From positions 985 through 64,984 of the forward strand of contig JACPMX010000016.1 of the NCBI GenBank assembly GCA_016185755.1: DNA of 64,000 nucleotides, in the 5' to 3' direction. Position numbers and translations under genes: made by a program. Positions 1 through 64,000 of this stretch are shown piece by piece; the first letter of the stretch is position 1, and the number at the start of each line of letters is the position of its first letter. The stretch comes from Candidatus Woesearchaeota archaeon. Its GTDB lineage: Archaea > Nanobdellota > Nanobdellia > Woesearchaeales > GW2011-AR4. Below the pieces are notes generated by a model. That model saw only the letters and a list, made by a program, of their open reading frames with translations, did no database searches and had not been told where the DNA came from.

Positions 1-1053
1 ACACATTCCACTTATTTCGGCTTGTTTTTTGCATTGTACATCATAACTAAAATTGTTCTGGAAAGAAAGCTGCCCGGATGGCACATCGCTGCAGGCATTC
101 TGGGACTGGCATTGTCTTTCGCTGTTTGGTGGCTCCCGATGATTTCCGCTTATGGGTTTGAAGGAACGCTTGAAGGGCTTGGGTTCAGCGTAGGCCGCCT
201 GGGCGAGCTTGGCATCAAAAAATCTTTGGGCGGAACTGGCGACAGGGCTTATACATTTTCTGACTTCTTTTTTGCACAAAAGCAGAACATGATAAACAAT
301 CCGATAGGAATAGGGGTCGTTCTCTCACTTTTAACGCTGGCAGGAATAATATTCCTGATTTTAAAATATAAAAGCCTATTGAAGCAGGAAAGCCACTGGC
401 TTGTGATTTCCCTTGTATGGCTGTTTTTTACGCTCTATGCCGTCAATGCTGACAGGTTTCCCATAAAGCTGTCGCCTTTCAGGGCATGGATGCTGCTGGC
501 AATACCGGTGTGCATATTTGCAGCTGAAGGTGCGCACGGCATCCTGGAGCTCTCAAAAAAATGCGCAGGCAGGATAGGGATGTATATTCTGCTGGCCTTA
601 CTATTGACAGGTATATATTTTACATCGGCACAGCAGAAGATAGCCGTAAACACGGCAACATGGCCGCCAGGGGCATTCTGGAGCTATGCGCAGGACAGCT
701 CAGGAAGGGTATATTCGCCTGAGCTGCAGAGCTATGTATGGATGAGGGAAAACCTTCCGAAAAACTCAAAAGTGTTCACATTTGCAAATAACGGCCCGGT
801 TATAGGAATGGATATGCACACATGCCACTGGTGCAAGGATGTCATAGACTACCAGGAACAGGGCTTTAAGAAAAATGCGCAGGAAAACTACAACTGGCTT
901 AAAAATAACGGCTATGGCTATATCATAATAGACGGCCAGACTGCCAAGAAGTTCGGAGCCAACGAGTCAAATGCAAAAATACAGGAACTGGGCCAGTCAG
1001 GCATGTTCAGGCCTGCGCTTCAAAATCAAGGAGCAATTATATTCAAGATTTGA
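1..1053 (+). CDS. 5'-partial polytopic membrane protein with a C-terminal soluble (extracytoplasmic) domain. It is GT-C-like and paralogous to 48883..50496 and 52501..54141
   Basis: The ORF runs open from the window edge (a TTG was used as start by the track). Several hydrophobic helices are followed by a C-terminal domain whose motif WMRENLPKNSKV...YIIIDG resembles WILQNVPSSANV...YIMIDY in 48883..50496. No WWDYG motif, so it is not a canonical AglB/STT3. Confidence 0.45.
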   Translation, partial: THSTYFGLFFALYIITKIVLERKLPGWHIAAGILGLALSFAVWWLPMISAYGFEGTLEGLGFSVGRLGELGIKKSLGGTGDRAYTFSDFFFAQKQNMINNPIGIGVVLSLLTLAGIIFLILKYKSLLKQESHWLVISLVWLFFTLYAVNADRFPIKLSPFRAWMLLAIPVCIFAAEGAHGILELSKKCAGRIGMYILLALLLTGIYFTSAQQKIAVNTATWPPGAFWSYAQDSSGRVYSPELQSYVWMRENLPKNSKVFTFANNGPVIGMDMHTCHWCKDVIDYQEQGFKKNAQENYNWLKNNGYGYIIIDGQTAKKFGANESNAKIQELGQSGMFRPALQNQGAIIFKI

Positions 1054-1055
1054 GA

Positions 1056-2546
1056 ATGACAAACTACACAAAAAAGGCACTGAAGAATTTTGGAATCATC
1101 TTTTTCATCTCCCTAGTTGCAGCTTTTTTCGGATATTTGGTGAGGGTATATTTTGCAAGAAGCCTTACAGTGGAGGAATTTGGGCTTTTCTATGCCGTGC
1201 TCGCTTTTTTGGGGATATTCGGAATTTTCAAAGGGCTCGGAATGGACGCGGCCTTGGCTTATTTTATCCCCAAGCTGAAGGCAGAATCAAAATTTAAAGA
1301 CGTCAAAAATTCAATAGCATACGCTGGCATTTTCTTGCTTGTGAACAACATTATTTTCATGCTGCTTGTCCTGGCTTTTGCGGACTTTTTGGGCATAAAC
1401 TATTTCAAGCACAAGCTTTCCGCAATGGTTTTGGTTTTCATGGCGATAGGCCTCTTCATAGACAGCTTTGTGCTCCTGATAAAATATGCTTTCCAGGGCT
1501 TTCAAAAAATGGAGATGTTCTCCAGCATAGACCTGGTAAGAATGATTTTAATACTGATTTTCTCGTTTATATTTTTCAAGCTGGGATTCGGAATTTTGAG
1601 CCCGGTTTTATCTTATATCCTATCCCCTTTAATGTTGGTATGCATATACCTTCCTTACCTATACAAGGAAAATGACAGACTATCATCAGGCAACAGATTC
1701 TTCTGGGACAAGAAGTTAGCCAAATCCCTGGCATCTTACGGCATGCACCTGACTTTTCTGTCGTCAGCAGGAATGATAATAGCATATTCTGACAGGATAA
1801 TGCTGACATTCTTCAGGTCGCTTGAAGAAGTTGGAATATACAGCGCAGTATTTCCGACTGCCATGCTGCTCTGGTACATACCGGATGCATTGTCAAAGGT
1901 GCTTTTGCCCCTGTCTTCTGAATTATGGAACAAAGGCCTGAAAAAAGAGATTGAAGAGGGATTAAGGCTGCTTTACAGGTATTCCATGATTATAATGCTT
2001 CCGGCATCTTTCCTGATACTTGCATTCTCCAAATTCATTTTAGAGCTGTTTTACGGGGCTGATTACTCTTCCGGAAGCGCGGCACTGCAGGTGCTGGCTG
2101 TAGGCATGATATTCTACAGCGTGCACAAGCTAAACAACAACGTGTTCCTTGGCATGGGAAAGCCGCAGATAAACACCAAAGTGACTATAATCGGGGCAAT
2201 AGCAAACATAATACTTAATTTTTTGCTGATCCCGCCTTTCGGCTTTCTCGGGGCATCCATAGCGACGATGTCGGCCTTTTTTTTGATGATGGGCGTGGGG
2301 TTTTATTTCCTTAAAAAAGCGGAAGTCACAGACATCCCTTACTTTCCATTGCTGAAGACCTTTTTTGCCTCCATGATTTTCCTGGCTGCAATTTACTATC
2401 TCAATCTCCGGCTTATTATGGGAATATTTATAAAAATCCCGCTTGTAGTATTCCTATCAGGGTCAATTTACATTGCGCTGCTGTTTGCGCTTAAGCTGCT
2501 GACTATTGTGGAGATAAAAGGGCTGATAAAAAGGCTCAAATCATGA
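1056..2546 (+). CDS. wzx: Wzx-like polysaccharide/oligosaccharide flippase (MOP superfamily, polysaccharide biosynthesis protein family)
   Basis: About 12 predicted TM helices. The N-terminal region (ARSLTVEEFGLFYAVLAFLGIF) is typical of PF01943/PF13440 O-unit flippases. ATG at 1056 is preferred over the TTG at 1050. Confidence 0.7.
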   Translation: MTNYTKKALKNFGIIFFISLVAAFFGYLVRVYFARSLTVEEFGLFYAVLAFLGIFGIFKGLGMDAALAYFIPKLKAESKFKDVKNSIAYAGIFLLVNNIIFMLLVLAFADFLGINYFKHKLSAMVLVFMAIGLFIDSFVLLIKYAFQGFQKMEMFSSIDLVRMILILIFSFIFFKLGFGILSPVLSYILSPLMLVCIYLPYLYKENDRLSSGNRFFWDKKLAKSLASYGMHLTFLSSAGMIIAYSDRIMLTFFRSLEEVGIYSAVFPTAMLLWYIPDALSKVLLPLSSELWNKGLKKEIEEGLRLLYRYSMIIMLPASFLILAFSKFILELFYGADYSSGSAALQVLAVGMIFYSVHKLNNNVFLGMGKPQINTKVTIIGAIANIILNFLLIPPFGFLGASIATMSAFFLMMGVGFYFLKKAEVTDIPYFPLLKTFFASMIFLAAIYYLNLRLIMGIFIKIPLVVFLSGSIYIALLFALKLLTIVEIKGLIKRLKS

Positions 2547-2582
2547 CAAGCCCATTTGGTCCGGGATTAAAAAACACTTTGA

Positions 2583-4301
2583 ATGACGGTAAAAATGAAA
2601 GACAAGCTGCAGAAAGTGATTCATCATCTGCCAAAAACTATGCAGAAAATAGCACTTTCCTATTATAATTCCATTGGATTCAGGAAAAGCCACGCATCAA
2701 GGACGCTGCAGCTGGAGTTCCCGATAAAAAGCAAAGACGGCTCGTTCCTATTCCACAAGCCGCTTTTCGGCAACGGGACAAGCCAGGGCTACTTTACCCA
2801 ATATTACAGGGAGCCGGAGATCCCGCAGGTATTCCTGACTGTAGAGGACAGGCTGTCATTAAAGACGGAAACCCTAAAAGGAAGACTATACCAAAAAAAT
2901 AAAAAAGCCAAAAAAAGCATAAAATCAGAATGTATATTGCCGGTTTCTTTGGTAAAAAAAGGATTTGAGGGAAGCTATATCGATAATGACGCCTTGATAC
3001 AGCTCAAAATCAACGGCAAAAAAACGGACCTGAAGGGGCTTGCAATAAACAGATTTCATTACCTGCCTGTACAAGGCAATTCAAAAATAGAATTGTCTTC
3101 CAGCCATGATTTCATTGCCGGTGACGAGCTGGGAAAAAGACAAGGCAAAAAGCACAAGAAGAAGCTTGTGCTGGTTTTATTTATAGACGGCTTTGCAGCG
3201 GAAATCCTTAAAAAATCCCATCTCAAGGACATGATGCCGCACACCTATAGGTTCTTCAGCAAAGGGATAATGTTCAACAACTGCTATTCATCCTCAAAAT
3301 GGACATTGCCAAATCTTGCTTCCATGTTTTCCGGAAAATATGCAAAAAAACACGGCATTTTCCACCCCAGCAAAGAGATAGAGCTGGGAAAGAATTACCC
3401 TGTCATCAGCAATTATTTCCAGGATGACGGCTACCTGACCCTTCATGTGGAGGGCGGATGGCGATTAACCCCCTCTTACGGCTACTGCAAGGGATTTGAC
3501 CGGACAATCTACAAGAAAAACATGCAGGAAAGCGAAATATTGGCAGCCCTTTTTGAGCATATAAGCGCATTTAAGGAAAGAGATAACTTTGCATGGCTCT
3601 CATTCATGGACCTGCACCATGACATGAACCTGCTTCCCGACATAGACATACAGGCGGAAACTCCGATAATGTACCATAGCTACGGCCCGTCAAAAATAAA
3701 ATCTGCGCTGATAAAAAGCTTTGACGAGAAAAAAACATACAAATACGCGAAAAAACTCACTAACATTGATTTTGACCTAAAAAGGATTTATGACTACCTA
3801 GAGGATAATTATAGCAATGACGAGATGCTGGTCGTGCTTGTTTCTGATCACGGCCAGGGATATATACAGGACTCAAAAACAACATTGTCCAAAACAAGGA
3901 CGCACGTCCCCCTAATGGTCAGGGGATGCAAAAATAAAAATACAGGCAGCGACGAGATAGTTTCCAACATGGACCTGCTTCCGATATTGCTGCACCTCTC
4001 GGGAATTCCCTATGACAATGGCAGTTTTGATGGAACTCTTCCAAAGATATTCGGCGGCGAGGGCAGGGAATACGCCATTACAGAGACTATCTACCCTGGA
4101 GAGCCCTACACAGCCGCGATTACCGATGCAGAAAATGAATTTTATTTTGAGACAGAAGCAAATGCCGATGACAGCGGCAATGTAAACGCAAATAAATTCA
4201 AAATTCAGATGATAAACTCTAAGGACGGAAATGATGCAACAGAAAAAAACCCGGAAAAAGCCATGGAGTACAAAAAAATAATTCTAAAGCACATAAGATA
4301 G
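2583..4301 (+). CDS. Type I phosphodiesterase / nucleotide pyrophosphatase family protein (alkaline phosphatase superfamily)
   Basis: LVLVLFIDGF...SSKWTLPNLASMFSGKYAKKHGIF matches the PF01663 core (DG..., PSVTFPNH..TG..P..HGI). A later VLVSDHGQGY matches the AP-superfamily DHG metal site. Confidence 0.6.
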   Translation: MTVKMKDKLQKVIHHLPKTMQKIALSYYNSIGFRKSHASRTLQLEFPIKSKDGSFLFHKPLFGNGTSQGYFTQYYREPEIPQVFLTVEDRLSLKTETLKGRLYQKNKKAKKSIKSECILPVSLVKKGFEGSYIDNDALIQLKINGKKTDLKGLAINRFHYLPVQGNSKIELSSSHDFIAGDELGKRQGKKHKKKLVLVLFIDGFAAEILKKSHLKDMMPHTYRFFSKGIMFNNCYSSSKWTLPNLASMFSGKYAKKHGIFHPSKEIELGKNYPVISNYFQDDGYLTLHVEGGWRLTPSYGYCKGFDRTIYKKNMQESEILAALFEHISAFKERDNFAWLSFMDLHHDMNLLPDIDIQAETPIMYHSYGPSKIKSALIKSFDEKKTYKYAKKLTNIDFDLKRIYDYLEDNYSNDEMLVVLVSDHGQGYIQDSKTTLSKTRTHVPLMVRGCKNKNTGSDEIVSNMDLLPILLHLSGIPYDNGSFDGTLPKIFGGEGREYAITETIYPGEPYTAAITDAENEFYFETEANADDSGNVNANKFKIQMINSKDGNDATEKNPEKAMEYKKIILKHIR

Positions 4302-4362
4302 ATCAGCAAACAGGATTCCGCACTGCTTACATCTTGAATAAAAATACATTAAAATAGAAACC

Positions 4363-4370
4363 TTTATATA
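4363..4370 (+). promoter_or_regulatory. TATA-like box (TTTATATA) upstream of the wHTH/PK-like gene
   Basis: AT-rich octamer about 45 nt upstream of the ATG at 4414. It resembles archaeal TATA boxes; the TSS is unknown. Confidence 0.3.
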
Positions 4371-4376
4371 CTAATA

Positions 4377-4409
4377 TTATTCACTTTTTTATTATAATTA
4401 TTCACTTTT
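4377..4409 (+). promoter_or_regulatory. Direct repeat TTATTCACTTTT x2 (4377-4388 and 4398-4409; 21-bp spacing) just upstream of the ATG at 4414. It is a candidate operator.
   Basis: Two exact 12-mers on the same face of the helix between the TATA-like box and the start codon of a gene encoding a DNA-binding (wHTH) protein. Confidence 0.35.
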
Positions 4410-4413
4410 AAGA

Positions 4414-5826
4414 ATGAGCAACAAATCCAGAGTCTTTGAGTTCCTGTACAGGAACAGCGGCAGCAGGTACAATATCAACCAGATCTCAAGGCTGACTGGC
4501 ATAAGCGTGGGAAGCGCCTTCAAGATCCTGAAAAATCTCGAAAAGGACAACTATGCAAACGCAGAGAAAAGAAACAATTCATTATTATACCAAATCAACC
4601 AAAACGGCCAAACAAAAGATGCTTTTGAGGATATTGAGGAGGAAAAAAGAAGCAAAAACCTGAAGAAAACAAAAATTATATGCACCCTGGGGAAATCTTC
4701 CGAAAGCGGGCCCCTGATTGGGAAATTAATTGAGAAGGGGATGGATGCTGCAAAGATAGACTCCTCCTTTTATGATGAAAAAGGCTCAGCAGGGATAATC
4801 AAAAAAATAAGGGAGATATCGGACCAGATACCAATAATTCTTGACATTTCAAAAAACAGCGAGATAAAGCCATGGGCAAGGGCTGCTATGGAGAACGACA
4901 TTGATTTTATCATAGTCTCAATAAAGAATGCAGATGATATAAGGAGAATAAACCGGCTCCTTGGCTACAGCGACATGAAGCAGGTCATCGGAGAAAAAAT
5001 CAAGGTGCTTGCGCGCCTGGTGGCAGAAAACCTGGGGAACCACAGGGAAATAATAGAAGAAGCTTATGGAGTTGTGGTGGACCGAGACTCGCTTGTAAAG
5101 GGCAAAAGATATGAGATGCTTCCTTTAATGCAGAAGATGATAATAGAAGAATGCAACAAGCAGGGCAAGCCCGCTATAATTTCCGGGCAGGTGCTAAAAT
5201 CAATGGCCGGCAAAAACTTCCCGGAGGCAACTGAAGTTTACAGCATAACCAACATGGTTCTTGACGGGGCTTCCTGCATAATGCTTTCCGGCGAAACCGG
5301 AGCGGGAAATTACCCGGAAGAATCCGTGGCTGCATTATCCAGGATTATCAAGGGGGTGGAGTCAGGCCTGTCAGAAAATTACATTGGGGCAATCCAGGAG
5401 GATTTTGTGCATTCCATAGGAAAAGCGGTATTAGAGGTTGAAAAAAACGCCAATATAGATGCCATACTAATCCTGACGTCTGGAGGCTATTCTGCAAGAA
5501 TGATATCCGGCAGAAGATTAAAATGCAAAGTCATAGCCGCGACATCCAGCAGGAAAATATCCAGGCAGCTCAATATATTGTGGGGAATAAGCCCGCTGCT
5601 TATCAAAGGCAACCTTGAGGACATATCCAGCCGGGAGAAAAAAGAGGCTGTAACCAATTCCCTGAAAAAAGGATTCATAAAAAAGAGCGACCGGATTGCC
5701 ATAGTAGCCTCAGTTTTTCACAGCAAGTCCAAGATAACAAATCTGCTGGAGATACACAAAGTTAACGAGTTTTTGGATTATCTAGATGGCAAGAGCAATG
5801 GCAGGCTAATCACAGAGGTGCGATAA
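4414..5826 (+). CDS. Winged-HTH domain fused to a pyruvate-kinase-like TIM barrel lacking the B (lid) domain; C-terminal PK-like domain present
   Basis: The N-terminal 60 aa resemble MarR/TrmB-like wHTH (ISRLTGISVGSAFKILKNLEKDNY). KIICTLG...ILDISKNSEIKP parallels PK KIVCTIGP...ILLDTKGPEIRT, and LDGASCIMLSGETGAGNYPEESV parallels PK DGTDAVMLSGETAKGKYP. RLNFSHG is replaced by KIDSSFY, and the sequence jumps from the TKGPEIR-equivalent straight to the IDFI block, so the lid is missing. Confidence 0.55.
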   Translation: MSNKSRVFEFLYRNSGSRYNINQISRLTGISVGSAFKILKNLEKDNYANAEKRNNSLLYQINQNGQTKDAFEDIEEEKRSKNLKKTKIICTLGKSSESGPLIGKLIEKGMDAAKIDSSFYDEKGSAGIIKKIREISDQIPIILDISKNSEIKPWARAAMENDIDFIIVSIKNADDIRRINRLLGYSDMKQVIGEKIKVLARLVAENLGNHREIIEEAYGVVVDRDSLVKGKRYEMLPLMQKMIIEECNKQGKPAIISGQVLKSMAGKNFPEATEVYSITNMVLDGASCIMLSGETGAGNYPEESVAALSRIIKGVESGLSENYIGAIQEDFVHSIGKAVLEVEKNANIDAILILTSGGYSARMISGRRLKCKVIAATSSRKISRQLNILWGISPLLIKGNLEDISSREKKEAVTNSLKKGFIKKSDRIAIVASVFHSKSKITNLLEIHKVNEFLDYLDGKSNGRLITEVR

Positions 5827-5827
5827 A

Positions 5828-6898
5828 ATGGCATATTTCCATGAAGCAGCGCTGATAGACAGCACAGATGACATGCAGTTCAAGATATACAGCAGCACGC
5901 ACCCGAAAGGATTTATCATAGCAAAGCCAAAATACATACCAAGCGAGCTGCTTAATCTGGCCGGACTGAAGAAAAGATTTCTTTTCAGCAGGTGCATGTA
6001 CCGCTTCAACCTTTTTAATGATAAGAAGATAGTGGGGAAAAACCTGGAAGAACTAAGGAAAAAATTCCCGGAATGCGTCTATGAATGCAGGAAGCACAAA
6101 AACTGGTTTCTTGGAGTCCCGGAAAAAAAAGTGAAAAAATTCTACGATACTAGAAAAGGACTGCAGGAACTGCTGAAAGTGCCTGTGGAGGACCTTGACA
6201 GCTACTTAAAGGCTGTGAGAAAAATGATAGACATCCTTGCCGAAGCCGGAATAAAATCAAAAGACCTCGGGATTAGCCATTCAACTTTGCTGGGGAACTA
6301 TACCCCGGGAAAATCCGACATAGACATATTGATTTTCGGCATGGGCAACGGCTGGAAAGCTGTTAAGCACCTGGAAAAATGCAAAGATCCTTCATTAAGC
6401 TGGAAATCCAAGGAAGGCTGGGCCAAATATTACAAAGACAGGGTTGTTTCCAAGGTTTACACTGAAAAGGAATATGTCGCGAACATGGTCAGGAAAAAAG
6501 ACGACGGATTTATTGACGGCAACGTATTCTCGCTCTTCTGCATTGAAAATGGGAATGAATCGTGGTATGACTGGGAAGAGGAGCACGAGCCTCTTGCAAC
6601 AGTGAAAATAAAAGCCAAAGTAAAGAATGCATATTATTCCATTGTAAGGCCCGGGTATTACGGGCTGGAAAACAGCAAAGTGCTCGAAGGCTATAAAGAT
6701 GTCCCTATAAAGCGCATTGTCACATGGGCAAGGCCCTTCAGCCTGCAGGCAAAAGAAAACGAGGAAATAGAAGCATGCGGCCTGCTTGAGAAAGTCAAGG
6801 CTGAAGACGGCGAGTTTTACCAGGTAGTGATAGGCTACTTTGATACATATACGACCGGCAGGGGTGAAAAAGAATACCTAAAAGCGTGTATAGACTAA
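5828..6898 (+). CDS. Pol-beta superfamily nucleotidyltransferase-fold protein (paralog A, intact hG[GS]...DhDh-like motif)
   Basis: LGISHSTLLGNYTPGKSDIDILIFG fits the minimal NTase / Cid1-like signature hG[GS]x9-13 DxD. The 356-aa protein has conserved N- and C-terminal extra domains (C-terminus YQVVIGYFDTY). Confidence 0.5.
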   Translation: MAYFHEAALIDSTDDMQFKIYSSTHPKGFIIAKPKYIPSELLNLAGLKKRFLFSRCMYRFNLFNDKKIVGKNLEELRKKFPECVYECRKHKNWFLGVPEKKVKKFYDTRKGLQELLKVPVEDLDSYLKAVRKMIDILAEAGIKSKDLGISHSTLLGNYTPGKSDIDILIFGMGNGWKAVKHLEKCKDPSLSWKSKEGWAKYYKDRVVSKVYTEKEYVANMVRKKDDGFIDGNVFSLFCIENGNESWYDWEEEHEPLATVKIKAKVKNAYYSIVRPGYYGLENSKVLEGYKDVPIKRIVTWARPFSLQAKENEEIEACGLLEKVKAEDGEFYQVVIGYFDTYTTGRGEKEYLKACID

Positions 6899-6899
6899 A

Positions 6900-7988
6900 A
6901 TGCACTTCTACGAATCATCAATAATAACAACAAAAGACGGGCTCCATTGCCAGGTTTACGGCAACGAGCATCCTGAAGGCAGGATACTAGTCAAGCCGAA
7001 GTACATACCGACTGACAGGATATCATGCGATTCCCTGCCTTACAGGTTCATCACCGGCCGGAAGATGAACAGGCTGAACCTCTGGATAGGCCAAAGCAAG
7101 CTTAAGAAATACTTTGATGATTTTGCCAAAGCATATCCCCGATATATATTCAAAAGCCCTGTCCATGAAAAAAGCCCCTTGTTTTTTGCCGTGCCCAAAG
7201 AATGCATTGAAAAAACTTATTCACCAAGGGAAGGGCTTGCAGAGCTCATGAGCATGCCTACAAGCCAGATGGACGACCATCTTAAGGCTGTCTTCGAGTT
7301 AATGTCCTTTCTGCTCACAAGCGGCCTTAAACTGGAGGATTTCGGCATTACCTACTCGACTTTGATGGGCCATTATTCCTCATACAAATCAGACATCAAC
7401 ATTGTTGTCTATGGAAAAAAGAAGTTCTGGCACCTGATGAAATTCCTGGAAAAAACCGGCAATAAGGAGCTGAGGTGGAAGACCTATGAGGAATGGGGGG
7501 AATTCTATAAGAAAAGGAACAGGCACATCATACACAAAAAGGAGAAATACATAGAAGACATGCACAGGAAGAGATCGGAAGGCTTCTTTAAAGGCATACT
7601 GTTTGTAATATTTGCAGTTGAAAACAAAGATGAAACATGGTTCAAATGGGGCGATGAAAAATATAAGAGAATAGGGGCAGCCAAATTTGAAGCTTTTGTA
7701 AAAGAAAATAAAGACTCAGTCGTAAGGCCCGGATGCTATATCATTTCCGATTCCAATTTCATAGGCGGGGATAGTTCATGCAGGGGAATACAAATAAGCA
7801 AAGCCGTCTTTTACTCAAGAGACTACTGCATGCTTGCATATCCGGGCGAGAAAATAGAGATAAGCGGGGTTGTCGAGGAAGTTGCCCGGAAATCGGGCGA
7901 AAAATATTACAGGGTAGTCGTTGGCTACTTTGACTCTTACCTAAGCGGAAGAAGAGATCAAGAATACATAAAAGTTACTGATGATTAA
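6900..7988 (+). CDS. Pol-beta nucleotidyltransferase-fold protein (paralog B; second carboxylate replaced, SDINIV)
   Basis: Colinear with 5828..6898 (KPKYIP, HLKAV, G-I-[ST]-x-STL-G-x-Y, C-terminal YRVVVGYFDSY), about 30-35% identity by eye. Motif is GITYSTLMGHYSSYKSDINIVVYG, with D to N at the second metal ligand. Separated from paralog A by 1 nt. Confidence 0.5.
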   Translation: MHFYESSIITTKDGLHCQVYGNEHPEGRILVKPKYIPTDRISCDSLPYRFITGRKMNRLNLWIGQSKLKKYFDDFAKAYPRYIFKSPVHEKSPLFFAVPKECIEKTYSPREGLAELMSMPTSQMDDHLKAVFELMSFLLTSGLKLEDFGITYSTLMGHYSSYKSDINIVVYGKKKFWHLMKFLEKTGNKELRWKTYEEWGEFYKKRNRHIIHKKEKYIEDMHRKRSEGFFKGILFVIFAVENKDETWFKWGDEKYKRIGAAKFEAFVKENKDSVVRPGCYIISDSNFIGGDSSCRGIQISKAVFYSRDYCMLAYPGEKIEISGVVEEVARKSGEKYYRVVVGYFDSYLSGRRDQEYIKVTDD

Positions 7989-8610
7989 GATGAGCAAAAG
8001 CGAGATTAAAAAACTGCTTGACGAAGATGCAAGCCTTAAGGATGGCTGCAATCTATGCAATGAATCTAAATTCACATCAGGATACGATACAGGATACGGA
8101 ATAATCGTCTACAAGAACGGAACTTTAAAGAACGGCTGGTTCGCAACCCTGTCACCAAAAACCGGCGGGGACCCGGAACACGATTTCACAGTCCAGCTGA
8201 TGCCATGCCTGCATTTGACACATTTCTCACAGATAGCCCCGCATAAGGGCATGATGGAGAATTATGGTGTTGCATTTTCAAGAATTTGCATGGCAATCTC
8301 AGCTGTTTTAATGCAGGAAGAAGGGCTGAAGGCCGGCACTGAAGAAAAAAAGCTGTCCATGCCTTTGGCGACATACGGAAAGAGCACAACATGGAAAAAA
8401 AAGAAGGAGCATCTTCACTTAAAGATTTTCCCGTTTCGCGGGAATATCGGGCAGCCGTATACTGTGGACAGCTCTTTCGGCAAAAAAGAGATTTTTATGG
8501 ACAGCAAGAAGACGGAATTCGTGAAAATGGCGCCTGTGAAGAAAAAGAAACTAAGCAGAGCCAGACTTGGCTACCTGGCAAAAAGGCTGATATCCCTGCT
8601 TGAAAGATAA
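7981..8610 (+). CDS. Atypical HIT-superfamily protein (histidine triad HLHLK variant with about 50-aa insertion)
   Basis: N-terminal CxxC (DGCNLCNE) and ...EHLHLKIFP in the position of the HIT motif H-phi-H-phi-H-phi-phi (third His replaced by Lys). Loosely like GalT/Ap4A-phosphorylase branch proteins. The start may be ATG 7981 (overlapping upstream stop) or ATG 7990. Confidence 0.4.
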   Translation: MIKMSKSEIKKLLDEDASLKDGCNLCNESKFTSGYDTGYGIIVYKNGTLKNGWFATLSPKTGGDPEHDFTVQLMPCLHLTHFSQIAPHKGMMENYGVAFSRICMAISAVLMQEEGLKAGTEEKKLSMPLATYGKSTTWKKKKEHLHLKIFPFRGNIGQPYTVDSSFGKKEIFMDSKKTEFVKMAPVKKKKLSRARLGYLAKRLISLLER

Positions 8611-8611
8611 T

Positions 8612-9490
8612 ATGGCAAAAAAAATAGACTTGCAGTCCCACACTACAGCTTCAGACGGCGAACTGGCTCCCGAAGAGCTGGTTGACCTGGCAATAGAAAA
8701 AGGGCTGAGCGCAATCGCAATAACAGACCACGATTCCGTGGCATCGCTGAAGGCTGCAATTGAGCATTCCAAAGGCAAAAATATTGAAATAGTTACAGGC
8801 GTAGAATTAAGCTGCGACGATCCCATACTAAATTACGACAAAATAGACGTGCTAGGCCTTTTTATAGACCCAAAAAACAAAAAGCTGATGGAATCAATTA
8901 AAAAAATAAACAGGAAAAGGGATGATAACAAAAAGAGGATAATAGGGAAATTAAAAAGCCTCGGCTACGAAATTGAGTATGAAGAAGTCAAAAAAACAGC
9001 CAAAGGGACTTTCGGCAGGCCCCATATTGCAAAATACCTGCTGAAAAAATACCCCTCGGAATTCAGCTCTGTTGCCGACGTTTTCGACAAGCTGATAGGC
9101 ACAGGCAAAAAAGCATTTGTGGGGACCCATGACAGGGTTTCCATCAAGGATGCCGTAAAGACAATAAAAGGCGCTGGCGGCATTTCCATACTGGCTCATC
9201 CGGGAATATACACCAAGGAAGATTCAATCAGGATTATTGATTATTTTATTGACAAAGGAGGCGAGGGAATTGAGACATATTATCCCTACCACATCATATG
9301 CCCGGAGCTTAATGTTGATAAAGAAGGCAATGAAAAAATAATAGGCTTCTACAAAAAAATCGCAAAATCAAAAAGAATACTTGAAAGCGGCGGCAACGAC
9401 CACCACGGCAATTACAGGTTTACTTTGGGAGCTGTTGAAATCCCATACGAAGTTTTGGAAAACCTTAGGAACAGGAAACCTGCCCTGTAG
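8612..9490 (+). CDS. PHP-domain metal-dependent phosphoesterase (TrpH/YciV-like)
   Basis: KIDLQSHTTASDGELAPEELV...AIAITDHDSV is the canonical PHP N-terminal His/Asp motif. Further His-rich motifs (ILAHPG, GGNDHHG) follow. Confidence 0.75.
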   Translation: MAKKIDLQSHTTASDGELAPEELVDLAIEKGLSAIAITDHDSVASLKAAIEHSKGKNIEIVTGVELSCDDPILNYDKIDVLGLFIDPKNKKLMESIKKINRKRDDNKKRIIGKLKSLGYEIEYEEVKKTAKGTFGRPHIAKYLLKKYPSEFSSVADVFDKLIGTGKKAFVGTHDRVSIKDAVKTIKGAGGISILAHPGIYTKEDSIRIIDYFIDKGGEGIETYYPYHIICPELNVDKEGNEKIIGFYKKIAKSKRILESGGNDHHGNYRFTLGAVEIPYEVLENLRNRKPAL

Positions 9491-9499
9491 GCAAACAAA

Positions 9500-10036
9500 A
9501 TGGCAAAATCAGCATGGACTATCTGGTTTGTAGGGCTGCACGGCTCTGGAAAATCAACCATATCAAAAAAAACAGCTGAGATTCTGAGGAAAAAAAACGT
9601 GCCTGTAGTAATTCTTGACGGCGATGAATTAAGGGAAGCAATATCATCCGACCTGGGCTACAGCATAGAAGACAGGGACGAGCACATGAAAAGGACAGCA
9701 GACTTGTGCCGCATAATTTCAGGAAACGGAATACTCTGCATAGCATGCGTTGCATCCCCAACTGAAAAATCCAGGGAATACGCCAAAAAAATGCTCGGAA
9801 AAATAATCATAGTCTATGCCAAATGCCCCCTTGAAGTATGCGAAAAAAGGGATGTCAAGGGGCATTACAGGAAGGCAAGGAACAAAGAAAAGGGATTTGA
9901 AGATTTTTTAGGAATATCCTTGCCTTTCGAAGAGCCAAAGAATGCAGATATAATCCTCAACACTGATAAGGAAAGCGCTGAAGATTCTGTGAGCAGGCTT
10001 CTTAAAAAATTGGCGGAAATGAAGGCAATTGAATGA
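9500..10036 (+). CDS. cysC: Adenylylsulfate (APS) kinase
   Basis: P-loop GLHGSGKST, LDGDELR (CysC LDGDNVR), and KCPLEVCEKRDVKGHYRKAR (CysC CPLEVCEARDPKGLYKKAR). 178 aa. Confidence 0.85.
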   Translation: MAKSAWTIWFVGLHGSGKSTISKKTAEILRKKNVPVVILDGDELREAISSDLGYSIEDRDEHMKRTADLCRIISGNGILCIACVASPTEKSREYAKKMLGKIIIVYAKCPLEVCEKRDVKGHYRKARNKEKGFEDFLGISLPFEEPKNADIILNTDKESAEDSVSRLLKKLAEMKAIE

Positions 10037-10075
10037 CAATTTCAAAGCAGCTTATAAGCAGCCCGCAATATTCAT

Positions 10076-11068
10076 TTAAACTATCCTTGCTTTCCTTAAA
10101 ATATCCTTGATCTGGCTGATGTTTAGGTAACTGGCGTTTTTTGAATTGCTGTCCATATCAGCTTTCCGTTTTTTTGCCATATCAGAAACAGAAGGATGCC
10201 TTATTACATACATATTTCCCATGTCCTCTGAATAAACTGATTCCTCCTGCGTCATTAAAGACTCGTGCATCTTTTCGCCGAATCTGGCCCCGATAAACCT
10301 GAGCTTTATATCTTTAGGCTCATGGCCGTGCTTAGGGGCAAGCTCTTCTATCATGGCATGTGCAAGATCAATGACTTTCAATGCACTCATCTTGAGCACG
10401 AATATCTCCCCGCTCCTGGTGACTTCGGCGGCCTTCAAGACCAAGCTTATCGCATCAGACTTTGTCATGAAGTAACGGCTCATCTCTTTGTCAGTTATGG
10501 TCAACGGGCCCCCATTTTCAATCTGCTTCCTGAATATCGGTATGACAGAACCAACCGAATCCAGCACATTTCCGAACCTTACGCAGCAGAATTTAGTATC
10601 TGCATTGCTTATTGCAGTGTCTATTATCACCTTTTCGCTAAGCAGCTTTGTGGCCCCCATTGTATTGATTGGGTTAACCGCCTTGTCTGTGGAGATTCCT
10701 ATAAACTTTTCAACATTGTTGTCTATGGAAGCTGAAATCAAATTTTCAGTTCCAACGATATTGGTGCTTACAGCTTCAAAAGGGTTGTACTCGCATAAAG
10801 AAACATGCTTCAGGGCTGCAGCGTGGAATATGATATGAGCCCCCTTTACTGCCCTTTGGACCCTGTTCCTGTCCCTGATGTCACCTATAAGCAGCCTTAT
10901 CCTGTCAGTTGCCAGCTCCTGCCCCAGATGGAACAGGTTTGACTCATTATTGTCAAAAACCCTGATTTTCTCCGGATTATACTTCAGCAACTGCTTTACT
11001 ATCTCGCTGCCGATTGAGCCGCACCCGCCTGTCACCAGTATATCTTTTCCTTCAAAGACGCCTTTCAT
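10076..11068 (-). CDS. UDP-GlcNAc 4,6-dehydratase (CapD/PseB/LegB family polysaccharide biosynthesis protein)
   Basis: ILVTGGCGSIGSEI Rossmann motif, extended SDR. Gene order with DegT, acetyltransferase, NeuC, NeuB, NeuA. Confidence 0.85.
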   Translation of the reverse strand: MKGVFEGKDILVTGGCGSIGSEIVKQLLKYNPEKIRVFDNNESNLFHLGQELATDRIRLLIGDIRDRNRVQRAVKGAHIIFHAAALKHVSLCEYNPFEAVSTNIVGTENLISASIDNNVEKFIGISTDKAVNPINTMGATKLLSEKVIIDTAISNADTKFCCVRFGNVLDSVGSVIPIFRKQIENGGPLTITDKEMSRYFMTKSDAISLVLKAAEVTRSGEIFVLKMSALKVIDLAHAMIEELAPKHGHEPKDIKLRFIGARFGEKMHESLMTQEESVYSEDMGNMYVIRHPSVSDMAKKRKADMDSNSKNASYLNISQIKDILRKARIV

Positions 11069-12174
11069 TTTAACCTCCTTAGGATTTTTTTGAGAGAATT
11101 TACAACTGTATGCATATCTTTTTCCTTAATCTGCTCGTAAAAAGGCAAGATCATTATCGTCCTGCTCAGCTTTTCAGCCACCGGAAAATCACCTTCTTTG
11201 CAGCCAAGACTTTCCCTGTAAAACGGCTGCAGGTGAATGCAGGGATGAAAATACGCCTTGCTCTGTATCCCCATGGCGTTCAATTCGCTTATGGCCCTGT
11301 CCCTTATCTTTTCGCTTACCATTACAGGAAAAACAAACCATGAATGCTCATTGCCTTTTCTGATTTTTGGCAGCGTTACGCCATCGATTCCCTTTAATTC
11401 ATCAAGATAGGCATTTGCAAGCTCCTTTCTTTTTTTAATAAAGCCCGGCAATTTTTCAAGCTGCTCTACCCCAATGGCGGCATTTATCTCGTCCATCCTG
11501 TAATTATAGCCAATCCGCTGGTGGGTAAGCCACTGCATGTTATCCGATCTTCCCTGATTCCTGTAGCTTTTGCACAGTGCGCTTGTTTTTTCATAGTTTG
11601 TAACAATCATGCCTCCTTCAGCTGTTGTCATCTGCTTGTTTGGGTAGAATGCAAAAACTCCCGCATCCCCCATTGTTCCGGTATTTTTTCCCTTATAGGT
11701 AGCCAGTATGCTTTCGCATGCATCCTCTACGACTTTCAGCTTGTTTTCCCTTGCTGCCTTTAGTATAGGATCCATATCGCAGCTTTGGCCGAAGACATGC
11801 ACCGGCAAAATGAACCTTGTCTTTGCATTTATTTTTTCCTTTATCAAATCAGGATTAATGTTAAAAGTGTCCTCTTCCACATCGACAAAAACAGGCTTTG
11901 CATTCTCAAACAAGGCGCAGTTTGCAGAGGCAACAAAAGAAAAAGGAGTTGTTATCACCTCATCTCCGGGATTTATGCCCAAAGACTTTAATGCCAGGTG
12001 CAGCCCTGAAGTGCCTGAGTTGACAGCAATGGCATATTTTGACCCCATAAGCCTGGAGAATTTTTCCTCAAATTCTTCCAATTTAGGGCCTAAGCTCAAT
12101 ATTCCTGATTTCAGCACTTTTACTACTGAATTGATCTCTTCTTTTCCTATTGTCGGCCTTGATAATGGTATCAT
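11065..12174 (-). CDS. DegT/DnrJ/EryC1-type PLP-dependent sugar aminotransferase (PseC/LegC-like)
   Basis: Full-length match to the family: VNSGTSGLHLAL, ...PVHVFGQ..D.D, and the FYPNKQMTTAEGGMIVT lysine region. Confidence 0.85.
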   Translation of the reverse strand: MIPLSRPTIGKEEINSVVKVLKSGILSLGPKLEEFEEKFSRLMGSKYAIAVNSGTSGLHLALKSLGINPGDEVITTPFSFVASANCALFENAKPVFVDVEEDTFNINPDLIKEKINAKTRFILPVHVFGQSCDMDPILKAARENKLKVVEDACESILATYKGKNTGTMGDAGVFAFYPNKQMTTAEGGMIVTNYEKTSALCKSYRNQGRSDNMQWLTHQRIGYNYRMDEINAAIGVEQLEKLPGFIKKRKELANAYLDELKGIDGVTLPKIRKGNEHSWFVFPVMVSEKIRDRAISELNAMGIQSKAYFHPCIHLQPFYRESLGCKEGDFPVAEKLSRTIMILPFYEQIKEKDMHTVVNSLKKILRRLK

Positions 12175-12184
12175 TTTAGTGTTT

Positions 12185-12589
12185 TCAATTTTTTATTTTC
12201 TTCACAACTTTAGCCGGGATGCCATAAGCAACAACATTATCCTGGATGTCCCTGTTGACAAACGAAAAAGCCCCTATAACTGAATTTTTCCCTATCGAAA
12301 CCCCGGGCATTATGACAGAATGGCTGCCTATTTTACAGTTTTCCTTTAATGTCACCATTCCTTTCTTGCCGTCTATTGTGCTTATGCTGTATATCGAGCA
12401 GTGGCTTCCTACCTGCACACCATCCTGTATTTCCACGCCGTGCTTCGCGTTTATGTATGTAAATGCGCCTATATCAGTTTTCCTGCCCAGTTTCAGGCCG
12501 CCTTTATTCCGGACCAGCCAGCTGTATTTTGTCATTTTTCCTTCCCTGATTTCCGGGAATTTCCAGCCCTTAAACCTTTCTTCTTCCAT
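12185..12589 (-). CDS. Hexapeptide-repeat (left-handed beta-helix) N-acetyltransferase (PseH/LegH-like)
   Basis: Repeating [LIV]G.... hexads (IGSHSVIMPGVSIGKNSVIGAFSFV). Start set at the internal Met to avoid overlap with the upstream gene, so the start is uncertain. Confidence 0.65.
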   Translation of the reverse strand: MEEERFKGWKFPEIREGKMTKYSWLVRNKGGLKLGRKTDIGAFTYINAKHGVEIQDGVQVGSHCSIYSISTIDGKKGMVTLKENCKIGSHSVIMPGVSIGKNSVIGAFSFVNRDIQDNVVAYGIPAKVVKKIKN

Positions 12590-12593
12590 TTTT

Positions 12594-13733
12594 CTAGTAT
12601 GATATCCTCTTCTGCAGGAGCTTCTCATCAATTTTTATGCTTTTTAGGCATTCAAGCACCTTCTGGAAAGTATCTCCGCTGCCGAAAGGATTCTTCAGGC
12701 TTTTTATTCTCTTCTGAAAACCTTTTGATAAAGCGAGCTTTATGGATTTTTTAATATCTTCCTTCTGATATCCGCAGTCAATGACATTTCCTGCCCTTTC
12801 CCTTCCTTTTTGCCTTGAGCCTATATTGACGGCAGGAAGCCTGAAATATGGGGCCTCTATTATTGCGCTGCTGGAGTTCCCAACAATTACATCAGCAAAG
12901 CCCATAATGCCTATGAATTCTACGTAATCCAGATTTTTCCTTATCCTGAAGCCCGGATTTGAGGCAAATTCGCCAATGGCCTTTATAATTCCACTGTTTC
13001 CGGGGTCTGCATTAGGATAAACAACAAGGCACTGGGCGTCAATTTCAGCTACCGCCTTTAGCGTGTTGAGTATTTGGCTGTATGAGCTGTTTTCCTCGAG
13101 CGTTACAGGATGCTGCAAAACCAGCACAAGAGGCTTTTCATTGCTTAATTCAAATTTTTTGTATAATTCTCTTTTTGAAATCTTTTTCATCTCCCTTATG
13201 TTGCTTACGGAAGGGGAACCGACAACACGTATCCTAAAAGAATCTTCCCCCATTTTTTTTATCCTTTCTGCAGATTTTTCCGTGGCGCAGAAATGCAGAT
13301 GGCTCAGCTTTGTTATTGCATGCCTTGCCGCCTCGTCAACGGTCGAGGTCACTTCGCCGCCATGGAAATGGGCAACAGGTATGGAAAGGTAAGAGCCTGC
13401 AATAGCCCCTCCTAAGGCCTCTATCCTGTCGCCTATGACAAAAATAAAGTCCGGCTTTATCTCGCTAAGTTTTTTTGTCAATTTTTCTATAAAATTACCC
13501 AAAAAAAACAGCATAGATGCCTTGTTGTCTTTCTCGAAAACAGAATTTATCTCTACTGTGCCCAATCCGCTTTTTTTGACCTCATCTATGCTATGGCCGA
13601 ATTTTTCCATCATATGCATGCCTGTTGCAATTACAGTTATCTTAAAGCCTTTAGCCTTATCCAATTTTTTCAGCAGTCCCGACATTATCCCGAAATCCGC
13701 CCTTGTTCCCGATATATAAACAATTTTTTTCAT
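12594..13733 (-). CDS. neuC: UDP-N-acetylglucosamine 2-epimerase, hydrolysing type (NeuC/LegG-like)
   Basis: MKKIVYISGTRADFGIM...HGGE..S..DE..RHAITKLSHLHF is characteristic of the NeuC/WecB epimerase fold. Sits immediately upstream of NeuB. Confidence 0.75.
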   Translation of the reverse strand: MKKIVYISGTRADFGIMSGLLKKLDKAKGFKITVIATGMHMMEKFGHSIDEVKKSGLGTVEINSVFEKDNKASMLFFLGNFIEKLTKKLSEIKPDFIFVIGDRIEALGGAIAGSYLSIPVAHFHGGEVTSTVDEAARHAITKLSHLHFCATEKSAERIKKMGEDSFRIRVVGSPSVSNIREMKKISKRELYKKFELSNEKPLVLVLQHPVTLEENSSYSQILNTLKAVAEIDAQCLVVYPNADPGNSGIIKAIGEFASNPGFRIRKNLDYVEFIGIMGFADVIVGNSSSAIIEAPYFRLPAVNIGSRQKGRERAGNVIDCGYQKEDIKKSIKLALSKGFQKRIKSLKNPFGSGDTFQKVLECLKSIKIDEKLLQKRISY

Positions 13734-14800
13734 TCTATCTTTTCCAAACTTAATAATTCATCTTTCATAATTTGGGCATTCGCTTTTTTCCCTATTATCG
13801 AGTAGATATCTTTAGGCTTCAATCCAATTCCAGGCCTTTTTATTGCAAGATTTCCAAAGCTTAGTTTCTCGCCTTTTGCTATGTTCCTTGCAGCTACTAT
13901 GCTTTTTCTTGCTACTTTGGCATTTTCTATTTCGCTTTTTGTTGGCTTTTTTTCAGCACTCCCCAAAACTCCCCCATCAAGCTTGATTTTCTCATAATCC
14001 TTGTTTTTTATTGCTGTTATCATTTCTTTTAATTCATCAGGCTCCAAAGAAGCTTTGTGGTCAGGCCCTTCCATGCCCCTGTCAAGGGTAAAATGCTTCT
14101 CTATCAGGACCGCGCCTAGCTTAACAGCCATCTGCGGAACATCAATCCCGAGCGTGTGGTCAGAATAGCCCACCAGGCTATCTAATTCCTTCTGCATGGT
14201 CTGCATGGCCCTTAAGTTCACTTCATTTTTTGGGCATGGGTAACTGGTTGTGCAATGCAGCATGATAACTTCCCTGTTGCCTGCTTCATATATTTCACTC
14301 AATGCCTCTTTTACCTCTTCCAAGGTAGACATCCCTGTCCCCAAAATCATGGGCTTGAGCTTTTTTGCAGCCTTTTTCAAAAAAGGGATATTGGTAAGGT
14401 CTCCGGAGCCTATTTTGAATGCAGGCATCATCTTGTCCAAAAAATCTATTGCATCATTTGTATGGGGGGTCGATAAAAAGATAATATCTTTCTCATCACA
14501 ATATTTTTTTAATGCTTTGAAATTGTTGTAATCCAATTCTAATCTCTTCAGCATCTGCAACTGAGTTTCACCTCCTCCAATATTCTCTTCCTGGTATTTC
14601 GCCATTGGAGTTTTTTCAGCAATCAAATCCTCTGATTTAAAAGTCTGGAACTTTACAGCATCAGCTCCCGCATCTTTTGCTGCATCCACAAGCTTTTTTG
14701 CCAATTCCAAAGAGCCGTTGTGGTTCACTCCCGCTTCCGCTATTATGAAGCAAGGCTCATTTTCCCCGATTCCTCTGCCCCCTATGTTTATCCGCATCAT
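13730..14800 (-). CDS. neuB: N-acylneuraminate (nonulosonic acid) synthase, NeuB/LegI/PseI family, with C-terminal SAF domain
   Basis: CFIIAEAGVNHNGSLELAKKLVDAAKDAGADAVKFQTF is the NeuB signature. The antifreeze-like C-terminus is present. Confidence 0.85.
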   Translation of the reverse strand: MMRINIGGRGIGENEPCFIIAEAGVNHNGSLELAKKLVDAAKDAGADAVKFQTFKSEDLIAEKTPMAKYQEENIGGGETQLQMLKRLELDYNNFKALKKYCDEKDIIFLSTPHTNDAIDFLDKMMPAFKIGSGDLTNIPFLKKAAKKLKPMILGTGMSTLEEVKEALSEIYEAGNREVIMLHCTTSYPCPKNEVNLRAMQTMQKELDSLVGYSDHTLGIDVPQMAVKLGAVLIEKHFTLDRGMEGPDHKASLEPDELKEMITAIKNKDYEKIKLDGGVLGSAEKKPTKSEIENAKVARKSIVAARNIAKGEKLSFGNLAIKRPGIGLKPKDIYSIIGKKANAQIMKDELLSLEKIE

Positions 14801-15510
14801 TTGTGCCGCTGAATTATATTCCTGTTTATTTCCATCAGCTTGGGATTCTCAAGAAGAAGTTTAATGATGCTTTTCAGCGGAAAGATATTTTTATCGCCTA
14901 AGCTGTCAAAAATCCTCCTTACAAGCTCCAAATCCTCGCTGAAATCCACGGTCAGCCTTATTTCCGGATGCCTTAACTCTTCTTCAACCTCCAGGTCTAT
15001 CTTTTTCAGGCTGGACTCCCTTTCAAATAGGTTCCCCCATATTTCCGTGTCTTTCTCTTTTTTGGTTTCTATAATTTTCTTAAGAGCATCAATCTTGATT
15101 CCATAGGAAAAAGCGCCCAGCGGAAGATTTTTGCAGGTTATAAAATCAGCATCGGATTCCCTGAAACTGGTGATTATCCTGTCAATATAAGCAGGATCAA
15201 CCAGGGGGTTGTCTGCAGTAACGCTGACTATATGGCTTGCCTTGTATTTTTTTGCTGCATTGAACAGCCTGTCGAGCACGTCATCCTCGCTGCCCCTGAA
15301 CCATTTTATGCCCTCTTTCTCGGCAACATCTATCAATACATCATCCTGGGGATTTGTTGATGTGCAGAGGATTATCCCATCGGCATTTTTTGACAGCTTC
15401 AGCCTGTCTATCTGGTGCTCTATCATAGGCCTTCCTTTTATGTACCTCAGCACTTTTAACGGGAGCCTTTCCGATTTCATCCTTACTGTTATGGTTATTG
15501 CCGCTTTCAT
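14797..15510 (-). CDS. neuA: CMP-nonulosonic acid synthetase (acylneuraminate cytidylyltransferase, NeuA/LegF/PseF)
   Basis: ITVRMKSERLPLKVL...PMIEHQIDRL matches the CMP-sugar cytidylyltransferase N-terminus (GT-A-like nucleotidyltransferase). Confidence 0.8.
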   Translation of the reverse strand: MKAAITITVRMKSERLPLKVLRYIKGRPMIEHQIDRLKLSKNADGIILCTSTNPQDDVLIDVAEKEGIKWFRGSEDDVLDRLFNAAKKYKASHIVSVTADNPLVDPAYIDRIITSFRESDADFITCKNLPLGAFSYGIKIDALKKIIETKKEKDTEIWGNLFERESSLKKIDLEVEEELRHPEIRLTVDFSEDLELVRRIFDSLGDKNIFPLKSIIKLLLENPKLMEINRNIIQRHK

Positions 15511-16547
15511 TTTTCCACATTCCTCCAGCTTATAAGCGAATATTTCTTAATAGGCTCTTTTGCCTTTTTGCCGATTAAGCTAAAGAATTCCCTCTGCTCT
15601 ATGGTATTTTCCTTTTTTGTTCTCCTGAAAGCCAGGTCTTTTTTTCCTATGGAGCTTCCTTTTTTTATGTCACCTGCAGCGACTATTGTAAACTTCATCG
15701 GACCTTTCCTCGCGTATATGTTCTCGTAATCGCTGATTTCAAATGAGCCGTCGCCTTTGGCCTTGTTTAGAATACCCATCTTGCCCCTTATTTCCCTCAG
15801 GCTTTCTGCAGACACCGCAGCGTCGTAATCAGTTCTTTTTTTCCCTGCTTCCAGGGCAACGTGCTTTTCAATTATATTCGGACCTGCCATGAATCCGGCC
15901 AGTGTCATCAGTTCATTGTTTTTGTCGTCCCAGGCAGTATGGTCTGCGTATCCCACAGGAAGACCGAATTTTTCCTTGATTTTTTGCATCCTTCTGAAAT
16001 TTATATATTCATATCTCGTGGGGTAGTTCTGGAAACCGTGCATGAGAAGAATGTCTTTCCTGTCCAGGAATTTAACAGCGAATTCTATGTCTTTGATACC
16101 TGAGCCGCCAATGCCAAGAATTATCGGAACCTTTATGCCTTTCACCCTTTCAAGCATTTCTATGTTGTTCAAGGCCACAGCATGAATTTCAACAGCATCG
16201 ACCAAATCAACATTCTCCTTTACAAAATCAATAGAGTACAGGTCATCAGCCAAGACTATATTGTCAAAACCGGAGCTTTTTGCCTTTTCCAATATCATGA
16301 TCCACTGGCTTTTTGAAAACATGGATTTTTTGATTATGCTGTAAGCGGGATGGTCTTTTGTGAAATAAGAGTCTATGTCGATCATTATGTGGAATTTTAC
16401 CCCATCGCAGCTTTTTTTTGATGCAAGACTGTGGATCAGCCTGTTCATGTAGGAAAAGTTCCCCTCGTGTATATATGCGGTTTCCCCAATTATGTAAGGA
16501 CAGTTCTCATCTTCCATTGCTTCCTTGAACCTGCTTTTTTTTGCCAT
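15507..16547 (-). CDS. Second, divergent NeuB-family (sialic-acid-synthase-like) paralog with SAF domain
   Basis: PYIIGETAYIHEG... parallels NeuB IIAEAGVNHNG. HGFQNYPT and a C-terminal SAF-like segment are present. It is more divergent than 13730..14800. Confidence 0.55.
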   Translation of the reverse strand: MAKKSRFKEAMEDENCPYIIGETAYIHEGNFSYMNRLIHSLASKKSCDGVKFHIMIDIDSYFTKDHPAYSIIKKSMFSKSQWIMILEKAKSSGFDNIVLADDLYSIDFVKENVDLVDAVEIHAVALNNIEMLERVKGIKVPIILGIGGSGIKDIEFAVKFLDRKDILLMHGFQNYPTRYEYINFRRMQKIKEKFGLPVGYADHTAWDDKNNELMTLAGFMAGPNIIEKHVALEAGKKRTDYDAAVSAESLREIRGKMGILNKAKGDGSFEISDYENIYARKGPMKFTIVAAGDIKKGSSIGKKDLAFRRTKKENTIEQREFFSLIGKKAKEPIKKYSLISWRNVEK

Positions 16548-17027
16548 TTATTTATGCCCCATGACCTTGAGCATGTCATAATCCTCAAACTTGTAAACGC
16601 ATGTTGTCAGCGACTCAGACCAGTCGTTTATTATTTTGCTGAATTTGTTCCGGATCGCCCGCGTTATATTCCCAAGGTCCATGCCGTCCCTGGCAATCAC
16701 TACAATGGAAAAGTCCCATTCACCGGAAACAGACATTACTTCAGCTACATTTGGGTGCCCCTTAAGATAGTCTATGAACTCCCTTATGTCGCTATCAGAG
16801 TAATTGTGCGCCTTAATCTTAATGTCAACTATGTTGTTAAACCCAAAATTCCTCGGCCTCAGCTGTATCTTCGGGAAAAAAATATTGTTTTCCTTCATCT
16901 TGATTATCCTCTTTTTAGTCGAATCCACGGACAACTTGACTTTTTTTGCAATGCCTGTCAGGGATTTCCTGCAGTCTGCCTGCAGCATGTTAAGAATAAT
17001 GCAGTCCTTTTCATCAAGCTTTATCAT
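16548..17027 (-). CDS. Lrp/AsnC-family transcriptional regulator
   Basis: LDEKDCIILNMLQADCRKSLTGIAKKVKLSVDSTKKRIIKMKENNI is HTH_AsnC, followed by a C-terminal RAM domain. 159 aa. Confidence 0.8.
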   Translation of the reverse strand: MIKLDEKDCIILNMLQADCRKSLTGIAKKVKLSVDSTKKRIIKMKENNIFFPKIQLRPRNFGFNNIVDIKIKAHNYSDSDIREFIDYLKGHPNVAEVMSVSGEWDFSIVVIARDGMDLGNITRAIRNKFSKIINDWSESLTTCVYKFEDYDMLKVMGHK

Positions 17028-17237
17028 TCTTCTTAAAAATACGATTTTATTTATAAATATTTCTATTTTTTAAGATATATATTTAAATATAGCTTAAAAT
17101 TTAAGCTAATACATGGCAATCTCCTGCGGAAATTAAGACATTATGTGAATTATGAATAACGCGCCCTTCGCAGCCCAGGAGCCATTTTAAAGCGCATAAG
17201 ATTTTTAAACTCACATCCAATTCTTGGCTTCATAAAA
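17028..17237. promoter_or_regulatory. Divergent AT-rich promoter region between the Lrp/AsnC gene and the wbuZ-like operon. It contains TTTATTTATAAATAT, TATA-like.
   Basis: 210-bp intergenic region with several TATA-like AT tracts, flanked by divergently oriented gene strings. Confidence 0.3.
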
Positions 17238-18008
17238 ATGGAGAAAATAAGGATAATAGCCAGGCTGGATGTCAAGGGCCCCAATGTCATCAAAGGGGTG
17301 AATCTCGAAGCCTTGAGGGTGGTTGGAAAGCCGGAAAAGATGGCTGAAGATTATTACAGGCAGGGGGCAGACGAGCTGATATACATAGACATTGTTGCAA
17401 GCCTTTATGGGAGGCAAAATCTCCTTAACATAGTGAACCTGACATCTGACAAGATATTCATACCATTCACTGTTGGCGGCGGGGTAAGGACTCTTGATGA
17501 CATAAGCCTGTTCTTAAAAGCAGGAGCAGACAAGGTGGCAATAAATACTGCAATAACCAAAAACCCGGATTTAATAACGAAAGCTTCAAGGATGTTCGGG
17601 TCGCAATGCATCGTTGCTTCTATAGAGGCAAAAAAGGCACCAGAAAATAAATGGGAGGCATACACTGAAAATGGAAGGGAAAAAACAGGCCTTGATGTGG
17701 TAAAATGGGCAAAGAAAGTGGAAAAACTCGGGGCAGGAGAGATACTCCTGACGTCCATAGACAAAGAAGGCACCAAAAAAGGATTTGATATCGAGCTCAT
17801 AAAGCAGGTTTCTGAAGCTGTTTCTGTCCCGTTGATCGTATGCGGCGGCGCAGGCAATGCCGGCCACATCGTTGAATGCATTGAAAGCGGAAACATCGAT
17901 GCAGTGGCAGTTTCCTCAATTCTTCATTACGGGACATCGACTATCGGCGAGATTAAGAATCACCTTGCCAAGAGTGGAATTAGCGTGAGAAAAAATGCAA
18001 AATTATGA
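17238..18008 (+). CDS. HisF-like cyclase subunit (imidazole glycerol phosphate synthase family) of the glycan-cluster WbuZ type
   Basis: RIIARLDVKG...VVGKPEKMAEDYYRQGADELIYIDI...GGGVRTLDD is the HisF (beta/alpha)8 signature. It is located in a sugar cluster next to the HisH-like gene and the PP-loop amidotransferase, not in a his operon. Confidence 0.8.
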   Translation: MEKIRIIARLDVKGPNVIKGVNLEALRVVGKPEKMAEDYYRQGADELIYIDIVASLYGRQNLLNIVNLTSDKIFIPFTVGGGVRTLDDISLFLKAGADKVAINTAITKNPDLITKASRMFGSQCIVASIEAKKAPENKWEAYTENGREKTGLDVVKWAKKVEKLGAGEILLTSIDKEGTKKGFDIELIKQVSEAVSVPLIVCGGAGNAGHIVECIESGNIDAVAVSSILHYGTSTIGEIKNHLAKSGISVRKNAKL

Positions 18009-18657
18009 AATTCCGGATGTAAGCATAATTGATTACGGAATAAACAATCTCAAGAGTGTAAACATTGCATTCCAAAGCATAGGAAGAACCGCGAAAATAA
18101 TTGACGCTCCCGAGGACGTACAATCGGCAAAATGCCTTGTATTGCCGGGGATAGGCGCATTTCACAGCGCCATGGAAAACCTCAGGAAAAAATCCCTGAC
18201 AGAGCCAATCAGGCAAAAAGTCAAAGACGGAACCCCAATTTTAGGGATATGCCTGGGGATGCAGCTGCTGTTCTCTGAAAGCGAGGAGTTCGGGCTGCAC
18301 AAGGGGCTCGGCCTGGTTCCGGGAAGAGTCATACCATTCAAATCGCCAAAGGAAATTAATATAAAGGGCTATAAAGTACCGCATATAGGCTGGAGCGAGC
18401 TGATATTCCAAAAAAACAGTGTCAAAAATACGCTGCTTGAGAACCTGCCGGAACAATGCGAGGTTTATTTTGTGCATTCATACTTCCCCAAGGCTGATGA
18501 TGCAGGCACTGTATTGGCGACTGCCAAATACGGCGGCCAGGAATTTTGCGCAATAGTCAAAAAAGGCAATATCACGGGAACCCAGTTTCACCCTGAGAAA
18601 AGCGGGGAAATAGGGCTGAGCATGCTAAGGACATTTTGCAATCAAAATTGCAGATGA
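17995..18657 (+). CDS. HisH-like class-I glutamine amidotransferase subunit (WbuY type)
   Basis: IIDYGINNLKSV...VLPGIGAF...GICLGMQLL (Cys nucleophile)...HSY...FHPEKS. Overlaps the upstream gene by 14 nt. Confidence 0.8.
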   Translation: MQNYEIPDVSIIDYGINNLKSVNIAFQSIGRTAKIIDAPEDVQSAKCLVLPGIGAFHSAMENLRKKSLTEPIRQKVKDGTPILGICLGMQLLFSESEEFGLHKGLGLVPGRVIPFKSPKEINIKGYKVPHIGWSELIFQKNSVKNTLLENLPEQCEVYFVHSYFPKADDAGTVLATAKYGGQEFCAIVKKGNITGTQFHPEKSGEIGLSMLRTFCNQNCR

Positions 18658-19892
18658 TTATAAAAGGCGCTGAAATGGTTTCTAAAAAAATACTGGACAG
18701 GCAACTGCCGGATCTGCCCCAAGAGATAAAATTCTGCAGAAAATGCGTGGTTTCCAACCAGCGCCCAAGGATAATTCTTGACGAGGAAGGCGTTTGCAGC
18801 GCGTGCAGGTTTGCATACGAGAAGGAGCATGCCATAGACTGGAAAGAAAGAGAAGACCTGCTTAGGAAACTATGCGACAAGTACAGGAGAAATGACGGAA
18901 GATTTGACATTGTCGTGCCCTCAAGCGGAGGCAAAGACTCGTCAGCAGTCGCGCACAAGCTAAAGCACAAGTATGGGATGCACCCTTTGACAATTACATG
19001 GGCTCCTTTGGACTACACCCCTATAGGCTGGCAGAATTTCAGGAACTTTACAAAGTCAGGATTTAACAATCTCTTATTCACGCAAAATGGCAAGCTGCTT
19101 GCAAAGCTGGCCAGGCTGGCTTTCGAGGCGGTAGGGGACGTTTTCCTTCCGTTCATATACGGCCAGACGTCTTTTGCCTTCCACGTGGCTTTGATGATGG
19201 ACATCAAGCTTGTATTTTTCGGCGAGAACCCGGAAGCGGAATACGGAGGCTCCTTGAAGTACAAGGACAAGCCGGGCATACCGATCAAAGACTGGGCAGA
19301 TACATATTATAAGGGAGTCACTGTGGACGACCTCGTAAAATACGGGCTTGAAGAAACGGATTATTTTACAAAAGACGATTATGACGAATGCGACCTTACA
19401 TTTTACAGGCCCCCTCCCTTGGAAGAATTGGAAAAAAAGGACATACAGTTCCACTGGTTTGGCTTTTATGAAAAATGGGTGCCGCAGGAAAATTATTATC
19501 ATGCCGCTGAAAATACCGGGTTCCAGCCCAATCCGGAAGGAAGGTCGGAAGGCACATATTCAAAGTATGCAAGCCTTGACGACAAATGGGATCCCTTCCA
19601 TTTTTACTTCTCATTCATAAAATTTGGAATCGGAAGGGCGACATCGGACGCATCCCACGAGATAAGGGACGGCCATATAACAAGGGAAGAAGGGACTGCA
19701 TTAGTAAAGAAATTTGACTCGGAGTTCCCTAAAAAGCATTTTAAGGAGTTCCTGGCTTTTATTGGCATGGATGAGGGGCAGTTTTGGAAAACAGTTGACA
19801 AGTTCAGGACAAGCCATATATGGAAAAAAGAAAACGGGGAATGGAAGCTAAGAAAAGCTGTTTATGACGAAGCAATCAGCATCTCCCGATGA
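18636..19892 (+). CDS. N-acetyl sugar amidotransferase (PP-loop ATP pyrophosphatase, WbuX/PseA-like; acetamidino-forming)
   Basis: N-terminal CxxC...CxxC zinc ribbon (CRKCVVSN...CSAC) then the PP-loop VVPSSGGKDSSAV. Characteristic partner of HisH/HisF-like pairs in LPS/glycan loci. The start may be Met 18675. Confidence 0.8.
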   Translation: MQSKLQMIIKGAEMVSKKILDRQLPDLPQEIKFCRKCVVSNQRPRIILDEEGVCSACRFAYEKEHAIDWKEREDLLRKLCDKYRRNDGRFDIVVPSSGGKDSSAVAHKLKHKYGMHPLTITWAPLDYTPIGWQNFRNFTKSGFNNLLFTQNGKLLAKLARLAFEAVGDVFLPFIYGQTSFAFHVALMMDIKLVFFGENPEAEYGGSLKYKDKPGIPIKDWADTYYKGVTVDDLVKYGLEETDYFTKDDYDECDLTFYRPPPLEELEKKDIQFHWFGFYEKWVPQENYYHAAENTGFQPNPEGRSEGTYSKYASLDDKWDPFHFYFSFIKFGIGRATSDASHEIRDGHITREEGTALVKKFDSEFPKKHFKEFLAFIGMDEGQFWKTVDKFRTSHIWKKENGEWKLRKAVYDEAISISR

Positions 19893-19934
19893 TCAGCCAC
19901 GGAGCTTGTTCTTTTAACAGGCATAAATCATAAT

Positions 19935-21911
19935 ATGAACCACTCAACCTATATCTTCATCAGGGATAGTTTTGAGGCATCTCTTTTCAAAAAAACAATA
20001 GCAAAAGGAATGCTGGAGAAGCACGATATAACTGCTGTTTTGTGGAGCGGAGTTGATGCTGATTTTTTTGAAAGCCGGGGCTATAATCATATAAAGCTGG
20101 ACAGCTCCGGAGAAAGGGGAAGCCTAATAAAAATCAGGAAAAATGCGGCAGAGCTTGTCAAGGCACTTCCCCACAAAAAAATTTTTGATGACAGGTCCCT
20201 TGTAGAGCTGCTTGACTACAGGGGATTCTCCCTATGGTGGTTTGTAAGGCAGGATTTCTATACAAATTGCGTGTCTGCCGTCAATGAGATATCAATGATA
20301 AGGAACACCATAAAAGAGAGAAAAGTCAAGAAAATACTGGTTTTGAGCAAAAGCGGCGGATTTCCAGAGGCAATAAAGGAAGCAGCAAAAAACCTCAATG
20401 TAAAGATTACAATACTTGTTCCGCCTGCCTTTGCGCTGCCTTTCAACCCTTCATTTCAAAATGCAGGAAACACTTTATCTGCCTTTTTCCCAAGGTCCAT
20501 AAGGGTGATCCAGGGATTTTTTAGGTCATGGCACGCCCGAAATAAAAAAGGAAAGCAAAATATCCTGCTCTATACGAGGTCAGACTACTGGTCTTATGTC
20601 AAAGAGAACGTAAGAAACGATGCCCATTCCTATACGCTATTAAGGGAGCTGTCAAATTCTCCAAAATATAACCCGGTGCTTTTGGACGTGGCGCTCACCA
20701 AATCAGCAGCGTGGAGCAGCATCAAAGAAAATAAAAAATCATACCTTCCCTTCGAATATTTCCTCTTTAAGAGCTTTTTTGACTTGAGCCTGAAGAAAAA
20801 TATCGACATCCAAAAGAAGCGCCTCGGAAGCCTGTGGGAAAAGCTTGACAAAAACGACAAATTTAATCAGATGCTTGTACTTGACGGAATCTCCCTATAC
20901 GGCGTGCTGAGGCAGCACATAAAATCATACTTCTTTGCCACTTTCGGCTCATTTACAAATGCTATAAGGAACATAGAAACAGCCAGAAAGCTGATGGACT
21001 GGTGCAATATAGATGAGGTGATCTGCCTGGACGAAAACGGCTCTTCGCGCTTCTTGGTTTTTGCTGCGAGAATGAGCGGCATACCTTCCGTAGGAATACA
21101 GCACGGAGCATTCTCGACAGAAGAGAGCATAGTCTATAACTACAGCAAGAGCGACTTATACGGATATGGAAGAAACCTCAACTGCCAGCTTCCAGACATG
21201 ACTGCGGTATTTGGAAACTATTTTAAGAATCTCCTAGTTAAAGAAGCAAGTTATCGGCCTGGCTTGATAGCTGTCACAGGCAGGCCCCAAACAGACATAA
21301 TATACGAGAACAAAGGAAAATACTCTAAGAAGGAATTATGCAGAAAACTTGGAATAAGCGCTGAAAAGAGATTGGTGCTATTCGCATCCCAGCCCCTCGG
21401 GGCGGAAGCCGAAGAAACTTTTATCTCATTAGCCAGCTCGCTGAAGCACTTTAAAAGCATACACCTTGTAGTAAAGCTGCATCCCGGAGACTCCCAAAGT
21501 TTCTTTCAGGACTCGCTGGAGAAAATGAAATACAAGGCAACAATAGTCAAAGATGAGGACATCTTCAGCCTGATAGCATGCTCAGATTTGGTGATATCCA
21601 TACAGTCAACCGTGATTCTTGAGGCGCTGCTGCTCGAAAAGCCGGTGATTCAGCTGAACACGATCGAAAAATATGAAAACCTTTTCGGCGAGCTTGCCGA
21701 AAAGCTCATCAAGCATGTAACGAAAGAGAGCGAGATTAGCAGAGTGATCAAAAGCATGCTGTCTTCCAGACAAGAAAGCAGGAATATGAAAATGAGGAAG
21801 AAATTCATATATGAGTACTACTACAAAATCGACGGGAACTCGTCCAAAAGGGCAATAAGCGAGGCTGAAAAACTTCTCAAAGTAAAAAGCAGCGCTATCC
21901 GGGCATTTTAA
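19935..21911 (+). CDS. TagF/TagB-like GT-B glycosyl/glycerophosphotransferase (PF04464-like C-terminal domain) with an extra N-terminal domain
   Basis: C-terminal HLVVKLHPGDS...IACSDLVISIQSTVILEALLLEKPVIQL matches the K.HP...D.LITDYSS...E....KPVI pattern of CDP-glycerol glycerophosphotransferases / KpsS-like enzymes. Confidence 0.5.
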   Translation: MNHSTYIFIRDSFEASLFKKTIAKGMLEKHDITAVLWSGVDADFFESRGYNHIKLDSSGERGSLIKIRKNAAELVKALPHKKIFDDRSLVELLDYRGFSLWWFVRQDFYTNCVSAVNEISMIRNTIKERKVKKILVLSKSGGFPEAIKEAAKNLNVKITILVPPAFALPFNPSFQNAGNTLSAFFPRSIRVIQGFFRSWHARNKKGKQNILLYTRSDYWSYVKENVRNDAHSYTLLRELSNSPKYNPVLLDVALTKSAAWSSIKENKKSYLPFEYFLFKSFFDLSLKKNIDIQKKRLGSLWEKLDKNDKFNQMLVLDGISLYGVLRQHIKSYFFATFGSFTNAIRNIETARKLMDWCNIDEVICLDENGSSRFLVFAARMSGIPSVGIQHGAFSTEESIVYNYSKSDLYGYGRNLNCQLPDMTAVFGNYFKNLLVKEASYRPGLIAVTGRPQTDIIYENKGKYSKKELCRKLGISAEKRLVLFASQPLGAEAEETFISLASSLKHFKSIHLVVKLHPGDSQSFFQDSLEKMKYKATIVKDEDIFSLIACSDLVISIQSTVILEALLLEKPVIQLNTIEKYENLFGELAEKLIKHVTKESEISRVIKSMLSSRQESRNMKMRKKFIYEYYYKIDGNSSKRAISEAEKLLKVKSSAIRAF

Positions 21912-22749
21912 AGTCATACTTCTCATAGTAAGCCATTCCCTTTTTATGCAGCACATACTGAAAGATTGACCTTAAAACATTGAATCCGTAGGTTATGCTC
22001 TTAACCCTTGAAATCTCATCGCCGTAGAATGTAGGTATGGGAACCTCCTTTATCCTTAATCCCCTGCTGTGGAACTGTATCAAAATTTCAGTGTCAAAAT
22101 GGAAATCATCGGAGCACTTGTTAAAAGGCACTTTCTTCAGCGCATGGCAGCTGTAAGCCCTGTAGCCTGAGTGAAACTCGCTCAGTTTGGATCCGAGAAG
22201 GGCATTCTGGATGAAGGTCAAAAATCGGTTGCCCAGAAATTTGTAGACAGGCATCCCCCCTTTAAGAGGATGACCCATCATTCTCGATCCATTTACCATA
22301 TCAGCTTCATCATCGATTAATGGCTGCAGCATCTTTCCAAGCGCTTCAGGCGCATACTGGGCATCTCCGTGAAGCATGACAACAATATCCTGCCCTTTTT
22401 TAATAGCGTAATTATACCCTTTTTTCTGGTTGCCCCCGTACCCAAGATTTTTGGGATTCCTGTAGACATTCAATTTTTTCAGCGCATTCCTGTATTTGTA
22501 GCCCAGGGCGGCATAGTATGTGTTGTCATCACTGGAGTCATCAATAAGGAATATTTCGTTTACCTTGCCGTAAACCTCTTTAGGTATCCTCCTTATAACC
22601 TCGTCAAAAGTCTTCACGGCCTGATACGCAATGATGAACACCGCTATCTTCTTTACGCTTGTTTTTTTCACCATTGGACATAAAATCCGCCAATTATTTA
22701 AATATCTTGCTTTTGAATATTTTAATTTAAAATCCTCCCATGACATCAA
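21895..22749 (-). CDS. GT2-family glycosyltransferase (polyprenyl-phosphate sugar synthase, ArnC/Dpm1-like)
   Basis: IAVFIIAYQ...IFLIDDSSDDNT...DIVVMLHGDAQYAPE is a GT-A DxD fold. Confidence 0.75.
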   Translation of the reverse strand: MMSWEDFKLKYSKARYLNNWRILCPMVKKTSVKKIAVFIIAYQAVKTFDEVIRRIPKEVYGKVNEIFLIDDSSDDNTYYAALGYKYRNALKKLNVYRNPKNLGYGGNQKKGYNYAIKKGQDIVVMLHGDAQYAPEALGKMLQPLIDDEADMVNGSRMMGHPLKGGMPVYKFLGNRFLTFIQNALLGSKLSEFHSGYRAYSCHALKKVPFNKCSDDFHFDTEILIQFHSRGLRIKEVPIPTFYGDEISRVKSITYGFNVLRSIFQYVLHKKGMAYYEKYDFKMPG

Positions 22750-22789
22750 GCCAAGCAGGAATCAATAAAAGTTGGGATAATTTGCAGAA

Positions 22790-24325
22790 TCATTGCACAT
22801 AATATATGTAGGCATTTCCTTTTGTATTTTTTATCTCTTTGAGAAGCTTCCAGCCTTTTTGCTGCTTAATTATCTCTTCAGGAAAAGACCATCCATAGTT
22901 TTTTGGTATTGAATTCAAAACCTGCCAATCAATTATGATATATGCATTTTTAACCTCTGAAAAATTGATTGAGCTGCTCCCTTTGTAAGGATAATTGCCA
23001 TCCAGGTATATTTTTATGTTTTCTGTGCTTTTATATCCGCTCAGGAAGGCGTATGAGGGGTAAGATGCACCGTCTACATATACGACTATGCCGCTTTTCC
23101 CCTGCTTTGACAGAAAATCAAGCGCTTCTTTTGCATTTGACCTGGAGCCCCTGTCAGGATTAAGGTAAATGAATCCCAAGGAAGTCAAAAGCAGGAATAT
23201 GACGGCAAAAGGCGCCAGATACTTTTTTATTATTTTGTCCTTCTCCGACAGGAAACTTGCAAGTATAAGGACTGCCGGGAAGCTCAGCACTGCAAGATAC
23301 CTTGGGCTCCCTGCCGCCAAAGGTATGTAATTGCCCAAATTGAATGTCGTCGGGCCAAAGTTTATGTACAGGAACATCCCATAAAGCCACAATAAAACCG
23401 TTGTCGTTCCCTCAGTCCTCTTAAAAAACACGTAATACCCGGATGCCATCAAAATAAATATAAAAAAGAAGCCGAACTGGAAATTTGTGAGAACCAGGTA
23501 AGGAAAATGGAAAAACAGCCTTTCAAAGAGCCTTGCCCCGCTATAATCATAGAGATTTTTCATTGCTGTTGAATATTCATGCTCAAACTGGCTCTCTGTT
23601 AGGAATGGATTTCCCGAAACTGAATAATTGTGGAGCATTGCGGCAAAAAACACCACCATGAATCCCGCTAAAATGAGCATGTAGCCCCATTCAATCCTCC
23701 TGATAAAAGGCATCTTTCTTTTTAAAAAGAAAAGCTCGTACAAGCCAAATGCAGCCATAAATATGAATACGAGCAATCCGCTGGTTTTCATGTAATAGGC
23801 TATTCCGGCGGATATCCCTGAGGAGACATATAAAGCCGACTTTCTCCAGCCTGCAGATGCCCTCCTGCCTACAAGGAATGCAAGGACAGCAATGCCCATA
23901 AAAAAGGAATGAGGTATGTCGGGCAGCATAGCCGTGGAGTTGATTACATCCAGCGGGTAAAATGACAGCAGAAAAGCAGCGATCAGCCCAACTTCCCTGC
24001 CAAGCAAAAATGACCCCAGCCAATATACAAGCAAAATTCCAAGCAAGGAAGTAATAAGAGAGAACAAATAAGACGAGAATTCACTCACGCCGAATATTCT
24101 GTAAAAAAACGCTACAGGATATATGTAAGTAATCCTTGTTGAATAATGCACATCTGCTTCTGTCGGACTATACGTGCCTGACACAATCTGATACGCGTAT
24201 TTGTCATGGCTGACATCAGCAGACCCCAGAAGCCCTGTGGGAAAAAAAAGCCTTAGGAATAGTGCAAATACAAGTATACCGGCCAAAAATTTCCAATAAT
24301 TTTTATCCTTAATTTCCAGCAACAC
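22790..24325 (-). CDS. GT-C fold membrane glycosyltransferase (GT39/GT83 ArnT/PMT-like)
   Basis: 511 aa, about 11-13 TM helices. The N-terminal first loop carries an acidic motif (SADVSHDKYAY). It is adjacent to and co-oriented with a polyprenyl-phosphate sugar synthase (the ArnC/ArnT arrangement). Confidence 0.5.
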   Translation of the reverse strand: MLLEIKDKNYWKFLAGILVFALFLRLFFPTGLLGSADVSHDKYAYQIVSGTYSPTEADVHYSTRITYIYPVAFFYRIFGVSEFSSYLFSLITSLLGILLVYWLGSFLLGREVGLIAAFLLSFYPLDVINSTAMLPDIPHSFFMGIAVLAFLVGRRASAGWRKSALYVSSGISAGIAYYMKTSGLLVFIFMAAFGLYELFFLKRKMPFIRRIEWGYMLILAGFMVVFFAAMLHNYSVSGNPFLTESQFEHEYSTAMKNLYDYSGARLFERLFFHFPYLVLTNFQFGFFFIFILMASGYYVFFKRTEGTTTVLLWLYGMFLYINFGPTTFNLGNYIPLAAGSPRYLAVLSFPAVLILASFLSEKDKIIKKYLAPFAVIFLLLTSLGFIYLNPDRGSRSNAKEALDFLSKQGKSGIVVYVDGASYPSYAFLSGYKSTENIKIYLDGNYPYKGSSSINFSEVKNAYIIIDWQVLNSIPKNYGWSFPEEIIKQQKGWKLLKEIKNTKGNAYIYYVQ

Positions 24326-24466
24326 TTAGCATCCAGCCCGGATTATTGCACGCTATTTAAATAAATTTCCCTGAGCAGATGGATCAACTGGCTGACGAAT
24401 GTCGTTTACTCTGTTGCGAAAGCTTTATAAATCGTATCCGAATATTATTTTTGGGCTGGTGGCAAT

Positions 24467-24925
24467 ATGATTGAAGGCGTCCAGATTAAAAAACTAAAAA
24501 AAATAACAGATGAGCGCGGATTCCTGATGGAAATGCTCAGGAATGACGACACTTTCTTCCAAAAATTTGGCCAGGTATACATGACCGTGTGCAATCCAGG
24601 ATACGTCAAGGCATGGCACTACCATAAAAAACAAAGCGATAATTTTGCTGTTGTAAAGGGGACGGGAAGGGTGGGCCTTTATGACAGAAGAAAAGACTCA
24701 ACGACAAAAGGAGATGTGATGGATATGACTATTGGGGAGGGCAACCCTGCGCTCGTATTCATCCCAAAAGGGGTTGTTCACGGATTTGAAGCCGTTGGAA
24801 ACGAGCCATGCTTCCTGATAAATACAGTGACAGAGCCTTACAATTACAATTCCCCCGACGAGGAAAGGATAGACCCGTTTGACAATGATATTCCATTTAA
24901 ATGGAAAAACAAAAAGGGTTGGTAG
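24467..24925 (+). CDS. RmlC-like cupin (dTDP-4-keto-6-deoxyhexose 3,5-epimerase or FdtA/QdtA-type 3,4-ketoisomerase)
   Basis: DERGFLMEM...AWHYHKKQSD...GVVHGFEAVGNEP...IDP.D matches RmlC-type cupins. At 152 aa it is short for RmlC, consistent with the ketoisomerase subgroup. Confidence 0.6.
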   Translation: MIEGVQIKKLKKITDERGFLMEMLRNDDTFFQKFGQVYMTVCNPGYVKAWHYHKKQSDNFAVVKGTGRVGLYDRRKDSTTKGDVMDMTIGEGNPALVFIPKGVVHGFEAVGNEPCFLINTVTEPYNYNSPDEERIDPFDNDIPFKWKNKKGW

Positions 24926-24927
24926 CT

Positions 24928-25926
24928 ATGCGTCTGTTAGTTACCGGGGGCTCGGGCTTTATAGGCTCTAATTTTATAAGGCTTATTCTTTCAAAATATC
25001 CGGGCTACAGTGTGATAAACCTTGACAAGCTTACTTATGCTGGCAACCCTGACAACCTTAAGGATGCTGAAAGCAACAGGAATTACAAATTTGTCAAAGG
25101 AGACATTTGCGATTCCAAGATTGTCAGAGATCTGATGAAAAAAACAGATGCAGTTGTCCATTTCGCAGCAGAAACACATGTCGACAGGAGCATAATGGAC
25201 GCCGGCACCTTTATACAAACGGATGTCTATGGGACATTTGTGCTGCTAAACGAGGCAAGAAAAAGCAACATAAGCAAGTTCATTCACATTTCCACTGATG
25301 AAGTGTATGGCAGCATAGAAAAAGGGTCATTTACCGAAGAAAGCTCGCTGAACCCAACAAACCCATATTCAGCTTCAAAAGCAGGGGCAGACAGGCTGGC
25401 ATATTCCTATTTCAAGACCTTTAATCTGCCGGTTTGCATATCAAGAAGCTCCAATAATTTCGGCCCGTACCAGCATCCGGAAAAATTCATTCCCCTGTTC
25501 ATAACCAACGCAATTGAAAACAAGCCACTGCCGCTTTATGGGGACGGGAAAAACAGGAGAGACTGGATATATTCACCGGATAATTGCCGAGCGATTGATC
25601 TGCTGCTGCACAAGGGAAAAATAGGAGAGGTTTACAATATCGGCGGCGGCAATGAAATGGAGAACATTGAAATCGCAAAAATGATAATTAAGGAGCTCGG
25701 GAAAAATGAAGACATGATAAATCTTGTCAGGGACCGGCCCGGGCACGATAAGAGATACTCGCTAAACAGCAGGAAAATCGGCCACCTTGGATTTAAGCCA
25801 GGCCGGGATTTCAAGAGCGCGCTAAAGGAAACTATAAGATGGTACACCAAAAACACCCAATGGTGGAAAAAAATAAAATCCGGGGAGTACAGACGCTATT
25901 ATGGCAGGCAATATAAAGCTGATTAG
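24928..25926 (+). CDS. rfbB: dTDP-glucose 4,6-dehydratase
   Basis: MRLLVTGGSGFIGSNF...YSASKAGAD... (YxxxK). Full-length RmlB match. Confidence 0.9.
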   Translation: MRLLVTGGSGFIGSNFIRLILSKYPGYSVINLDKLTYAGNPDNLKDAESNRNYKFVKGDICDSKIVRDLMKKTDAVVHFAAETHVDRSIMDAGTFIQTDVYGTFVLLNEARKSNISKFIHISTDEVYGSIEKGSFTEESSLNPTNPYSASKAGADRLAYSYFKTFNLPVCISRSSNNFGPYQHPEKFIPLFITNAIENKPLPLYGDGKNRRDWIYSPDNCRAIDLLLHKGKIGEVYNIGGGNEMENIEIAKMIIKELGKNEDMINLVRDRPGHDKRYSLNSRKIGHLGFKPGRDFKSALKETIRWYTKNTQWWKKIKSGEYRRYYGRQYKAD

Positions 25927-25985
25927 GCAATAACAGCAAAATTTATTATTACGGGCAAAAACCGGATGATTATTCAGATTGCAGG

Positions 25986-26732
25986 ATGCAGCAGGCAAAG
26001 AAAATGAACAAAATCAGGGGAGTGATACTTGCAGGAGGATTTGGCTCAAGGCTAGGCTTACTGACAAGAATAACAAACAAGCACCTGCTGCCGGTTTATG
26101 ACAAGCCAATGATATTCTATCCGCTGCAGAAGCTGCTTGACGCGGGAATCAAGGACATACTCATAGTTTCCGGTCCGGAATACTCCGGGCATTTTCTGAG
26201 GCTGCTGGGCTCCGGCAGGGAATTTGGCGTCAGGTTCACATATGAAATTCAGGACGAAGCCGGAGGCATTGCACAGGCCCTTGGGCTGGCTGAGGGCTTT
26301 GCAGACGGCAATAACGTAGCGGTAATTTTAGGAGATAACATATTTGAGGACAACCTTTCCAATGAAATAAACTCATTTACTGCCGGGGCTAAGCTGTTTT
26401 TGAAGGAAGTTGCCGATGCAAACAGGTTCGGAGTTGCGCAAATATCAGGAAACAAGATTATCGGCATTGAAGAGAAACCAAAAAAACCAAAATCCAGCTA
26501 TGCCGTTACAGGGCTATACCTTTATGACTTCAGGGTGTTTGACATAATAAAATCCCTTAAGCCATCTTCCCGCGGGGAGCTGGAAATCACAGACGTCAAC
26601 AACCATTATATAAAAGACGGAAAAATGTCATATTCAATAGTAAAGGGATTCTGGTCAGATGCAGGCACTTATGATTCCCTGTTAAGGGCATCAACACTCG
26701 TCAAGTCGTCCCGTGACAAGAAGAAAGAATAG
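25986..26732 (+). CDS. rfbA: Sugar-1-phosphate nucleotidyltransferase (glucose-1-phosphate thymidylyltransferase-like, short form)
   Basis: GVILAGGFGSRLGLLTRITNKHLLPVYDKPMIFYPL is the RmlA G-x-G-[TS]-R-L signature. Confidence 0.75.
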   Translation: MQQAKKMNKIRGVILAGGFGSRLGLLTRITNKHLLPVYDKPMIFYPLQKLLDAGIKDILIVSGPEYSGHFLRLLGSGREFGVRFTYEIQDEAGGIAQALGLAEGFADGNNVAVILGDNIFEDNLSNEINSFTAGAKLFLKEVADANRFGVAQISGNKIIGIEEKPKKPKSSYAVTGLYLYDFRVFDIIKSLKPSSRGELEITDVNNHYIKDGKMSYSIVKGFWSDAGTYDSLLRASTLVKSSRDKKKE

Positions 26733-26766
26733 AAATTGCCTAAATTTCAGCCCTAATAAAAATAAA

Positions 26767-27873
26767 ATGATACCCTTATTCAAGCCATGTTCCGATGAAG
26801 AGGAGATACGCGCGGTAGCCGAAGCTCTTAAGAGCGGATGGTGGGGCCTAGGTCCAAAGACAAAGGAATTCGAGGAAAAATTCGCAGAGTACATAGGCAC
26901 AAAGTATGCGGTATGCCTGAATTCAGCCACTGCAGCACTGCACCTTTCATTAAAAGCACTCGACCTTCCTGAAGGAAGCGAAGTAATAACAACTCCCATA
27001 AGCTTCATTTCCACGTCATTTGCTGCGCACTACAACAATCTAAAGCCCGTGTTTGCAGATGTTAGCAGAGATACACTTAACTTAGACCCGGAGGATGTGC
27101 GCAGGAAAATCACCCCTAAGACAAAAGCAATCATGCCAGTGCATTTTGGCGGCCATATATGCGATATTGAGGAGCTGACATCAATAGCTTCGGAGCACAG
27201 CCTTGCTATTGTTGAAGATGCTGCGCATGCTGCAGGAAGCGAGTTCAATGGCAAAAAGGCAGGAAGCTTTGGCAAATTCGGGTGTTTTTCGTTCCACGCT
27301 GTCAAGAACCTTGCAACAGGGGACGGTGGAATGGTAACTACTAATGACAAAAAGGCATATGAGAGGCTTGTGCGTTTGCGATGGCTTGGAATTGACAAAT
27401 CTACATTCTCAAGGACGCTGAACTCAAACTATACTTGGGATTATGATGTAAGGGAGCTTGGCTTCAAGTGCCACGGCAATGACATATTATCCAGCATAGG
27501 CATAGTGCAGCTTAAAAAACTGGAAAGCACAAATAAAAGGCGAAGAGAAATTTTTAAAGAATACAATGATGCCCTTAAGGATGTTGTGGAAACTCCATCA
27601 TGGAGAAAAGGCCATATCAGCGCATGCCATAATTACGTTGCGAAAGCCGATGACAGGGACAGCCTTATAGCCCACCTCAATGCCAATGGAATATCTGCAG
27701 GAGTGCATTACAAGCCCCTTTACCTTCATTCCTATTACAAAGGGCTGAAAGCTGACTGTCCAGTGTCAGATGAAGTATGGCAAAAAATGATATCCCTCCC
27801 CCTGTTTCCAGACTTAAAAGAAAAAGAAATAAGAAGGGTCATCAGCTGCATCAAGGAATTCTACGGGAAATAA
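26767..27873 (+). CDS. DegT/DnrJ-type PLP-dependent aminotransferase (dTDP-keto-6-deoxyhexose aminotransferase)
   Basis: MIPLFKP...GWWGLGPKTKEFEEKFAEYIGTKYAVCLNSATAALHL...FSFHAVKNLATGDGGMV. Start set at ATG 26767 (the track start 26713 is a GTG overlapping rfbA). Confidence 0.85.
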   Translation: MIPLFKPCSDEEEIRAVAEALKSGWWGLGPKTKEFEEKFAEYIGTKYAVCLNSATAALHLSLKALDLPEGSEVITTPISFISTSFAAHYNNLKPVFADVSRDTLNLDPEDVRRKITPKTKAIMPVHFGGHICDIEELTSIASEHSLAIVEDAAHAAGSEFNGKKAGSFGKFGCFSFHAVKNLATGDGGMVTTNDKKAYERLVRLRWLGIDKSTFSRTLNSNYTWDYDVRELGFKCHGNDILSSIGIVQLKKLESTNKRRREIFKEYNDALKDVVETPSWRKGHISACHNYVAKADDRDSLIAHLNANGISAGVHYKPLYLHSYYKGLKADCPVSDEVWQKMISLPLFPDLKEKEIRRVISCIKEFYGK

Positions 27874-27925
27874 CTCATTCCTCTTTTTCCATAATTTTTA
27901 TATACCTCCCAGCTTTTCTTTCCTG

Positions 27926-28609
27926 ATGGCACTTTACACGTTTAAGGAGGACAAGTACAGCAGCCATATGCAGATAGGAGACATAATAAAATCTCTCGGG
28001 CTTAAGCCAAATTCAAAAATACTTGATGTAGGCTGCTCAAAGGGATTTGCAGCAAAAAATCTCAGCAGCATGAATTTCGATTTTTACGGCATAGAAATGG
28101 ACAAAAAAGATGCCAAAATTGCCAAGCCTTACTACATAAATATAAATATCTGCGACCTGGATTTAAATCCTCCTGAATACAAAAACGAATTTTTTGACGC
28201 AATCATCATGGCAGACATACTGGAGCATCTGAGAGACCCATTAAATGCACTAAACCACTTCAGAAAATCTCTGAAAAATGGCGGCTGGGTCATCATGTCA
28301 ACAGGCAACGTTGCCAATCTTTGGGTAAGAATCAACCTTCTTTTTGGAAAATTTGAGTATACAGACAAAGGCATACTGGACAGGACGCATACCCGCCTTT
28401 ATACGCTAAAGACTTTCAAGAGGCTTGCGAAGGATGCAGGATTAGAAATCAAAAAAATAGCCGTTACGCCCATACCATTGCCATTAGTATCCTCGCTGTT
28501 TGCCAAGGATGGGATTCTCTATTTTCTGCATAAAATAAGCTATTTTTTGGCGATTTTGCATAAAAAGCTTTTTGGCTACCAGTTCATTCTGGTCTGCAGC
28601 AAGAAATGA
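27926..28609 (+). CDS. Class I SAM-dependent methyltransferase
   Basis: ILDVGCSKGF (motif I GxGxG-like), DAIIMADILEHLRDP, LKNGGWVIMS match Methyltransf_11/12. Confidence 0.75.
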   Translation: MALYTFKEDKYSSHMQIGDIIKSLGLKPNSKILDVGCSKGFAAKNLSSMNFDFYGIEMDKKDAKIAKPYYININICDLDLNPPEYKNEFFDAIIMADILEHLRDPLNALNHFRKSLKNGGWVIMSTGNVANLWVRINLLFGKFEYTDKGILDRTHTRLYTLKTFKRLAKDAGLEIKKIAVTPIPLPLVSSLFAKDGILYFLHKISYFLAILHKKLFGYQFILVCSKK

Positions 28610-28613
28610 ATTT

Positions 28614-29357
28614 TTACTCAAGCAAATAATACCTAAAAATTCCGTAGTTATGCAGCTTGTACCTTATAATTTTCCAAAACAGGTTCAGCCCGTATTTCAC
28701 GCATGTCGGAAATGAAGTGGATGAAGATTCTTCCTCGTATTTTGTCGGTATCGGGATTTCCGCAATCCTGAAATTTCTTGACACCACCTGGATCATTGCC
28801 TCCTCGTCAAATGTAAACCCGTCAGAATTCTTTACGAATGGTATGGACTTGAGCACTTTACTTGAATATGCTATATATCCTGTGGCAGCATCGGTTATTT
28901 TTATATTAAGGAATATCCGAAAATAGAATGTAAGGGCACGGTTCCCAAGCCTCTTCCACCAGGGCATGCCGCCTTTTTTCGCATCGCCTTTGACCAGCAT
29001 CCTGGAGCCGTAAACAACATCTGCCCTGTTTTCTTTTATCGGGCTTATGATTTCCGGAATTTTTTTTGGGCTGTACTGGTAGTCGGGGTGCAGCAGAACT
29101 ATGATATCGGCACCCTTCCTGAGAGCATTCCTGTAGCACGTTTTCTGGTTTGCGCCATACCCCTTATTCTTTTTATGTATGATAACATCCAGCCCAAGTT
29201 TTCTCGCTATTTCAGCCGTATTGTCCTTGCTGCAGTCATCAACCAGTAAAATCCCATCTACATGGCTCTTTGGAATCTCCTTATACGTTTTTTCAAGCGT
29301 CTTTGATGCGTTATAGGCAGGCATCACGACAATAACCTTTAATTTTTCTTCCGGCAT
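28614..29357 (-). CDS. GT2-family glycosyltransferase (Dpm1/polyprenyl-phosphate glycosyltransferase-like)
   Basis: VIVVMPAYNASKTLEKT...ILLVDDCSKDNT...IIVLLHPDYQYSP. Confidence 0.75.
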   Translation of the reverse strand: MPEEKLKVIVVMPAYNASKTLEKTYKEIPKSHVDGILLVDDCSKDNTAEIARKLGLDVIIHKKNKGYGANQKTCYRNALRKGADIIVLLHPDYQYSPKKIPEIISPIKENRADVVYGSRMLVKGDAKKGGMPWWKRLGNRALTFYFRIFLNIKITDAATGYIAYSSKVLKSIPFVKNSDGFTFDEEAMIQVVSRNFRIAEIPIPTKYEEESSSTSFPTCVKYGLNLFWKIIRYKLHNYGIFRYYLLE

Positions 29358-29393
29358 AGAATCACGCTAAATCCATGGCTATTTAAAATTTAT

Positions 29394-30527
29394 TTAATTT
29401 TTGACAAACGCACTGTAAATCCTTTCAGCAACTATGTCAACAGAAAAATTATCCAGAATCCTCTTCCCTCCTTTTTCTGCCATCCTTGCAGCCGCTTTTT
29501 TATTCTTTATTAAAAATTCTATTTTTTCAGCCATGTCACCGACATCGAGCTTTTTTGACACTAACCCGCAGCTCTCATCCGGAATGACAAAATCCCTTCC
29601 GCCGCATTCCATCACCACTACTGGAACCTGGCAGGCCATGGCCTCGTTTACGGCAGGGGTCATCTCCTGGAAATTTGCCAGTACAAATATATCGGAGAGG
29701 TTATAAATCTTCGCCAAGTCATCATGGCCCTTTTTTCCAAGGAATTTGACATTTTTGCTTACATCAAGAGCCTTTGACAGCCTTTCAAGGGAGCCTTTGT
29801 AATAACCGTCCCCGACAATCCATAATTCTGCATTCTTATGGCCTTTGTCTATTAATCTTTTCAAAGCTTTGATAATTATGTGATGGCCTTTTATCTTGTA
29901 TAACCCCCCGACAGACAAAAGAACAATTTTGCTTTTGTCTTTTTTTAAATTCAGCGGCCTGAATGTTCTTGTGTCTGTGGCATGGCCTATGATGATGGAC
30001 TTTTTTGAATGATTTATCAGCCCCAATCTTATGGCCCTTTCCTCTGCCTGGGGGTTTGTGAATAAAAGGGATGACGCGTAGCCATATGCCTTCCTTGCAA
30101 TTGGAGCAACAAGCAGCCTTGTCAATCTGAAAAGGAAAAACCCGTCAACTGTCTGGGATGTCCTGTAAATAAGCCTTGCATTGTATTTTCTTGCTGCCCT
30201 GTAGGACTGGTATGCGAAGCCATAAAATTCAGGATTGCTTGATTCTATGACATCATAGCCTTTCAGCTTCCCGACCAAATCAGCGTACCAGAACCTCGGG
30301 ATTCCAAGTACAAACAATATCTTTTCAAGGATTGTCCTGTAATCAATGCCGCTTATTTTTTCAATTTTGAAATCTCCGTATTTGACATTGTTTTTTTTAT
30401 CCGTGAATATTGTGACTTCCACATCCCTGTTTTTTATCAAAAACCCGTAGACTTTCAGCAGGTTCGCGAGGGAGGAATGCATGTCAAAGTGCGTGGGAAT
30501 GACCACGGCAACTTTCAGTTTTTTCAT
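29394..30527 (-). CDS. GT4-family (GT-B) glycosyltransferase
   Basis: C-terminal EX7E region FQEMTPAVNEAMACQVPVVV...GGRDFV is typical of Glycos_transf_1. Confidence 0.75.
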   Translation of the reverse strand: MKKLKVAVVIPTHFDMHSSLANLLKVYGFLIKNRDVEVTIFTDKKNNVKYGDFKIEKISGIDYRTILEKILFVLGIPRFWYADLVGKLKGYDVIESSNPEFYGFAYQSYRAARKYNARLIYRTSQTVDGFFLFRLTRLLVAPIARKAYGYASSLLFTNPQAEERAIRLGLINHSKKSIIIGHATDTRTFRPLNLKKDKSKIVLLSVGGLYKIKGHHIIIKALKRLIDKGHKNAELWIVGDGYYKGSLERLSKALDVSKNVKFLGKKGHDDLAKIYNLSDIFVLANFQEMTPAVNEAMACQVPVVVMECGGRDFVIPDESCGLVSKKLDVGDMAEKIEFLIKNKKAAARMAEKGGKRILDNFSVDIVAERIYSAFVKN

Positions 30528-30577
30528 AGGAAAAAGCTATGAGAAACTATTTAAATAGCTTTAGTTTCTTGGAGCGC

Positions 30578-31693
30578 ATGAAAATTGTAAGCATCGCAGG
30601 CACAAGGCCGAATTTCATGAAGATAGCCCCGCTGGCAAATGAATTCAAAAAGCATAAAATAGAGCATATTCTGGTGCACACGGGGCAGCACTATGACAGG
30701 GAAATGAGCAAACTCTTCTTTGACGACCTTAAAATACCAAAGCCGGATGCTGACCTTGGAGTGGGCTCTGAAACAAGAGAAAAGCAGATTGAAACCATAA
30801 AGCAAAAACTCGCAGCAATTCTTAAAAAAGAGAATCCGGACATTGTTATAGTTGTAGGAGACGTGAATTCAACCCTTGCAGGAGCTGAAGCAGCGCATGA
30901 ACTTGGCATAAAGGTTGCCCATGTCGAAGCAGGCCTGAGAAGCTTTGACAAGTCCATGCCGGAAGAAATCAACAGAATACGAACAGACGAGGTAAGCGAC
31001 TTTCTTTTTACAACAGAGAAAAGCGGCAATGAAAATTTGCTGAGAGAAGGCATAATCAGGGACAAAATATTTTTTGTAGGAAATGTCATGATAGACACAC
31101 TGTTAAAACACAGAGAAAAAGCAAAAGCAAAAAAATCAAAAATGCTGAAGGAACTGAAAATACATGAGAAAGATTATTGCGTTTTAACACTGCACAGGCC
31201 CAGCAATGTAGATAACAAAGAACCTTTTGAGAACATCCTATCCATCATCGAAAAAATAGGGGATAAAATAAAAATAGTCTTCCCGCTGCACCCAAGAACG
31301 CAAAAAAACCTGGAACTATTAGGATTGTCAAAAAGAATTGGAAAAATAAAAAACCTGATAATAACAAAACCTCTCGGCTATTTAGACTTCCTTTGCCTGA
31401 TGGACAACAGCAAGCTTGTCCTGACAGACTCTGGAGGAATACAGGAGGAAACAACTGTACTTGGGGTGCCGTGCATCACATTGAGAAACAGCACCGAGAG
31501 GCCGGTTACGGTTGAGGAAGGGACAAACATGATTGTAAGCACAGACCCAGTTAAGGTGGCAGAAAAGGCGTTGGAAATAATCAACAGCAATATAATGATA
31601 AATAAAAAAATCCCTGAAATGTGGGACGGGAAAGCCGCAGAAAGGATAGTCGAAATTATCCTGAAACAATTTAGCCAAAATGGGAAAAATTGA
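30578..31693 (+). CDS. wecB: UDP-N-acetylglucosamine 2-epimerase (non-hydrolysing)
   Basis: MKIVSIAGTRPNFMKIAPL...HTGQHYD...GDVNSTLAGA...HVEAGLRS matches the WecB/MnaA signature throughout. Confidence 0.85.
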   Translation: MKIVSIAGTRPNFMKIAPLANEFKKHKIEHILVHTGQHYDREMSKLFFDDLKIPKPDADLGVGSETREKQIETIKQKLAAILKKENPDIVIVVGDVNSTLAGAEAAHELGIKVAHVEAGLRSFDKSMPEEINRIRTDEVSDFLFTTEKSGNENLLREGIIRDKIFFVGNVMIDTLLKHREKAKAKKSKMLKELKIHEKDYCVLTLHRPSNVDNKEPFENILSIIEKIGDKIKIVFPLHPRTQKNLELLGLSKRIGKIKNLIITKPLGYLDFLCLMDNSKLVLTDSGGIQEETTVLGVPCITLRNSTERPVTVEEGTNMIVSTDPVKVAEKALEIINSNIMINKKIPEMWDGKAAERIVEIILKQFSQNGKN

Positions 31694-32579
31694 GAAAAGC
31701 AGGCAGGCAAGGTCTTTTAAGGAGCGGGCCAAAAAATACATCCCGCTGAGCATCCAGAAGCGGCTGTACAGCATAATAAAAAAAGCAAGGCACATAAAAA
31801 ACATAAAGTCAGGAAGGGTAATAACAAAAAAACACCTTCAGAACGCTTTTAGGCAGGCAGGCCTGAAGAGCGGAAATATTGTACTTGTACATTCTTCCCT
31901 TGGCAGGATAGGGCATGTGGAGAACGGGCCCGAAACTGTAATTGATGCATTGCTTGAGATAATCGGAAAAAGCGGGCTGCTTGTCATGCCGGGATTTTCA
32001 GCGCTGAATTACGACAAAAAGCGCAATATGTACGTATTTGATGTGCAAGACACCCCAACTTACACGGGAGCAATTCCGGAAGCTTTCAGAAAAAGAAACG
32101 GGGTGAAAAGAAGCATGTCCCCTACGCATTCATTGTGCGCTTTTGGAAAAAATGCCGGCAAGCTTATAGAAGGCCACGACAAGGTTGACAACCCATTCGC
32201 GATGAACGGCCCTTTTGGAAAGCTTTACAGGTGGAAGGCCAAGATAATGCTGCTTGGGGTTGACCACCTTGCAAACTCCTCCCTTCACATAGTGGAGGAC
32301 AAGCCTTATTTTCCTGTCAAAGTTTTCACCGAGAAATTCAGAGTCCTGATGAAGGACAATGGGAAAGAGAAAATAATAGAAGCCAGAAGGCATACTGACC
32401 ACTCAAGAAAAACAAGAGACCCGAACATAATGGAAAAATACTGCCTTAGGCACAAAGCAATGAAAATCCTTAAAATCGGCAACACAGAGCTAAGGGTGAT
32501 AGACATAAAGAAATTCGTCGATATGATGGACGGGCTTTGCAAAAGAGGCATAACAATCTATCCCGCAGGCATTAAATGA
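31680..32579 (+). CDS. AAC(3)-family (aminoglycoside 3-N-acetyltransferase fold, PF02522) acyltransferase in glycan context
   Basis: IVLVHSSLGRIGHVENGPETVIDALLEIIGKSGLLVMPGF...SMSPTHSLCAFGKNA parallels AAC(3) VHSSL..G.v.GG...vi.al...lG..GTLvmPt...S. Overlaps the wecB stop by 14 nt. Confidence 0.6.
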   Translation: MGKIEKSRQARSFKERAKKYIPLSIQKRLYSIIKKARHIKNIKSGRVITKKHLQNAFRQAGLKSGNIVLVHSSLGRIGHVENGPETVIDALLEIIGKSGLLVMPGFSALNYDKKRNMYVFDVQDTPTYTGAIPEAFRKRNGVKRSMSPTHSLCAFGKNAGKLIEGHDKVDNPFAMNGPFGKLYRWKAKIMLLGVDHLANSSLHIVEDKPYFPVKVFTEKFRVLMKDNGKEKIIEARRHTDHSRKTRDPNIMEKYCLRHKAMKILKIGNTELRVIDIKKFVDMMDGLCKRGITIYPAGIK

Positions 32580-33738
32580 TTTTTCTGTGCATTCCAGGCT
32601 TTGATTCCAGCATAAGTGAGTCCACAAAGAACTTGGCAGCCCAGTTTATGAAGCAGAAGGGGGCGTACCAGCCGTATATGGGGAACGCCCCTGGAATTCC
32701 CCCCCTAATCCCTTTATTGAGAGATTTCATATTCTGCACCCTTTTCATGTAATTGTTGCTTTTTTTTGCAGCAATCAAAAATTTTTCATCTTTTGTTTCT
32801 ATGAATAATTTTTGCCATATTATTGACATCTGGGCGTTCCCGGTCAAGCAGGACCATCTTACGCTGCTTTTCCAGCCTTTGCCAAAGCTCCCCGGAAGAG
32901 AGCCGTCTTTTCTTTGCGCATCAAGCAAGGCTGTTGCTGCCTTTTTTGCCGAGTCTATGTATCTTTTTTTCCCTAAGCAAATCCCTGACTCAAGAATGCC
33001 CCTTATTGAATATGCAATGGTGTGCACCAAAGGCTCCTGCCCGGGATAAAAGGCGTTGTTTTGCAGCCATCCGCTTTCCTGCTGCTGCGTTAAAGCCCAG
33101 TCTATATTTTTTTCAGCCGCTTTTTTGAATTCTGCATTTTTTGCCAGGCTATAAGCCATTAAAAGCCCCCACGCCGTCCTGGCATTGTATGTATGCACAT
33201 GATTAAGGTACTCGTGCTTTCTCCAGCACCCGTCTTTGTCCATGACTGACACAAGCCAGCAGGCCGCCTTTTCAGCGGCTTTTTTATATTCCTCCTTTTT
33301 TGATTCCTCATAGGCCCTGCAAAGCCCGAAAATCACCTGGCCTGTATTGAAGACAACGGGAACATTTTTTGTTCCTGCACCTGGGAAGGCCCCGGAAGGA
33401 AGCTGGCTCCTTAACTCAAAATCCGCCATCTCAAATGCCTTTTTTCTATAAACCGGATTTTTTGAAAAAACCGCATAATTAAAAAAAGTAGGTATGATGT
33501 AGCCGGTTGTCTCTATGTAGGAATGCGCCCACCCGTCAAACAAGGAGTAAAGGGCGCTTACACCCCCATCATTATTTTGCTCCTGAGCATAAGACAGCCA
33601 TTCCATTGCAGCCTTAATGTGGGAATTGTTTGAGAGCGTTTTATTATAGGCCCGAAAGCAATCCTTAACAGAAAGAGATGAAAGATAATAGAAATTCCTT
33701 GGGTTAATCCCCTTTATAAAATATTTTAAGTATCTCAT
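32572..33738 (-). CDS. (alpha/alpha)6-barrel protein (AGE / six-hairpin-like or terpenoid-cyclase-like repeats); function uncertain
   Basis: Repeated aromatic/Gly-rich hairpin motifs (NNDGGVSALY, DKDGCWRKHEY, QRKDGSLPGSFGKGW) typical of toroid folds. No catalytic assignment possible. Confidence 0.35.
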   Translation of the reverse strand: MRYLKYFIKGINPRNFYYLSSLSVKDCFRAYNKTLSNNSHIKAAMEWLSYAQEQNNDGGVSALYSLFDGWAHSYIETTGYIIPTFFNYAVFSKNPVYRKKAFEMADFELRSQLPSGAFPGAGTKNVPVVFNTGQVIFGLCRAYEESKKEEYKKAAEKAACWLVSVMDKDGCWRKHEYLNHVHTYNARTAWGLLMAYSLAKNAEFKKAAEKNIDWALTQQQESGWLQNNAFYPGQEPLVHTIAYSIRGILESGICLGKKRYIDSAKKAATALLDAQRKDGSLPGSFGKGWKSSVRWSCLTGNAQMSIIWQKLFIETKDEKFLIAAKKSNNYMKRVQNMKSLNKGIRGGIPGAFPIYGWYAPFCFINWAAKFFVDSLMLESKPGMHRKII

Positions 33739-34562
33739 TCTTGATAATCATAAAATCCTTTCTTTGTCTTCCTGCCAAGCCTTTTCTCCTTAAGCATACT
33801 AAGCAGGATCGGGGAAGGAGCGTATTTGCCGTCCTTAAGCTCTTCCTGCATGTTCTTAAGTATATCTACAGTCACATCAACACCGACAAGATCTATAATC
33901 TTCAGCGGCCCAATAGGGTGGTTTGCACCCAGCACCATGGCCTTGTCGATTTCCTCTTTAGTGGCCAGATTTTCATTTAGGATATTTGCAGCCTCGTTAA
34001 GCATGACAAACAGCATCCTGTTGAGGAGGAATCCCGGCGCATCCTTCACGATGACAGCATCCTTGCCCAATTTTTTCACTAATTCCAGTATTTTATCCAC
34101 TGTTTCCTTGGATGTGAATTCAGGAACAGCTATCTCTACAATCTTCATATGGACTGCAGGGTTTGAGAAATGAAGGCCGATTATATTATGCCTGTTTTTG
34201 CAGTTTTTAGCTATGAGCGCGATTGGTATGGATGAAGTGTTGGAAGCAATGATTGTGCCGCTGCCAGCTATATCGCCAAGCTTTTCGAATATCTCCTGCT
34301 TTGCCTTGAGGTCTTCCTTGATGCTCTCAATTACGAAATCCCTGCCTTTCAAGTCCTGTATTCTTGTTGCGACAGAAAGCTTGCCTGGCAATCCTTTTTG
34401 CCTTGATTTCTCGGAAAATCCCCTTAAGGCTTCGCCATTTCTTGAGCATATAGTAACATTAAATCCATACTTCAAAAACAGCTCTGCAATCTGCAGCCCC
34501 ATGGTGCCGGAACCCACTATGCCTATCTCCCTTATTTCCATGTTTTTTGCTAACTTCAGCAA
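33735..34562 (-). CDS. 3-hydroxyacyl-CoA dehydrogenase family protein (Hbd-like, NAD-binding)
   Basis: IGIVGSGTMGLQIA Rossmann motif, ...SNTSSIPI...GLHFSNPAVHMKIVEI...GFLLNRM, full-length 3HCDH_N/3HCDH architecture. Confidence 0.75.
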   Translation of the reverse strand: MLKLAKNMEIREIGIVGSGTMGLQIAELFLKYGFNVTICSRNGEALRGFSEKSRQKGLPGKLSVATRIQDLKGRDFVIESIKEDLKAKQEIFEKLGDIAGSGTIIASNTSSIPIALIAKNCKNRHNIIGLHFSNPAVHMKIVEIAVPEFTSKETVDKILELVKKLGKDAVIVKDAPGFLLNRMLFVMLNEAANILNENLATKEEIDKAMVLGANHPIGPLKIIDLVGVDVTVDILKNMQEELKDGKYAPSPILLSMLKEKRLGRKTKKGFYDYQE

Positions 34563-34659
34563 TTTTATAAATATATCGAAGCAAAATGCCTGCAGATCCC
34601 TTTATTTTTTGCGCCGGCAACCAGATAATTTTATAAACCACCCTTGGTTTTTCCAGCGC

Positions 34660-35592
34660 ATGAAAATACTGGTTACAGGCGGAAACGGCTTCATAGGGCA
34701 TACCTTGGTGAGGCATTTGCTTAATGAGGGAAACGAAGTAAAAGTCATAGACATCAAGCCAATCAAGTTCACGCATCCAAAGCTTGAGTTTGTTAAGAAA
34801 TCGGTTCTTGAAGACATAAGATGGGAAATGAGGGACTGCGATGCAGTCTATCACCTTGCAGCTGAGCTTGGAGTTATAAGCTCTGACAGGAGGCCCCTGA
34901 ATACCCTGGCAGTCAACATAGACGGAACTGTAAATGTCTTCAGGTGCGCCCTTGGCACAGGCGTGAAGAAGATAGTCTATACTTCCTCTTCTGAAGTTTA
35001 CGGGGAGGCAAGGGAAATTCCACTGAAGGAAGACAGCCCTAAAAGCCCTGTGAGCATTTACGGTGTTTCAAAACTGGCAGCTGAGATGTATTCGAAAGGA
35101 TATGTGCAGGAATACGGGATGGACATCAACCCGGTAAGGCTGTTCAATGTCTACGGGCCCGGACAGGGATCTGACTGGGTCATGCCCATATTTATCCAAA
35201 AAGTGCTGAATAATGAGGAGCCTGTTGTCTTTGGAGACGGAAGCCAGGTCAGATGCTTCACTTACATTGCAGACATTGTCAGCGGGATAGAGGCAGTCAT
35301 GAAGAAAGGGCTCAAGGGAGAGGCTTACAATATTGCCAATACCGACCAGATCACGATGAAGAAGCTTGCCGAGCTGATAATAAAAATATCAGGCAAGAAA
35401 CTAAATCCGAAAATTGCCGGCTTTGGGAAAGAGACAAGGGCAAGGGAAAGGGAGATAATGACAAGAGTGCCTTCAATTGAAAAACTGAAAAGCCTTGGGT
35501 GGAAGCCTGAGATCAATGCTGAGGAAGGAATCAAAAAGACGTATGAGTGGTACAAAAGCAATCTAGGCAAAGAGGAATTGTTTTATGAATAA
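34660..35592 (+). CDS. NAD-dependent sugar epimerase/dehydratase (UDP-hexose 4-epimerase-like extended SDR)
   Basis: MKILVTGGNGFIGH...YHLAA...YGVSKLAAE (YxxxK). The track ORF 34198.. extends upstream in-frame through the oppositely oriented Hbd-like gene, so the true start is taken as ATG 34660. Confidence 0.8.
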   Translation: MKILVTGGNGFIGHTLVRHLLNEGNEVKVIDIKPIKFTHPKLEFVKKSVLEDIRWEMRDCDAVYHLAAELGVISSDRRPLNTLAVNIDGTVNVFRCALGTGVKKIVYTSSSEVYGEAREIPLKEDSPKSPVSIYGVSKLAAEMYSKGYVQEYGMDINPVRLFNVYGPGQGSDWVMPIFIQKVLNNEEPVVFGDGSQVRCFTYIADIVSGIEAVMKKGLKGEAYNIANTDQITMKKLAELIIKISGKKLNPKIAGFGKETRAREREIMTRVPSIEKLKSLGWKPEINAEEGIKKTYEWYKSNLGKEELFYE

Positions 35593-36885
35593 TCAGCTTC
35601 TCCCAATTCCATGGTAAAGGATCCCCATTGACTTGATTCTCTCCTTGTCAAGGCAGTTCCTGCCGTCGATGACGACAAGGATTTTATGCTTCTTTAGCTT
35701 TTCCAGGCCCATTTCCTTGAATTCTCTGTGGTCTGTCACTAAAATTATATAGTCTGATTTATTCAGCAATTCATCCAAGTCCTTTACATTGCCTCCATTT
35801 TTGACATGAGGGTCAAAAACAAAGACTTCTGCGCCTTTCGTCTTAAGCACATTTATGACTTCAAATGCGGGGCTTTCTCTTGTGTCATCGACATTTGCCT
35901 TGTATGCAAGCCCGAGAACCCCCACTTTCGCGCCTTTTAGGGCTTTTTTTATTTTTTTCAGCTCATTCTCAAGAAGCTCGACGGTATAATGCGGCATGTA
36001 ATTATTTATTTTACGGGCCAGCTTTAGGAATTCATGATTGAAACCAAGCTGCTTTCCTCTTTCTATCATGTAATAAGGGTCCTGGGCGATGCAGTGCCCG
36101 CCCACCCCTGCACCAGGGTAATGCGGCATAAAAGCAAAAGGCTTTGTTGAAGCGACCTGAATCACTTCCATTATGTCAATCCCGGCTTTGTCGAAACTTT
36201 GCGCCATTTCATTCACAAATGCAATATTTACGTCTCTGAATGTGTTCTCTATTATCTTGGTCGCTTCTGCAGTCTTCAAATTGCTTACTTCAGTAACGCT
36301 TGCATCTATAATAGACCTATAGAATTCAGCAGCTTTTTCAGCAGCTTCTTTTGTTATGCCTCCAACCACTCTCGGCAGATTGTTGACTTTAAACTGCTTG
36401 TTGCCCGGGTCGATCCTTTCAGGGCAATGCGCGACCAGAACATCATTCCTGTAAGCGTCAAATTTCTGCTTTTTCAATATAGGCAAAACAATTTCCTCTA
36501 TTGTTCCTGGATAAATTGTTGACTCTATAATCAAAAGGGTTCCCGGCTTTATAAATTTTGAAATTGTCGATGCAGAATTCATGACTGCAGTCAAGTCTGG
36601 GGAATTGTTCCTGTCAACAGGCGTTGGAACGCAGACAATCACAACATCAGAGTTTGGGATGCACTCATTTGGATCAGCGGTTGCATGTATCCTGTTCCTG
36701 AGGCTTTTTAATTTGCCTACTATATATTCATCATCAATCGGGCTGGTTTGCCTGTTTACAGAATCGACTTTGTTTTTGTCAACGTCAAAGCCATAAACCT
36801 TAAGGCCCTTCTCGGCGCAAAGGCAGGCAAGAGGCAGCCCCACATAGCCCAGTCCCACTATTGTTACTGACACCATCAAAGCCAA
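35593..36885 (-). CDS. Nucleotide-sugar dehydrogenase (UDP-ManNAc/UDP-GlcNAc 6-dehydrogenase, WecC/WbpA-like)
   Basis: VTIVGLGYVGLPLA...GGHCI (catalytic Cys)... UDPG_MGDP_dh N, central and C-terminal domains. Confidence 0.85.
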   Translation of the reverse strand: MALMVSVTIVGLGYVGLPLACLCAEKGLKVYGFDVDKNKVDSVNRQTSPIDDEYIVGKLKSLRNRIHATADPNECIPNSDVVIVCVPTPVDRNNSPDLTAVMNSASTISKFIKPGTLLIIESTIYPGTIEEIVLPILKKQKFDAYRNDVLVAHCPERIDPGNKQFKVNNLPRVVGGITKEAAEKAAEFYRSIIDASVTEVSNLKTAEATKIIENTFRDVNIAFVNEMAQSFDKAGIDIMEVIQVASTKPFAFMPHYPGAGVGGHCIAQDPYYMIERGKQLGFNHEFLKLARKINNYMPHYTVELLENELKKIKKALKGAKVGVLGLAYKANVDDTRESPAFEVINVLKTKGAEVFVFDPHVKNGGNVKDLDELLNKSDYIILVTDHREFKEMGLEKLKKHKILVVIDGRNCLDKERIKSMGILYHGIGRS

Positions 36886-37017
36886 AAGACTCTTGGCTGG
36901 TTTATAAATTTTTGTGCCATAGATTCCAACTGCCGTTTAGAAAGATTTAAATATGATTATTCGTCCTTGTTTCAATTGGTATAACTCTATAAACTTAATT
37001 TGAATCCTGGCCCTAAA

Positions 37018-38529
37018 ATGAAAATACTATTAATAAATCCCCCTTTGGTCGGAAGCAAAAATGAGCTGCCAAGGATAGGCGTTCCTCTCGGTATCCTGCA
37101 GATTGCGGCTTTCCTGGAAAAAAAAGGGAAAAAAATCGAAGTATTTGACTCTTTAACATATTCTCCAAAATTGGAAACAGCAGAGCTGGACGAGAATACC
37201 ATACAAATAGGGGCATCCTGGGAATGCATAAAGGACAAGATAAGGGAATCAAGGCCAAACTATGTCGGAGTCGCCTGCCAGTTTTCCATTCTTGTGCCGA
37301 CCATCATCCAGCTTTCAAAGGCAATCAAGGAAGCAGACGGCAGCGTAAAAGTCATTGTAGGCGCCAACCCCGCCACCGCCAACCCGGATATTTTCCTGGG
37401 CGAGCCTTCTATAGACTTTATCATAATGTCAGAAGGGGAGCACACGATGAATGAGCTTATTGACTGCCTGGAGGAAAACAGGGACTTCAGTACAATTCCA
37501 AACCTTTCTTACAAGAAAGACGGAAAGATTGTGCAAAACCCAATCAAATTCATATACGAGCTGGACGAGCTGCCATTCCCGGCAATTCACCATTACAACC
37601 TGGAGAGATATTTTGAGCTTGTCGAGAAGGGAATGGGCGGAAGGGTACTGACTTCTTCCAACTCCAACAGGCAGTTTTCAGTTGTTACAAGCAGGGGGTG
37701 CCCGTTTTTCTGCAATTTCTGCTCAATTTTCATCCATATGGGAAGAGACTTAAGGAAACATTCGAGCAGCTACATCCTGGATTATCTGGAGATGCTGGTG
37801 GATAAGCATAAAATAGACCACATAAACTTCGAGGATGACAACCTTACTTTGGACCTCAAGAGGTTTGAAGAAATTCTTGACGGCATTATCGAAAGAAAGC
37901 TGAATATAACATGGGACACACCAAACGGCATAAGGGCAAACCTTCTTGATGAAAGAATAGTGGCAAAGGTGAAGGAGACTGGGTGCACTGGGCTAAAAAT
38001 CGGAGTCGAGTCAGGAAACCAGGATGTACTGGATAAAATCATTGTCAAGGGACTGAGGCTGGAAAGCGTAGAAAAAATGTCAAAACTATGCCACAAATAC
38101 AGGATTCCGCTGAGTGCTTTCTTTATCATAGGATTTCCCGGCGAAACCAAAAAAAACATCCAGGAGACGCTGGACTTTGCATACATGCTGAAGAAAAAAT
38201 ATGATGTAAACCCAATACTGCACAACGCAATTCCCCTGCCGGGAACGGCGCTTTACAACGAATGCAAGGAAAAAAACTATTTAGTCGAGCGAAAAGAGGA
38301 AAAGTCGTGGTTCAATTACGGAGAAATCGCGATAAAGACAGGGGAGTTTGACCCGCAGTTCCTGATGGAGAAAACAAAATCGTTTTATAGGAACATCCTG
38401 TTCCTGGAAAGCCTGAGCGTGCTAAAAAGCCCTGCAAAAATTATGGGCTATATGGGCATGCTGGCCAACCAGCCGAGAAAATTCTTCAGCCTGTCGAAGA
38501 GGCTTTTTGCAATAGTCTTTAATGCATGA
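37018..38529 (+). CDS. B12-binding-domain radical SAM enzyme (class B radical SAM)
   Basis: N-terminal MKILLINPP...GVPLGILQIAAFL (cobalamin-binding Rossmann) then the radical SAM core SRGCPFFCNFCS (CxxxCxxC). Confidence 0.75.
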   Translation: MKILLINPPLVGSKNELPRIGVPLGILQIAAFLEKKGKKIEVFDSLTYSPKLETAELDENTIQIGASWECIKDKIRESRPNYVGVACQFSILVPTIIQLSKAIKEADGSVKVIVGANPATANPDIFLGEPSIDFIIMSEGEHTMNELIDCLEENRDFSTIPNLSYKKDGKIVQNPIKFIYELDELPFPAIHHYNLERYFELVEKGMGGRVLTSSNSNRQFSVVTSRGCPFFCNFCSIFIHMGRDLRKHSSSYILDYLEMLVDKHKIDHINFEDDNLTLDLKRFEEILDGIIERKLNITWDTPNGIRANLLDERIVAKVKETGCTGLKIGVESGNQDVLDKIIVKGLRLESVEKMSKLCHKYRIPLSAFFIIGFPGETKKNIQETLDFAYMLKKKYDVNPILHNAIPLPGTALYNECKEKNYLVERKEEKSWFNYGEIAIKTGEFDPQFLMEKTKSFYRNILFLESLSVLKSPAKIMGYMGMLANQPRKFFSLSKRLFAIVFNA

Positions 38530-39211
38530 GCCTTATCTTGATTAAGTCAATAAACATCCTTATAGAGTCCTTTACAGGGCTGAGCTTGCTGTGAGCGGAA
38601 TTATTCCAGACCACAGGGACTTCCTTGATTTTGTATCCTGCGCTTTTAGCCAGATAGAGCGTCTCCACGTCAAAGCAAAATCCTTTAATCTTCTGCTTTC
38701 TGAAGATGTCCATGGCTGCCTTCCGCTTAAACAATTTAAAGCCGCATTGCGTGTCCCTTATTCCCCTTAAGGTTGTAAGATTGACCAATACAGGAAATAT
38801 CTTTCCCGGTATCCTCCTGTGAAGCGGCTGCCTTCCGGCTATTACGGAGCCTTTCATCCTTCTGGATCCGATTACAATGTCATAATCTCCGATATATTTC
38901 AGGAAACTGTCCAATGACTCAATCGGCGTGCTCAAGTCAGCGTCAGAGAAAAGTACAAGATTTTTTTTGGACATCAAAACTCCTCTTTTTACAGAATACC
39001 CTTTCCCCGAGTTTTTGCTGTTACTTACCAATCTTAGCCTTCCTGACTTAAATCCCTTTACAATGGCAGCAGTGCCGTCTTTTGAACAGTCATCCACCAC
39101 GATAATCTCATAGCCAAGCTTCTTGTTTTCAAGAAACTTCATTATTGCCGAGATGCTTTTTTTAATCCTGCCCTCTTCATTGTATGCCGGTATTACAACA
39201 GAAATCTCCAT
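38519..39211 (-). CDS. GT2-family glycosyltransferase (dolichyl/polyprenyl-phosphate sugar synthase-like)
   Basis: ISVVIPAYNEEGRI...IIVVDDCSKDGT...FSDADLSTP. Confidence 0.75.
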   Translation of the reverse strand: MEISVVIPAYNEEGRIKKSISAIMKFLENKKLGYEIIVVDDCSKDGTAAIVKGFKSGRLRLVSNSKNSGKGYSVKRGVLMSKKNLVLFSDADLSTPIESLDSFLKYIGDYDIVIGSRRMKGSVIAGRQPLHRRIPGKIFPVLVNLTTLRGIRDTQCGFKLFKRKAAMDIFRKQKIKGFCFDVETLYLAKSAGYKIKEVPVVWNNSAHSKLSPVKDSIRMFIDLIKIRLMH

Positions 39212-39257
39212 ATTTTAGCCAAATAACGGGCAAATTTTTAAATTTTTTTAAAAATGG

Positions 39258-40451
39258 TCAAATCTTCGAAGCTATGCTTATTATTTTCGGGTAAAACTTC
39301 GGGTTGAACAGTATGTTAACAGTATTAAAGCACTCATGCGTGCAAAAACAGTTTGTACCGCGGATAAACTTTACCTCATCCATTGATTTCTGCGACAACC
39401 ATAGCTTTCTGAAATCAAGGCCATAATCACGTATGTTCCCCATCTTGTGCGAAGAGCCCAAGATTTCGCACGGATAAACATCGCCTTCAGGGTACATGAC
39501 TCCGCTCAAGTTGCCGGAGTAGCACGGCATCTGGTACTGGTTGGTCTGGTAAATCCGCTGAATCTGTTCATTCAGAATTATCCTTGCTGCAGTTGCCAGC
39601 TTGTTTCCTTTGAACCTCCTTTGGCCAGTCATCTTCTTCGAATAAAACAAGTCGTCCCTGAATTTTACAGCCTCCCTGTAAAGATTCATGTCCAGATTCA
39701 GGTTCACTTTTTCCTTGGGATTTCCCCTTACAAGGTTGATGGCTATATTATCCGGCTTTGCTATTTCGTATATTCCTTTTATTACATCAATAAAATTATT
39801 CTGATTCTGGGAGGTGAAAGTGGTTATAGTCCCTATGTTTATCCTGTCGTATTTTTTCTGCAGCTCCTTGAGCGCCATTATTGTGCCAATGGCCCTGTCA
39901 AAGCATCCTTTTATCCCCCTTATCTTCTCGTGCTCCTCATGAAGCCCGTCTATCGAGATTTGCTGGTTCAGCACGAGCTCAGGGCACCACTCCATCATGT
40001 TCGTTATCTGATTTATCATTCTTTCCTTAAAAAACCCGTTTGAGGGTATAGAAACAATCGGGACCCTTGTGTTATCATAAAATATCTTCACTATCCTGTC
40101 GATATCCCCCCTGACATACGGCTCCCCGCCGGTTACCACCAGATGCAGCAGCGGGTCCATTGTCTTTGTCATCTTGTCAATCTCTTCCAAGGTCAGCTCG
40201 CTAAACTTCTTGTTAAGGCTGTCGTGGTAAAAGCAATGGGAGCAGGTCATATTGCACCTGCTTGTGGGATATAAAATAAAATAAGAAGGCAGCTGGTTTT
40301 TCTTGCTGAAAGCCTTTGACAAATGGCTGTAATAATTTTTAGGCCGATTGCCGTTGGTGCCCATTTCAGGGGCATGCTCCTGCGAGGTGGCATCTTCCTT
40401 TTTATCCAGGCTTTCACCGGAAGGAACCTTTATTTCAATTACCTGCTCCAT
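39258..40451 (-). CDS. Radical SAM domain protein (C-terminal Cys-rich, SPASM/twitch-like)
   Basis: YPTSRCNMTCSHCFY (CxxxCxxC) and GGEP glycine-rich SAM motif. C-terminal CFCTHEC cluster. Confidence 0.7.
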   Translation of the reverse strand: MEQVIEIKVPSGESLDKKEDATSQEHAPEMGTNGNRPKNYYSHLSKAFSKKNQLPSYFILYPTSRCNMTCSHCFYHDSLNKKFSELTLEEIDKMTKTMDPLLHLVVTGGEPYVRGDIDRIVKIFYDNTRVPIVSIPSNGFFKERMINQITNMMEWCPELVLNQQISIDGLHEEHEKIRGIKGCFDRAIGTIMALKELQKKYDRINIGTITTFTSQNQNNFIDVIKGIYEIAKPDNIAINLVRGNPKEKVNLNLDMNLYREAVKFRDDLFYSKKMTGQRRFKGNKLATAARIILNEQIQRIYQTNQYQMPCYSGNLSGVMYPEGDVYPCEILGSSHKMGNIRDYGLDFRKLWLSQKSMDEVKFIRGTNCFCTHECFNTVNILFNPKFYPKIISIASKI

Positions 40452-40595
40452 AGCGACCGCATTGATATGCCGTTAAACCATTAATTTTATTAATATATTA
40501 TGAAGAACGGACCATATATAAATCTATCGAGCAGGAACGGGCATATCCAAAAATTTATATGCCGAAAATATGCCATCCATCCAAACCAACAAAAA

Positions 40596-41597
40596 ATGAA
40601 ACTATTTTTTTCAATCATAATCCCATTCGGGAAAGCAGACAAATACCTGCTGGAATGCGTGAAGGCGTGCTCCAGCCAAAGCTATGGAAAATTCGAGATA
40701 ATTTTACTGCCTGACAGCAAAACCGGGCTCCCATTCGGCAGGCAGATGAAAAATATAAGAATTATAGAAACCGGAAAAGTGTACCCCTCAAAAAAGAGGA
40801 ACATCGGGATGAAGAATTCCAAGGGAAACATGTGCTCATTTATCGATTCCGATGCATTCCCAAAGAAAGACTGGCTGAAAAACTCCGCACGGTATTTTAA
40901 GGACCAGGGCATAGCTGCCGTAGGCGGCCCGAACCTCATCCCAAAAAATGAGCCTTTCCTGGTTCAGCTGTCAGGGATGGCAATAACCAATTTTTTTGCC
41001 ACAGGGCCTGTTGCAAAAAGATTCAAAGTTTTCAGGAGGAATTATTTTGCCCCTGAGCTGTCAGCATCAAATTTGATAGTGAGAAAATCCATAATGGAGA
41101 AGCTCAACGGGTTTGACGAGAGGTTTTTAACAGGCGAGGATTCCAAATTATGCCGCCAAATCAATGAATCGGGAAAGAAAATACTCTATGCCAGAGACGT
41201 GCAGGTTTACCACCATCAAAGAAAATGGCCGTTTTCCTACGGCAGGCAGATATTTACATGGGGGAGGAACAGGGGAACCTTAGTTTCAAAAAAAGAGGCG
41301 GATATGAGAGTGGAATACCTGGCGCTGCTTTCTTTTGCATTATTCATGCTTATCGGAGGCATACTTTCTTTTTTTATACACCAGCTCCTATTGGCATACC
41401 TGCTTGCGGCAGCCTCATACCTTTCAGCATGCCTGATTTTCTCGTTTAGCAACGGGATTAAATTCTCTCCCTTCCTTTTTATCAGCTTCCCCCTGACTCA
41501 TTTTACTTACTCCCTGGGATTTCTGCTGGGATTCATCGGCTTAGGCAAGGGATGCAAAAACACAAAAAATTTTTGCGCCGGCAACCTGCGGCAATAG
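40596..41597 (+). CDS. GT2-family glycosyltransferase with C-terminal transmembrane helices
   Basis: MKLFFSIIIPFGKADKYL...FIDSDAF (DxD)... then two to four hydrophobic helices. An alternative start at ATG 40500 is possible. Confidence 0.65.
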   Translation: MKLFFSIIIPFGKADKYLLECVKACSSQSYGKFEIILLPDSKTGLPFGRQMKNIRIIETGKVYPSKKRNIGMKNSKGNMCSFIDSDAFPKKDWLKNSARYFKDQGIAAVGGPNLIPKNEPFLVQLSGMAITNFFATGPVAKRFKVFRRNYFAPELSASNLIVRKSIMEKLNGFDERFLTGEDSKLCRQINESGKKILYARDVQVYHHQRKWPFSYGRQIFTWGRNRGTLVSKKEADMRVEYLALLSFALFMLIGGILSFFIHQLLLAYLLAAASYLSACLIFSFSNGIKFSPFLFISFPLTHFTYSLGFLLGFIGLGKGCKNTKNFCAGNLRQ

Positions 41598-41634
41598 AAT
41601 AAGCTTTAAATATGCCGCTTCTGTTCTTTGGGAT

Positions 41635-42357
41635 ATGAAAGTCATGATTACAGGCGGGAACGGCGCACTCGGGAAATCGCTGAAAAAGGCTTTTCCTGAT
41701 GCATACTTCCCAACACACCGGGAAATGGATGTTGCAGATGCTGATGGAGTAAATAAGGCTGTCCTAGGATACAAGCCTGACGCACTGATTCATGCAGCGG
41801 CATTTGTAGACATAAGGGGATGCGAGAATGACAAGAAAAAGGCATGGGATACAAATGTAGAGGGCACGCAAAATATTATGGATGCGCTCAGTAGGGCAAA
41901 CAAAAACTGCTATCTTATCTACATCTCAACTGCATGCGTCTTTGCAGGGGAGCATGAGAAATACTATACGGAAGACGACATCCCATCACCAAAGAATTAT
42001 TACTCCTTCACAAAATTATGCGGGGAACTTGTTGCAAGGCAGCATCCAAATACATGCATCATAAGGACGAATTTTGTCCCAAAAGAGCAGTGGAAATACC
42101 CGAAAGCATTTACAGACAGGTTCGGGACTTATCTTTTCACAGACAATGCTGCACAGGGAATCAAGGACGTTTTTGATAAAAAAGAAAAAGGGATAATCCA
42201 CATTGTTGGAGACAGGAGAATGAGCATGTACGAGCTGGCAAAGCTCGCAGGCTCAAAAGATGTTGGAAAGATCACATTAAAGGAATACGATGGCCCAATG
42301 GTGACTGTTGACATGAGCCTGTCCACCAATAGATGGAAAAAATACAAAATCCGCTGA
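41635..42357 (+). CDS. RmlD-like NAD(P)-dependent sugar nucleotide reductase (dTDP-4-dehydrorhamnose reductase family)
   Basis: MKVMITGGNGALG...DALIHAAAFVDIRGCE...YSFTKLCGE (YxxxK). About 240 aa, short SDR of the RmlD_sub_bind type. Confidence 0.65.
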   Translation: MKVMITGGNGALGKSLKKAFPDAYFPTHREMDVADADGVNKAVLGYKPDALIHAAAFVDIRGCENDKKKAWDTNVEGTQNIMDALSRANKNCYLIYISTACVFAGEHEKYYTEDDIPSPKNYYSFTKLCGELVARQHPNTCIIRTNFVPKEQWKYPKAFTDRFGTYLFTDNAAQGIKDVFDKKEKGIIHIVGDRRMSMYELAKLAGSKDVGKITLKEYDGPMVTVDMSLSTNRWKKYKIR

Positions 42358-42359
42358 CT

Positions 42360-43037
42360 ATGAAGCCTAAAATCCTGTTTTGCGGATACAGGGAATGGTC
42401 GCTTAAAATTTATGGCCATATCGAGGGCAAGTTCAGGGATAAGGCAGAGCTGAAGCTGGCAAGGGACGAGAAGGAATTTGAAGACACAATAAAATCATTC
42501 AATCCTGGCCTGGTATTGTTCATAGGCTGGAGCTGGATAATAGACAAGGGCACAGTAAGCAAATTTTTATGCATATGCCTGCATCCCTCGCCTCTGCCAA
42601 AATACAGGGGGGGCAGCCCGCTGCAGCACCAGATGATAAACGGCGAAAAGGAAAGCGCAGCCACGCTTTTCAGGATGAACGACAAGGTCGACAAGGGCCC
42701 GATATTATGGCAGGAGAAGTTTTCCCTGGATGGGAATTTAAGCGAAATTTTCGAAAGAATGTATGAGAAAGGAAAAAAAGGAACTGAAGAAATAATAAAA
42801 AAATTCCTCAATAATGAAAGCTTTGAGGGAACGGCACAGGATGAAAGCAAAGCCACATACTTCAAAAGGAGGACACCGGAAATGAGCGAAATAAAAGCAG
42901 AGGATTTTGAAAATAATACTGCCGAGGAGCTTTACAACAAGATAAGGGCGCTGCAGGACCCCTATCCAAATGCATTTATAAGGTGCAGGAACAACACAAA
43001 ACTTTATATTCAGAAAGCAAAAATTGATGAAAAATGA
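42360..43037 (+). CDS. Formyltransferase-fold protein (sugar N-formyltransferase / Fmt-PurN-like)
   Basis: CLHPSPLPKYRGGSPLQHQMING...D.G.I matches the formyl_trans_N HxSLLPxxRG and catalytic His/Asp arrangement. Confidence 0.7.
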   Translation: MKPKILFCGYREWSLKIYGHIEGKFRDKAELKLARDEKEFEDTIKSFNPGLVLFIGWSWIIDKGTVSKFLCICLHPSPLPKYRGGSPLQHQMINGEKESAATLFRMNDKVDKGPILWQEKFSLDGNLSEIFERMYEKGKKGTEEIIKKFLNNESFEGTAQDESKATYFKRRTPEMSEIKAEDFENNTAEELYNKIRALQDPYPNAFIRCRNNTKLYIQKAKIDEK

Positions 43038-43645
43038 AAATGAAAAAACTTGTGATATCCCCCCATATAGATGATGAAGTTCTTGGATGCGGGGGAATAC
43101 TTGACAAGGACACATTCGTGCTGCACTGCGGAGTTGAGGACAGGAGCTACGCGAGCGCGGAAGAAAGGCTAAAGGAGATAAAAGAAGCGCAGAAAATAGC
43201 GGGGTTCCAGATGAAGCTCCTTAAGAATGAAGTCAACCACTATGCGGAAGCAGACTTGATAGGGGATTTTGAAAGCACCATAAATGAAATCAAGCCTGAG
43301 ATGGCATTCATACCGCACCCATCCTACAACCAGGACCACAGGGCAGTGTACAATGCCGCGCTGATTGCATTAAGGCAGCATGACATAAACTTTTTCGTGA
43401 AGAAAGTGCTGGTATACGAGCAGCCTCAGGATGTTTTCTGGGACTTCAACAGTGAAAAAGGCTTCAAGCCGAATTATTTCGTGCCTATTGACATTGAAAG
43501 AAAACTGAAACTGTACTCGCTGCTTAAAACACAGGTAAGGCCGTTCAGGAGCCTTGAGCATGTAAGGGCGATTGCTGTCCTGAGGGGGGGCCAGAGCAAC
43601 TGCAGGCATGCAGAGGGCTTTGAAGCTTTGAGATGGATTGACTAG
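43034..43645 (+). CDS. PIG-L/LmbE-family N-acetylglucosaminyl deacetylase
   Basis: LVISPHIDDEVLGCGG is the zinc-binding H-x-D-D-E signature. ATGA overlap with the formyltransferase gene. Confidence 0.8.
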   Translation: MKMKKLVISPHIDDEVLGCGGILDKDTFVLHCGVEDRSYASAEERLKEIKEAQKIAGFQMKLLKNEVNHYAEADLIGDFESTINEIKPEMAFIPHPSYNQDHRAVYNAALIALRQHDINFFVKKVLVYEQPQDVFWDFNSEKGFKPNYFVPIDIERKLKLYSLLKTQVRPFRSLEHVRAIAVLRGGQSNCRHAEGFEALRWID

Positions 43646-43649
43646 CACT

Positions 43650-44618
43650 ATGAAATATCCTTTTATATCTCTTGTTGTAGTAAATTACAATGGCGAAGAG
43701 ATAATCGGGAAATGCCTTAGTTCTTTGGTTAAAGCTGATTACCCCAAAAACAAGTACGAGATTATTGCTGTTGACAATGCATCTACAGACAATAGCCTTT
43801 CAATCATCAAGGGATTTCCCAAAGCTAAAATAATACGAAACAAAACAAACCTTGGCTATGTGGGGGTAAATTCCTGCCTGGGCAGGGCAAGGGGAAAATA
43901 CATATTCGTGCTGAACAATGACCTTGAGATGGAAAAGAAATGCCTGAAAAAGGCAGTTGAAGCAATCGAGAAGGACAATTCAATTGGTGTCATTGCCCCT
44001 AAGTTCGTCAATTATTACAGCAGAAACGTCGAGTCAAACGGCACGTGGGTTTCAAGGTCATTCTACACAGGCCATTACATCGACAGGAATGAAGAGCAGA
44101 AAGCAAAGGAAATCCCATACCTTGGCATTGAGATGATAAGGGCAGATATAGCGAAAAAATTCGGATATATCTATGACAAGGATTATTTCATTTACGGGGA
44201 AGACTTGGACCTTTCCTTGCGCTTCAGGCTTTTGGGGTATAAGACAATGTACGTTCCTGATGCAGTGATATACCACATGCACGCTGCCACGACAAAAAAG
44301 AGCAGAAGCCATAAGATGACTTTTTTACTGGAGCGGAACTTGCTGATGACCTACTTCAAAATACTGTCTTTTAAGAATACTCTCCTTTTTTTCCCATATG
44401 TTTTTTCCATGAGGATGATTGGGATATTAAAGGATATCCTGACGCTTCAGCTTATGAATGCCTTTGCAAGGATAAAAGCAATTTTTTGGATAGCTGCACA
44501 TTTCCCGCTTGTAATGAAAAAACGGAAAAAAATTCAGGGAATGAGGAAAAAAACAGACAAATTCTTGCTTGAAGTATTCAGCGAAAAGCGCCTTTTTGGG
44601 AGAAAAACTAATCTCTAA
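43650..44618 (+). CDS. GT2-family glycosyltransferase
   Basis: ISLVVVNYNGEE...IIAVDNASTDNS...VLNNDLEME (DxD / GT-A). Confidence 0.75.
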   Translation: MKYPFISLVVVNYNGEEIIGKCLSSLVKADYPKNKYEIIAVDNASTDNSLSIIKGFPKAKIIRNKTNLGYVGVNSCLGRARGKYIFVLNNDLEMEKKCLKKAVEAIEKDNSIGVIAPKFVNYYSRNVESNGTWVSRSFYTGHYIDRNEEQKAKEIPYLGIEMIRADIAKKFGYIYDKDYFIYGEDLDLSLRFRLLGYKTMYVPDAVIYHMHAATTKKSRSHKMTFLLERNLLMTYFKILSFKNTLLFFPYVFSMRMIGILKDILTLQLMNAFARIKAIFWIAAHFPLVMKKRKKIQGMRKKTDKFLLEVFSEKRLFGRKTNL

Positions 44619-46071
44619 GCGAATAAATCTCGGTTTTTGAATCCTGGTTCCTGTAAACAAGGCTTTTTTTCCTTATAGAGCCGAGAACGCCTTCAGGAGT
44701 CTTCGCCCTCAGCCTGTCAACAGCGAAATCCTGGTTTACAAATGCATACCTGGCTTTTCCGATATTTTCCTGCTTTGGCCACACCTGAAGCCTGCCAAGA
44801 TAGAATGACATGCACTGGCCGCCTGCCATGATCAGGTCGCTTTCCTGCGTGTTTGCCTTTACCCATTCAAAATCTTGCTGGTAAAAATCCCAGCTCTGCC
44901 TTGCCAGCCTGAATTTAAATGCCTCTGTGCCGATGAAGCCTGCAGATATTATGATTAAGAGAATAAAAAATATTTTTCCTGCTGGCTTGCCTGCAATCCT
45001 GCCCATGCCGATGCCGTAAAAAAATGCAAGCGCAAGGAATGACGGCATGAGCATTCTTGATACAAATGCCCCTACATTTGAGACGTAAAGGAAGAAAAGC
45101 GGGACAAAAGAAGCCAGCAATACATACCATATCATGCGGCTTTTGCCTTTCCCGAGGCCGAAGAACAGCGGAATGAGGAAAATTATTGTCGCCATGATGT
45201 AAATGCCCAGCAATAATGCAAAGTTTGGCAAATTTGCAAAGAAAAGCGCATTGTAGTTCCCGTCAGGAACGCCAAAAAAGCCAAGGTAAAGCGCAAGGTA
45301 GGTTCCTTTCGAGATTATGTTTTCAGCTGCAAAGTCAAGGTAGGAATGCATTTCCATTCCATGGAAAATGTTGTTCATGAAAGGCCATATGGGGTTTCCC
45401 ATGCTGAGCCAGTTCCTTAAAAGCCATGGTGAAGCTATTATCCCCGGCATTATGGCAACAAAAAACAGATTTTTCAGCAGCCCATTTTTTCCGCTTTTTT
45501 TCCATGCAATGTAAGCCAATACGGGAATGAGGAAAATGCCGTTGTTCTTTGTCAGCATTGCAAGCCCAGTTGCCGCTCCTGCAAGAAAAAACCTTTTTTC
45601 CAGTGCAAGGTAAATGCCTGCTGCAAAGAGGAATGTAAGGACAGATTCAACGTAGCCAAGCACGTTGTAGTCTATGTACAGCGGAATGAACGAAAGAAAG
45701 AATATCGCATAAAATGACTGTTTCTCATCGAGCATCTTGCGGAAAAGGAAATATGCAACTATCAAAGTGAGGCTTCCGAACAATGGCGACACCAGCTTCA
45801 ATCCAGTCTCTCCAAATACAAGATAAAAAGCAGCTGCGATGAAATGGAACAACGGGGGAGGCCAGAACGGCTCGTCCCTCCCGACCCCGTCAAAAAGCGG
45901 GATTTCCAGATTTTCTGCCATGAACCTTGCCGCAGACAGGTGCCAGCACGCGTCTCCTGAAACAGCGTAAACAGAAGTTAATGCAAACCTCAGGATTATT
46001 GCTATAACTATTGTTATTAAAGCGTATTTTTCGTATTTACTGATAGTTTTTAATCTTGAAATTAGTTTCAT
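44608..46071 (-). CDS. GT-C fold polytopic membrane glycosyltransferase (PMT_2/ArnT-like)
   Basis: 487 aa with more than 10 TM helices. Last gene of a minus-strand string with GT9, Dpm1-like GT2 and GT4. Confidence 0.5.
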   Translation of the reverse strand: MKLISRLKTISKYEKYALITIVIAIILRFALTSVYAVSGDACWHLSAARFMAENLEIPLFDGVGRDEPFWPPPLFHFIAAAFYLVFGETGLKLVSPLFGSLTLIVAYFLFRKMLDEKQSFYAIFFLSFIPLYIDYNVLGYVESVLTFLFAAGIYLALEKRFFLAGAATGLAMLTKNNGIFLIPVLAYIAWKKSGKNGLLKNLFFVAIMPGIIASPWLLRNWLSMGNPIWPFMNNIFHGMEMHSYLDFAAENIISKGTYLALYLGFFGVPDGNYNALFFANLPNFALLLGIYIMATIIFLIPLFFGLGKGKSRMIWYVLLASFVPLFFLYVSNVGAFVSRMLMPSFLALAFFYGIGMGRIAGKPAGKIFFILLIIISAGFIGTEAFKFRLARQSWDFYQQDFEWVKANTQESDLIMAGGQCMSFYLGRLQVWPKQENIGKARYAFVNQDFAVDRLRAKTPEGVLGSIRKKSLVYRNQDSKTEIYSLRD

Positions 46072-47081
46072 TTTTTGAGCAGGCTTATTACCGCATTTGA
46101 GAATGCTTCAACATCATTCTTTTTCACCAAAATCCCGCTCTTCACGATTTCCGGGTGCGAGCCTATTGCAAAAGCAACAACTTTCCTGCCGCAGGCCTGG
46201 GCTTCTGCAGCCGGAAGGTTGAAGCCTTCCCACAGTGAAGCTGTAACGTACAGGTCGCATGCAGCATAGTAATAAGGCAGCTCCCTGTCTTCTATAAACT
46301 CCCTGAAAATGACATTCTTGTTTGCATGGCTTTTCAGCTCATTGTAATACCTTTTGAAAGTTGGCTTGCCTGCAACCAGCAGTTTAGCGTTTGGCAGCTT
46401 GCCATTTACAATATCAAAAATTTTCAGGAGAGTATGGACGTTTTTATGGGGAGAAATCCTTCCAATAAAGAACAATAATTTTTCATTGGCTTTTATTCCC
46501 AATTTTTTTCTTATTTTTGCCCCGTCAATGCCTTTTTTGTACCTGCTGTCAAGCTTATTGTATTTAACCTCGCTTTCAATCCCAGTTTCCCTTTTCAGCT
46601 CGTCCCTCAAAAATTTGCTTACGGAGAATGCAGAGTCTACATTGCTTATTGACATCTTATTGAAGCAGGCAAATAAGCTCATGTACAATCTTTCAAACAT
46701 ATTTGTGAACAATTCGCTGTAGCCTATGCCGTGGTTATGGTAAATGTACTTCACTCCAAACTTTTTTTTGGCACTTGAGGCAATTAGGTTCATTGGGTAA
46801 AAATGGGATATAATAATATCAAAATCTTTCAGCTTATTGACAGCTTTGCTGAATTTTATAAAATCCAAAAAGAAAAACAGCCTGTACAATCTCTGCAAAA
46901 ACAGGCTTTTTGGCATCCCTATGACTTCAAGCTTAAACCTCCTAGGCTTCAAGTCCGCTTCCAAGGCAAATACTGTAACTTTGTTTCCCTTCCTTGAATG
47001 ATCCATTGCCTGCTGCTCCACAACCCTGTCTATGCCGCTGTAATGCGAGAATGTAGGCGTAAGAATTGCTATTTTCATCAA
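46068..47081 (-). CDS. GT4-family (GT-B) glycosyltransferase
   Basis: C-terminal FIGRISPHKN...ASLWEGFNLPAAEAQACGRKVVAF (E-X7-E region). Confidence 0.75.
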   Translation of the reverse strand: MMKIAILTPTFSHYSGIDRVVEQQAMDHSRKGNKVTVFALEADLKPRRFKLEVIGMPKSLFLQRLYRLFFFLDFIKFSKAVNKLKDFDIIISHFYPMNLIASSAKKKFGVKYIYHNHGIGYSELFTNMFERLYMSLFACFNKMSISNVDSAFSVSKFLRDELKRETGIESEVKYNKLDSRYKKGIDGAKIRKKLGIKANEKLLFFIGRISPHKNVHTLLKIFDIVNGKLPNAKLLVAGKPTFKRYYNELKSHANKNVIFREFIEDRELPYYYAACDLYVTASLWEGFNLPAAEAQACGRKVVAFAIGSHPEIVKSGILVKKNDVEAFSNAVISLLKK

Positions 47082-47794
47082 ATCCCACCAACCACTTTCA
47101 AAATTTTCAGCTTCAAAACCATGAAATACCCTGACACAAGCTGGGGAATCCCGAGCTTTGAACGGCCTTTTGTCCTGTTTACGAAGGTTATGGGTATTTC
47201 CTTTATCCTGAATCCCTTCAAATGCGCCTTGAAAAGCACTTCCTGGACTATTGAGGGGCCTTTTGACTGGAGCTTTTCAGGCTTTATAGATTCCAGAACT
47301 TTCCTTTTGAAGCACCTGAAGCCGGAATTGCAGTCCATGACTTTCAGCCCAAGAACAGCCCTTATGTAAAGGTTTGCGCCAAATGTAACAAGCCTCCTGA
47401 ATGCGCTTCTTCCAATCTCATCGCCTCCCCGGACCCTTCTTGAGCCAAGGATTAAATCAGCGTTTTTCAATTCATTAAGCATGATGGGAATATATTTAGG
47501 GTCATGCGACATGTCGGCATCCATCTCGACAACAGCATCAGCCCCGTGCTTCAGGCAGTATATGAAGCCGTCTTTTCCTGCAGAGCCCCTTCCCTTGTCC
47601 TTTTTCCTGAGCAATAGATGGACATTTCTGTTTTTTTTTGAAATTGCCTCAACAATTTTTGAAGTGCCATCCGGGCTGCTGTCATCGGCAACAACAACAT
47701 GGAGATTTTTTATTTTCAGCTTCAGTATTTTATCTATCAAATTGCCTATGTTCTCGCTTTCATTGTAGGTTGGAATCATTACAAAGGTTTTCAT
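47078..47794 (-). CDS. Dolichyl/polyprenyl-phosphate mannose (hexose) synthase-like GT2
   Basis: FVMIPTYNESENI...VVVADDSSPDGT...VVEMDADMSHDP is a close match to Dpm1/GtrB-type enzymes. Confidence 0.8.
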   Translation of the reverse strand: MKTFVMIPTYNESENIGNLIDKILKLKIKNLHVVVADDSSPDGTSKIVEAISKKNRNVHLLLRKKDKGRGSAGKDGFIYCLKHGADAVVEMDADMSHDPKYIPIMLNELKNADLILGSRRVRGGDEIGRSAFRRLVTFGANLYIRAVLGLKVMDCNSGFRCFKRKVLESIKPEKLQSKGPSIVQEVLFKAHLKGFRIKEIPITFVNRTKGRSKLGIPQLVSGYFMVLKLKILKVVGGI

Positions 47795-48801
47795 TTTTTA
47801 ATCAGCTTCTTGACAGCCTTGACAAACTCATCAACATCCCATTCTGGAGGATAGTCGCATTTGGGCTTGTACGAGCAATAGTCTTTTCCTTTCCCCATGA
47901 TTTTTATTCCCCTGCCGTATAATTCAATTTCTGCACTGCTAGTTGGATAGAAAAAAGCCGCAACTTTCTTCTTCAATGCAACCCCGATGTGCAATGCAAG
48001 GCTGTCGCTTGTTACCAGAACATCGCACAAATTAACGAGAGAGACAAACTCCATCAGGGAATTGCTGCAGCCAGCGTCTATAACTCCTGTTCCGGCAAGC
48101 TTCTTTATTTTTTTATTTCTTTCCATCTCTTCAGGCCCGCCGAACAAAATTGGCCTTGCGTTTTTTATCTGCATGTTTAACTTATCAATCAGCTCCGCTG
48201 TTTTTTCAATGCTTAATTTCTTGTCTTCCCACCTGCCTCCAGCCCCTGTATTGATCCCTATGGCAAAATCTGATTTTCTAATGCCGTGCTTTTTGGCAAA
48301 CCTGCCTCCAAAATCCAGCTCTTTCCTGCCTAAAGCCAGCATCGGCTCCTGCTTCAGGTATTTTAGCCCGAGAATCCTGTACATTATTTCAGGATAGGTT
48401 TTTTTGTTTTTTGCCTTCAGCAAATCCGCTTTCCGCTTTCCAAGCCTTGAAATCAGGCCCATGTCAAACCAAGGCGAAGAATTGTCTGTATACATTCTTT
48501 TGCCGTTTTTCAGACATGAGCCTATAATCTTTTTGGATGGCATACTTGATGCCAGCTCGCAGGCCTCATAGTCATCGTCCAGGCTTATGAGAATGTCGTA
48601 TTTCTTATGCCTCAGCTTTTCAGCATCTTCAATCAAGTAGATTTTGCCTATCAAGCCATTGTTTTTCAGGAAGCCGGCAGAGCCCTTTTTCGTGGCCCAG
48701 TCTATCCTGCAGCCCCCGTATTTTTCCTTAAGGCCAGGAAGCACAGCGGTTGTCCTGATTACATCGCCCAATGCGCCGAGCTTGATTATGAGTATTTTCA
48801 T
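47791..48801 (-). CDS. GT9-family glycosyltransferase (ADP-heptose:LPS heptosyltransferase fold)
   Basis: MKILIIKLGALGDVIRTTAVLPGLK is the classic GT9 N-terminus, with C-terminal GGPEE...SDSLALHIG. ATG 48801 is preferred over the TTG at 48846. Confidence 0.7.
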   Translation of the reverse strand: MKILIIKLGALGDVIRTTAVLPGLKEKYGGCRIDWATKKGSAGFLKNNGLIGKIYLIEDAEKLRHKKYDILISLDDDYEACELASSMPSKKIIGSCLKNGKRMYTDNSSPWFDMGLISRLGKRKADLLKAKNKKTYPEIMYRILGLKYLKQEPMLALGRKELDFGGRFAKKHGIRKSDFAIGINTGAGGRWEDKKLSIEKTAELIDKLNMQIKNARPILFGGPEEMERNKKIKKLAGTGVIDAGCSNSLMEFVSLVNLCDVLVTSDSLALHIGVALKKKVAAFFYPTSSAEIELYGRGIKIMGKGKDYCSYKPKCDYPPEWDVDEFVKAVKKLIKK

Positions 48802-48882
48802 CAGCAGCAATAAACCTGAGCCTATTTTAAAGCTTTTCTTTACCAAAAATATTTATAAAGCCGGCTTCCTGACTATAGCCTG

Positions 48883-50496
48883 ATGAAATTAAACAAGAAC
48901 TACATCCAGACTTCCATATTCATAGCCCTATACCTTTTCGCCATTTATTTCTGGACGCAGCCGCTGCAGGAAAGAAAGCTGCCTTACGGGGAATATGACG
49001 CAATGTCCCATTTTGAAGTTGCCGATTACATGGCATACAATGACAGATCCTTCATGAAATTGCCTGACTACATCGACTTGAGGTACGGCCTCGACAACAA
49101 ATACAAGCCCCATACACTGTGGTATCCTCCCCCATTCCATGCATCGCTTGGGGTGGCTGAGACGATCGGTGGGGAAAGAATAGTGCCTGTATTTTTGCTC
49201 AACACTGTCATGTCAACATTCATCATGATAAGCGTTTATTTTGTAATAAATTCATTGTTCGGGTTTTTGCCGGCCATCCTGTCATCGCTGCTGCTGGTTT
49301 TTTCACCAAGGGACTTCATGCCATATTTATGGGGGCAGTGGCCGGAAAGGTTTGCTTATGCACTTGTCCCGATAATCCTGTACTGCTTTTACATGTATTT
49401 CACCAGCTTTTCAAAAGAAGACAAGAAGCCAATTTACCTTTACATGGCTGCACTGTTCCTGGGAATAAACATATTAATCCATCCTCTTGTGTTTTTCCAT
49501 TCAGCTGCAGGACTGGCTTTGCTTTACATTTTCCTGTCCATAAAGCAGAAAAAGCTTGTTTTTGAGTGGAAGCATATTGCTGTTTCTGCAATGATTTTTC
49601 TGGCATTGTTTTTGCTCTTTCCATACCAGACATTCAACATATTCCCGAAATTCACAGGAAGCGAAGAAACTGGGGAAGCAAACCCTTTTGACCTGTCAAG
49701 GCTGTTCCAGTGGTCATTAAACCCGGCAGATTATGCAGGAAGCGTGCCTCCAAGTTATTTTTCATTCAGGGATATGCACGGCCTCTGGACTTTGCCGCTT
49801 TTGCTGGCCGGCATACTGTTTTTGGCTTGGAGAAGAGAGGAAAGAGACCTGCTTTTGATGGCATGGCTTGCAAGCCTTTACATTGTGCTGCACAGGGATT
49901 TGATAGGGCAGGCATCATTTTTGCACAGGTCATTGTCAGCCTCTGCCCATATATTCGCCCCATTGGCTGCGATTGGCGCAGTTTACCTTGCTTCAATCAT
50001 AAAGCTGCCTTCAAATTTAAACAAGTACCTGAAATACGGCATCGCAGCTGCTTTTGTTTTTCTTGTTATTTCGGTAAACATGGCATACGCGTCAAAATTG
50101 CTGAACAAGGACACTTACAATGATTTTTTCGGCACTTTGAACAGGGAGGAGTTTGAAGCGGCAGAATGGATTTTGCAAAATGTGCCCAGCTCTGCAAATG
50201 TGACTGTACTTGGAATTCCTCATGAGCCTGACAAAGTATTGTCTGTAACTTCCAAAAAAATAAGATGGCTTGCAGCTGCATCGCAGCATGTTTCAAGGTT
50301 TTACTATCTAAGGGAAGACCAGGAGCAGATTTTGAAATCAAAAGACTGGTACATAATGATTGACTACACAATGCTCGGCCCCCTAAATGACAGGCAGACT
50401 TTTGAAAAAATGCAGAAGTTTGAAAAAGAGTCTTTAATTAAACATAAGTTAGTTTATGACAAAAACAGCATAAAGGTGTATAATCTTGAAGATTAG
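48883..50496 (+). CDS. GT-C-like polytopic membrane protein with C-terminal extracytoplasmic domain (paralog of 1..1053 and 52501..54141)
   Basis: 537 aa. The N-terminal loop PYGEYDAMSHFEVADY (compare PYGYFASDAFQHQTRVEW in 52501..54141), about 11 TM helices, and C-terminal WILQNVPSSANVTVLG...YIMIDY. Confidence 0.45.
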   Translation: MKLNKNYIQTSIFIALYLFAIYFWTQPLQERKLPYGEYDAMSHFEVADYMAYNDRSFMKLPDYIDLRYGLDNKYKPHTLWYPPPFHASLGVAETIGGERIVPVFLLNTVMSTFIMISVYFVINSLFGFLPAILSSLLLVFSPRDFMPYLWGQWPERFAYALVPIILYCFYMYFTSFSKEDKKPIYLYMAALFLGINILIHPLVFFHSAAGLALLYIFLSIKQKKLVFEWKHIAVSAMIFLALFLLFPYQTFNIFPKFTGSEETGEANPFDLSRLFQWSLNPADYAGSVPPSYFSFRDMHGLWTLPLLLAGILFLAWRREERDLLLMAWLASLYIVLHRDLIGQASFLHRSLSASAHIFAPLAAIGAVYLASIIKLPSNLNKYLKYGIAAAFVFLVISVNMAYASKLLNKDTYNDFFGTLNREEFEAAEWILQNVPSSANVTVLGIPHEPDKVLSVTSKKIRWLAAASQHVSRFYYLREDQEQILKSKDWYIMIDYTMLGPLNDRQTFEKMQKFEKESLIKHKLVYDKNSIKVYNLED

Positions 50497-50836
50497 CAAC
50501 GGGCAAAAGGAAATTGCAGCATTCTCTTCCATTATCCTATTGGCATGCCTTATTTTCTCATTTGTGCTTTTTGGCATTGCAGGCGTAAGGGTTGTTTTTG
50601 GGATAGTGCTTGTGTCATTGCCATTTTACCTTATTTTAAACAATTTCGAGTTTAACGAATCAGAAAAATTTGTATTTTCAATCCTGCTGGGGCTTACAGT
50701 ATTCCCCTTGCTTGCCTATCTGCTGGGATTCATCACAAGCTTCAAATGGGCAATAGCAATAACTTTTGTTCTGTTGATGGCTGCAGCATTCATGCCGAAG
50801 ATGAAGAAATTAATTATTTCTTATGGGAAAGTATAA
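50486..50836 (+). CDS. Small 3-4 TM membrane protein (paralog of 52164..52520), coupled to the upstream GT-C-like gene
   Basis: TTG start overlapping the stop of 48883..50496. Hydrophobic segments; the C-terminal half resembles that of 52164..52520 (GLTVFPLLAYLLGF / GIAVSLAVAGIASYYLGVFG). Confidence 0.4.
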   Translation: MKISNGQKEIAAFSSIILLACLIFSFVLFGIAGVRVVFGIVLVSLPFYLILNNFEFNESEKFVFSILLGLTVFPLLAYLLGFITSFKWAIAITFVLLMAAAFMPKMKKLIISYGKV

Positions 50837-50988
50837 ATACTAGCTTTAACAGGAAATTTTTGGGGGTGTAAAATTTGCTTTTAAGAATAGGTGTTAGCCT
50901 GTTTTATTGTACGTAAAGTTCTTTTTTCCAAATAGCATATTCTCCGTCAGAAAAACTTTTATAATTTCTGAAACTTTGAGGTGATTTT

Positions 50989-51228
50989 ATGTACTCTGTA
51001 AGGCAAATCATAAAGGAAAACTGGAAATCTTATCTTAAAACACATAGCCCTACAGCCCATCAAAAAGAAGAAATTCAGAAGATGATTGACTGCTCAAAGA
51101 ATAGCTGCAACAGCAGGATATGCAGCTCCTGCGGGAAAAGATATGCTGACGATTGGGCAAACAATCTTGTAAACGCCTATGCCCGCTTCCATGCAAGGCA
51201 TGTGGTTTTGACAACCCCTTCTTTCTAA
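50989..51228 (+). pseudogene. Truncated IS91-family transposase (N-terminal zinc-binding domain fragment only)
   Basis: SCNSRICSSCGKRYADDWANNL...HARHVVLTTPSF parallels IS91 TnpA SCRNRHCPRCQGLRRAQWL...YFHVVFTLP. The ORF stops after 79 aa where full-length TnpA is about 400 aa. Confidence 0.5.
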
Positions 51229-51388
51229 GGCCTGTTTTAAGGAATCTTGGCATCTTAATGAGTTCTTCAAAGGATTTGGCTCGGTAGGGTGTAGTGAAAT
51301 CTCGGCTTGGCAGGCTTTTTTTAATAGAAAAGTTTAAATACAAGATTAATCTTATTTGTCTTATTAACAAGATAAGTGGAGGTCAAAA

Positions 51389-51649
51389 ATGGGAACAATA
51401 ATTGAAATGGGAAAAATTAGTTCAAGGGGACAGATTGCAATCCCTGCGGATATAAGGGAACAATTAGGTTTAGATGAAGGGACAAAAGTCTTGTTCTTTA
51501 CCGAACAGGATACTTTGATGATGAAAAAGGTAACAGAACAAAGCTTTGCTCAGATAACAAAGCCTTTAAAATTAGCAGCAAAACAGGCTGGCTTAAAAGA
51601 AGAAGATGTTCCAAATATTGTCCAAAGGTTTAGGAAGAAGAAAAGATGA
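51389..51649 (+). CDS. AbrB/SpoVT/MazE-type antitoxin
   Basis: ISSRGQIAIPADIREQLGLDEGTKV is a swapped-hairpin AbrB-like domain. GGAGGT SD-like sequence upstream. Overlaps the PIN gene by 4 nt. Confidence 0.7.
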   Translation: MGTIIEMGKISSRGQIAIPADIREQLGLDEGTKVLFFTEQDTLMMKKVTEQSFAQITKPLKLAAKQAGLKEEDVPNIVQRFRKKKR

Positions 51650-52062
51650 AAATAACCGTAGATACAAATATTCTAGTCTCAGCTACATTTTGGAATGGAG
51701 CTTCTGATAAAATAATTTCCAAAGTCGAAGCAAAAGAAATAGAATTAGTGTTATCTGCAGAAATTCTAAATGAGTATGCTGGAGTTTTGGAATATGATGA
51801 AATCAAGAGCAAAATAAAAGACAAGAATTTGGAAACTAAAAGAACTATAAGCAAGATTATAGCCATATCATCCATTATCGAGCCAAAGATTAGACTAAGT
51901 GTAATAAAAGATGACCCAGATGATGATAGAATATTAGAATGCGCAATTGCGGGAAGAGTAGATTATATTGTAAGCAGTAATAATCACTTACTGAAGTTGA
52001 AAACTTATGAAGGTATACAAATAGTAACTCCGCAAGAATTCTTAGACAAATTATCTAAGTAG
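51646..52062 (+). CDS. PIN-domain toxin (VapC-like)
   Basis: MKITVDTNILVSA...DDPDDDRILECAIAGRVDYIVSSNNHLL contains the conserved acidic PIN residues (D6, E/D cluster). Confidence 0.75.
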   Translation: MKITVDTNILVSATFWNGASDKIISKVEAKEIELVLSAEILNEYAGVLEYDEIKSKIKDKNLETKRTISKIIAISSIIEPKIRLSVIKDDPDDDRILECAIAGRVDYIVSSNNHLLKLKTYEGIQIVTPQEFLDKLSK

Positions 52063-52163
52063 CCAAATCGAATATATGACGGCTTTGCAAATATTATACA
52101 AATAAAAACACCATCTAATAACTAACAGCGAATAATAAAAAAGGAATTTAACATTACTCAGGC

Positions 52164-52520
52164 CTATTTCCTCAAATTAATAATTGCCCCCATTAAAATC
52201 AAAATCAACGGCAGTATTACAATATGGTGCTTTATGTCCAGCCCAAAAACCCCAAGGTAATAGCTTGCTATGCCTGCAACAGCCAGCGAAACTGCGATGC
52301 CAATCACAAATCTCTCGGCAAAATCAAGCTTTTCATGCCAGTAAAGCGTCAGGAAATAGCCCGGCAATGCGAACAGCCAGAATAAGGCCAAAACAGCCCT
52401 TGCAGCGGAAATAAAACCCCCCCTGTAAAACATTATCCAGAAAATAACTATAAATAATACTAAAAGCGCCGCTATATTCAGCAGTTCCTTTTTCATCCTA
52501 TCAAAAATTTCTTTCTTCAA
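52164..52520 (-). CDS. Small 3-4 TM membrane protein (paralog of 50486..50836), downstream of a GT-C-like gene
   Basis: 118 aa, hydrophobic. Overlaps the end of 52501..54141 by 20 nt (translational coupling). Confidence 0.4.
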   Translation of the reverse strand: MKKEIFDRMKKELLNIAALLVLFIVIFWIMFYRGGFISAARAVLALFWLFALPGYFLTLYWHEKLDFAERFVIGIAVSLAVAGIASYYLGVFGLDIKHHIVILPLILILMGAIINLRK

Positions 52521-54141
52521 TGCAATCCTCCCCCGGATTTTTGTTTTTCAATATGACTACCAGCTGGTTTTCAAAAACAGGGCTTATAAAATTCTTCTTG
52601 AGCAGCTCGTTTGCCAATAATAAGTTGTACTGGGCAAAAGCCTGCTGCCCTGAAGTTTTGTCAAAAACAAGATAATCAAAACTGCAGATATCCTTTTTTC
52701 CTGACAAATCATTCCTGATGTCATCTGCTGCAAAATGGAATGAAAAGAACGATGGCCTCTGGACCGCACCCCCGCCACCATCCCCAGGCATCTCAGTCTC
52801 GTAAAACCTTCTTAACTCTCTTTTGCTTATGGCATCGGCATAATCTTCAGGCACAATAAGCCCATGCAGCCTTTTTGCATTTCTCAGCACGGCATCCTGG
52901 CCGTACATGTCGCCATAAAAAAAGTATACCCTGGCGCTGTTATCAGTGCTTTTGCCGAGCCATTGAAAAGCCTGCCAATGAAAATTGTCCATAATCCCCT
53001 GGGCTGTCATTTTTTTGTAGCCTGGGATGAATGCAAAAGAGGCTGTTGTTAAAACTATAATAAGCGCAACAGAGGCTATAACAGAGTGCAGGATTTTCCA
53101 GTTTCTATATAATGTATTGGCAATATAAAAAATCCCCAATCCTAAAAGAAACGAAAGGTAAACCGGCCAGAAAAATCTCAGCTGGAAAGCTCTTGTGTCA
53201 AAGCCGATATAGTTGGTGTAGCTGAACAGCAGCATTGACGCTGCAATCACAAACGGAAGCATGTCTTTTTTCCTAAGCCAGGTAAGGGACACTATAATCC
53301 CTGCTGCAAAAAATACCAGCAGCAACCCAAAATCGCCGAAAAACATCAATGGAGCATCCCATGCCCTTTTTATGGAAAGCTCGAAAGGCTGCCTGACTGC
53401 CCACACAAGCTTGAATATAACAAGGAAATTGAACGTCGCAACGACAGTTATTATCGAGCCGTACACTGCATTTTTTATAATTCCAAGGCTGAATTCTTTC
53501 CGCAGCAGCTTATAAGCGAGAAATATGGCAAAGAACATTGCCGCGAAAATGGCCTCGGCAGTATGCGTCAGGATTATTGCGCTCAGGAACACGGCAAAGA
53601 AGATGAATGAATGTTTAAGGTCAATGTTTGCCGCATACCAGAAAAATGCAACAAGGAAGAACTGGGACAATAAGGATGGCCAGTGTCCCCAAGTAAAGCC
53701 TGTATAAATGCCGTTGTAGAACAAGAGCACAGCCAAAGGCATGGATAAAATTGCGACATTTTTGCTGAAGTTCCTGATTATGAAGTACATCACAATGGCT
53801 GCAATAGCAGCTGCAAAGAAAACCATGAACTGCAGAGTGTCGTATGTTTCAAGCCCGCTTGCGTATGACAGCAGCACGCTTAAATGGTATATGACCGGCG
53901 GATAATAGCCTATGACATCCCTGATGCCAAATACTATGTAAGGAGCCTCGTTTCTATAGTTTCCTTCATCCTTTATCCACTCGACCCTTGTCTGGTGCTG
54001 GAAAGCGTCAGAGGCAAAATATCCATAAGGAAAGTCATGGCCCAGGCTGTGGTCCACAAGATTGGCATAGCCCAGAAATAGCAATAGGGAAAATACAGAG
54101 ATTAGGTAGATGTTTTCAAGGTCCAACTTTAAGTTTAGCAT
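52501..54141 (-). CDS. GT-C-like polytopic membrane protein with C-terminal extracytoplasmic domain (paralog of 48883..50496)
   Basis: 546 aa, more than 10 TM helices. C-terminal QAFQWLGKSTDNSARVYFFYGD...SFDYLVFD parallels the C-terminal domains of the two paralogs. Confidence 0.45.
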   Translation of the reverse strand: MLNLKLDLENIYLISVFSLLLFLGYANLVDHSLGHDFPYGYFASDAFQHQTRVEWIKDEGNYRNEAPYIVFGIRDVIGYYPPVIYHLSVLLSYASGLETYDTLQFMVFFAAAIAAIVMYFIIRNFSKNVAILSMPLAVLLFYNGIYTGFTWGHWPSLLSQFFLVAFFWYAANIDLKHSFIFFAVFLSAIILTHTAEAIFAAMFFAIFLAYKLLRKEFSLGIIKNAVYGSIITVVATFNFLVIFKLVWAVRQPFELSIKRAWDAPLMFFGDFGLLLVFFAAGIIVSLTWLRKKDMLPFVIAASMLLFSYTNYIGFDTRAFQLRFFWPVYLSFLLGLGIFYIANTLYRNWKILHSVIASVALIIVLTTASFAFIPGYKKMTAQGIMDNFHWQAFQWLGKSTDNSARVYFFYGDMYGQDAVLRNAKRLHGLIVPEDYADAISKRELRRFYETEMPGDGGGGAVQRPSFFSFHFAADDIRNDLSGKKDICSFDYLVFDKTSGQQAFAQYNLLLANELLKKNFISPVFENQLVVILKNKNPGEDCIEERNF

Positions 54142-54142
54142 T

Positions 54143-56455
54143 TTATATCGTTATCGTTAAATTTCTTGAGTCCGTCAAGCTGTTGTTTCTTGCGGTTGCA
54201 TTTACATTATACGTTCCACTTGCTGTGAAATTGTAATCTATATAAATAAACATCTGCTCGCTCGGCTGCAATATGCTTGATATTGTGCTGTTTATTATAT
54301 TGCTGTTATTGGTGTTCAAGGACCAGTTTACGCCAGTTAGATTTATATTCAGATTGTTTTTTATTACAAATTCAAATATTCTTTTATTTCCTGATTCATT
54401 TACTATGCTTAAATTAAACGCTTCCAGGTGCTTAATATCAAGATTTAATGTTTTTGAGTCTGAATATGTTTGGTTTGTAACAGTAGCCACAAGGCTGTAA
54501 GTGCCGCTAGCCCCATAGTCATATTTTACGAATATAAAGATTGTCTCGTTAGGCTGGATAGATGCAAACTGGCTTGTTGAGTTTATAATACCATTGTTTC
54601 CAGTTGTTAAAGACCAGTTGACATTGGTTATATTGCTTTCCAAATTGTTTTTAGCCTGTATTTCAAAAATTACTTTGGCAACATCCGTATTTACATCATC
54701 AAAGCTTGTTATTGCCAAATCCCCTACTCCAATGCTGGAGCTTAAAGAAGAGCTTATTATAGTTGATTGGCTCAATCCGGTCGCATTTGCTCTTATATTG
54801 TAAGAGCCTTCATCCGAGAAATTGTATTGTACATATACAAAAGCCCTTTCATTCACAGCCAAGGAGCTTATATTGGAAGTGCTGTTTATTATGTAGCTGT
54901 CATTCGTGTCAAACCACCATTGTACATCGGTTACTGCTGTGTCTCCGTCATTCAGAATAACAAATTCAAAGATTTTGAGTGTACCATTGGTGTACATTGC
55001 GGTTATAGATTCTATAGCTAAAGAAACAATTGTTGGAGGAGTATTCTGCACAATGTTGTTGCTTTCGTTGCTTTCATCAACCAGATTGTCGAAGTCTGCT
55101 ATGGCTGTGAACAGGGTTATATTGGATGTATTGCTTACTATAAAATTATAAATTTGTGATTCGTTAACATTTAGTATCACAGTACTATTTATAGCTGAAA
55201 AAGTTTCATTGTTAAAAACATCAAGGAATACATTAAAAGCTGTTGACTCTCCAGTATTATTGAGTTTTATTGTAACATTAGATTGATTTGTTGTCTGGTT
55301 GAAAATTACAGTCATATTCAGTTTCAAATCAGGCAAAGGCGGCCTTTCAAAATCTGTATAAGTTAAATTTGTTATTGTATGCGGCTCAAACTGCTTGTCT
55401 GTAATATTCCCATTTTCTATTAGCCTTGTGACACTTAATATATATGGACCGCTTATCTTTGCAGCATAGATGTCAGAGCCATTTATTCTTATGCTTACAG
55501 TCTGATTTCCAATAGACAAGCTTTGTGATGCAGACAGATTTTTGACAAAATTGTTGAATTGGTCATACATTTCAGCTTGTATTTCATAAGTATTTGTGCT
55601 TTTAACTGCTACAGTAAAGTTTACTTCCAGAAACTCCGACAAATTATTTGCATTAGTATCTATGCCAGTGCTGCTATAGTTTCTAAAGTAAGAAGTTTTT
55701 GCAAAGTCTTCATAATTATAAATTGATGTTGAATATGATGGCTTAATAAGTTTTCTGCCTATTAACACAGAGTCCAATGTAAAGTTTCCAGTGTAATGGG
55801 TGGATTTTATAGTCTCATTGTCAAAATCCAATGAAATTGTTTGCAATCCAGATGATAAGGTTACTTGTTTTGTTGCGCTAATTATAGTTTCATTAAATTT
55901 CAAATATGCAGTGATATTTGCATCTTGATTTTGGGAGACATTGAGTGTTAAGTTTATTCTAATATGATTGCTGTTTAAATTCTCATCTGTTATTCTGTTT
56001 ATATTTGTGCCATTACCAAAACCGCTGTAAGTGTTTGTCTCTATATTGTACTTGCTGAAAACCAGAATATTCGTTGTGTTATAAATTCTTACAGAATAAT
56101 TATACTTATTTTTGGTTAATAAGCGAGTGTCAAAGCTTATATTGACGTTGGATATACCTGAAGAAATGCTTTGATTAATCCTGTTGGACAATGTTCCGCT
56201 TTCTTCTGACAAATCAAAATAAACTTCGAAAAAAGCAGTGTAAGTTGAGTTTACGGTGATATTTATAATCAATGTATCGTTCTGTCCATTTGAGTTAGAA
56301 TCCAACATGTAATCAGAAAACTGATTAATATTAAGTGTACCATCATTATAGCCAAAATTGTAAGAGTCTATTAGTTCTTGAAGTGTTATCGAGTAGGCAG
56401 ATGGGACTAGTAAAAATAAATATAATAACCATATAATTAGATTTTTACACTTCAT
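54143..56455 (-). CDS. Secreted, sequon-dense surface protein (candidate S-layer / cell-surface glycoprotein)
   Basis: Signal peptide MKCKNLIIWLLYLFLLVPSAYS. Very high Asn/Thr/Ser content with dozens of N-x-S/T sequons (NQSI, NISF, NTTN, NGTN, NLTL...). AT-rich coding sequence. Confidence 0.55.
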   Translation of the reverse strand: MKCKNLIIWLLYLFLLVPSAYSITLQELIDSYNFGYNDGTLNINQFSDYMLDSNSNGQNDTLIINITVNSTYTAFFEVYFDLSEESGTLSNRINQSISSGISNVNISFDTRLLTKNKYNYSVRIYNTTNILVFSKYNIETNTYSGFGNGTNINRITDENLNSNHIRINLTLNVSQNQDANITAYLKFNETIISATKQVTLSSGLQTISLDFDNETIKSTHYTGNFTLDSVLIGRKLIKPSYSTSIYNYEDFAKTSYFRNYSSTGIDTNANNLSEFLEVNFTVAVKSTNTYEIQAEMYDQFNNFVKNLSASQSLSIGNQTVSIRINGSDIYAAKISGPYILSVTRLIENGNITDKQFEPHTITNLTYTDFERPPLPDLKLNMTVIFNQTTNQSNVTIKLNNTGESTAFNVFLDVFNNETFSAINSTVILNVNESQIYNFIVSNTSNITLFTAIADFDNLVDESNESNNIVQNTPPTIVSLAIESITAMYTNGTLKIFEFVILNDGDTAVTDVQWWFDTNDSYIINSTSNISSLAVNERAFVYVQYNFSDEGSYNIRANATGLSQSTIISSSLSSSIGVGDLAITSFDDVNTDVAKVIFEIQAKNNLESNITNVNWSLTTGNNGIINSTSQFASIQPNETIFIFVKYDYGASGTYSLVATVTNQTYSDSKTLNLDIKHLEAFNLSIVNESGNKRIFEFVIKNNLNINLTGVNWSLNTNNSNIINSTISSILQPSEQMFIYIDYNFTASGTYNVNATARNNSLTDSRNLTITI

Positions 56456-56780
56456 TTATAGTTACCTCTTGATTTTCATCAGTATGTAAGTAATCAAAGA
56501 CAAAAATTCCGTCTAAGTCTTCCTCTGAGACATAATCTATTTTTTCAGTAACAGATTTGCTAAAGTAGAATTCCCTATCATCAACCAATTTACGTAAAGC
56601 AGCAAGTTCGCCGTCAATATCATTGCCTAGAACGTAAATGTTATTGCCGCTTCTTATCACAATGCCATTATATGGCAGTCCCTCAATTATTGTTATATTA
56701 AAAACTAAAATAGCTAAAACTAATATGGGCGATATTTTAACTTTTAAATTTTGTTTGAAGGTCACTTTTTGATAGGTCAT
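56445..56780 (-). CDS. Small signal-anchored protein consisting of one copy of the EGLPYNG...FYFSKSV...DLDG.FVFDYLHTDENQ domain
   Basis: N-terminal hydrophobic segment then a domain about 60% identical to segments of 57117..58877 and 59148..63473. DNA-level similarity is also visible. Confidence 0.4.
   Translation of the reverse strand: MTYQKVTFKQNLKVKISPILVLAILVFNITIIEGLPYNGIVIRSGNNIYVLGNDIDGELAALRKLVDDREFYFSKSVTEKIDYVSEEDLDGIFVFDYLHTDENQEVTINEV
56470..56720. repeat. Shorter, more diverged third copy of the repeated segment (shared-domain portion)
   Basis: catcagtatgtaagtaatcaaagacaaaaattccgtctaagtcttcctc... is alignable with 58225.. and 60258.. Confidence 0.45.
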
Positions 56781-56786
56781 TTTTAG

Positions 56787-57113
56787 TTAAAGGCTTTTTG
56801 ATACAGACAATACTATTACAATAAATACCATATACAATGTAAAGACTAATATAATTACAAAAAATATTATCTGTAAGATTAACTTGATTGTCATATAGTT
56901 TTTCTTTATCAATAAATTAATAATAAAGTCAAAAATTAAACCGATAGTTAGATAGATAAAAATAATTAAGGAGTAAGTCAATAGAATTTTTCCTCCTACA
57001 ACTTCTTTTAATTCATTTCCTTTCGATAATGCAACAAAAATAAAGATGATAATAAATATCGAAATGCAAATTAAATTAAATATGGTATGTTTAAATTTTT
57101 TAAGTTGTATCAT
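56787..57113 (-). CDS. Small hydrophobic membrane protein
   Basis: 108 aa, three hydrophobic helices, extremely Ile/Leu/Phe-rich. Could also be a compositional artefact of the AT-rich region. Confidence 0.3.
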   Translation of the reverse strand: MIQLKKFKHTIFNLICISIFIIIFIFVALSKGNELKEVVGGKILLTYSLIIFIYLTIGLIFDFIINLLIKKNYMTIKLILQIIFFVIILVFTLYMVFIVIVLSVSKSL

Positions 57114-57116
57114 TTT

Positions 57117-58660
57117 TCAATCCTCCTCTATGCTCCATACAATTTTATCAAACCTAGAATAGGTAACGTCGTTTAAAAAAGCCGAGATCAAGTAATAGGT
57201 GCCTGGAAAGTCTGCCATAGAAGCATGAATATCAACTATAGCGGCTTTGTATTTTTTAGTAGAATTAGAATTTTGATAAATAGATTGAATATCAGTATCT
57301 GGAATAACACCATCATCACTGAAACCTCCCAATCTACTTCTTACAAGTAATAATTTATTTATTGATGTTAATGAAGGATTAGAATCAGATTTGTTTATTA
57401 CCCTATTCTGTATATCTATCCATAGATTATATGATACAACTCCATCACTCTGAGTTACTAAATGTAATAGTTTACAGTCAATTTCGTACCATTTACAAAC
57501 CTTGTTAATTGAATCACTAATATTTTTTTGAGATATATGGTTATATTGTGAAAGTGCAGATTTTGTTTGGTTGCCATGCCTATCGATTATTGCTGTAAAT
57601 CTGGTTGTTCCATTAAAAGTCCCCATAGGTGCAAGTAGTACCATATGGTCTACAAAATTTGCTGAAAGATTGAAGGTTGTCCAATTTCCAGAATCATTTA
57701 AATAGTAACCAATAGTATTTGATGTTCCTTGATAATATTGGGTGTAAGAATCTAATGCGAGACCACCACCTAAAGAATAGCCAACATAATCAACACTATT
57801 TTTATTTGAATATTTTAGAACTCCTCCTAGTAAGGCTGGCCAATAATAAGTTTTTAAAGTGTTATAATCGTAATTTGGACATGTGCTACATTCTGTATTA
57901 GGACCGCCAGTATATTCTATTAACCATACATCTCTTACATATTTGCCGTTAAAAGCGTTATCTTTAGCTATTTTATTAGCTAACTTCTCAAGTGAGAATA
58001 AATCTCCAAATACCCCATGCCCTAATACAACAGGTCTAGGATTAGAAAAATTTTTATATTTTACACTTAATTCTGCATTTATGTTTTTTAGTCTCAAACT
58101 TGTATTATCATTAGCGGTGAGGACCCTTTTAATCGAAAGTGATGTAACATCGCTATTCAAAACATTCTCCACAACTTTCCTAAAATTCTCATTATTCTTC
58201 CTGTACTTAGCTTGGTTTTCATCAGTATGCAGATAATCAAATACGAACAGCCCATCCAAATCTTCTTCACTTATGTAATCCGCCCTTGAAGAAACACTCT
58301 TACTAAAGTAAAATTCTTGATTATCTACTAGTTTTCTTAAAGCTGCTATGTCACCGTCTATCTCATTGCCAAATACATAAATATTTGTACCATCTTTTAC
58401 TACAAGGCCATTATAAGGCAAGCCTTCACTCTTTGATGTGTATGTTATGATATTATTTTCATATTTCCAGTTTTTATTGTCTGTTTTTTGTAAATCTTTT
58501 GGAAGATTAGAATTCTTCCTTCCAACATAAATATTTACATCCTGACCGCTGGAAACAATATCAATATAATCATCCAAATAATTATTAATTACAGAAGTTA
58601 AAACTGGATAATCAGTTACAATGTCTATATAAGCCTTTGTTGCTGGACGAGCAGCTTTTT
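57117..58660. repeat. Paralogous DNA segment (copy 1) encoding a lipase-like module, about 75-80% nt identity with 59148..60700
   Basis: Example: 58215-58450 against 60250-60485, with long runs of identical bases (ctcatcagtatgca.ataatcaaa.ac.aaca.cccatccaaatcttcttca). Confidence 0.55.
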
Positions 58661-58877
58661 TGATATAATTATTTTTCTCGTCAGTTTCTGCTATTATGAA
58701 AAATATATATGTGGTATTATATTCAAATATTGGTTTGGTGGTATATTCAAAAGAATAAATTAACAATATTATAATTGAATTATTTTCATTAGCGTATGAA
58801 GTGGAGGATAAGGTAATTAATGTTATACTAAATAATAAAATTAACTCCAGTACTTTTATAATTTTTTGTTTAGTCAT
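57117..58877 (-). CDS. Secreted alpha/beta-hydrolase (lipase/esterase-like) protein. It carries the shared N-terminal domain and is paralogous to the C-terminal 515 aa of 59148..63473
   Basis: Signal peptide. VVLGHGVFGD (oxyanion HG) and VGYSLGGGL (GxSxG nucleophile elbow). About 75% identity to the C-terminal region of the 1441-aa protein. Confidence 0.55.
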   Translation of the reverse strand: MTKQKIIKVLELILLFSITLITLSSTSYANENNSIIILLIYSFEYTTKPIFEYNTTYIFFIIAETDEKNNYIKKAARPATKAYIDIVTDYPVLTSVINNYLDDYIDIVSSGQDVNIYVGRKNSNLPKDLQKTDNKNWKYENNIITYTSKSEGLPYNGLVVKDGTNIYVFGNEIDGDIAALRKLVDNQEFYFSKSVSSRADYISEEDLDGLFVFDYLHTDENQAKYRKNNENFRKVVENVLNSDVTSLSIKRVLTANDNTSLRLKNINAELSVKYKNFSNPRPVVLGHGVFGDLFSLEKLANKIAKDNAFNGKYVRDVWLIEYTGGPNTECSTCPNYDYNTLKTYYWPALLGGVLKYSNKNSVDYVGYSLGGGLALDSYTQYYQGTSNTIGYYLNDSGNWTTFNLSANFVDHMVLLAPMGTFNGTTRFTAIIDRHGNQTKSALSQYNHISQKNISDSINKVCKWYEIDCKLLHLVTQSDGVVSYNLWIDIQNRVINKSDSNPSLTSINKLLLVRSRLGGFSDDGVIPDTDIQSIYQNSNSTKKYKAAIVDIHASMADFPGTYYLISAFLNDVTYSRFDKIVWSIEED

Positions 58878-59164
58878 TTTTTCTTTAATCTCCAGTACCT
58901 TCTATAAATAAAAAATGAAATTGTTATTAACCAGTAAAGAATTAAAAGACCCAATCCCAAAGTTAATAAATATCCTATTGCCAAAGCTAACCCGATTCCT
59001 CCTAAACCACCATCGTCTAATTTAGGAATTTTGATTGCCACCATAAGCAAAATCAAATTAAATAAATGAATTAAAGTGCCTGAAATAATCCAGATGATTT
59101 TGAACATACTCTTATTCTTTTTTTCCCTGATTTTTCTACTTGCCATTTTAGTCTTCCTCAACAA
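58874..59164 (-). CDS. Small membrane protein (2 TM)
   Basis: 96 aa, two hydrophobic helices with a Gly-rich loop (DDGGLGGIG). Overlaps neighbours on both sides. Confidence 0.3.
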   Translation of the reverse strand: MLRKTKMASRKIREKKNKSMFKIIWIISGTLIHLFNLILLMVAIKIPKLDDGGLGGIGLALAIGYLLTLGLGLLILYWLITISFFIYRRYWRLKKK

Positions 59165-60700
59165 TATATCTTAAATTGTCGAAAAATGAATATGTTATAT
59201 TATTCAAAAATTTACTAAGAAGGGGATCATAGGTTTCAGGTTCATCTGGTAAGTTTGAATGTCCAGTAATTTGGAAAGTCCTACCTTTATATTTCTTCGA
59301 AGCATTTGAGTTAGTATAAATATAGGAAATATCTGCATCAGGTATAACAAAGTCATCACTGAACCCCCCTATTGCATTATATATAACTAATAGTTTATTA
59401 ATTGAAGATAGCTTTGGATTTGTATTACTTTTATTTTGTACTTCTGTTACTATATCGACCCAGAAATTATAAGATATATTATTTGTACTCGGCAATTGAC
59501 GAAAGACAAACTCTTGTAATGTATTTAGATTACAAACTTTTAACGAAGCATCTATTATATCTTTTCTATTAATATGAGACTTGGTTGAAAGTTGGTTATT
59601 TATCTTTATTCCACAAGAATCAACTAAAGAAGTAAACCTAGTCGTCCCATCAAACGCCGCCATAGGAGCAATTAAAGCCATTTGCTCAACAAAATTGGCT
59701 GGCAGGCTAAAATTAACCCATTGACCTGAGTTATTTAAAAAATAACCCATTGGGTTAGTAGTACCTTGGTAATATTTTTCGTAAGACCTTAAACCAAGCC
59801 CGCCTCCTGCAGAATAGCCTACATAATCTACTTTATTTGTATTAGCATATTTTAATACACCTCCAATTAAGGCTGGCCAGTAGTAGTCAACTAAAGTGCC
59901 ATAAGTGTAGTTTGGACAATTAGCACATTCTGTGTTTGGTCCTCCTGAATATTCTATTAGCCAAGTATCTCTAACATATTTTCCTTGAAACTTTTGGTCT
60001 GTAGCTATTTTCAAACCAAGTTTCTCCATACCAAATAAGTCACCAAATAAACCATGTCCCAAGACTACAGGTCTAGGGTTAGAGAAGTTTTTAAATTTTG
60101 GGCTTAATTCTGCATTTATATTTTTTAGCCGTAAGCTAGTATTATCATTAGCAGTCAAAACTCTCTTTATTGCCAAACTATAAACATTAGCATTTAAAAC
60201 ATTCTCCACAACCTTAACAAAGTTTGCGTTATTCTTCCTATACTTAGCCTGATTCTCATCAGTATGCAAATAATCAAAAACAAACAACCCATCCAAATCT
60301 TCTTCAGAAATATAGTCGACTCTTGAAGCTACAGATTTGCTAAAGTAAAATTCTTGGTTATCTACTAGCTTTCTTAGAGTTGCAATATCGCCGTCTATCT
60401 CATTACCAAAAACGTAAATATTATTTCCGCTTCTTACAACTATTCCGTTGTAAGGCAGTCCTTCTTTTTTAGAATTATATTGAACTAAATTTCCAGTCAG
60501 CATCCAGTTTTGGCCTGAAGTTTTTGTCAATGTTTCTTTTGGTATATTGCTATTCTTTCTTCCAACATAGATATTTACATCTTGACCGCTAGAAACGACA
60601 TTAACATATTGTCCTAGAAAATTCTTGATAGTGTTTACTAATACTGGATAATCGGTAGTAACATCAATATATGCATTTATTGGTTTGCTAGTTGATTTCT
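59148..60700. repeat. Paralogous DNA segment (copy 2) inside the 3' third of the giant protease-lipase gene
   Basis: See copy 1. Direct (same-strand) orientation; the copies are about 2 kb apart. Confidence 0.55.
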
Positions 60701-63473
60701 TGATGTAATTATTCTTATCGTCTGTTTCGGCTACAACATTTGTAAAATCAACCGTTATTGATACAAAATCAGTTGAATTTGTATCCCAAAGAACAGAAAC
60801 GTTTTGATTTACATATTGAGAAACAGAAATTATCTTGCTCTCATTCTGTGTTGGCTTTCCGGTTTGGCTATTCAGTCCTCTGAAATCTATTACCACATTA
60901 TTTTGATTTACTTTCTCAACAGTTATCAAAGCAGTTATATTAGATTTTCCGCCTTGAGTTTTAATAGTTACATCTGATGTCTTAATTGACAAATCAGTCT
61001 TATTAATACAGATACTGCAATCAAACATTAAAGAATCATAATCGTTATTATTGTCAATAGTGCTTGATTTAGTGCCGCAAAAAGTGCTATTATCGCTGCA
61101 ATAAATATCAATTGATTGGCTATTGCCACAAACTGCATCTCTATAGTTTATTTCTTTGAAACCATCTGAATCAGTTGTGCCATTTAAAATTCCATTATTA
61201 TAAACTTTAGTTCCGTTTATTGGATTGCTTTTTGAATCAGTTACAATTACAGATATAGTGCCATTGCAAAGATTTGTTGTTGTCCCTGAAGTGCAAGGAG
61301 AAGCAGGTGTGGAATTTCCATTTGTCCCAAAGTCTGCATTTGCTTCATCGGCGTTGGAATCACAAGAAGTGTCTGCTGGGCATGTAATAGTACCTATGTC
61401 TATTGTGCCTCCTGTGTAAAAGCATCTATCCGCATATTGTGTTGTGCTTGTGCATACATATTGTCTGCTACTGCATATATAATAAAACCGTTGTGGCATT
61501 CCTCTTGTTTTGTAGCCTGCGCTGTTATAGCAGTACAAGCTGTCTATCTCTTTACTTTGTGAAGTTGATGTAGGAGCAGAATGCTCTCCCAATGAGCCAT
61601 CAGAAGTGCAGCTTGGGCTTGCTTCTTGGCATGCAGTATCAAATGTAGTATTTGTCCTGCAATTATCGATATCAGTTTGAGTTCCAAAGCATTTATCATA
61701 AACATTATCATTAGTCCAATCAAAGCATTCGGCAAGAATTGTTTCTGCAGGCTGAGGTATATTTTTTGCATTTAAAGCCCAGTTTTTAAAAACTACTGAA
61801 TCATGCTTGCAATCTATGCCTGTTGGGCATGCAAGAATATAATCGTCCGATAGATTTATGATATGGGACAAAAGTATTAAAGTACCAAATTCATCTACAT
61901 TATAAATGTTTGATTTTTTGCTTCCATCATCAAAAGTTAGATTAACCAAATAATACCCGGGCATAAAACTAACATCATCAATAGTTCCAGTTCCATTTAA
62001 CCAGAAATTATAAGTAATATTCGGCAGTCCGAAATTACTAATATTAAAAACCTCATAAAAGTAAGTTAAATTTGTTATTGTAAAATTGGTAGTTTGCAAG
62101 TTTACTTGTACTAATCCATACCCATACAAGTCATCCTTTTCAGCTTGCCCTAAATCCAAAGCATCGTTTCTAAGTTTTGCCCTTATTTGTTCATTAGTTA
62201 ATGAATTATTAAAAGCTTTAATCAAGGCAGCTACTCCTGCGACATGAGGAGCAGCCATAGAAGTTCCAGAAGAAACAGAATAACCATTGCCTAGATAAGT
62301 GGAATTAATATCAATTCCAGGCGCAACTAATTCCTGCTCAAAGCCGTAAGAGGAAAAAGAAGCCAAGTTATCGTTTTCTGCGGTAGCTCCTACTGCTATA
62401 ACAGTATCATATTTTGCAGGATAAAGAATGTTATCTTGTCCATTGTTGCCTGAAGCTGCGATTAGTAAAATATTATTGTTGTAAGCTTCCTGCAGAACTT
62501 CTTTAAATATTTGTGAATAAGAATCAAAACCGAAACTCATTGAAACTATGCTGATATTATTGTCAATGGCCCATTCAATCCCTGCAATAGCATTGCTCAA
62601 ATCACCGGTGGAGCCTTGCATTATCTTGACAGAATACAAAGAAACTTCAGGAGCAACCCCTGCCAATCCTTCATAATTCAATAGGGCAGCTATCACTCCA
62701 GCAATAGATGTTCCGTGCCCGTTGCTGTCAAAATAATTATTGTCAACAAAAGAAATACCCCCTGCAATGGCTAAATCATCATGCATGCCAATTCCTGTGT
62801 CTAATACAGCAACTTTAACACCAGAACCATTGCTCAAATTCCAAACAGAATCGGCTTTAATCTTTTTTATGTTGAATGGCGTAATTTCTCCTAAAACTTC
62901 TACATTCTGCTCTAACTCAAAGAATTCTACTTCGTTGTCCTCAATCAAATCTTCTATATCTTCTACTTCACCTTTAATTTTAGTTACTTTGAATCTTTCA
63001 ATCTTCTTATCTAAAGTAACATTAACAAGCTTACTTTCATCTATAGAATTCCTGAATTTAATTATATAATCTTTGACTTCTTTCTTATCTTTTATATTTT
63101 TTAAATATTTTTCAGTTTCATTGTTAAATTTATTTTTATGTTTTTCAATAATTTCCGATAAATTTTTTAGTTTTTTAGGTAATGATTGATTAATTATTGT
63201 TAAGTTCTCTATAGGAACAGATAAATTTATAATTATTGTTTGGTTTGTTAATGTTATATTTTCTAATGCTTGATTTTGAGTTGTTAGATTGCTTGTTTCG
63301 TTAGTGGGCAATGTTGTATTTGTTATGGGAGTTTCATTAACAATATTAACCAGTGTTATATTTAAAGACTCATTGGTAGAATTAGTCACAACAGCGCTTG
63401 CAACCAAAAGGGAGTTTAAAATAATGATAAAAGCAGGAACAATCCCCGCTTGCCCTCTTTTTTTGTTTTTCAT
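59148..63473 (-). CDS. Giant secreted multidomain protein: sequon-rich N-terminus, subtilisin-like S8 peptidase, Cys-rich region, shared domain and a C-terminal lipase-like alpha/beta hydrolase
   Basis: Signal peptide. S8 triad motifs VAVLDTGI (Asp), HGTSIAG (His), GTSMAAPHVAG (Ser). A region of about 350 aa has many Cys and NxT. The C-terminal VVLGHGLFGD...VGYSAGGGL module is duplicated in 57117..58877. Confidence 0.75.
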   Translation of the reverse strand: MKNKKRGQAGIVPAFIIILNSLLVASAVVTNSTNESLNITLVNIVNETPITNTTLPTNETSNLTTQNQALENITLTNQTIIINLSVPIENLTIINQSLPKKLKNLSEIIEKHKNKFNNETEKYLKNIKDKKEVKDYIIKFRNSIDESKLVNVTLDKKIERFKVTKIKGEVEDIEDLIEDNEVEFFELEQNVEVLGEITPFNIKKIKADSVWNLSNGSGVKVAVLDTGIGMHDDLAIAGGISFVDNNYFDSNGHGTSIAGVIAALLNYEGLAGVAPEVSLYSVKIMQGSTGDLSNAIAGIEWAIDNNISIVSMSFGFDSYSQIFKEVLQEAYNNNILLIAASGNNGQDNILYPAKYDTVIAVGATAENDNLASFSSYGFEQELVAPGIDINSTYLGNGYSVSSGTSMAAPHVAGVAALIKAFNNSLTNEQIRAKLRNDALDLGQAEKDDLYGYGLVQVNLQTTNFTITNLTYFYEVFNISNFGLPNITYNFWLNGTGTIDDVSFMPGYYLVNLTFDDGSKKSNIYNVDEFGTLILLSHIINLSDDYILACPTGIDCKHDSVVFKNWALNAKNIPQPAETILAECFDWTNDNVYDKCFGTQTDIDNCRTNTTFDTACQEASPSCTSDGSLGEHSAPTSTSQSKEIDSLYCYNSAGYKTRGMPQRFYYICSSRQYVCTSTTQYADRCFYTGGTIDIGTITCPADTSCDSNADEANADFGTNGNSTPASPCTSGTTTNLCNGTISVIVTDSKSNPINGTKVYNNGILNGTTDSDGFKEINYRDAVCGNSQSIDIYCSDNSTFCGTKSSTIDNNNDYDSLMFDCSICINKTDLSIKTSDVTIKTQGGKSNITALITVEKVNQNNVVIDFRGLNSQTGKPTQNESKIISVSQYVNQNVSVLWDTNSTDFVSITVDFTNVVAETDDKNNYIKKSTSKPINAYIDVTTDYPVLVNTIKNFLGQYVNVVSSGQDVNIYVGRKNSNIPKETLTKTSGQNWMLTGNLVQYNSKKEGLPYNGIVVRSGNNIYVFGNEIDGDIATLRKLVDNQEFYFSKSVASRVDYISEEDLDGLFVFDYLHTDENQAKYRKNNANFVKVVENVLNANVYSLAIKRVLTANDNTSLRLKNINAELSPKFKNFSNPRPVVLGHGLFGDLFGMEKLGLKIATDQKFQGKYVRDTWLIEYSGGPNTECANCPNYTYGTLVDYYWPALIGGVLKYANTNKVDYVGYSAGGGLGLRSYEKYYQGTTNPMGYFLNNSGQWVNFSLPANFVEQMALIAPMAAFDGTTRFTSLVDSCGIKINNQLSTKSHINRKDIIDASLKVCNLNTLQEFVFRQLPSTNNISYNFWVDIVTEVQNKSNTNPKLSSINKLLVIYNAIGGFSDDFVIPDADISYIYTNSNASKKYKGRTFQITGHSNLPDEPETYDPLLSKFLNNITYSFFDNLRYIVEED

Positions 63474-63499
63474 GAGCTTGGTACCTCTTTGTAATCACC

Positions 63500-64000
63500 T
63501 CACTTAGTTGCGTTAATCAGCTTTTCAACCTCCAAAGTGATGTTGCTGGAAGTCTTATTTGCCAACTCCAAAGTATACAGCACGGGAGTCAGGTTAAACA
63601 TATTCACATAGCTATCAGAAACTCCTATGCGATTGAAAGCCCACACCTTATTATTTTTCTTGACAGCCCTGTCAAAGGTGCCTCTTGCTTGACCATTGCT
63701 TAGGTTTCTGGCATAAATCTGCAGGTCTGTATAGTTAGTGTAGCCGCTCAGCAAAGCATTTTGAACTCCAATACCTATAGAACTCCTTCCGGCAGCCTCC
63801 AAGCCGGTTATTGAAAGCGATAAAGCTCCGCTTGTGCTGTTTTCCTGCGTGTTGTTGCTGGCGTCCTTGCAGCTAATGAAAAGATAAGACGTATCATAAA
63901 CCAGCTCGTCTTGCGAAGTTAGCGTGCATAGATGGCTGGTTGTTCCTTCTCCAGCCGAAGCTCCTGTGCAGTTTCTGGAACTTCCTATGGCTGTATAATT
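63500..64000 (-). CDS. 3'-portion of a minus-strand gene encoding a sequon-rich secreted protein (the gene probably continues beyond the window)
   Basis: The reading frame is open to the window edge. The translated C-terminus contains NxT/S sequons (NYTD, NLSN, NLTP, NKTS, NITL). Confidence 0.3.
   Translation of the reverse strand, partial: NYTAIGSSRNCTGASAGEGTTSHLCTLTSQDELVYDTSYLFISCKDASNNTQENSTSGALSLSITGLEAAGRSSIGIGVQNALLSGYTNYTDLQIYARNLSNGQARGTFDRAVKKNNKVWAFNRIGVSDSYVNMFNLTPVLYTLELANKTSSNITLEVEKLINATK

Follow-up and report, generated by a model that had tools for sequence, protein, structure and literature searches.

An approximately 50-kb glycan locus on a Candidatus Woesearchaeota contig holds seven co-directional ORFs at positions 2583-10036 of the window (the whole 64-kb stretch of DNA analysed here), which raises the question of what these genes do together in such a place. 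The ORFs are present exactly as the initial annotation described them, and two suggestions had been attached to them: (a) PAPS supply and recycling, and (b) nucleotide signalling or modification. On balance we favour, by a modest preference, a model in which the seven genes are an operon dedicated to activating sulfate and recycling PAPS for the sulfation of a cell-surface glycan, with a three-part DPANN-specific module instead of Sat/CysDN.

The first gene and the predicted operon regulator

The first gene, g1 (2583..4301, + strand), encodes a cytoplasmic alkaline-phosphatase-superfamily (AP) protein of sulfatase fold. It had been read as NPP-type, and a Thr nucleophile in a W-T-L-P-N context and a Phosphodiest match of 53.8 bits speak for that reading; the best stretch of this match, however, covers profile positions 1-64 only, and the Sulfatase model (94 bits) fits g1 better than the Phosphodiest (NPP) model, so that g1 is not a clear NPP. 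The T-L-P-N-L of g1 aligns with the S/C-T-P-S-R of solved S1 sulfatases. Compared with the sulfatase motif C/S-x-P-x-R, W-T-L-P-N-L places Thr at the formylglycine position and Leu at that of Arg, and a type I (formylglycine) sulfatase was rejected on the missing motif despite the 94-bit match. Cluster c13, to which the homologs of g1 belong, is represented in 14 cassette loci. In 40 loci the place of g1 is filled by another AP family, c2 (Phosphodiest), which forms a fusion with NT-A (g3, below) in 7. We regard g1 as an accessory member and a candidate transferase or phosphodiesterase; any part in glycan sulfation would be as the transferase.

The g2-g7 unit is preceded by its promoter and operator region (4363..4409, + strand), in which a TATA-like TTTATATA (4363-4370) comes first and ATTATTCACTTTT then occurs in two identical copies, at 4376-4388 and 4397-4409, 21 nt apart. 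These are the sole matches to ATTATTCACTTTT in the 64-kb window, where 0.38 are expected, and at least two matches arose in 7 of 100 shuffles. The same TATA box and two ATTCACTT(T) repeats also lie upstream of the orthologous wHTH-PK genes of loci L006, L008, L009 and L063. The gene that follows, g2 (4414..5826, + strand), encodes a winged-helix DNA-binding domain joined to an A+C domain of pyruvate-kinase origin, and here the wHTH-PK-like fusion claimed earlier was recovered by Pfam (PK, PK_C and weak MarR_2/HTH_24). It is no pyruvate kinase: it scores 205 bits with TIGR01064, where the cut-off is 306, and in an alignment of six orthologs with E. coli PykF the B (lid) domain is absent and the equivalents of K220, E222, D246, R32, D66 and T67 vary. 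The wHTH-PK gene lies directly upstream of NT-A in 6 loci. The earlier statement that all seven proteins act on phospho-bonds does not hold for g2, which, its catalytic residues not being conserved, is instead predicted to be a wHTH regulator of the operon with a degenerate, ligand-sensing PK domain. As repressor or activator, it would use its N-terminal domain to bind the ATTCACTTTT repeats of the operator while the dead PK domain senses a metabolite.

The nucleotidyltransferase pair, its HIT-fold partner and the downstream enzymes

The two NTase-fold paralogs named in the initial annotation are borne out. Both g3 (NT-A; 5828..6898, + strand), a Pol-beta-type nucleotidyltransferase, and its paralog g4 (NT-B; 6900..7988, + strand), 36% identical to it, belong to the Pol-beta-like superfamily as defined by hG[GS]x9-13 D-h-[DE]-h and a third carboxylate on an alpha-beta-alpha-beta-alpha-beta NTase core. 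NT-A, in which the N-terminal domain is a beta domain and the C-terminal one is OB-like, keeps the D-x-D of the fold (its HS...SD-I-D motif is intact) and is 50-84% identical across phyla. In NT-B the second metal-binding Asp has become Asn, giving D-x-N (S-D-I-N) in every ortholog. NT-A is predicted to be the catalytic adenylyltransferase subunit and NT-B a non-catalytic partner that couples it to the HIT protein. In Thermoproteales, remote homologs that match NT-A over its full length (100-150 bits) stand beside CitG and methanofuran/H4MPT genes, which suggests a family of small-molecule phosphodiester-forming NTases. The known pair of CitG with a CitX/MdcG-type protein combines a triphosphoribosyl transferase with an NTase-fold phosphoribosyl-transferase; the archaeal homologs beside CitG are remote in sequence from the cassette proteins and single-copy, and have neither HIT, PHP or APS kinase partners nor a glycan context.

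The third component, g5 (7981..8610, + strand), is a HIT-fold protein with CxxC and HxHxK, and is indeed atypical, as had been noted. It has the alpha+beta fold of HIT proteins, but H-L-H-L-K-I-F stands in place of the histidine triad, so that both H-phi-H-phi-H-phi-phi and the GalT/Apa form H-phi-H-phi-Q are excluded by the Lys at the third position, a residue kept in 58 of 59 HIT members. At the sequence level g5 matched no HIT family and no PDB chain, and in comparison with the known HIT transferases and phosphorylases (the Ap4A phosphorylases Rv2613c and Apa1/2, APS:phosphate adenylyltransferase, GalT, Fhit) it has about 60 additional residues and is an obligate partner of NT-B, to which it may also be fused. 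The profile searches that had been proposed gave no curated housekeeping family in Pfam or NCBIfam for g3, g4 or g5, nor any ATP-sulfurylase match. We predict that g5 is the adenylyl-transfer component of the sulfate-activating step.

The PHP phosphoesterase and the APS kinase of the initial annotation were both recovered by profile searches. The former, g6 (8600..9490, + strand), is of the TrpH/Cv1693 type and scores 53 bits with Pfam PHP (cut-off 26.4); its best NCBIfam match is NF041577, 3',5'-nucleoside bisphosphate phosphatase (151 bits, below the cut-off of 400), RNase RNM follows at 145 bits (below 375), and its PDB relatives are 9etk, 7ug9 and 2yb1 (E 1e-23 to 1e-26). From these matches g6 is predicted to be a 3',5'-bisphosphate (pAp) phosphatase, a role supported by the fusion of PHP to APS kinase in L041 and L048; in other loci HD or CysQ-type proteins replace it. 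The latter, g7 (9500..10036, + strand), reaches 162.7 bits with TIGR00455 (cut-off 138.7) and carries the GSGKST, LDGD and VASP motifs of an APS kinase (CysC). Among the cassette loci 21 carry this gene, in most of them directly after PHP on the same strand. When g7 was aligned with the other cassette APS kinases and E. coli CysC, a cassette-specific subtype emerged in which GLSGSGK, EN and KGLY have become GLHGSGK, EH (EH-MKR) and KGHY, the change from EN to EH falling at the phosphosulfate-binding position of canonical enzymes. APS is the predicted acceptor of g7.

Recurrence of the cassette and its exchange with ATP sulfurylase

NT-A, NT-B, the HIT-fold protein, PHP and APS kinase recur in about 70 DPANN species, always in a glycan context, so that the synteny asked about in the initial annotation is real and extends to fusions: NT-B~HIT (L011, L012, L016, L019, L023, L027, L060), AP-family~NT-A, HD~NT-A, PHP~APS kinase and CysQ~APS kinase. 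In 7 loci a ProRS-like gene, with scores mostly below the equivalog cut-off, takes the place of HIT or of NT-B and HIT.

Two readings that set sulfation aside draw on these same features. The order of the HD(SpoT-like)~NTase fusion recalls RelA/SpoT, several hydrolases accompany one synthetase, and the operon is headed by a DNA-binding protein (wHTH-PK here, an RHH-like 80-aa protein elsewhere), as might be expected of a second-messenger or modification system in which the NTase pair synthesises, HIT, PHP, HD and NPP-like proteins degrade and wHTH or RHH proteins act as effectors; this reading, suggestion (b) above, found no specific support and we consider it very improbable. Alternatively the NT pair, the PHP protein (RNase AM-like), HIT and the ProRS-like protein might act on tRNA or RNA ends and sit in a glycan locus incidentally, given that NT-A has in its OB-like domain a likeness to SSB domains and to the anticodon-binding domains of aaRS, that g6 also matches RNase RNM/AM and that the ProRS-like gene lies inside the cassette. 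The constancy of the glycan context, the fusions that link the cassette to AP-family enzymes, CysQ and APS kinase, the distant homologs in cofactor-biosynthesis clusters, the mostly sub-threshold ProRS-like scores and the lack of a match to curated tRNA-modification families all argue against this, and it can be given next to no credence.

The composition of the loci points elsewhere. No canonical ATP sulfurylase was found in the 1.42 Mb of cassette loci, and tblastn with the DPANN Sat domain gave no match in the window or the cassette loci. Other DPANN carry, instead of the NT cassette, a PK~ATP-sulfurylase(~APS-kinase) fusion. Its sulfotransferase neighbours are orthologous to those of the cassette, and it occupies the same slot, with Methyltransf_21 on one side and the Wzx flippase on the other; no NT or HIT genes were present in the PK~Sat loci tested. 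The counts behind this displacement are small, the reverse search from the sulfotransferase giving 2 PK~Sat and 3 NT neighbours, with 3 further PK~Sat contexts. Because Sat is absent from the cassette loci and exchanges position with the module, we propose that NT-A/NT-B/HIT has taken over from ATP sulfurylase as a non-orthologous replacement, an interpretation from genomic context that we think slightly more probable than its opposite. The claim is one of working like an ATP sulfurylase, not of being one, as membership in the Sat family (PF01747 with PUA_2; (Q/H)xRNxxHxxH, GRDH(A/T)G) was rejected for want of homology. Furthermore, the PK domain of the PK~Sat fusion is active, whereas that of the cassette is separate, catalytically degenerate and part of a DNA-binding regulator.

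It could be argued that NT, HIT and PHP are accessory to sulfation, removing pAp, APS, ApnA or PPi or salvaging AMP, with APS supplied by a Sat elsewhere in the genome. APS and ApnA are typical substrates of HIT enzymes, which degrade or phosphorolyse them, and PHP, HD and CysQ all belong to the hydrolases. In about half of the full-flank cassette loci neither APS kinase nor sulfotransferase lies within 10 kb, so that Sat might be distant too; PK~Sat loci, too, often have no APS kinase nearby. We nevertheless find such a housekeeping role decidedly unlikely: in equivalent places no NT-cassette locus has Sat and no tested PK~Sat locus has NT or HIT, the complete synthetic active site of NT-A is very strongly conserved, and salvage does not account for an obligatory catalytic/pseudo-catalytic NTase pair.

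A proposed route to PAPS

In the sulfate-activation model NT-A/NT-B would consume ATP and release PPi, and the adenylyl group would pass to sulfate either directly or, as we think likelier, via an AMP-histidine on the HIT protein, which NT-B would dock onto NT-A, giving APS. The g7 kinase would then convert APS to PAPS, a transferase would sulfate the lipid-linked glycan, and g6 would hydrolyse the by-product pAp. No recognisable sulfotransferase lies in the 64-kb window, where g1 is the candidate; elsewhere the transferase may be a Sulfotransfer_2, CDP-alcohol-transferase-like or Phosphodiest-family protein. Suggestion (a) thus survives in outline, favoured by the APS kinase, the PHP~APS kinase and CysQ~APS kinase fusions, the sulfotransferase neighbours and the PK~Sat slot, but not in its details: it left out the NT-A/NT-B pair, and a HIT protein acting alone as sulfurylase is not evident when that protein cannot be separated from the pair, to which it is often fused. 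The canonical PAPS pathway (Sat/CysDN, CysC, sulfotransferase, CysQ/PHP) shares with the cassette its logic and partners, namely APS kinase, pAp-phosphatase-type enzymes, sulfotransferases and a context of Wzx and glycosyltransferases. Unlike it, the cassette has no PUA_2/ATP-sulfurylase or CysD/CysN homolog, and its presumed activating step is a Pol-beta NTase heterodimer with an HxHxK HIT protein, folds unrelated to Sat/CysDN.

The same genes could make a PAPS-like donor that carries no sulfate, a 3'-phospho-nucleoside-diphospho-X or 3'-phospho-NMP-X. NT-A would nucleotidylate a small molecule that bears a phosphate or hydroxy group, the CysC-like kinase would add the 3'-phosphate, a CDP-alcohol-transferase-like or Thr-nucleophile AP enzyme would move the (phospho-)X to the glycan, and PHP would take the 3'-phosphate off the leftover pNp. 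There is a parallel in the O-methyl-phosphoramidate (MeOPN) pathway of Campylobacter jejuni (Cj1415-Cj1418), which makes CDP-phosphoramidate 3'-phosphate, a capsule-modifying donor, by means of the CysC homolog Cj1415, a precedent for CysC homologs accepting other nucleotides (PMC11800397); there too a PAPS-like donor is the joint product of a nucleotidyltransferase and a CysC-type 3'-kinase encoded in a glycan locus (PMC11800397). The His substitutions near the phosphosulfate site, the missing sulfotransferase match in the window, the pairing of type-I loci with a CDP-OH_P_transf-like membrane protein and of type-II loci with Thr-nucleophile AP enzymes, both classic phospho-group transferases, and the phosphodiesters that distant NT homologs probably form in cofactor synthesis would all suit such a donor. 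Against it, g7 scores above the curated APS-kinase cut-off, the recurrent partners are bona fide sulfotransferases and CysQ, the cassette and canonical ATP sulfurylase alternate beside the same sulfotransferase ortholog in the same slot, the CDP-OH_P_transf-like gene also adjoins canonical PK~Sat, and no conserved cassette gene (glutamine kinase, amidotransferase etc.) would provide a distinct X. The cassette differs from MeOPN also in having no glutamine kinase, amidohydrolase or MobA-type cytidylyltransferase and in its NTase fold family, and a MeOPN-type pathway was rejected for the island, where the CysC-like kinase alone is present and GATase and PEP-utiliser genes are absent. We therefore consider a non-sulfate donor unlikely. 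Further along the window, a HisH-like GATase at 17995-18657 is part of a HisF/PP-loop amidotransferase trio.

Several points sit uneasily with the sulfate-activation model. The use of three proteins for a one-step reaction counts against a sulfurylase, and the replacement by ProRS-like genes is not predicted by a simple sulfurylase model. Genes of the PHP, HD and AP families go with the NT cassette, whereas the PK~Sat loci seen lack them; they may therefore serve NT chemistry rather than pAp recycling. The change from EN to EH in the cassette APS kinases, the lack of a recognisable sulfotransferase in the window and the half or so of the full-flank loci with neither APS kinase nor sulfotransferase within 10 kb count against the model as well.

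Finally, we raise more tentatively, and at somewhat less than even confidence, the idea that NT-A/NT-B and the HxHxK HIT protein together make up a third class of enzyme for sulfate activation, an adenylyl relay in which ATP would yield AMP-His on the HIT protein with release of PPi before AMP passes to sulfate, and which displaced PK~ATP-sulfurylase in many DPANN. If true, this class would be evolutionarily unrelated to both Sat and CysDN, and the Thr-nucleophile AP-family proteins (g1/c2) may be new kinds of glycan or lipid sulfotransferase or coupling enzyme, as may the variant CDP-alcohol-transferase-like membrane protein.

A conserved cassette in archaeal glycan loci

In the window, which is DNA of a Candidatus Woesearchaeota archaeon (DPANN), seven co-directional ORFs had been claimed at 2583-10036 by the initial annotation, and they lie there on the plus strand. 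The first, g1 (sulfatase fold, AP superfamily), is separated by 112 nt from g2, a winged-helix/pyruvate-kinase-like gene (wHTH-PK), after which come the NTase-fold paralogs NT-A (g3, whose protein is identical to NCBI protein HYX08_07035) and NT-B (g4), a HIT protein (g5), a PHP phosphoesterase (g6) and an APS kinase (g7, APSK). From g2 to g7, neighbouring genes either overlap (8-11 nt) or have +1 to +9 nt between them, and the gene after g7 is convergent.

A pattern scan in which one genome stood for each GTDB species, with the ORFs then clustered by us, recovered 70 loci of a cassette usually ordered NT-A, NT-B, HIT, PHP and (APSK) in Woese-, Pace-, Nano-, Iain- and Aenigmatarchaeota, always with glycan genes as neighbours; the families come from 69 (NT), 46 (HIT), 42 (PHP), 21 (APSK), 14 (g1-like) and 6 (wHTH-PK) sources. 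Type 1 loci combine the cassette and APSK with a variant CDP-alcohol-phosphatidyltransferase-like membrane protein; type 2 loci read RHH, c2 (a second AP-superfamily cluster, Pfam Phosphodiest), cassette, c2; and in type 3 a SpoT-like HD protein replaces PHP and Sulfotransfer_2 is added. The window is of type 1, with wHTH-PK and g1 replacing the CDP-alcohol-transferase-like gene. Fusions, their partners identified with Pfam/NCBIfam, tie all components to one pathway: c2 to NT-A (four loci), c2 to HD and NT-A (three), HD to NT-A (one), NT-B to HIT (seven, one of them with an extra HAD domain), PHP to APSK (two) and CysQ to APSK (two); the fusions also link the PHP, HD and CysQ phosphatases to the APS-kinase/pAp cycle. 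That the cassette handles a signalling nucleotide is unlikely. With synteny conserved, the accidental association that the initial annotation had allowed for can be set aside, and the NTase-fold and HIT proteins do not fall into the housekeeping families that it had named as the other possible explanation.

In seven loci a ProRS-like class II aaRS gene lies inside the cassette, replacing HIT or NT-B and HIT (L047 12189-13499; L057 6222-7721; L062 11064-12311; L063 11084-12460; L064; L065 6823-8202; L069 11079-12422). It is probably a paralog rather than the housekeeping ProRS, because five members score 293-426 against TIGR00408, under the cut-off of 437, and another reaches just 438.

In all loci 18 kb or longer there is at least one of c2, a g1-like gene, a CDP-OH-like gene or a sulfotransferase. 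The c2 family occurs in 40 loci, often with an RHH-like gene of ~80 aa before it. The CDP-alcohol-phosphatidyltransferase-like gene follows APSK in type 1 loci (L008 14283-15137; L009 15111-15947; L044 15155-16021; about 10 others); its signature is altered to D-x2-N-G-x2-A-R-x8-G-x3-E-x3-H from D..DG..AR...G...D...D, and the protein may have a role in sulfating a lipid-linked acceptor. The product of g1 is cytoplasmic and matches Pfam Sulfatase at 94 bits. It cannot carry formylglycine, because Thr-Leu-Pro-Asn-Leu aligns to the (C/S)-x-P-x-R of solved S1 sulfatases, which rules out a sulfatase; by its residues it looks like a Thr-nucleophile enzyme of phospho- or sulfuryl-transfer. Candidate roles for the AP-family proteins are PPi hydrolysis, diester hydrolysis or a transfer step.

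Positional exchange with canonical ATP sulfurylase

Canonical ATP sulfurylase is absent from every cassette locus and from the window, as judged by tblastn of 1.42 Mb with a real DPANN Sat domain (motifs HTRNVIHKSH and GRDHTG) as query. An accessory nucleotide-housekeeping role, with Sat encoded elsewhere in the genome, would accommodate this result, and we give it a small share of belief. A reverse metagenome search seeded with the cassette-linked Sulfotransfer_2 family identified what stands in the same position: the immediate divergent neighbour is NT-A/NT-B in three loci (L087, L088, L091), and in two others (L089 3-1697, minus strand; L090 7696-9909, minus strand) it is a pyruvate-kinase/ATP-sulfurylase fusion (PK~Sat), a 737-aa protein of PK A+B, PUA_2 and ATP-sulfurylase domains with the PK catalytic residues intact and an apparently active PK part. 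Such fusions occur widely in DPANN, forming at least 120 clusters (named from Pace- and Nanoarchaeota); they measure 734-950 aa, have a PK part of A+B with no C domain, often carry a C-terminal APS kinase too, and are labelled 'sulfate adenylyltransferase' or 'pyruvate kinase' depending on the source; further examples are L096 10001-12727, L100 10001-12205 and L102 10001-12214. The order Sulfotransfer_1, Methyltransf_21, PK~Sat~APSK, Wzx (minus) of L096 mirrors Methyltransf_21, NT-A, NT-B, HIT, HD, Sulfotransfer_2 (minus), Wzx (minus) of L003, and PK~Sat adjoins a relative of the CDP-alcohol-phosphatidyltransferase-like protein (CDP-OH_P_transf) at L100 9160-9903 and a putative sulfotransferase in L102. 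No NT, HIT or PHP gene was present in any PK~Sat locus tested, and PHP, HD and AP genes go with the NT cassette, not with the PK~Sat loci seen. The NT cassette and PK~Sat are thus alternative modules that share their partners and occupy equivalent places, the hallmark of non-orthologous displacement, and the exchange also explains the presence of a PK-derived gene at the head of the window operon.

A model for sulfate activation

We propose a model in which NT-A, NT-B and HIT replace ATP sulfurylase in PAPS supply for glycan sulfation; we infer their substrate, product and relay from gene-level facts, and hold the sulfurylase role to be somewhat better than an even proposition. NT-A would consume ATP and release PPi as the catalytic member of a heterodimer with NT-B, and the adenylyl group would end on sulfate to give APS, probably through AMP-His146 on a HIT protein docked to NT-B, a relay suggested by the NT-B~HIT fusions and by HIT chemistry. 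PAPS would then be made by g7, a lipid-linked glycan sulfated by a transferase, pAp hydrolysed by g6, and the operon regulated by g2. As the motif ...HSTLLGNYTPGKSD-I-D... is kept in all NT-A orthologs and NT-B always has ...SD-I-N..., one subunit is predicted to be catalytic and the other pseudo-catalytic. Sequence searches of PDB chains with g3 and g5 gave no match. Among curated families g6 comes closest to 3′,5′-nucleoside-bisphosphate phosphatase, at a score below the cut-off, and in the PDB it is related to 9etk, 7ug9 and 2yb1; g7 exceeds the curated APS kinase cut-off and is of a cassette-specific subtype marked by three His substitutions. Some loci have, beside the main HIT gene and often on the other strand, a second HIT-like paralog that is divergent and likewise HxHxK (e.g. 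SQAHVHIKFDE) (L001 12147-12803, L024 12157-12792 and L026 12172-12786, all minus; L013 7949-8554).

An APS kinase homolog need not act on APS, and the cassette might instead make a PAPS-like non-sulfate donor, for which there is precedent in the Campylobacter MeOPN pathway, where CDP-phosphoramidate is 3′-phosphorylated by a CysC homolog (PMC11800397); we rate this a minority reading, at roughly one chance in five. Distant full-length NT-A homologs of 100-150 bits, from Thermoproteales, Korarchaeota and Methanococcus (L078 8001-9089 and 9076-10062, Vulcanisaeta; L081 6001-7104; L083 4976-8628), are located in methanofuran/H4MPT cofactor clusters, and a Vulcanisaeta homolog overlaps a CitG-family gene. 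These contexts argue for a small-molecule NTase family rather than tRNA enzymes; a tRNA-enzyme role, considered from the OB-like domain of NT-A, is disfavoured by context, and an RNA-processing role of the cassette is likewise unlikely. The Vulcanisaeta arrangement suggests a CitG and CitX/MdcG-like pair, for which the addition of hydroxyglutarate during methanopterin synthesis is a possible role. L083 has a tandem of three NTase paralogs, together with one ATP-grasp and one RHH/NikR gene.

The g2 protein consists of a winged helix and the pyruvate-kinase A and C domains, with the B (lid) domain deleted, and scores below curated PK thresholds. When six g2 orthologs were aligned with PykF, the equivalents of K220, E222, D246, R32 and D66/T67 were not conserved, which together with the missing lid rules out an ATP-regenerating pyruvate kinase. 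Upstream of g2, at window 4363-4409, a TATA-like TTTATATA is followed by an exactly repeated ATTATTCACTTTT, its two copies spaced by 21 nt, and four other loci share this layout 5′ of the orthologous gene (upstream of L006 1445, L008 8608, L009 8633 and L063 8601): TTTATA(T/A)A, then ATTCACTT(T) as a direct repeat with about 21 nt from one copy to the next, often with a GTGAAT-like inverted copy farther upstream. The wHTH domain may have its operator in these repeats, and the loss of domain and residues, with the conserved repeats, means that g2 is best read as a ligand-sensing regulator of the operon, not an enzyme.

Surface glycans and wider meaning

One large glycan locus spans window positions 1 to ~50.5 kb, with Wzx, two NeuB, CMP-NeuAc-synthetase-like, NeuC-like, PseB-like and DegT genes, many GT2, GT4, GT9 and PMT_2 genes, and radical-SAM and methyltransferase genes; no sulfotransferase is recognisable within the window. 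Three genes lying side by side, a HisF-like one (17238-18008), a HisH-like GATase (17995-18657) and one for a protein of 418 aa (18636-19892) with a PP-loop SGGKDS motif and no Pfam match, look like an amidotransferase set making acetamidino groups on (nonulosonic) sugars. Uronic-acid-type candidates lie at 32572-33738 and 35593-36885 (both minus); a 388-aa protein weakly matching the D-glucuronyl C5-epimerase C-terminus, Pec_lyase and GH88-type alpha/alpha-toroid families, near a UDP-glucose/GDP-mannose dehydrogenase gene, hints at uronic or iduronic acids, which are the sulfated residues of the Halobacterium N-glycan (PMC13308652). From 50000 to 64000, G+C falls from about 0.43 to 0.29-0.36, a composition unlike the glycan locus, and long minus-strand ORFs (1441, 770, 586 and 546 aa) occur.

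Searchable literature on DPANN sulfation, COG1665 and alternative ATP sulfurylases yielded no description of the cassette, nor was a paper on the PK~sulfurylase fusion found. Besides Sat and CysDN, no enzyme system is known to catalyse sulfate activation. The kind of pathway is known, as archaeal N-glycan sulfation is established in haloarchaea (PMC3892788, PMC13308652); the activating enzyme would be new. If true, an NTase/HIT route would exemplify non-orthologous displacement in textbook fashion and give biocatalysis a new enzyme with which to regenerate PAPS, and sulfur-assimilation and sulfation capacity in metagenomes would have to be scored differently, because cassette genomes now appear to have CysC without a sulfurylase. 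Two further curiosities concern PK: an apparently active one is joined to ATP sulfurylase, and a dead one would serve as a transcription-factor sensor with a conserved operator. The NTase/HIT reading would also mean that DPANN archaea, tiny as their genomes are, devote much to sulfating their surface glycans, structures that probably matter for attachment to a host.

Follow-up and report, generated by a model that had tools for sequence, protein, structure and literature searches.

Organization of the locus

The window, i.e., the whole stretch of 64,000 nucleotides that was analyzed, contains the open reading frame which an earlier note had described at 4414-5826 of the plus strand. NCBI lists its 470-aa product, with an identical sequence, as 'hypothetical protein HYX08_07030 [Candidatus Woesearchaeota archaeon]'. 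The gene opens a six-gene operon in the order wHTH-PKL, T356, T362, T209, PHP phosphatase and APS kinase and is preceded by a set of candidate promoter and operator elements (Table 1).

Table 1. Positions (window coordinates) of genes, protein domains and promoter elements at the locus
Feature	Position	Strand	Evidence or remark
Inverted half-site TTGAATAA, reverse complement of TTATTCAA	4335..4342	.	~28 nt 5' of the TATA box
TATA-box-like archaeal element TTTATATA with an A-rich, BRE-like stretch 5' of it	4363..4370	+	Predicted promoter function
Candidate operator repeat 1, ATTATTCACTTTT	4376..4388	+	Exact copy 21 bp upstream of repeat 2
Candidate operator repeat 2, ATTATTCACTTTT	4397..4409	+	Ends 4 nt before ATG
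wHTH-lid-less PK-like protein, 470 aa	4414..5826	+	Operon gene 1
wHTH domain, aa 1-62	4414..4599	+	Pfam on family N-termini, AF2 topology
Long linker helix joining wHTH to barrel, aa 63-84	4600..4665	+	AF2 helix 65-82
PK A-domain TIM barrel, active site decayed, aa 85-318	4666..5367	+	PF00224, alignment
Lid-deletion junction, ~aa 146-153	4849-4872	+	PF00224 in two stretches, alignment
PK C-terminal (allosteric effector) domain, aa 333-455	5410..5778	+	Pfam PK_C
T356, DPANN protein, Pol-beta-type nucleotidyltransferase core and C-terminal OB fold	5828..6898	+	Gene 2
T362, paralogue of T356 (35% identity)	6900..7988	+	BLASTP E 8e-86
T209, 209 aa, invariant CxxC and H-x-H-x-K motifs	7981..8610	+
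PHP-domain phosphoesterase	8600..9490	+	Pfam PHP E 5e-14
APS kinase (CysC), final operon gene	9500..10036	+	Pfam APS_kinase E 4e-42

With regard to the downstream genes, T362 carries D-I-N where the nucleotidyltransferase motif reads D-I-D. T209 found no match in the PDB by sequence or profile and none in Pfam, DUF2806 alone appearing below threshold. Among 1.84 billion representatives searched with a profile, only 47 relatives of T209 were found, a natural T362-T209 fusion (P0363) exists, and no relevant Pfam family was detected in the nine relatives scanned, i.e., eight short members and the fusion. Assignment of T209 to the HIT superfamily (CxxC...HLHLKIFP) was rejected, as it found no support in PDB or Pfam; hhalign against human HINT1 gave a probability of 0.3%. 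The best family match of the PHP protein is the 3',5'-nucleoside bisphosphate (pAp) phosphatase model NF041577, at 151 bits against a cutoff of 400 (NCBIfam), and CysC scores above the cutoff of TIGR00455 (162.7 vs. 138.7 bits). A second pyruvate kinase (PK) or an ATP sulfurylase was not found elsewhere in the 64-kb window by tblastn.

Fusion of a winged helix with a lid-less pyruvate kinase fold

The 470-aa protein consists of a winged helix, a PK A-barrel and a PK C-domain, with the B/lid domain cleanly absent. The barrel family PF00224 matches with an E-value of 3e-37 in two stretches, aa ~84-152 and aa 156-305, the second of which corresponds to profile positions 183-328, so that the lid is skipped and profile positions ~70-182 find no counterpart. 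PK_C (PF02887) follows at aa 334-448 (E 1.2e-21). PKs in the PDB are likewise matched in two pieces (phmmer, E 1e-46) with omission of ~105 B-domain residues, and in the alignment ~100 residues are gone between LDIS and SEIKPW. The AF2 model (pLDDT 87.3, pTM 0.82) matches PK chains with a Foldseek E-value of ~1e-31 and finds its best structural counterparts in PK chains that have no B domain, including 7qdn, at a TM-score of 0.8. The C-terminal PK fold and the missing lid, both proposed in the earlier note together with structure prediction as a check, are thus borne out by Pfam, phmmer against the PDB and AF2/Foldseek alike. Against the PK equivalog TIGR01064 the protein scores 205.2 bits at a cutoff of 306.4, and it stays under the cutoff of every remaining PK model in NCBIfam.

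Taken for the single protein, the evidence for the winged helix is weak (MarR_2/HTH_24, E ~3e-3, under the Pfam gathering score), whereas for the family it is solid: HTH_24 matches 27 of 28 N-termini with a best E-value of 1.6e-8, and MarR_2 matches 25 of 28. The AF2 model agrees with the N-terminal assignment of the earlier note, since aa 3-61 follow the order helix-helix-helix-strand-strand (H3-13, H21-28, H32-44, E48-53, E56-61; pLDDT 86-95). The recognition helix, approximately ISVGSAFKILK at aa 30-40, is nearly invariant in sequence within the family. The model contains no helices N-terminal to the winged helix and, C-terminal to it, one linker helix followed directly by the PK barrel; as the helical dimerization module of MarR-type proteins is lacking, the protein qualifies as a wHTH protein but, strictly speaking, falls outside the MarR family. 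Dimerization presumably runs through the PK interfaces.

Relatives with and without lid

A homolog search showed that the same fusion recurs in ~42 distinct, intact, full-length lid-less proteins of 51-72% identity, which stem from DPANN archaea only, and that lid-bearing wHTH-PKs exist as well. Two of the lid-less members (P0029 and P0035) carry the NCBI/JGI label 'pyruvate kinase'. Lid-less genes are also found in the metagenome-assembled genomes GCA_053532795.1 and GCA_964602555.1. In an NJ tree, monophyly of the wHTH-PKs, monophyly of the lid-less proteins and a clade combining the latter with lid-bearing forms of group A were each recovered in 50/50 bootstraps; because group A by itself is not monophyletic in this tree, the lid-less family nests within the group A forms.

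The lid-bearing DPANN proteins (P0043-P0050, annotated as 'pyruvate kinase') resemble the lid-less ones in their winged helix, in the ATTCAC sites of their promoters and in being encoded by the first gene of a PAPS-type operon, and the lid-less clade lies inside them. They differ in having kept the lid and all catalytic residues and in being followed by ATP sulfurylase. As the full catalytic set is retained, the lid-bearing proteins are probably active PKs of the K+-independent type, to judge from a Lys at position 117, which we take to mark the E117K class. Their sequences suggest that they may be 'trigger enzymes', active PK and regulator in one, and as such genuinely DNA-tethered enzymes.

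In all cases the wHTH-PK gene is the first of a tight sulfate-activation operon with intergenic gaps of 1-10 nt or overlaps. Lid-bearing forms are followed by genes for ATP sulfurylase (6/6 loci with downstream sequence) and APS kinase, lid-less forms by T356-type genes (7/7 loci); in five of these seven, a T209-type gene comes after the two nucleotidyltransferase/OB genes.

Decay of the active site and shift of conservation

Catalytic residues, numbered according to rabbit-muscle PK (M1), were compared in an alignment of 42 lid-less members, 7 lid-bearing wHTH-PKs and 25 canonical PKs. In the 470-aa protein, R72 is replaced by K114, N74 by D116, H77 by F119, T113 by I145, K269 by R201, E271 by V203, G294-D295 by D225-S226, T327 by G258 and E331 by K262, and R119 was lost along with the lid. 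The exchange of RLNFSHG for KIDSSFY and that of the MLESM glutamate for lysine had thus been read correctly before. The metal ligands that had been thought to persist in 'AEN' and 'DRD' do not: Val203 and Ser226 occupy the E271 and D295 columns, which vary across the family. The lysine of the GKP motif is indeed kept but is a general structural invariant of PKs and not the catalytic K269.

While R72, N74, K269, E271, D295 and T327 are retained in 25/25 canonical PKs and in 7/7 lid-bearing wHTH-PKs, only 21 of the 42 lid-less proteins have R72 and only 23 have K269 (Lys or Arg in 28). The N74 column holds Asp in 34/42, the E271 column is divided among Gly (17), Glu (12) and Asp (8), and Thr survives at position 327 in seven members, next to 24 with Gly and nine with Ser. 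Asp is not even among the five commonest residues of the D295 column (13 Ser, 10 Leu, 6 Lys, 3 Ile, 3 Arg). The S-x-E-T motif is largely intact, with S361 in 34 and E363 in 31 of the 42; given this and the partial retention at the K269 position, the barrel may still hold a binding site, be it residual or altered. Those barrel residues that are conserved in the lid-less family mostly occupy positions conserved in the compared PKs too, and the alignment of the 42 members revealed no substitute set of conserved polar residues for the catalytic ones lost.

Mean pairwise identity per domain served as a measure of conservation. In the lid-less family it amounts to 0.66 for the winged helix, 0.43 for the linker, 0.49-0.55 for the barrel and 0.70 for the C-domain, as compared to 0.53-0.64 for the barrel and 0.46 for the C-domain of canonical PKs. 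The winged helix and the allosteric C-domain are therefore conserved best and, of all folded parts, the barrel evolves fastest, which is the reverse of the pattern in normal PKs. The 108 lid-less positions that are at least 95% conserved are concentrated in the winged helix and the C-domain. Comparison between the same genomes gives 52-57% identity for the PK-like protein and 73-83% for its operon neighbors T356 and T362. The C-domain keeps the phosphate-binding loop T355-S-G-G-Y-S-A-R362 and has an additional basic effector loop, F435-H-S-K-S-K440, which we take, on the basis of the alignment and of PK structural knowledge, to correspond to the effector site of PKs; conservation of the two loops suggests that a ligand pocket is retained. 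With its catalytic positions variable or lost and its winged helix and C-domain best conserved, the lid-less protein looks like a pseudoenzyme rather than a new phosphotransferase.

Candidate operator sites upstream of the operon

The TTATTCACTTTT repeats mentioned in the earlier note are present at 4376-4388 and 4397-4409. Exact copies of TATTCACTTT occur at two sites in the 64 kb, both in the promoter of the 470-aa protein, and TTATTCACTTT repeats are conserved in orthologous promoters, either as two copies 21 bp apart between TATA and ATG with an additional inverted copy upstream or in the form of a palindrome. A TTTATA(T/A)A element lies 17 nt (start to start) 5' of the TTCAC of the first repeat in the window and in 10 other loci, and repeat 1 should overlap the region just 5' of the transcription start, which is predicted near 4392-4394. 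TGAAT[AG]A is found at a similar place 5' of TATA in nine orthologous promoters (window, L001, L003, L004 and L008-L012); support for this inverted half-site is weaker than for the two direct repeats.

An ATTCAC pair with a spacing of 20-21 bp is present in 12 of 14 wHTH-PK promoters, the corresponding proteins being 35-57% identical. In 11 of the 14 promoters the pair is located within 110 nt of the ATG, with the first site ~17 nt past TATA, and in L013 it resides ~164 nt before the assumed start. In the two remaining promoters, L016 and L007, the sites are inverted repeats (GTGAATAATCATTCAC and TTGAATAATCATTCAC, respectively). A total of 20 such pairs was found within 1.17 Mb, at a chance expectation that we estimate at ~0.4, and each occurrence is 5' of a gene encoding a related winged helix. 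The same half-sites were detected in 65/65 testable promoters of a paralogous family of 194-aa wHTH-nucleotidyltransferases, which has the winged helix alone in common with the wHTH-PKs. As the paired form occurs solely before genes with this type of winged helix in the 1.17 Mb, the idea that ATTCAC represents a general promoter element was dropped. In principle, the repeats could also be promoter or 5'-leader elements read by a different factor.

A predicted regulator of sulfate activation

Architecture, lid loss, catalytic decay, shift of conservation, link between promoter motif and winged helix, and operon context were all computed here, and on this basis we consider the 470-aa protein to be probably a transcription factor with a catalytically dead PK as its sensor and oligomerization module. 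Of the two readings offered in the earlier note, that of a metabolite-sensing transcription factor on a PK scaffold fits: catalytic decay extends over ~42 members, the winged helix and the C-domain are conserved, and the motif recurs in orthologous and paralogous promoters. The other one, a DNA-tethered PEP/phosphotransfer enzyme of new specificity, did not find support for this lid-less protein. The lid-less protein is best read as a regulator of its own operon that would respond to a phosphorylated ligand, with ligand and DNA binding predicted, and would most likely act as the metabolite-sensing switch of the sulfate-activation operon.

In the model that we propose, an ancestral DPANN PK would have been extended at its N-terminus by a winged helix of the kind that abounds in DPANN archaea, and one descendant lineage would later have lost the B/lid domain while its catalytic residues drifted. 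The A/C scaffold, which forms dimers and tetramers in PKs, would present two or four winged helices. These are predicted to bind the ATTCAC half-sites, i.e., the two direct repeats 21 bp (two helical turns) apart between TATA box and start codon and the inverted copy ~44 bp upstream. In archaea, a site between TATA box and start normally serves to keep the pre-initiation complex or RNA polymerase from being recruited. Given that position of the repeats, the 470-aa protein most likely represses its own six-gene operon. The pocket of the C-domain would bind a phosphorylated or sulfated small molecule, with AMP, pAp, APS, PAPS or a sugar phosphate as candidates, and thereby set the affinity for DNA. 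We infer DNA binding, direction of regulation, oligomeric state and ligand as steps of this model.

It is rather unlikely that the protein is instead a non-catalytic regulatory or scaffold subunit which controls T356/T362/T209 and APS kinase and uses its winged helix for protein contacts or in a minor role on DNA. Such a function would agree with the perfect split downstream (ATP sulfurylase after 6/6 lid-bearing and T356-type genes after 7/7 lid-less loci) and with neighboring genes that overlap or are 1-3 nt apart, which suggests co-translation; in addition, PK-fold proteins are natural oligomerization platforms. The contact or overlap between the starts of adjacent genes, and the perfect correlation of the lid with the identity of the enzymes encoded downstream, hint at a role at the protein level, for example in forming complexes or in controlling the pathway allosterically, besides or instead of transcription control. 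However, a scaffold leaves the ATTCAC sites unexplained, both in the protein's own promoter and in those of the paralogous family, which has nothing but the winged helix in common with it, and it does not account for the near-invariant sequence of the recognition helix (ISVGSAFKILK). Scaffold and transcriptional roles are not mutually exclusive.

A further proposal, to which we assign a similarly low probability, takes the loss of PK lid and catalysis not for random decay but for a consequence of a pathway swap in which ATP sulfurylase was replaced by the T356/T362/T209 system. According to this proposal, the ancestral lid-bearing fusion would be a true trigger enzyme that controls the Sat-CysC operon and also serves APS kinase by regenerating ATP or removing ADP, whereas T356, T362 as an inactive paralogue and T209 may form a hitherto undescribed sulfate- or nucleotide-activating system of three proteins. 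With the new activating system in place, PK catalysis would have become dispensable, leaving a pure PK-fold sensor/regulator.

That the lid-less protein is still an active enzyme, either a PK without lid or a DNA-tethered phosphotransferase or PEP-utilizing enzyme of new specificity, is very unlikely. Its barrel is intact and confidently modeled (AF2, Foldseek), the S-x-E-T motif is largely retained and the lid-bearing relatives hold the complete catalytic set; furthermore, APS kinase is freed in vitro from its inhibition by ADP when ATP is regenerated with PK/PEP (PMC9885120). On the other hand, the acid/base and metal-ligand positions differ among lid-less members, which is unexpected for a conserved active site, the barrel evolves fastest of the folded parts, and the score against the NCBIfam PK equivalog is 205 bits at a cutoff of 306. 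R119 is gone with the lid, as is the lid's further contribution to the nucleotide site in PKs. New specificity was rejected for the lid-less family on account of its variable active-site columns and the absence of a compensating set of conserved polar residues, those conserved in the barrel being mostly shared with the PKs compared. Finally, a functionless relic of a PK gene on its way out of a reduced genome, for which the missing lid, the substituted catalytic residues, the reductive nature of DPANN genomes and the orphan 'pyruvate kinases' without upstream glycolysis noted in DPANN/Nanobdellota (bioRxiv 10.64898/2026.05.13.725050) might speak, is extremely unlikely in view of ~42 distinct intact members at 51-72% identity, 108 positions conserved to at least 95% and concentrated in the winged helix and C-domain, conserved operon position and promoter, and a confidently predicted fold.

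Comparison with known systems

Pyruvate kinases (EC 2.7.1.40; S. aureus 3t05, G. stearothermophilus 2e28, human PKM2/PKL) are homologous to the 470-aa protein in A-barrel and C-domain at 25-29% identity and share with it the phosphate-binding loop of the effector site. In contrast to them, the 470-aa protein has no B/lid domain, has lost or variable catalytic residues and an added N-terminal winged helix, and is encoded in the context of sulfate activation and glycan synthesis, not of glycolysis. The engineered human liver PK 7qdn, which is among its best structural matches, resembles it in consisting of A and C domains without lid (TM-score 0.75, target-normalized). That protein is an artificial construct for crystallography and ligand studies, whereas the deletion described here is natural, fixed in a family and combined with a winged helix.

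The 470-aa protein shows the traits of an enzyme-derived regulator, namely a winged helix and an enzyme fold with degraded catalytic residues, and presumably a retained pocket. GfcR from Haloferax volcanii and PurR from Gram-positive bacteria are transcription factors that evolved from phosphoribosyltransferases and likewise join a DNA-binding domain to an enzyme fold turned metabolite sensor that regulates a related pathway (PMC10838023). The likeness is one of analogy, not of membership, since the phosphoribosyltransferase fold is not homologous to that of PK, and ligands and regulons are others. An N-terminal winged helix combined with a sugar-kinase or aminotransferase fold as sensor is also known from ROK repressors (Mlc/NagC), in which catalysis is lost, and from regulators of the MocR/GabR type. 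Their folds are unrelated to that of the 470-aa protein and they are bacterial, while the latter is from a DPANN archaeon; we know of no ROK or MocR/GabR-type member on a PK scaffold. In the literature searched, nothing relevant was found on wHTH-PK fusions, on PAPS operons in DPANN archaea or on PK-like DNA-binding proteins.

Implications

If the interpretation as a regulator is true, this would be the first transcription factor with a PK-fold sensor module within the literature searched, and if the pathway swap were true as well, a non-homologous analogue of ATP sulfurylase would lie at the same locus as this first PK-scaffold transcription factor. T356/T362/T209 occupy the exact place of ATP sulfurylase in sister genomes. 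The locus also points to a PAPS-type module for sulfate activation that is conserved within the surface-glycan islands of DPANN archaea.

To our knowledge, almost nothing is known about transcription control in DPANN archaea, for which a candidate regulator-operator pair with the half-site ATTCAC is now at hand; the wHTH-nucleotidyltransferase family, which occurs in the genomes of at least 70 species, seems to employ this half-site, too. Having lost the lid and catalytic residues and gained a DNA-binding domain, the lid-less protein should be kept off the list of glycolytic enzymes, and some orphan PK calls in Nanobdellota, where the upstream glycolysis that would supply PEP is missing, may be such regulators rather than signs of a capacity for substrate-level phosphorylation. 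Canonical PK, wHTH-PK with intact active site and lid-less pseudoenzyme form a living series from which the birth of a regulator could be reconstructed step by step.

Architecture of the PK-Like Protein

The 470-aa query protein is identical to the database entry 'hypothetical protein HYX08_07030 [Candidatus Woesearchaeota archaeon]' from a 66-kb contig. The earlier note had described it as an N-terminal winged helix-turn-helix (wHTH) domain fused to a pyruvate kinase (PK) barrel and C-domain with the B or lid domain missing, a description borne out by the searches performed here. In Pfam, the PK barrel (PF00224) was matched with E 3e-37 in two stretches, leaving profile positions ~70-182 unmatched, the PK C-domain (PF02887) with E 1.2e-21 and, for the query alone, MarR_2/HTH_24 weakly at aa 5-47. 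Comparison with PDB by phmmer returned PKs exclusively (best E 1.4e-46), likewise in two pieces with the B domain omitted. The confident AlphaFold2 model (pLDDT 87.3, pTM 0.82; input 74 sequences) comprises a winged helix of three helices and two strands, a long linker helix, the barrel and an alpha/beta C-domain. It confirms the PK fold and the lid deletion: Foldseek aligned it with PK structures at E ~1e-31, and the best target-normalised TM-scores (~0.8) were obtained for chains without B domain, one of them being the engineered B-deleted liver PK 7qdn. The query scored 205 bits against TIGR01064 (cutoff 306) and stayed under the cutoff for all NCBIfam pyruvate kinase models.

Occurrence and Phylogeny of wHTH-PK Fusions

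A search for homologs with the same fusion, as proposed earlier, yielded ~42 lid-less clusters (454-501 aa, query coverage 97-100%, identity 51-72%) and eight clusters (P0043-P0050) that rank between the lid-less family and ordinary PKs and have the N-terminal wHTH in common with the former, but contain a complete B domain. Seven of these eight are full-length (559-573 aa), while P0048 is a 277-aa fragment. All named sources are metagenome-assembled genomes (MAGs) of DPANN or unclassified archaea, and a wHTH-pattern scan of 185,579 species genomes detected wHTH-PK genes in just ten. One lid-bearing contig with a typical ATTCAC pair (L013, PBQF01000086.1) is filed under 'Parcubacteria group bacterium', probably through mis-binning of archaeal sequence into a bacterial MAG. 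Several further loci are labeled 'uncultured Methanosarcinales', with DPANN-like gene content.

Neighbor-joining analysis of the MAG-derived sequences (361 PK columns common to all, 50 bootstraps, a sample of best matches only as canonical PK outgroup) recovered three nested clades, each with 50/50 bootstrap support: all wHTH-PKs, the lid-less family together with lid-bearing group A (P0043-45), and the lid-less family itself. Group A alone is not monophyletic and the lid-less family is therefore nested within it; in the alignment, both have an 8-residue insertion, GYxxxxxxVIG, in common. The simplest history suggested by these sequences would be a single fusion event followed by a single lid deletion.

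Active Site and Conservation

Catalytic positions follow established PK enzymology and are numbered according to rabbit-muscle PK. All seven full-length lid-bearing fusions retain R72, N74, S76, D112, R119, K269, E271, G294-D295, T327, S361 and E363 and carry Lys at position 117 combined with I/L113. Exchange of Glu117 for Lys renders PK K+-independent, and archaeal PKs often belong to this class; the E117K mutant of the rabbit-muscle enzyme is available as PDB 7r6y. Among the 42 lid-less members, R72 is retained in 21, K269 in 23, E271 in 12 (Gly in 17, Asp in 8) and T327 in seven (Gly in 24, Ser in nine). N74 is Asp in 34 members, G294 is replaced by N, D or S, the Asp at 295 is outside the five commonest residues (S13/L10/K6/I3/R3) and R119 is gone with the lid. 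As the catalytic positions vary from member to member, no alternative active site is fixed in the family. The motifs AEN and DRD, previously regarded as persisting metal ligands, are off E271 and D295 in the alignment and unconserved in the family, so that this assignment is not upheld.

Mean pairwise identity within the lid-less family amounts to 0.66 for the wHTH, 0.49-0.55 for the barrel and 0.70 for the C-domain, compared with 0.44, 0.60-0.62 and 0.46 for lid-bearing fusions; this pattern is the inverse of that in canonical PKs, which lack the wHTH (barrel 0.53-0.64, C-domain 0.46). For the same genome pairs, the PK-like protein is 52-57% identical vs. 73-83% for the products of the next two genes. 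These comparisons lead us to regard the lid-less protein as a predicted pseudoenzyme, with selection probably acting on the DNA-binding and allosteric domains. While homologous to PK enzymes, the query is set apart from them by lid, catalytic residues and equivalog score. Its C-domain retains the phosphate-binding loop T355-S-G-G-Y-S-A-R362 and, in addition, possesses a conserved basic loop, F435-H-S-K-S-K440, that aligns with the effector-closing loop of allosterically activated PKs. Judged by alignment and structural knowledge rather than docking, these loops appear to correspond to the PK effector site.

Promoter Sites and a Second Family With the Same wHTH

The repeats noticed earlier upstream of the gene are present (table), and exact TATTCACTTT occurs nowhere else in the 64 kb. 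We compared the 110 nt 5' of 14 wHTH-PK genes, seven lid-less and seven lid-bearing, with proteins 35-57% identical to the query. A pair of ATTCAC sites spaced by 20-21 bp is found in 11 of the 14 promoters, with the first site ~17 nt past the TATA box. In L013 the pair is located farther upstream of the assumed start, and the group B lid-bearing loci L016 and L007 feature inverted repeats, GTGAATAATCATTCAC and TTGAATAATCATTCAC, respectively, instead of the direct pair. An inverted copy, TGAAT(A/G)A, is situated 5' of the TATA box in nine promoters. In the 1.17 Mb of DNA examined, ATTCAC-N14-16-ATTCAC occurs 20 times, always preceding genes for this wHTH type, against an estimated chance expectation of ~0.4.

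The other 70 loci of the genome scan (L018-L087), from seventy DPANN species genomes, encode proteins mostly of ~194 aa (eight ORFs run off the contig end) that combine the same wHTH (recognition helix ISVGSAFKILK) with a minimal Pol-beta nucleotidyltransferase (FGS...DVDVLF). ATTCAC/TGAAT half-sites are located between TATA and ATG in all 65 examinable promoters of this family, typically arranged as ATTCAT-N6-TGAAT-N4-ATTCAC, and the family looks like a widespread group of autoregulated DPANN regulators. Since the wHTH is the sole feature common to both families and the same half-site occurs in their own promoters, the wHTH is predicted to bind ATTCAC and both families to autoregulate; this sharing is the strongest argument available. 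Archaeal repressors usually act at sites between TATA box and start codon, which makes repression the more likely direction here. With the inverted site upstream, looping or activation would also be conceivable.

Features of the window and of compared loci
Feature	Position	Strand	Remark
Sulfatase/alkaline-phosphatase-superfamily protein	2583-4301	+	572 aa; directly 5' of wHTH-PK-like gene
TATA-like box	4363-4370		
ATTATTCACTTTT 13-mer, first copy	4376-4388		
ATTATTCACTTTT 13-mer, second copy	4397-4409		
ATG of wHTH-PK-like gene	4414		
wHTH-PK-like protein	4414-5826	+	470 aa
T356	5828-6898	+	Pol-beta nucleotidyltransferase core, OB fold
T362	6900-7988	+	T356 paralogue
T209	7981-8610	+	Invariant CxxC and HxHxK motifs
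PHP phosphoesterase	8600-9490	+	Best match pAp phosphatase
APS kinase	9500-10036	+	
Nonulosonic-acid (pseudaminic/legionaminic-type) pathway	within 10076-18657	-	Complete-looking
Lrp/AsnC regulator	16548-17027		After nonulosonic-acid genes
HisF/HisH-like pair	17238-18657		
~194-aa family, example	L025 9989-10573		
~272-aa membrane protein	L004 14293-15111		
~272-aa membrane protein	L001 17414-18250		
~272-aa membrane protein	L003 15676-16530		
~272-aa membrane protein	L009 6681-7514		
~272-aa membrane protein	L010 16479-17312		

Gene Neighborhood

On the + strand, the wHTH-PK-like gene opens a compact run of six genes. Comparison of 14 loci revealed a perfect dichotomy in the downstream genes. 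In all lid-bearing loci with downstream sequence (L004, L005, L006, L007, L009, L016), ATP sulfurylase follows directly 3', its gene often overlapping the fusion gene, and APS kinase comes next wherever the contig continues; the L006 contig stops within the sulfurylase coding region. The lid-less genes all precede T356-type genes: the window, L001, L003, L008 and L010 feature T356-T362-T209 followed by PHP phosphoesterase and APS kinase, and L011 and L012 a lone T356-like gene, 40% identical to T356 as well as to T362. In L011 (10001-17291), the annotated one of the two, this gene precedes a gene for a ProRS-like class II aminoacyl-tRNA synthetase, which may be the housekeeping enzyme or part of the pathway, and then PHP and a pair of sulfatase-family genes. 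APS kinase was not detected in the stretches examined at L011 or L012, nor ATP sulfurylase or a second PK in the 64-kb window. A sulfate-activation operon is thus consistently headed by the wHTH-PK, and the T proteins appear to have taken the place of ATP sulfurylase when the lid was lost.

T356 has 218 relatives, with named sources among DPANN or unclassified-archaeon MAGs except for one partial 'Bathyarchaeota' entry, and matches no Pfam family above threshold. Its 35%-identical paralogue T362 is probably inactive because D-I-N replaces the D-I-D motif. For T209, no relatives of known function were detectable; P0363 is a natural T362-T209 fusion. With 62-83% identity the three proteins are better conserved than the PK-like protein, and in the window, L001, L003, L008 and L010 they occupy the exact slot of ATP sulfurylase in sister loci. 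They may constitute a candidate, non-homologous sulfate-activating system.

The operon sits in a surface-glycan island, preceded by genes for a flippase and a sulfatase-family protein. The L011-type operon again contains sulfatase-family genes, so that the sulfate-handling partner still missing may come from this family. The nonulosonic-acid genes encode PseB-like and PseC-like proteins, a hexapeptide acetyltransferase, a NeuC-like epimerase, two NeuB paralogues and a CMP-sugar synthetase; NeuB consumes PEP. Many glycosyltransferases are encoded beyond this pathway. A conserved ~272-aa membrane protein weakly resembling CDP-alcohol phosphatidyltransferases is encoded after the sulfate-activation genes of lid-bearing and lid-less loci, is absent from the window and could be a transferase using the activated product. 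Between 50000 and 64000, G+C is 0.29-0.36 vs. ~0.43 before, and the region contains a 1441-aa subtilase and three large ORFs (546, 770 and 586 aa) that match no family, which are possibly surface proteins or a foreign island.

Proposed Function

On these computational grounds, we propose that the lid-less protein controls its own operon in response to a ligand, most likely by repression. Oligomerisation and a phospho-ligand pocket would come from the PK scaffold, and wHTH pairs would read ATTCAC sites two helical turns apart; our guess at ligands is the pathway nucleotides AMP, pAp, APS and PAPS. GfcR/PurR (PMC10838023), ROK repressors and MocR proteins are enzyme-derived regulators that work similarly and are unrelated to the query. 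For the lid-bearing ancestors an extra catalytic role is plausible. ADP holds APS kinase in a dead-end complex and is eliminated by PK together with PEP, the reason for adding PK to in vitro PAPS synthesis (PMC9885120).

Literature searches found no description of wHTH-PK fusions. Orphan PK annotations in Nanobdellota genomes have already drawn comment as a puzzle. P0029 and P0035 (lid-less) as well as P0044 and P0045 (lid-bearing) carry plain 'pyruvate kinase' labels in NCBI/JGI. DPANN reconstructions that count PK as capacity for substrate-level phosphorylation may include wHTH-PK regulators.

Follow-up and report, generated by a model that had tools for sequence, protein, structure and literature searches.

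A conserved gene module of DPANN archaea with paired Pol-beta-type nucleotidyltransferase paralogs and its possible role in glycan sulfation

The 64-kb stretch of woesearchaeal DNA analysed here (the window) contains two adjacent genes, whose similar products (A and B) had been predicted to be an active nucleotidyltransferase (NTase) and a pseudo-enzyme partner. This raises the question of what reaction such a pair might serve, and of whether the second protein is indeed degenerate. A literature search revealed no description of the A/B family or of the gene module in which it resides, and no paper under COG1665.

Organization of the locus

A and B are encoded within a run of tightly coupled genes (Table 1). 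The sole sizeable intergenic gap is located upstream of this run and, judging from its nucleotide sequence, is a probable archaeal operon promoter. The run includes four consecutive TAA-N-ATG junctions, in which a single nucleotide separates (i) the stop codon of the pyruvate-kinase-like gene from the start of A, (ii) A from B (the junction reads GAC TAA A ATG and the gap is thus exactly 1 nt), (iii) the stop codon of B from the HIT start codon ATG 7990, and (iv) the HIT stop codon from the PHP start codon ATG 8612. The sizes of A and B (356 and 362 aa) and their spacing agree with the original prediction.

Table 1. Features of the A/B operon and its upstream region in the window.
Feature	Position	Strand	Remarks
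Alkaline-phosphatase-superfamily protein (Sulfatase/Phosphodiest families), 572 aa	2583..4301	+	Upstream of the operon; Pfam Sulfatase 1.2e-26, Phosphodiest 2.9e-14
AT-rich intergenic region	4302..4413	+	TATA-like box TTTATATA near 4364; putative archaeal operon promoter
Winged-helix and pyruvate-kinase-like protein, 470 aa	4414..5826	+	Pfam PK barrel and PK_C; residues 5-47 weakly match MarR/HTH_24
Paralog A, 356 aa	5828..6898	+	N-terminal beta domain, Pol-beta NTase core, C-terminal OB-fold
Paralog B, 362 aa	6900..7988	+	Architecture as A; N167 at the second metal-ligand position, H-to-Y at 152
HIT-superfamily protein	7981..8610	+	209 aa from ATG 7981, 206 aa from ATG 7990; H144-L-H146-L-K148, C23xxC26/H78
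PHP-domain phosphoesterase	8600..9490	+	296 aa from TTG 8600, alternative ATG 8612; Pfam PHP 4.9e-14
APS kinase (CysC)	9500..10036	+	Last gene of the operon; Pfam APS_kinase 4e-42; TIGR00455 162.7 bits

The pyruvate-kinase-like protein was compared by BLASTP with E. coli PykF. It is devoid of the lid domain (PykF residues 74-182 are unmatched) and carries the catalytic replacements K220R, E222V, D246S and T278G. Only 6 loci have its gene upstream of A, and none of these has a gene for an NPP-like protein of the alkaline-phosphatase superfamily, which precedes A in 38 other loci. The role of an ATP-regenerating partner was rejected because of the missing lid, the four replacements and the occurrence in 6 loci only; from its sequence, the protein is probably a regulator or ligand sensor. 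The product of the gene at 2583..4301 and the NPP-like proteins of other loci fall into different sequence clusters. This gene may be the local counterpart of the NPP-like gene, its membership of the module being uncertain.

Paralogs A and B

A and B are colinear paralogs, as had been proposed, sharing 35% identity and 63% positives over their full length (BLASTP, E 8e-86), which is far above chance. Most of the motifs on which the proposal rested were found: KPKYIP in both proteins, SDIDIL in A, SDINIV in B and the C-terminal YQVVIGYFDTY / YRVVVGYFDSY. Small corrections apply to the others, since HLKAV is present in B only (YLKAV in A), the tyrosine precedes KSDI by three residues and not four, and STL-G should read STL[LM]G.

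Both proteins contain the minimal alpha-beta-alpha-beta-alpha-beta core of the Pol-beta superfamily, in accordance with the predicted fold. In A, the NTase motif G148-I-S150...S163-D164-I-D166...E240, comprising hG[GS], [DE]h[DE]h and the third carboxylate, is invariant in every ortholog. B alone departs from [DE]h[DE]h, its second carboxylate being replaced by Asn. This replacement is real and extends beyond the present genome: among 144 family members from 78 loci, SDxN was found in 61/61 B-type proteins and SDxD in 83/83 others.

A matches the Pfam family NTP_transf_2 with 17.2 bits (E 0.007), under the cutoff of 21, and B gives no match, while distant homologs from Bathyarchaeia exceed this cutoff (30.2 and 21.6 bits). 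The latter are located near genes for ESCRT-III/Vps4-like proteins, MobB, Fwd subunits and a CitG-like protein, which provide no functional lead; one HPPK::homolog fusion was also seen. Known relatives in the Pol-beta-like superfamily include GLD-2, TUT4/7, Cid1, CutA, Pol X, cGAS/DncV-like enzymes and the dimeric kanamycin nucleotidyltransferase. The NTase core was nearest to the template-independent RNA NTases GLD-2, TUT4/7, Cid1 and CutA and, in Foldseek, to the CCA-adding enzyme, no Foldseek match of A in the PDB reaching E <= 1e-3, and sequence searches with A, B and the HIT profile gave nothing meaningful against PDB chains. The C-terminal OB-fold resembles those of SSB, RPA and the anticodon-binding domains of aminoacyl-tRNA synthetases (aaRS). 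Assignment of A/B to TiaS (tRNA-Ile2 agmatidine synthetase), an enzyme with a catalytic domain, an OB domain and a zinc ribbon, was rejected, as neither this domain set nor the family model or structure points to it.

The family tree is consistent with a single ancient A/B duplication, a single-copy DxD clade being basal. The trees roughly track the DPANN lineages, and the spread looks vertical.

The view of B as a pseudo-enzyme with a degenerate motif gained no support from the sequences. The mean identity among orthologs is 0.604 for B and 0.597 for A, and none of the 61 B orthologs departs from SDxN. B retains the G-[ST]-x-S loop, the first Asp, the third carboxylate (E240) and every conserved basic residue. 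The conserved residues include H25, K33, K35, R50, R59 and R274. A and B differ at 11 conserved positions, and two fixed changes in the active site (D166N and H151Y) distinguish B from A. Because B is as constrained as A, keeps these catalytic features and has both changes fixed, its sequence argues that it was specifically re-tooled and did not decay.

A conserved module of DPANN archaea

The gene order [s80][NPP] A B HIT PHP/HD [APSK] is kept across about 70 DPANN loci. A and B co-occur strictly; gaps in ORF calling aside, no locus was found with B and without A where the contig would show A. The 1-nt gap between them is the commonest arrangement across species (32/56 loci), and a gap of at most 9 nt or a short overlap occurs in about 47/56. 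The HIT gene lies 3′ of B, or is fused to it, in 50/54 cases. The natural fusions are of the kinds NPP::A, HD::A, NPP::HD::A, B::HIT and B::HIT::HAD; A is therefore joined to NPP-like and/or HD domains, and B to HIT, either alone or with a HAD-like domain added. None of these fusions joins A to B. Together, A/B, the NPP-like protein, HIT and the phosphatase constitute a previously undescribed, widely conserved enzyme module of DPANN archaea.

One position of the module is filled by a member of any of three unrelated phosphatase families, namely PHP in 44 loci and an HD or CysQ/IMPase-family protein elsewhere. The PHP and CysQ/IMPase families both include known pAp phosphatases. The PHP protein of the window matches NCBIfam NF041577 with E 2.6e-44 and 151 bits, short of the equivalog cutoff of 400, and is nearest to 3′,5′-nucleoside bisphosphate (pAp) phosphatase and RNase RNM (E 3.5e-42 for RNM). 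The HD protein weakly matches the HD domain of SpoT/RelA. A further exchange involves a ProRS-like class II aaRS, which takes the place of B and HIT in the basal clade and that of HIT in three A/B loci.

The protein encoded at 7981-8610 has the alpha+beta fold of the HIT superfamily. Its motif, H144-L-H146-L-K148-I-F, is invariant in 20/20 aligned sequences. The first two His residues of the triad are present (H146 being the putative nucleophile), and Lys stands in the third place, where the GalT branch has a comparable Gln. Known members of this branch are GalT, ADP-glucose phosphorylase, Ap4A phosphorylase and adenylylsulfate:phosphate adenylyltransferase, from which the HIT partner differs in being a single domain of ~200 aa with Lys where they have Gln or His. 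No match was found in Pfam, NCBIfam or the PDB sequences. APS is an established substrate of HIT enzymes, some of which, in the GalT branch, are APS:phosphate adenylyltransferases (PMC4613722; bioRxiv 10.64898/2026.09.13.751320). The obligatory linkage to the NTase paralog B, often as a fusion, is an association undescribed for HIT enzymes.

Association with sulfation genes

In all DPANN loci the module is situated within glycan clusters, near genes for glycosyltransferases, flippases and sulfation; the context of the distant family members from TACK archaea is not one of sulfation. The APS kinase of the window passes the TIGR00455 cutoff (162.7 vs 138.7 bits). Only about one locus in four has an APS kinase gene within 10 kb. 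In 15/19 loci this gene immediately neighbours a gene of the module, generic glycan genes being a median of 4-6 genes away, and Sulfotransfer_2 genes adjoin the module in 4/4 cases.

In ordinary loci, an ATP sulfurylase usually holds the place beside the APS kinase. Signatures of Sat or CysDN were found in 24/38 loci of generic APS kinases (controls with 37-44% identity, among the matches listed by the alignment scan) and in 0/20 module loci with an APS kinase (Fisher p = 8e-7; under a strict criterion 15/38 controls, p = 1e-3), p-values that overstate independence because the 20 module loci are phylogenetically related. The Sat motifs QxRNPxHxxH and GRDHAG do not occur in 1.35 Mb of loci. The only ORF with SGGKDS, a PP-loop candidate for CysD at 18636-19892, was rejected as it encodes a WbuX amidotransferase. 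A single-sequence scan for DPANN-type APS kinases located beside the module or Sat found none. Sulfate adenylyltransferase genes have been reported in all DPANN MAGs of one study (PMC8091004), so a canonical sulfurylase may be encoded elsewhere in the module genomes, beyond the loci examined here.

Compared with the canonical systems (Sat or CysD/CysN, with CysC/CysQ), the module takes the sulfurylase's place beside genes for APS kinase, pAp-phosphatase-type enzymes and sulfotransferases. Sulfate activation calls for the transfer of an adenylyl group from ATP to an oxyanion, a type of reaction performed by NTases and HIT enzymes. The module is homologous neither to Sat (HUP-type fold) nor to CysD (PP-loop) and has none of their diagnostic motifs, and A, B and HIT match neither PF01747 nor the PAPS_reduct family. 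Any sulfurylase activity, which we infer entirely, would be analogous and not homologous to that of Sat/CysD.

Discussion

From its genomic context, the module may supply sulfate activation (ATP + sulfate -> APS), a step without a canonical enzyme gene in the neighbourhood. Our tentative proposal is that A and B possibly form a heteromeric NTase on which a non-canonical APS/PAPS route for glycan sulfation is centred. In this scheme (i) A, whose two-metal DxD...E site is intact, would perform Mg-dependent adenylyl transfer, (ii) the phosphohydrolases fused or adjacent to A would destroy the pyrophosphate-type by-product, pulling an unfavourable reaction, (iii) B, with its catalytic-metal ligand replaced and often fused to HIT, would hold the adenylyl compound without canonical catalysis and hand it to HIT, (iv) HIT would swap AMP between oxyanions via a His146-AMP intermediate, (v) APS kinase would generate PAPS for the sulfotransferases of the cluster and (vi) the PHP, HD or CysQ-like enzyme would recycle pAp. 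We infer here the heteromer, all substrates and the division of labour among A, B and HIT, and any part played by the NPP-like enzyme is conjectural.

Several points weigh against this proposal. We know of no Pol-beta-fold enzyme that uses sulfate as the acceptor. An OB-fold more often signals the binding of nucleic acids or oligosaccharides, and the replacement of B/HIT by a ProRS-like protein is left unexplained. HIT alone would be a more conventional candidate for a sulfate adenylyltransferase, leaving the role of A/B undefined. It is unlikely, in our estimate, that the module amounts to a third, independently evolved sulfurylase, in which a Pol-beta NTase heterodimer and a GalT-type HIT protein, coupled to phosphohydrolases, provide DPANN archaea with PAPS for surface glycans, a ProRS-like aaRS having supplied the adenylate instead of HIT in an older version.

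It is conceivable, if doubtful, that the module makes some other nucleotide-activated glycan donor, such as a PAPS analogue resembling CDP-phosphoramidate 3′-phosphate, an NDP-sugar or an NDP-alcohol. A/B would then be an NTP:X-phosphate nucleotidyltransferase, HIT a GalT-like NMP exchanger or phosphorylase, the NPP-like protein a phosphomutase or phosphotransferase, and PHP/HAD/IMPase a sugar- or alcohol-phosphate phosphatase, with the sulfation genes as neighbours and not partners. The CDP-phosphoramidate donor of the C. jejuni capsule is indeed 3′-phosphorylated and made by a nucleotidyltransferase and an APS-kinase-type enzyme (PMC11800397). Moreover, the glycan-cluster setting persists in loci with no APS kinase nearby, a CDP-alcohol-phosphatidyltransferase-like membrane protein is encoded at a median of 2 genes from the module, and sugar-phosphate pathways typically involve phosphatases of the HAD and IMPase types. 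However, no generic glycan gene lies as near to the module as do the APS kinase and Sulfotransfer_2 genes, the APS kinase exceeds the curated cutoff for adenylyl-sulfate kinases, the best family match of PHP is a pAp phosphatase, the same clusters already contain sugar-1-P nucleotidyltransferases (PF00483), and the absence of an ATP sulfurylase would stay unexplained.

Strict co-occurrence, the 1-nt spacing and complementary fusion partners indirectly support A and B as non-identical subunits of a heteromeric NTase. That they are instead two independent homo-oligomeric enzymes with separate substrates or steps, the DxN protein B catalyzing e.g. a RelA/SpoT-like (pyro)phosphoryl transfer, seems rather improbable: the strict co-occurrence, the mostly 1-nt spacing, the want of an A-less B locus in contigs that permit the observation (ORF-calling gaps aside) and the 66 conserved positions in common, surface-exposed basic residues included, all argue against it. 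In its favour, there is an ancestral single-copy form that presumably functions unaided, the fusion partners of A differ from those of B, no fusion of the two was seen, B shows the degree of conservation of an active enzyme, and NJ trees for A and B are incompletely congruent. RelA/SpoT homologs consist of an HD hydrolase fused to a Pol-beta-fold synthetase, and in HD::A and NPP::HD::A the HD domain is likewise N-terminal to the Pol-beta-fold domain, as in RelA/SpoT; the weak match of HD to the SpoT/RelA domain points the same way. The alternative phosphatases of the module also all come from families that remove 3′-(pyro)phosphate from nucleotides. This resemblance is architectural only, since A has classical G-S...DxD NTase motifs, lacks the RSH synthetase motifs and gives no match to the Pfam family RelA_SpoT.

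There is little likelihood that A/B extend or repair the 3′ ends of RNA or tRNA, with the OB-fold binding RNA, the ProRS-like protein as a tRNA-linked partner, PHP as an RNase AM/RNM-type exonuclease or 3′-phosphatase, and HIT as an aprataxin- or Hint-like de-adenylylase. Such a role would suit the similarity of the core to template-independent RNA NTases (none at E <= 1e-3), the kinship of the OB-fold, the match of PHP to RNase RNM, the ProRS-like gene embedded in the module in 10 loci and the location of distant TACK homologs among housekeeping genes. It is at odds with the glycan clusters and sulfation genes that surround the module in DPANN archaea, and with fusions to small-molecule phosphohydrolases (AP-superfamily, HD, HAD) and not to RNA-binding or ligase domains; moreover, the 64-kb window yielded no tRNA or Rfam RNA. 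That the pair serves nucleotide signalling or defence against phages (CD-NTase/CBASS-like, AbiEii-like or an MNT-like toxin-antitoxin) is highly improbable: the CD-NTase and AbiE identities were rejected because PADLOC found no defence system (no match for A, B or HIT, nor a Pfam match of A or B to the CD-NTase/SMODS or AbiEii families), the context is an invariant biosynthetic operon unlike a variable defence island, no effector-like gene is present, and the DPANN trees roughly follow lineages.

A parallel is found in the MeOPN pathway of C. jejuni (Cj1415-Cj1418), likewise encoded in a glycan cluster, in which an NTase loads an oxyanion onto a nucleotide and a kinase yields a 3′-phosphorylated, PAPS-like donor. 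Cj1415 is an APS-kinase homolog. That pathway differs in being bacterial, in its NTase family, in having no HIT or AP-superfamily partner and in transferring phosphoramidate instead of sulfate.

Sat and CysDN are the only two kinds of enzyme known to activate sulfate. A third solution unrelated to them, if true, would be a textbook-level addition and would change the reading of sulfur metabolism in metagenomes, where the A/B/HIT genes are now labelled "hypothetical". Whatever the substrate, a family of about 1000 sequence clusters, without a representative in Pfam, NCBIfam or the PDB, gains a fold, an architecture and catalytic signatures, together with partners defined by five kinds of natural fusion and a testable pathway context. 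The DxD/DxN pair offers a clear-cut natural example of enzyme duplication in which one copy was apparently re-tooled and not inactivated. Because DPANN archaea depend on cell-surface contact with their hosts, this lineage-specific module of surface-glycan clusters bears on how the episymbiont interface is built.

Genes, motifs and predicted fold of the pair

The products of the adjacent genes A and B, which carry SDxD and SDxN motifs, respectively, are 100% identical to "hypothetical proteins" HYX08_07035 and HYX08_07040, respectively. The window derives from a 66,020-bp contig of Candidatus Woesearchaeota (DPANN). In agreement with the original prediction, the two genes are separated by 1 nt (GAC TAA A ATG) and are paralogous (full-length BLASTP alignment with 35% identity, 63% positives and E 8e-86). 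The motifs quoted at that time are also present, with small slips, since the correct forms are YLKAV in A, Y-x3-KSDI and STL[LM]G. The same single-nucleotide spacing (TAA-N-ATG) occurs at four successive junctions in the window: between a pyruvate kinase (PK)-like gene and A, A and B, B and the gene of a GalT-type HIT-superfamily protein (ATG at 7990), and HIT and the gene of a PHP-domain phosphoesterase (ATG at 8612). The APS kinase gene of this operon starts 9 nt past PHP, and a TATA-like box is located in an AT-rich stretch upstream of position 4414.

The model of A matched the cores of Pol-beta nucleotidyltransferases (NTases), i.e. GLD-2 (7.6), TUT4 (6.9) and Pol X (6.8), as well as CutA, cGLR, DncV, CdnE, Cid1 and Pol beta/lambda/mu. 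It also matched OB-folds (SSB, RPA, Pot1, MCM-N and the N-domains of Asp/Asn/Lys-tRNA synthetases), and therefore A is predicted to consist of an N-terminal beta domain, an NTase core (motifs G148-I-S150, S163-D164-I-D166 and E240) and a C-terminal OB-fold. This combination has no solved counterpart, and a Foldseek search of the PDB with A gave no match at E ≤ 1e-3. B, modelled within a natural fusion, yielded the same matches as A. The Pfam NTP_transf_2 threshold is passed by distant Bathyarchaeia homologs. At the superfamily level, the NTase assignment is sound.

Features of the window and of the compared loci (L, loci; P, family proteins)
Feature	Position or identifier	Strand	Remarks
Winged-helix + PK-like protein	4414-5826		first operon gene
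A	5828-6898	+	356 aa
B	6900-7988	+	362 aa
CapD-like dehydratase, DegT aminotransferase	within 10076-19892		
NeuB paralogs	13730-14800, 15507-16547		
WbuX N-acetyl-sugar amidotransferase	18636-19892		
ProRS-like class II aaRS	L071:11079-12422 (example)		447-457 aa
HAD-like protein	L015:11061-13499; L008:12788-13603; L016:12709-13530		fused to B::HIT or coded between HIT and PHP
HD::A fusion	P0075, P0102		
NPP::A fusion			~820 aa
NPP::HD::A fusion	P0363		1087 aa
B::HIT fusion			at least 12 proteins
B::HIT::HAD-like fusion	L015		

Conservation of B

A survey of 144 family members from 78 loci revealed SDxN in all 61 B-type proteins and SDxD in all 83 others, which confirms that the D-to-N change is real. 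Two-metal Pol-beta enzymes should be severely impaired in canonical nucleotidyl transfer when Asn takes the place of the second Asp. The earlier description of B as degenerate nevertheless has to be abandoned: SDxN is fixed, and B is under constraint equal to that of A (mean pairwise ortholog identity 0.604 and 0.597, respectively, across 1539 locus pairs, with B the more conserved partner in 51.5%). The two types are fixed and identical at 66 positions, and fixed but different at only 11, two of which lie in active-site motifs (H151 to Y, D166 to N). Residues H25, K33, K35, R50, R59, G148, S152, T153, S163, D164, E240 and R274 are invariant in both types among the DPANN orthologs. In a neighbor-joining (NJ) tree rooted with Bathyarchaeia homologs, a single-copy DxD clade lies outside the A/B split and resembles A at the majority of the 11 sites that tell the types apart; B is therefore a derived paralog that has been re-tooled in a specific way and became fixed a single time, early in the history of DPANN archaea.

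Trees of A and of B (NJ, without support values) are partly incongruent (e.g. the window, L052, L043 and L069): the window-type B groups with B proteins from lineages in which A shares only ~49% identity with its window counterpart. Either one partner may have been exchanged between lineages, or evolutionary rates may differ strongly.

Gene order, fusions and variable members of the module

Clustering of genes across the loci revealed a recurrent order: a 79-aa protein, an NPP-like enzyme of the alkaline phosphatase superfamily (PF01663, E 1.6e-39; 38 loci), A, B, a ~200-aa protein (HIT), PHP (44 loci) and sometimes APS kinase. Where DNA downstream of B was available (n = 54 B genes), B was followed by HIT in 43 cases, by a ProRS-like gene in 3 and by an HD gene in 1, and was fused to HIT in the other 7. 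Natural fusions divide these partners, phosphohydrolases always being joined to A and HIT always to B; no A::B fusion was seen among them.

The PK-like gene is confined to loci lacking an NPP-like gene upstream of A. Its product has no lid (B) domain and, compared with E. coli PykF, carries K220R, E222V, D246S and T278G; this protein probably evolved from a PK into a regulator that senses a ligand. The conserved 79-aa protein encoded before the NPP-like gene (25 loci, e.g. L019:6129-6368) had no Pfam match and by eye resembles ribbon-helix-helix proteins (VSIPAELAKKIE...). It may regulate the module in loci without the PK-like winged-helix protein.

A ProRS-like aaRS occupies the usual place of HIT, or of B and HIT, in several modules (L062-L065, L070-L073, L046 and L056); it is in the HIT position in three A/B loci and follows the single-copy NTase gene in the basal clade. 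It scored 380 bits on TIGR00408 (cutoff 437), and Pfam detected no anticodon-binding domain. The ~270-aa HAD-like protein has Asn in the second Asp position of motif I (DLNGT), and is a second D-to-N variant of a phosphoryl-transfer fold inside the module.

Glycan and sulfation context

In all DPANN loci the module lies within surface-glycan clusters (GT1, GT2, Wzx flippase, CapD, DegT, NTP_transferase), which in the window also include two NeuB genes and WbuX. The window set, encoded on both strands downstream of the operon (10076-19892), is of the nonulosonic acid type.

The association of sulfation genes with the module is specific. APS kinase (in the window, 162.7 on the curated TIGR00455, cutoff 138.7) is the immediate neighbour of a module gene in 15 of the 19 loci and is at most two genes away in 18; Sulfotransfer_2 genes adjoin the module in 4/4 cases. 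CapD, GT1, NTP_transferase, methyltransferase, GT2 and DegT genes lie at a median distance of 4-6 genes. The best family match of PHP is 3′,5′-nucleoside bisphosphate phosphatase (E 2.6e-44), although the score does not reach the equivalog cutoff; elsewhere its position is occupied by an HD protein or by a member of the CysQ/IMPase family (E 7e-53). ATP sulfurylase is absent from this set: none of 20 module loci with APS kinase had a Sat or CysD/N signature in the flanks, whereas such a signature was present in 24 of 38 generic APS-kinase loci similar in length (15/38 by a strict criterion); the Fisher p values (8e-7; strict, 1e-3) overstate independence because the 20 module loci are related.

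PF00884 "sulfatase" proteins encoded near the module (window 2583-4301; cluster c11, e.g. L006:7669-8994) apparently lack the C/S-x-P-x-R formylglycine signature (by eye: ...SSSKWTLPNLASMFSG..., ...SSTPSVASMMTG...), and may be Thr-/Ser-nucleophile phospho- or sulfo-transferases, not sulfatases. The region 54000-64000 has a G+C content of 0.29-0.36 (~0.43 elsewhere). Its minus strand codes for very large proteins, among them one of 1440 aa with a subtilase domain (59148-63473) and others of 585-769 aa without a family; they may be located at the cell surface or secreted, or the region may be a foreign island.

Distribution and novelty of the family

When 1.84 billion cluster representatives were searched with a profile, 977 family clusters were identified at E ≤ 1e-3 (600 at E ≤ 1e-10), all annotated as "hypothetical" or "predicted nucleotidyltransferase". 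About 20 are of the DPANN A/B type, and hundreds are ~340-aa distant relatives from TACK archaea (Thermofilum, Vulcanisaeta, Korarchaeota, Bathyarchaeia). A literature search found no description of the A/B family or module. The components belong to known superfamilies; what is new is the architecture, together with the fixed pairing of DxD with DxN and the module of several enzymes.

One distant member (P0448, 505 aa) is fused to an N-terminal FolK-like HPPK (YLSLGSNLGDR), a hint that the TACK-archaeal branch may have a role in the metabolism of pterins or cofactors. The Bathyarchaeia loci L075-L080 contain 2-3 paralogs beside ESCRT-III/Vps4-like, MobB, CitG-like and Fwd genes. A contig labelled Patescibacteria (L061, JAGXBC010000002.1) encodes NPP, A, B and HD ~40% identical to the window proteins, reflecting either DPANN/CPR episymbiont transfer or a binning/label error. 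Many "uncultured Methanosarcinales" labels on 80% identical genes of binchicken MAGs look like placeholder taxonomy.

Possible functions

The folds, fixed residues, synteny, fusions and gene adjacency are observed features; as the tentatively favoured reading, we propose that A and B are subunits of a single heteromeric NTase, the core of a machine giving APS kinase an adenylylated oxyanion, most simply APS. The heteromer, the substrates and the role of each component are what we infer. Such a scheme is chemically plausible: NTases take AMP from ATP for transfer, and HIT enzymes of the GalT type exchange it between oxyanions. The equilibrium of sulfate adenylylation is very unfavourable, so tight coupling to phosphohydrolases and APS kinase would be sensible. 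Known HIT enzymes handle APS (PMC4613722; bioRxiv 10.64898/2026.09.13.751320). Where the ProRS-like aaRS is present, an aminoacyl-adenylate might, speculatively, be an alternative AMP donor.

Several points stand against this reading. We know of no Pol-beta enzyme with sulfate as its acceptor, the sulfurylase could be HIT by itself, and only about one locus in four has an APS kinase gene less than 10 kb away. An OB-fold is suggestive of binding to nucleic acids or glycans, the model explains the ProRS-like aaRS only speculatively, and sat genes were reported in all DPANN MAGs of one study (PMC8091004).

The module making another activated donor for glycan decoration is a rather doubtful alternative, for which the CDP-phosphoramidate 3′-phosphate route of C. 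jejuni provides a precedent (PMC11800397). It is unlikely that A and B are two independent enzymes forming no heteromer. Activity on RNA 3′ ends is quite improbable, the 64-kb window containing no RNA genes, and a role in defence or signalling is scarcely credible, given the negative PADLOC result. If the sulfate-activation reading is true, the module would represent a categorically new route.
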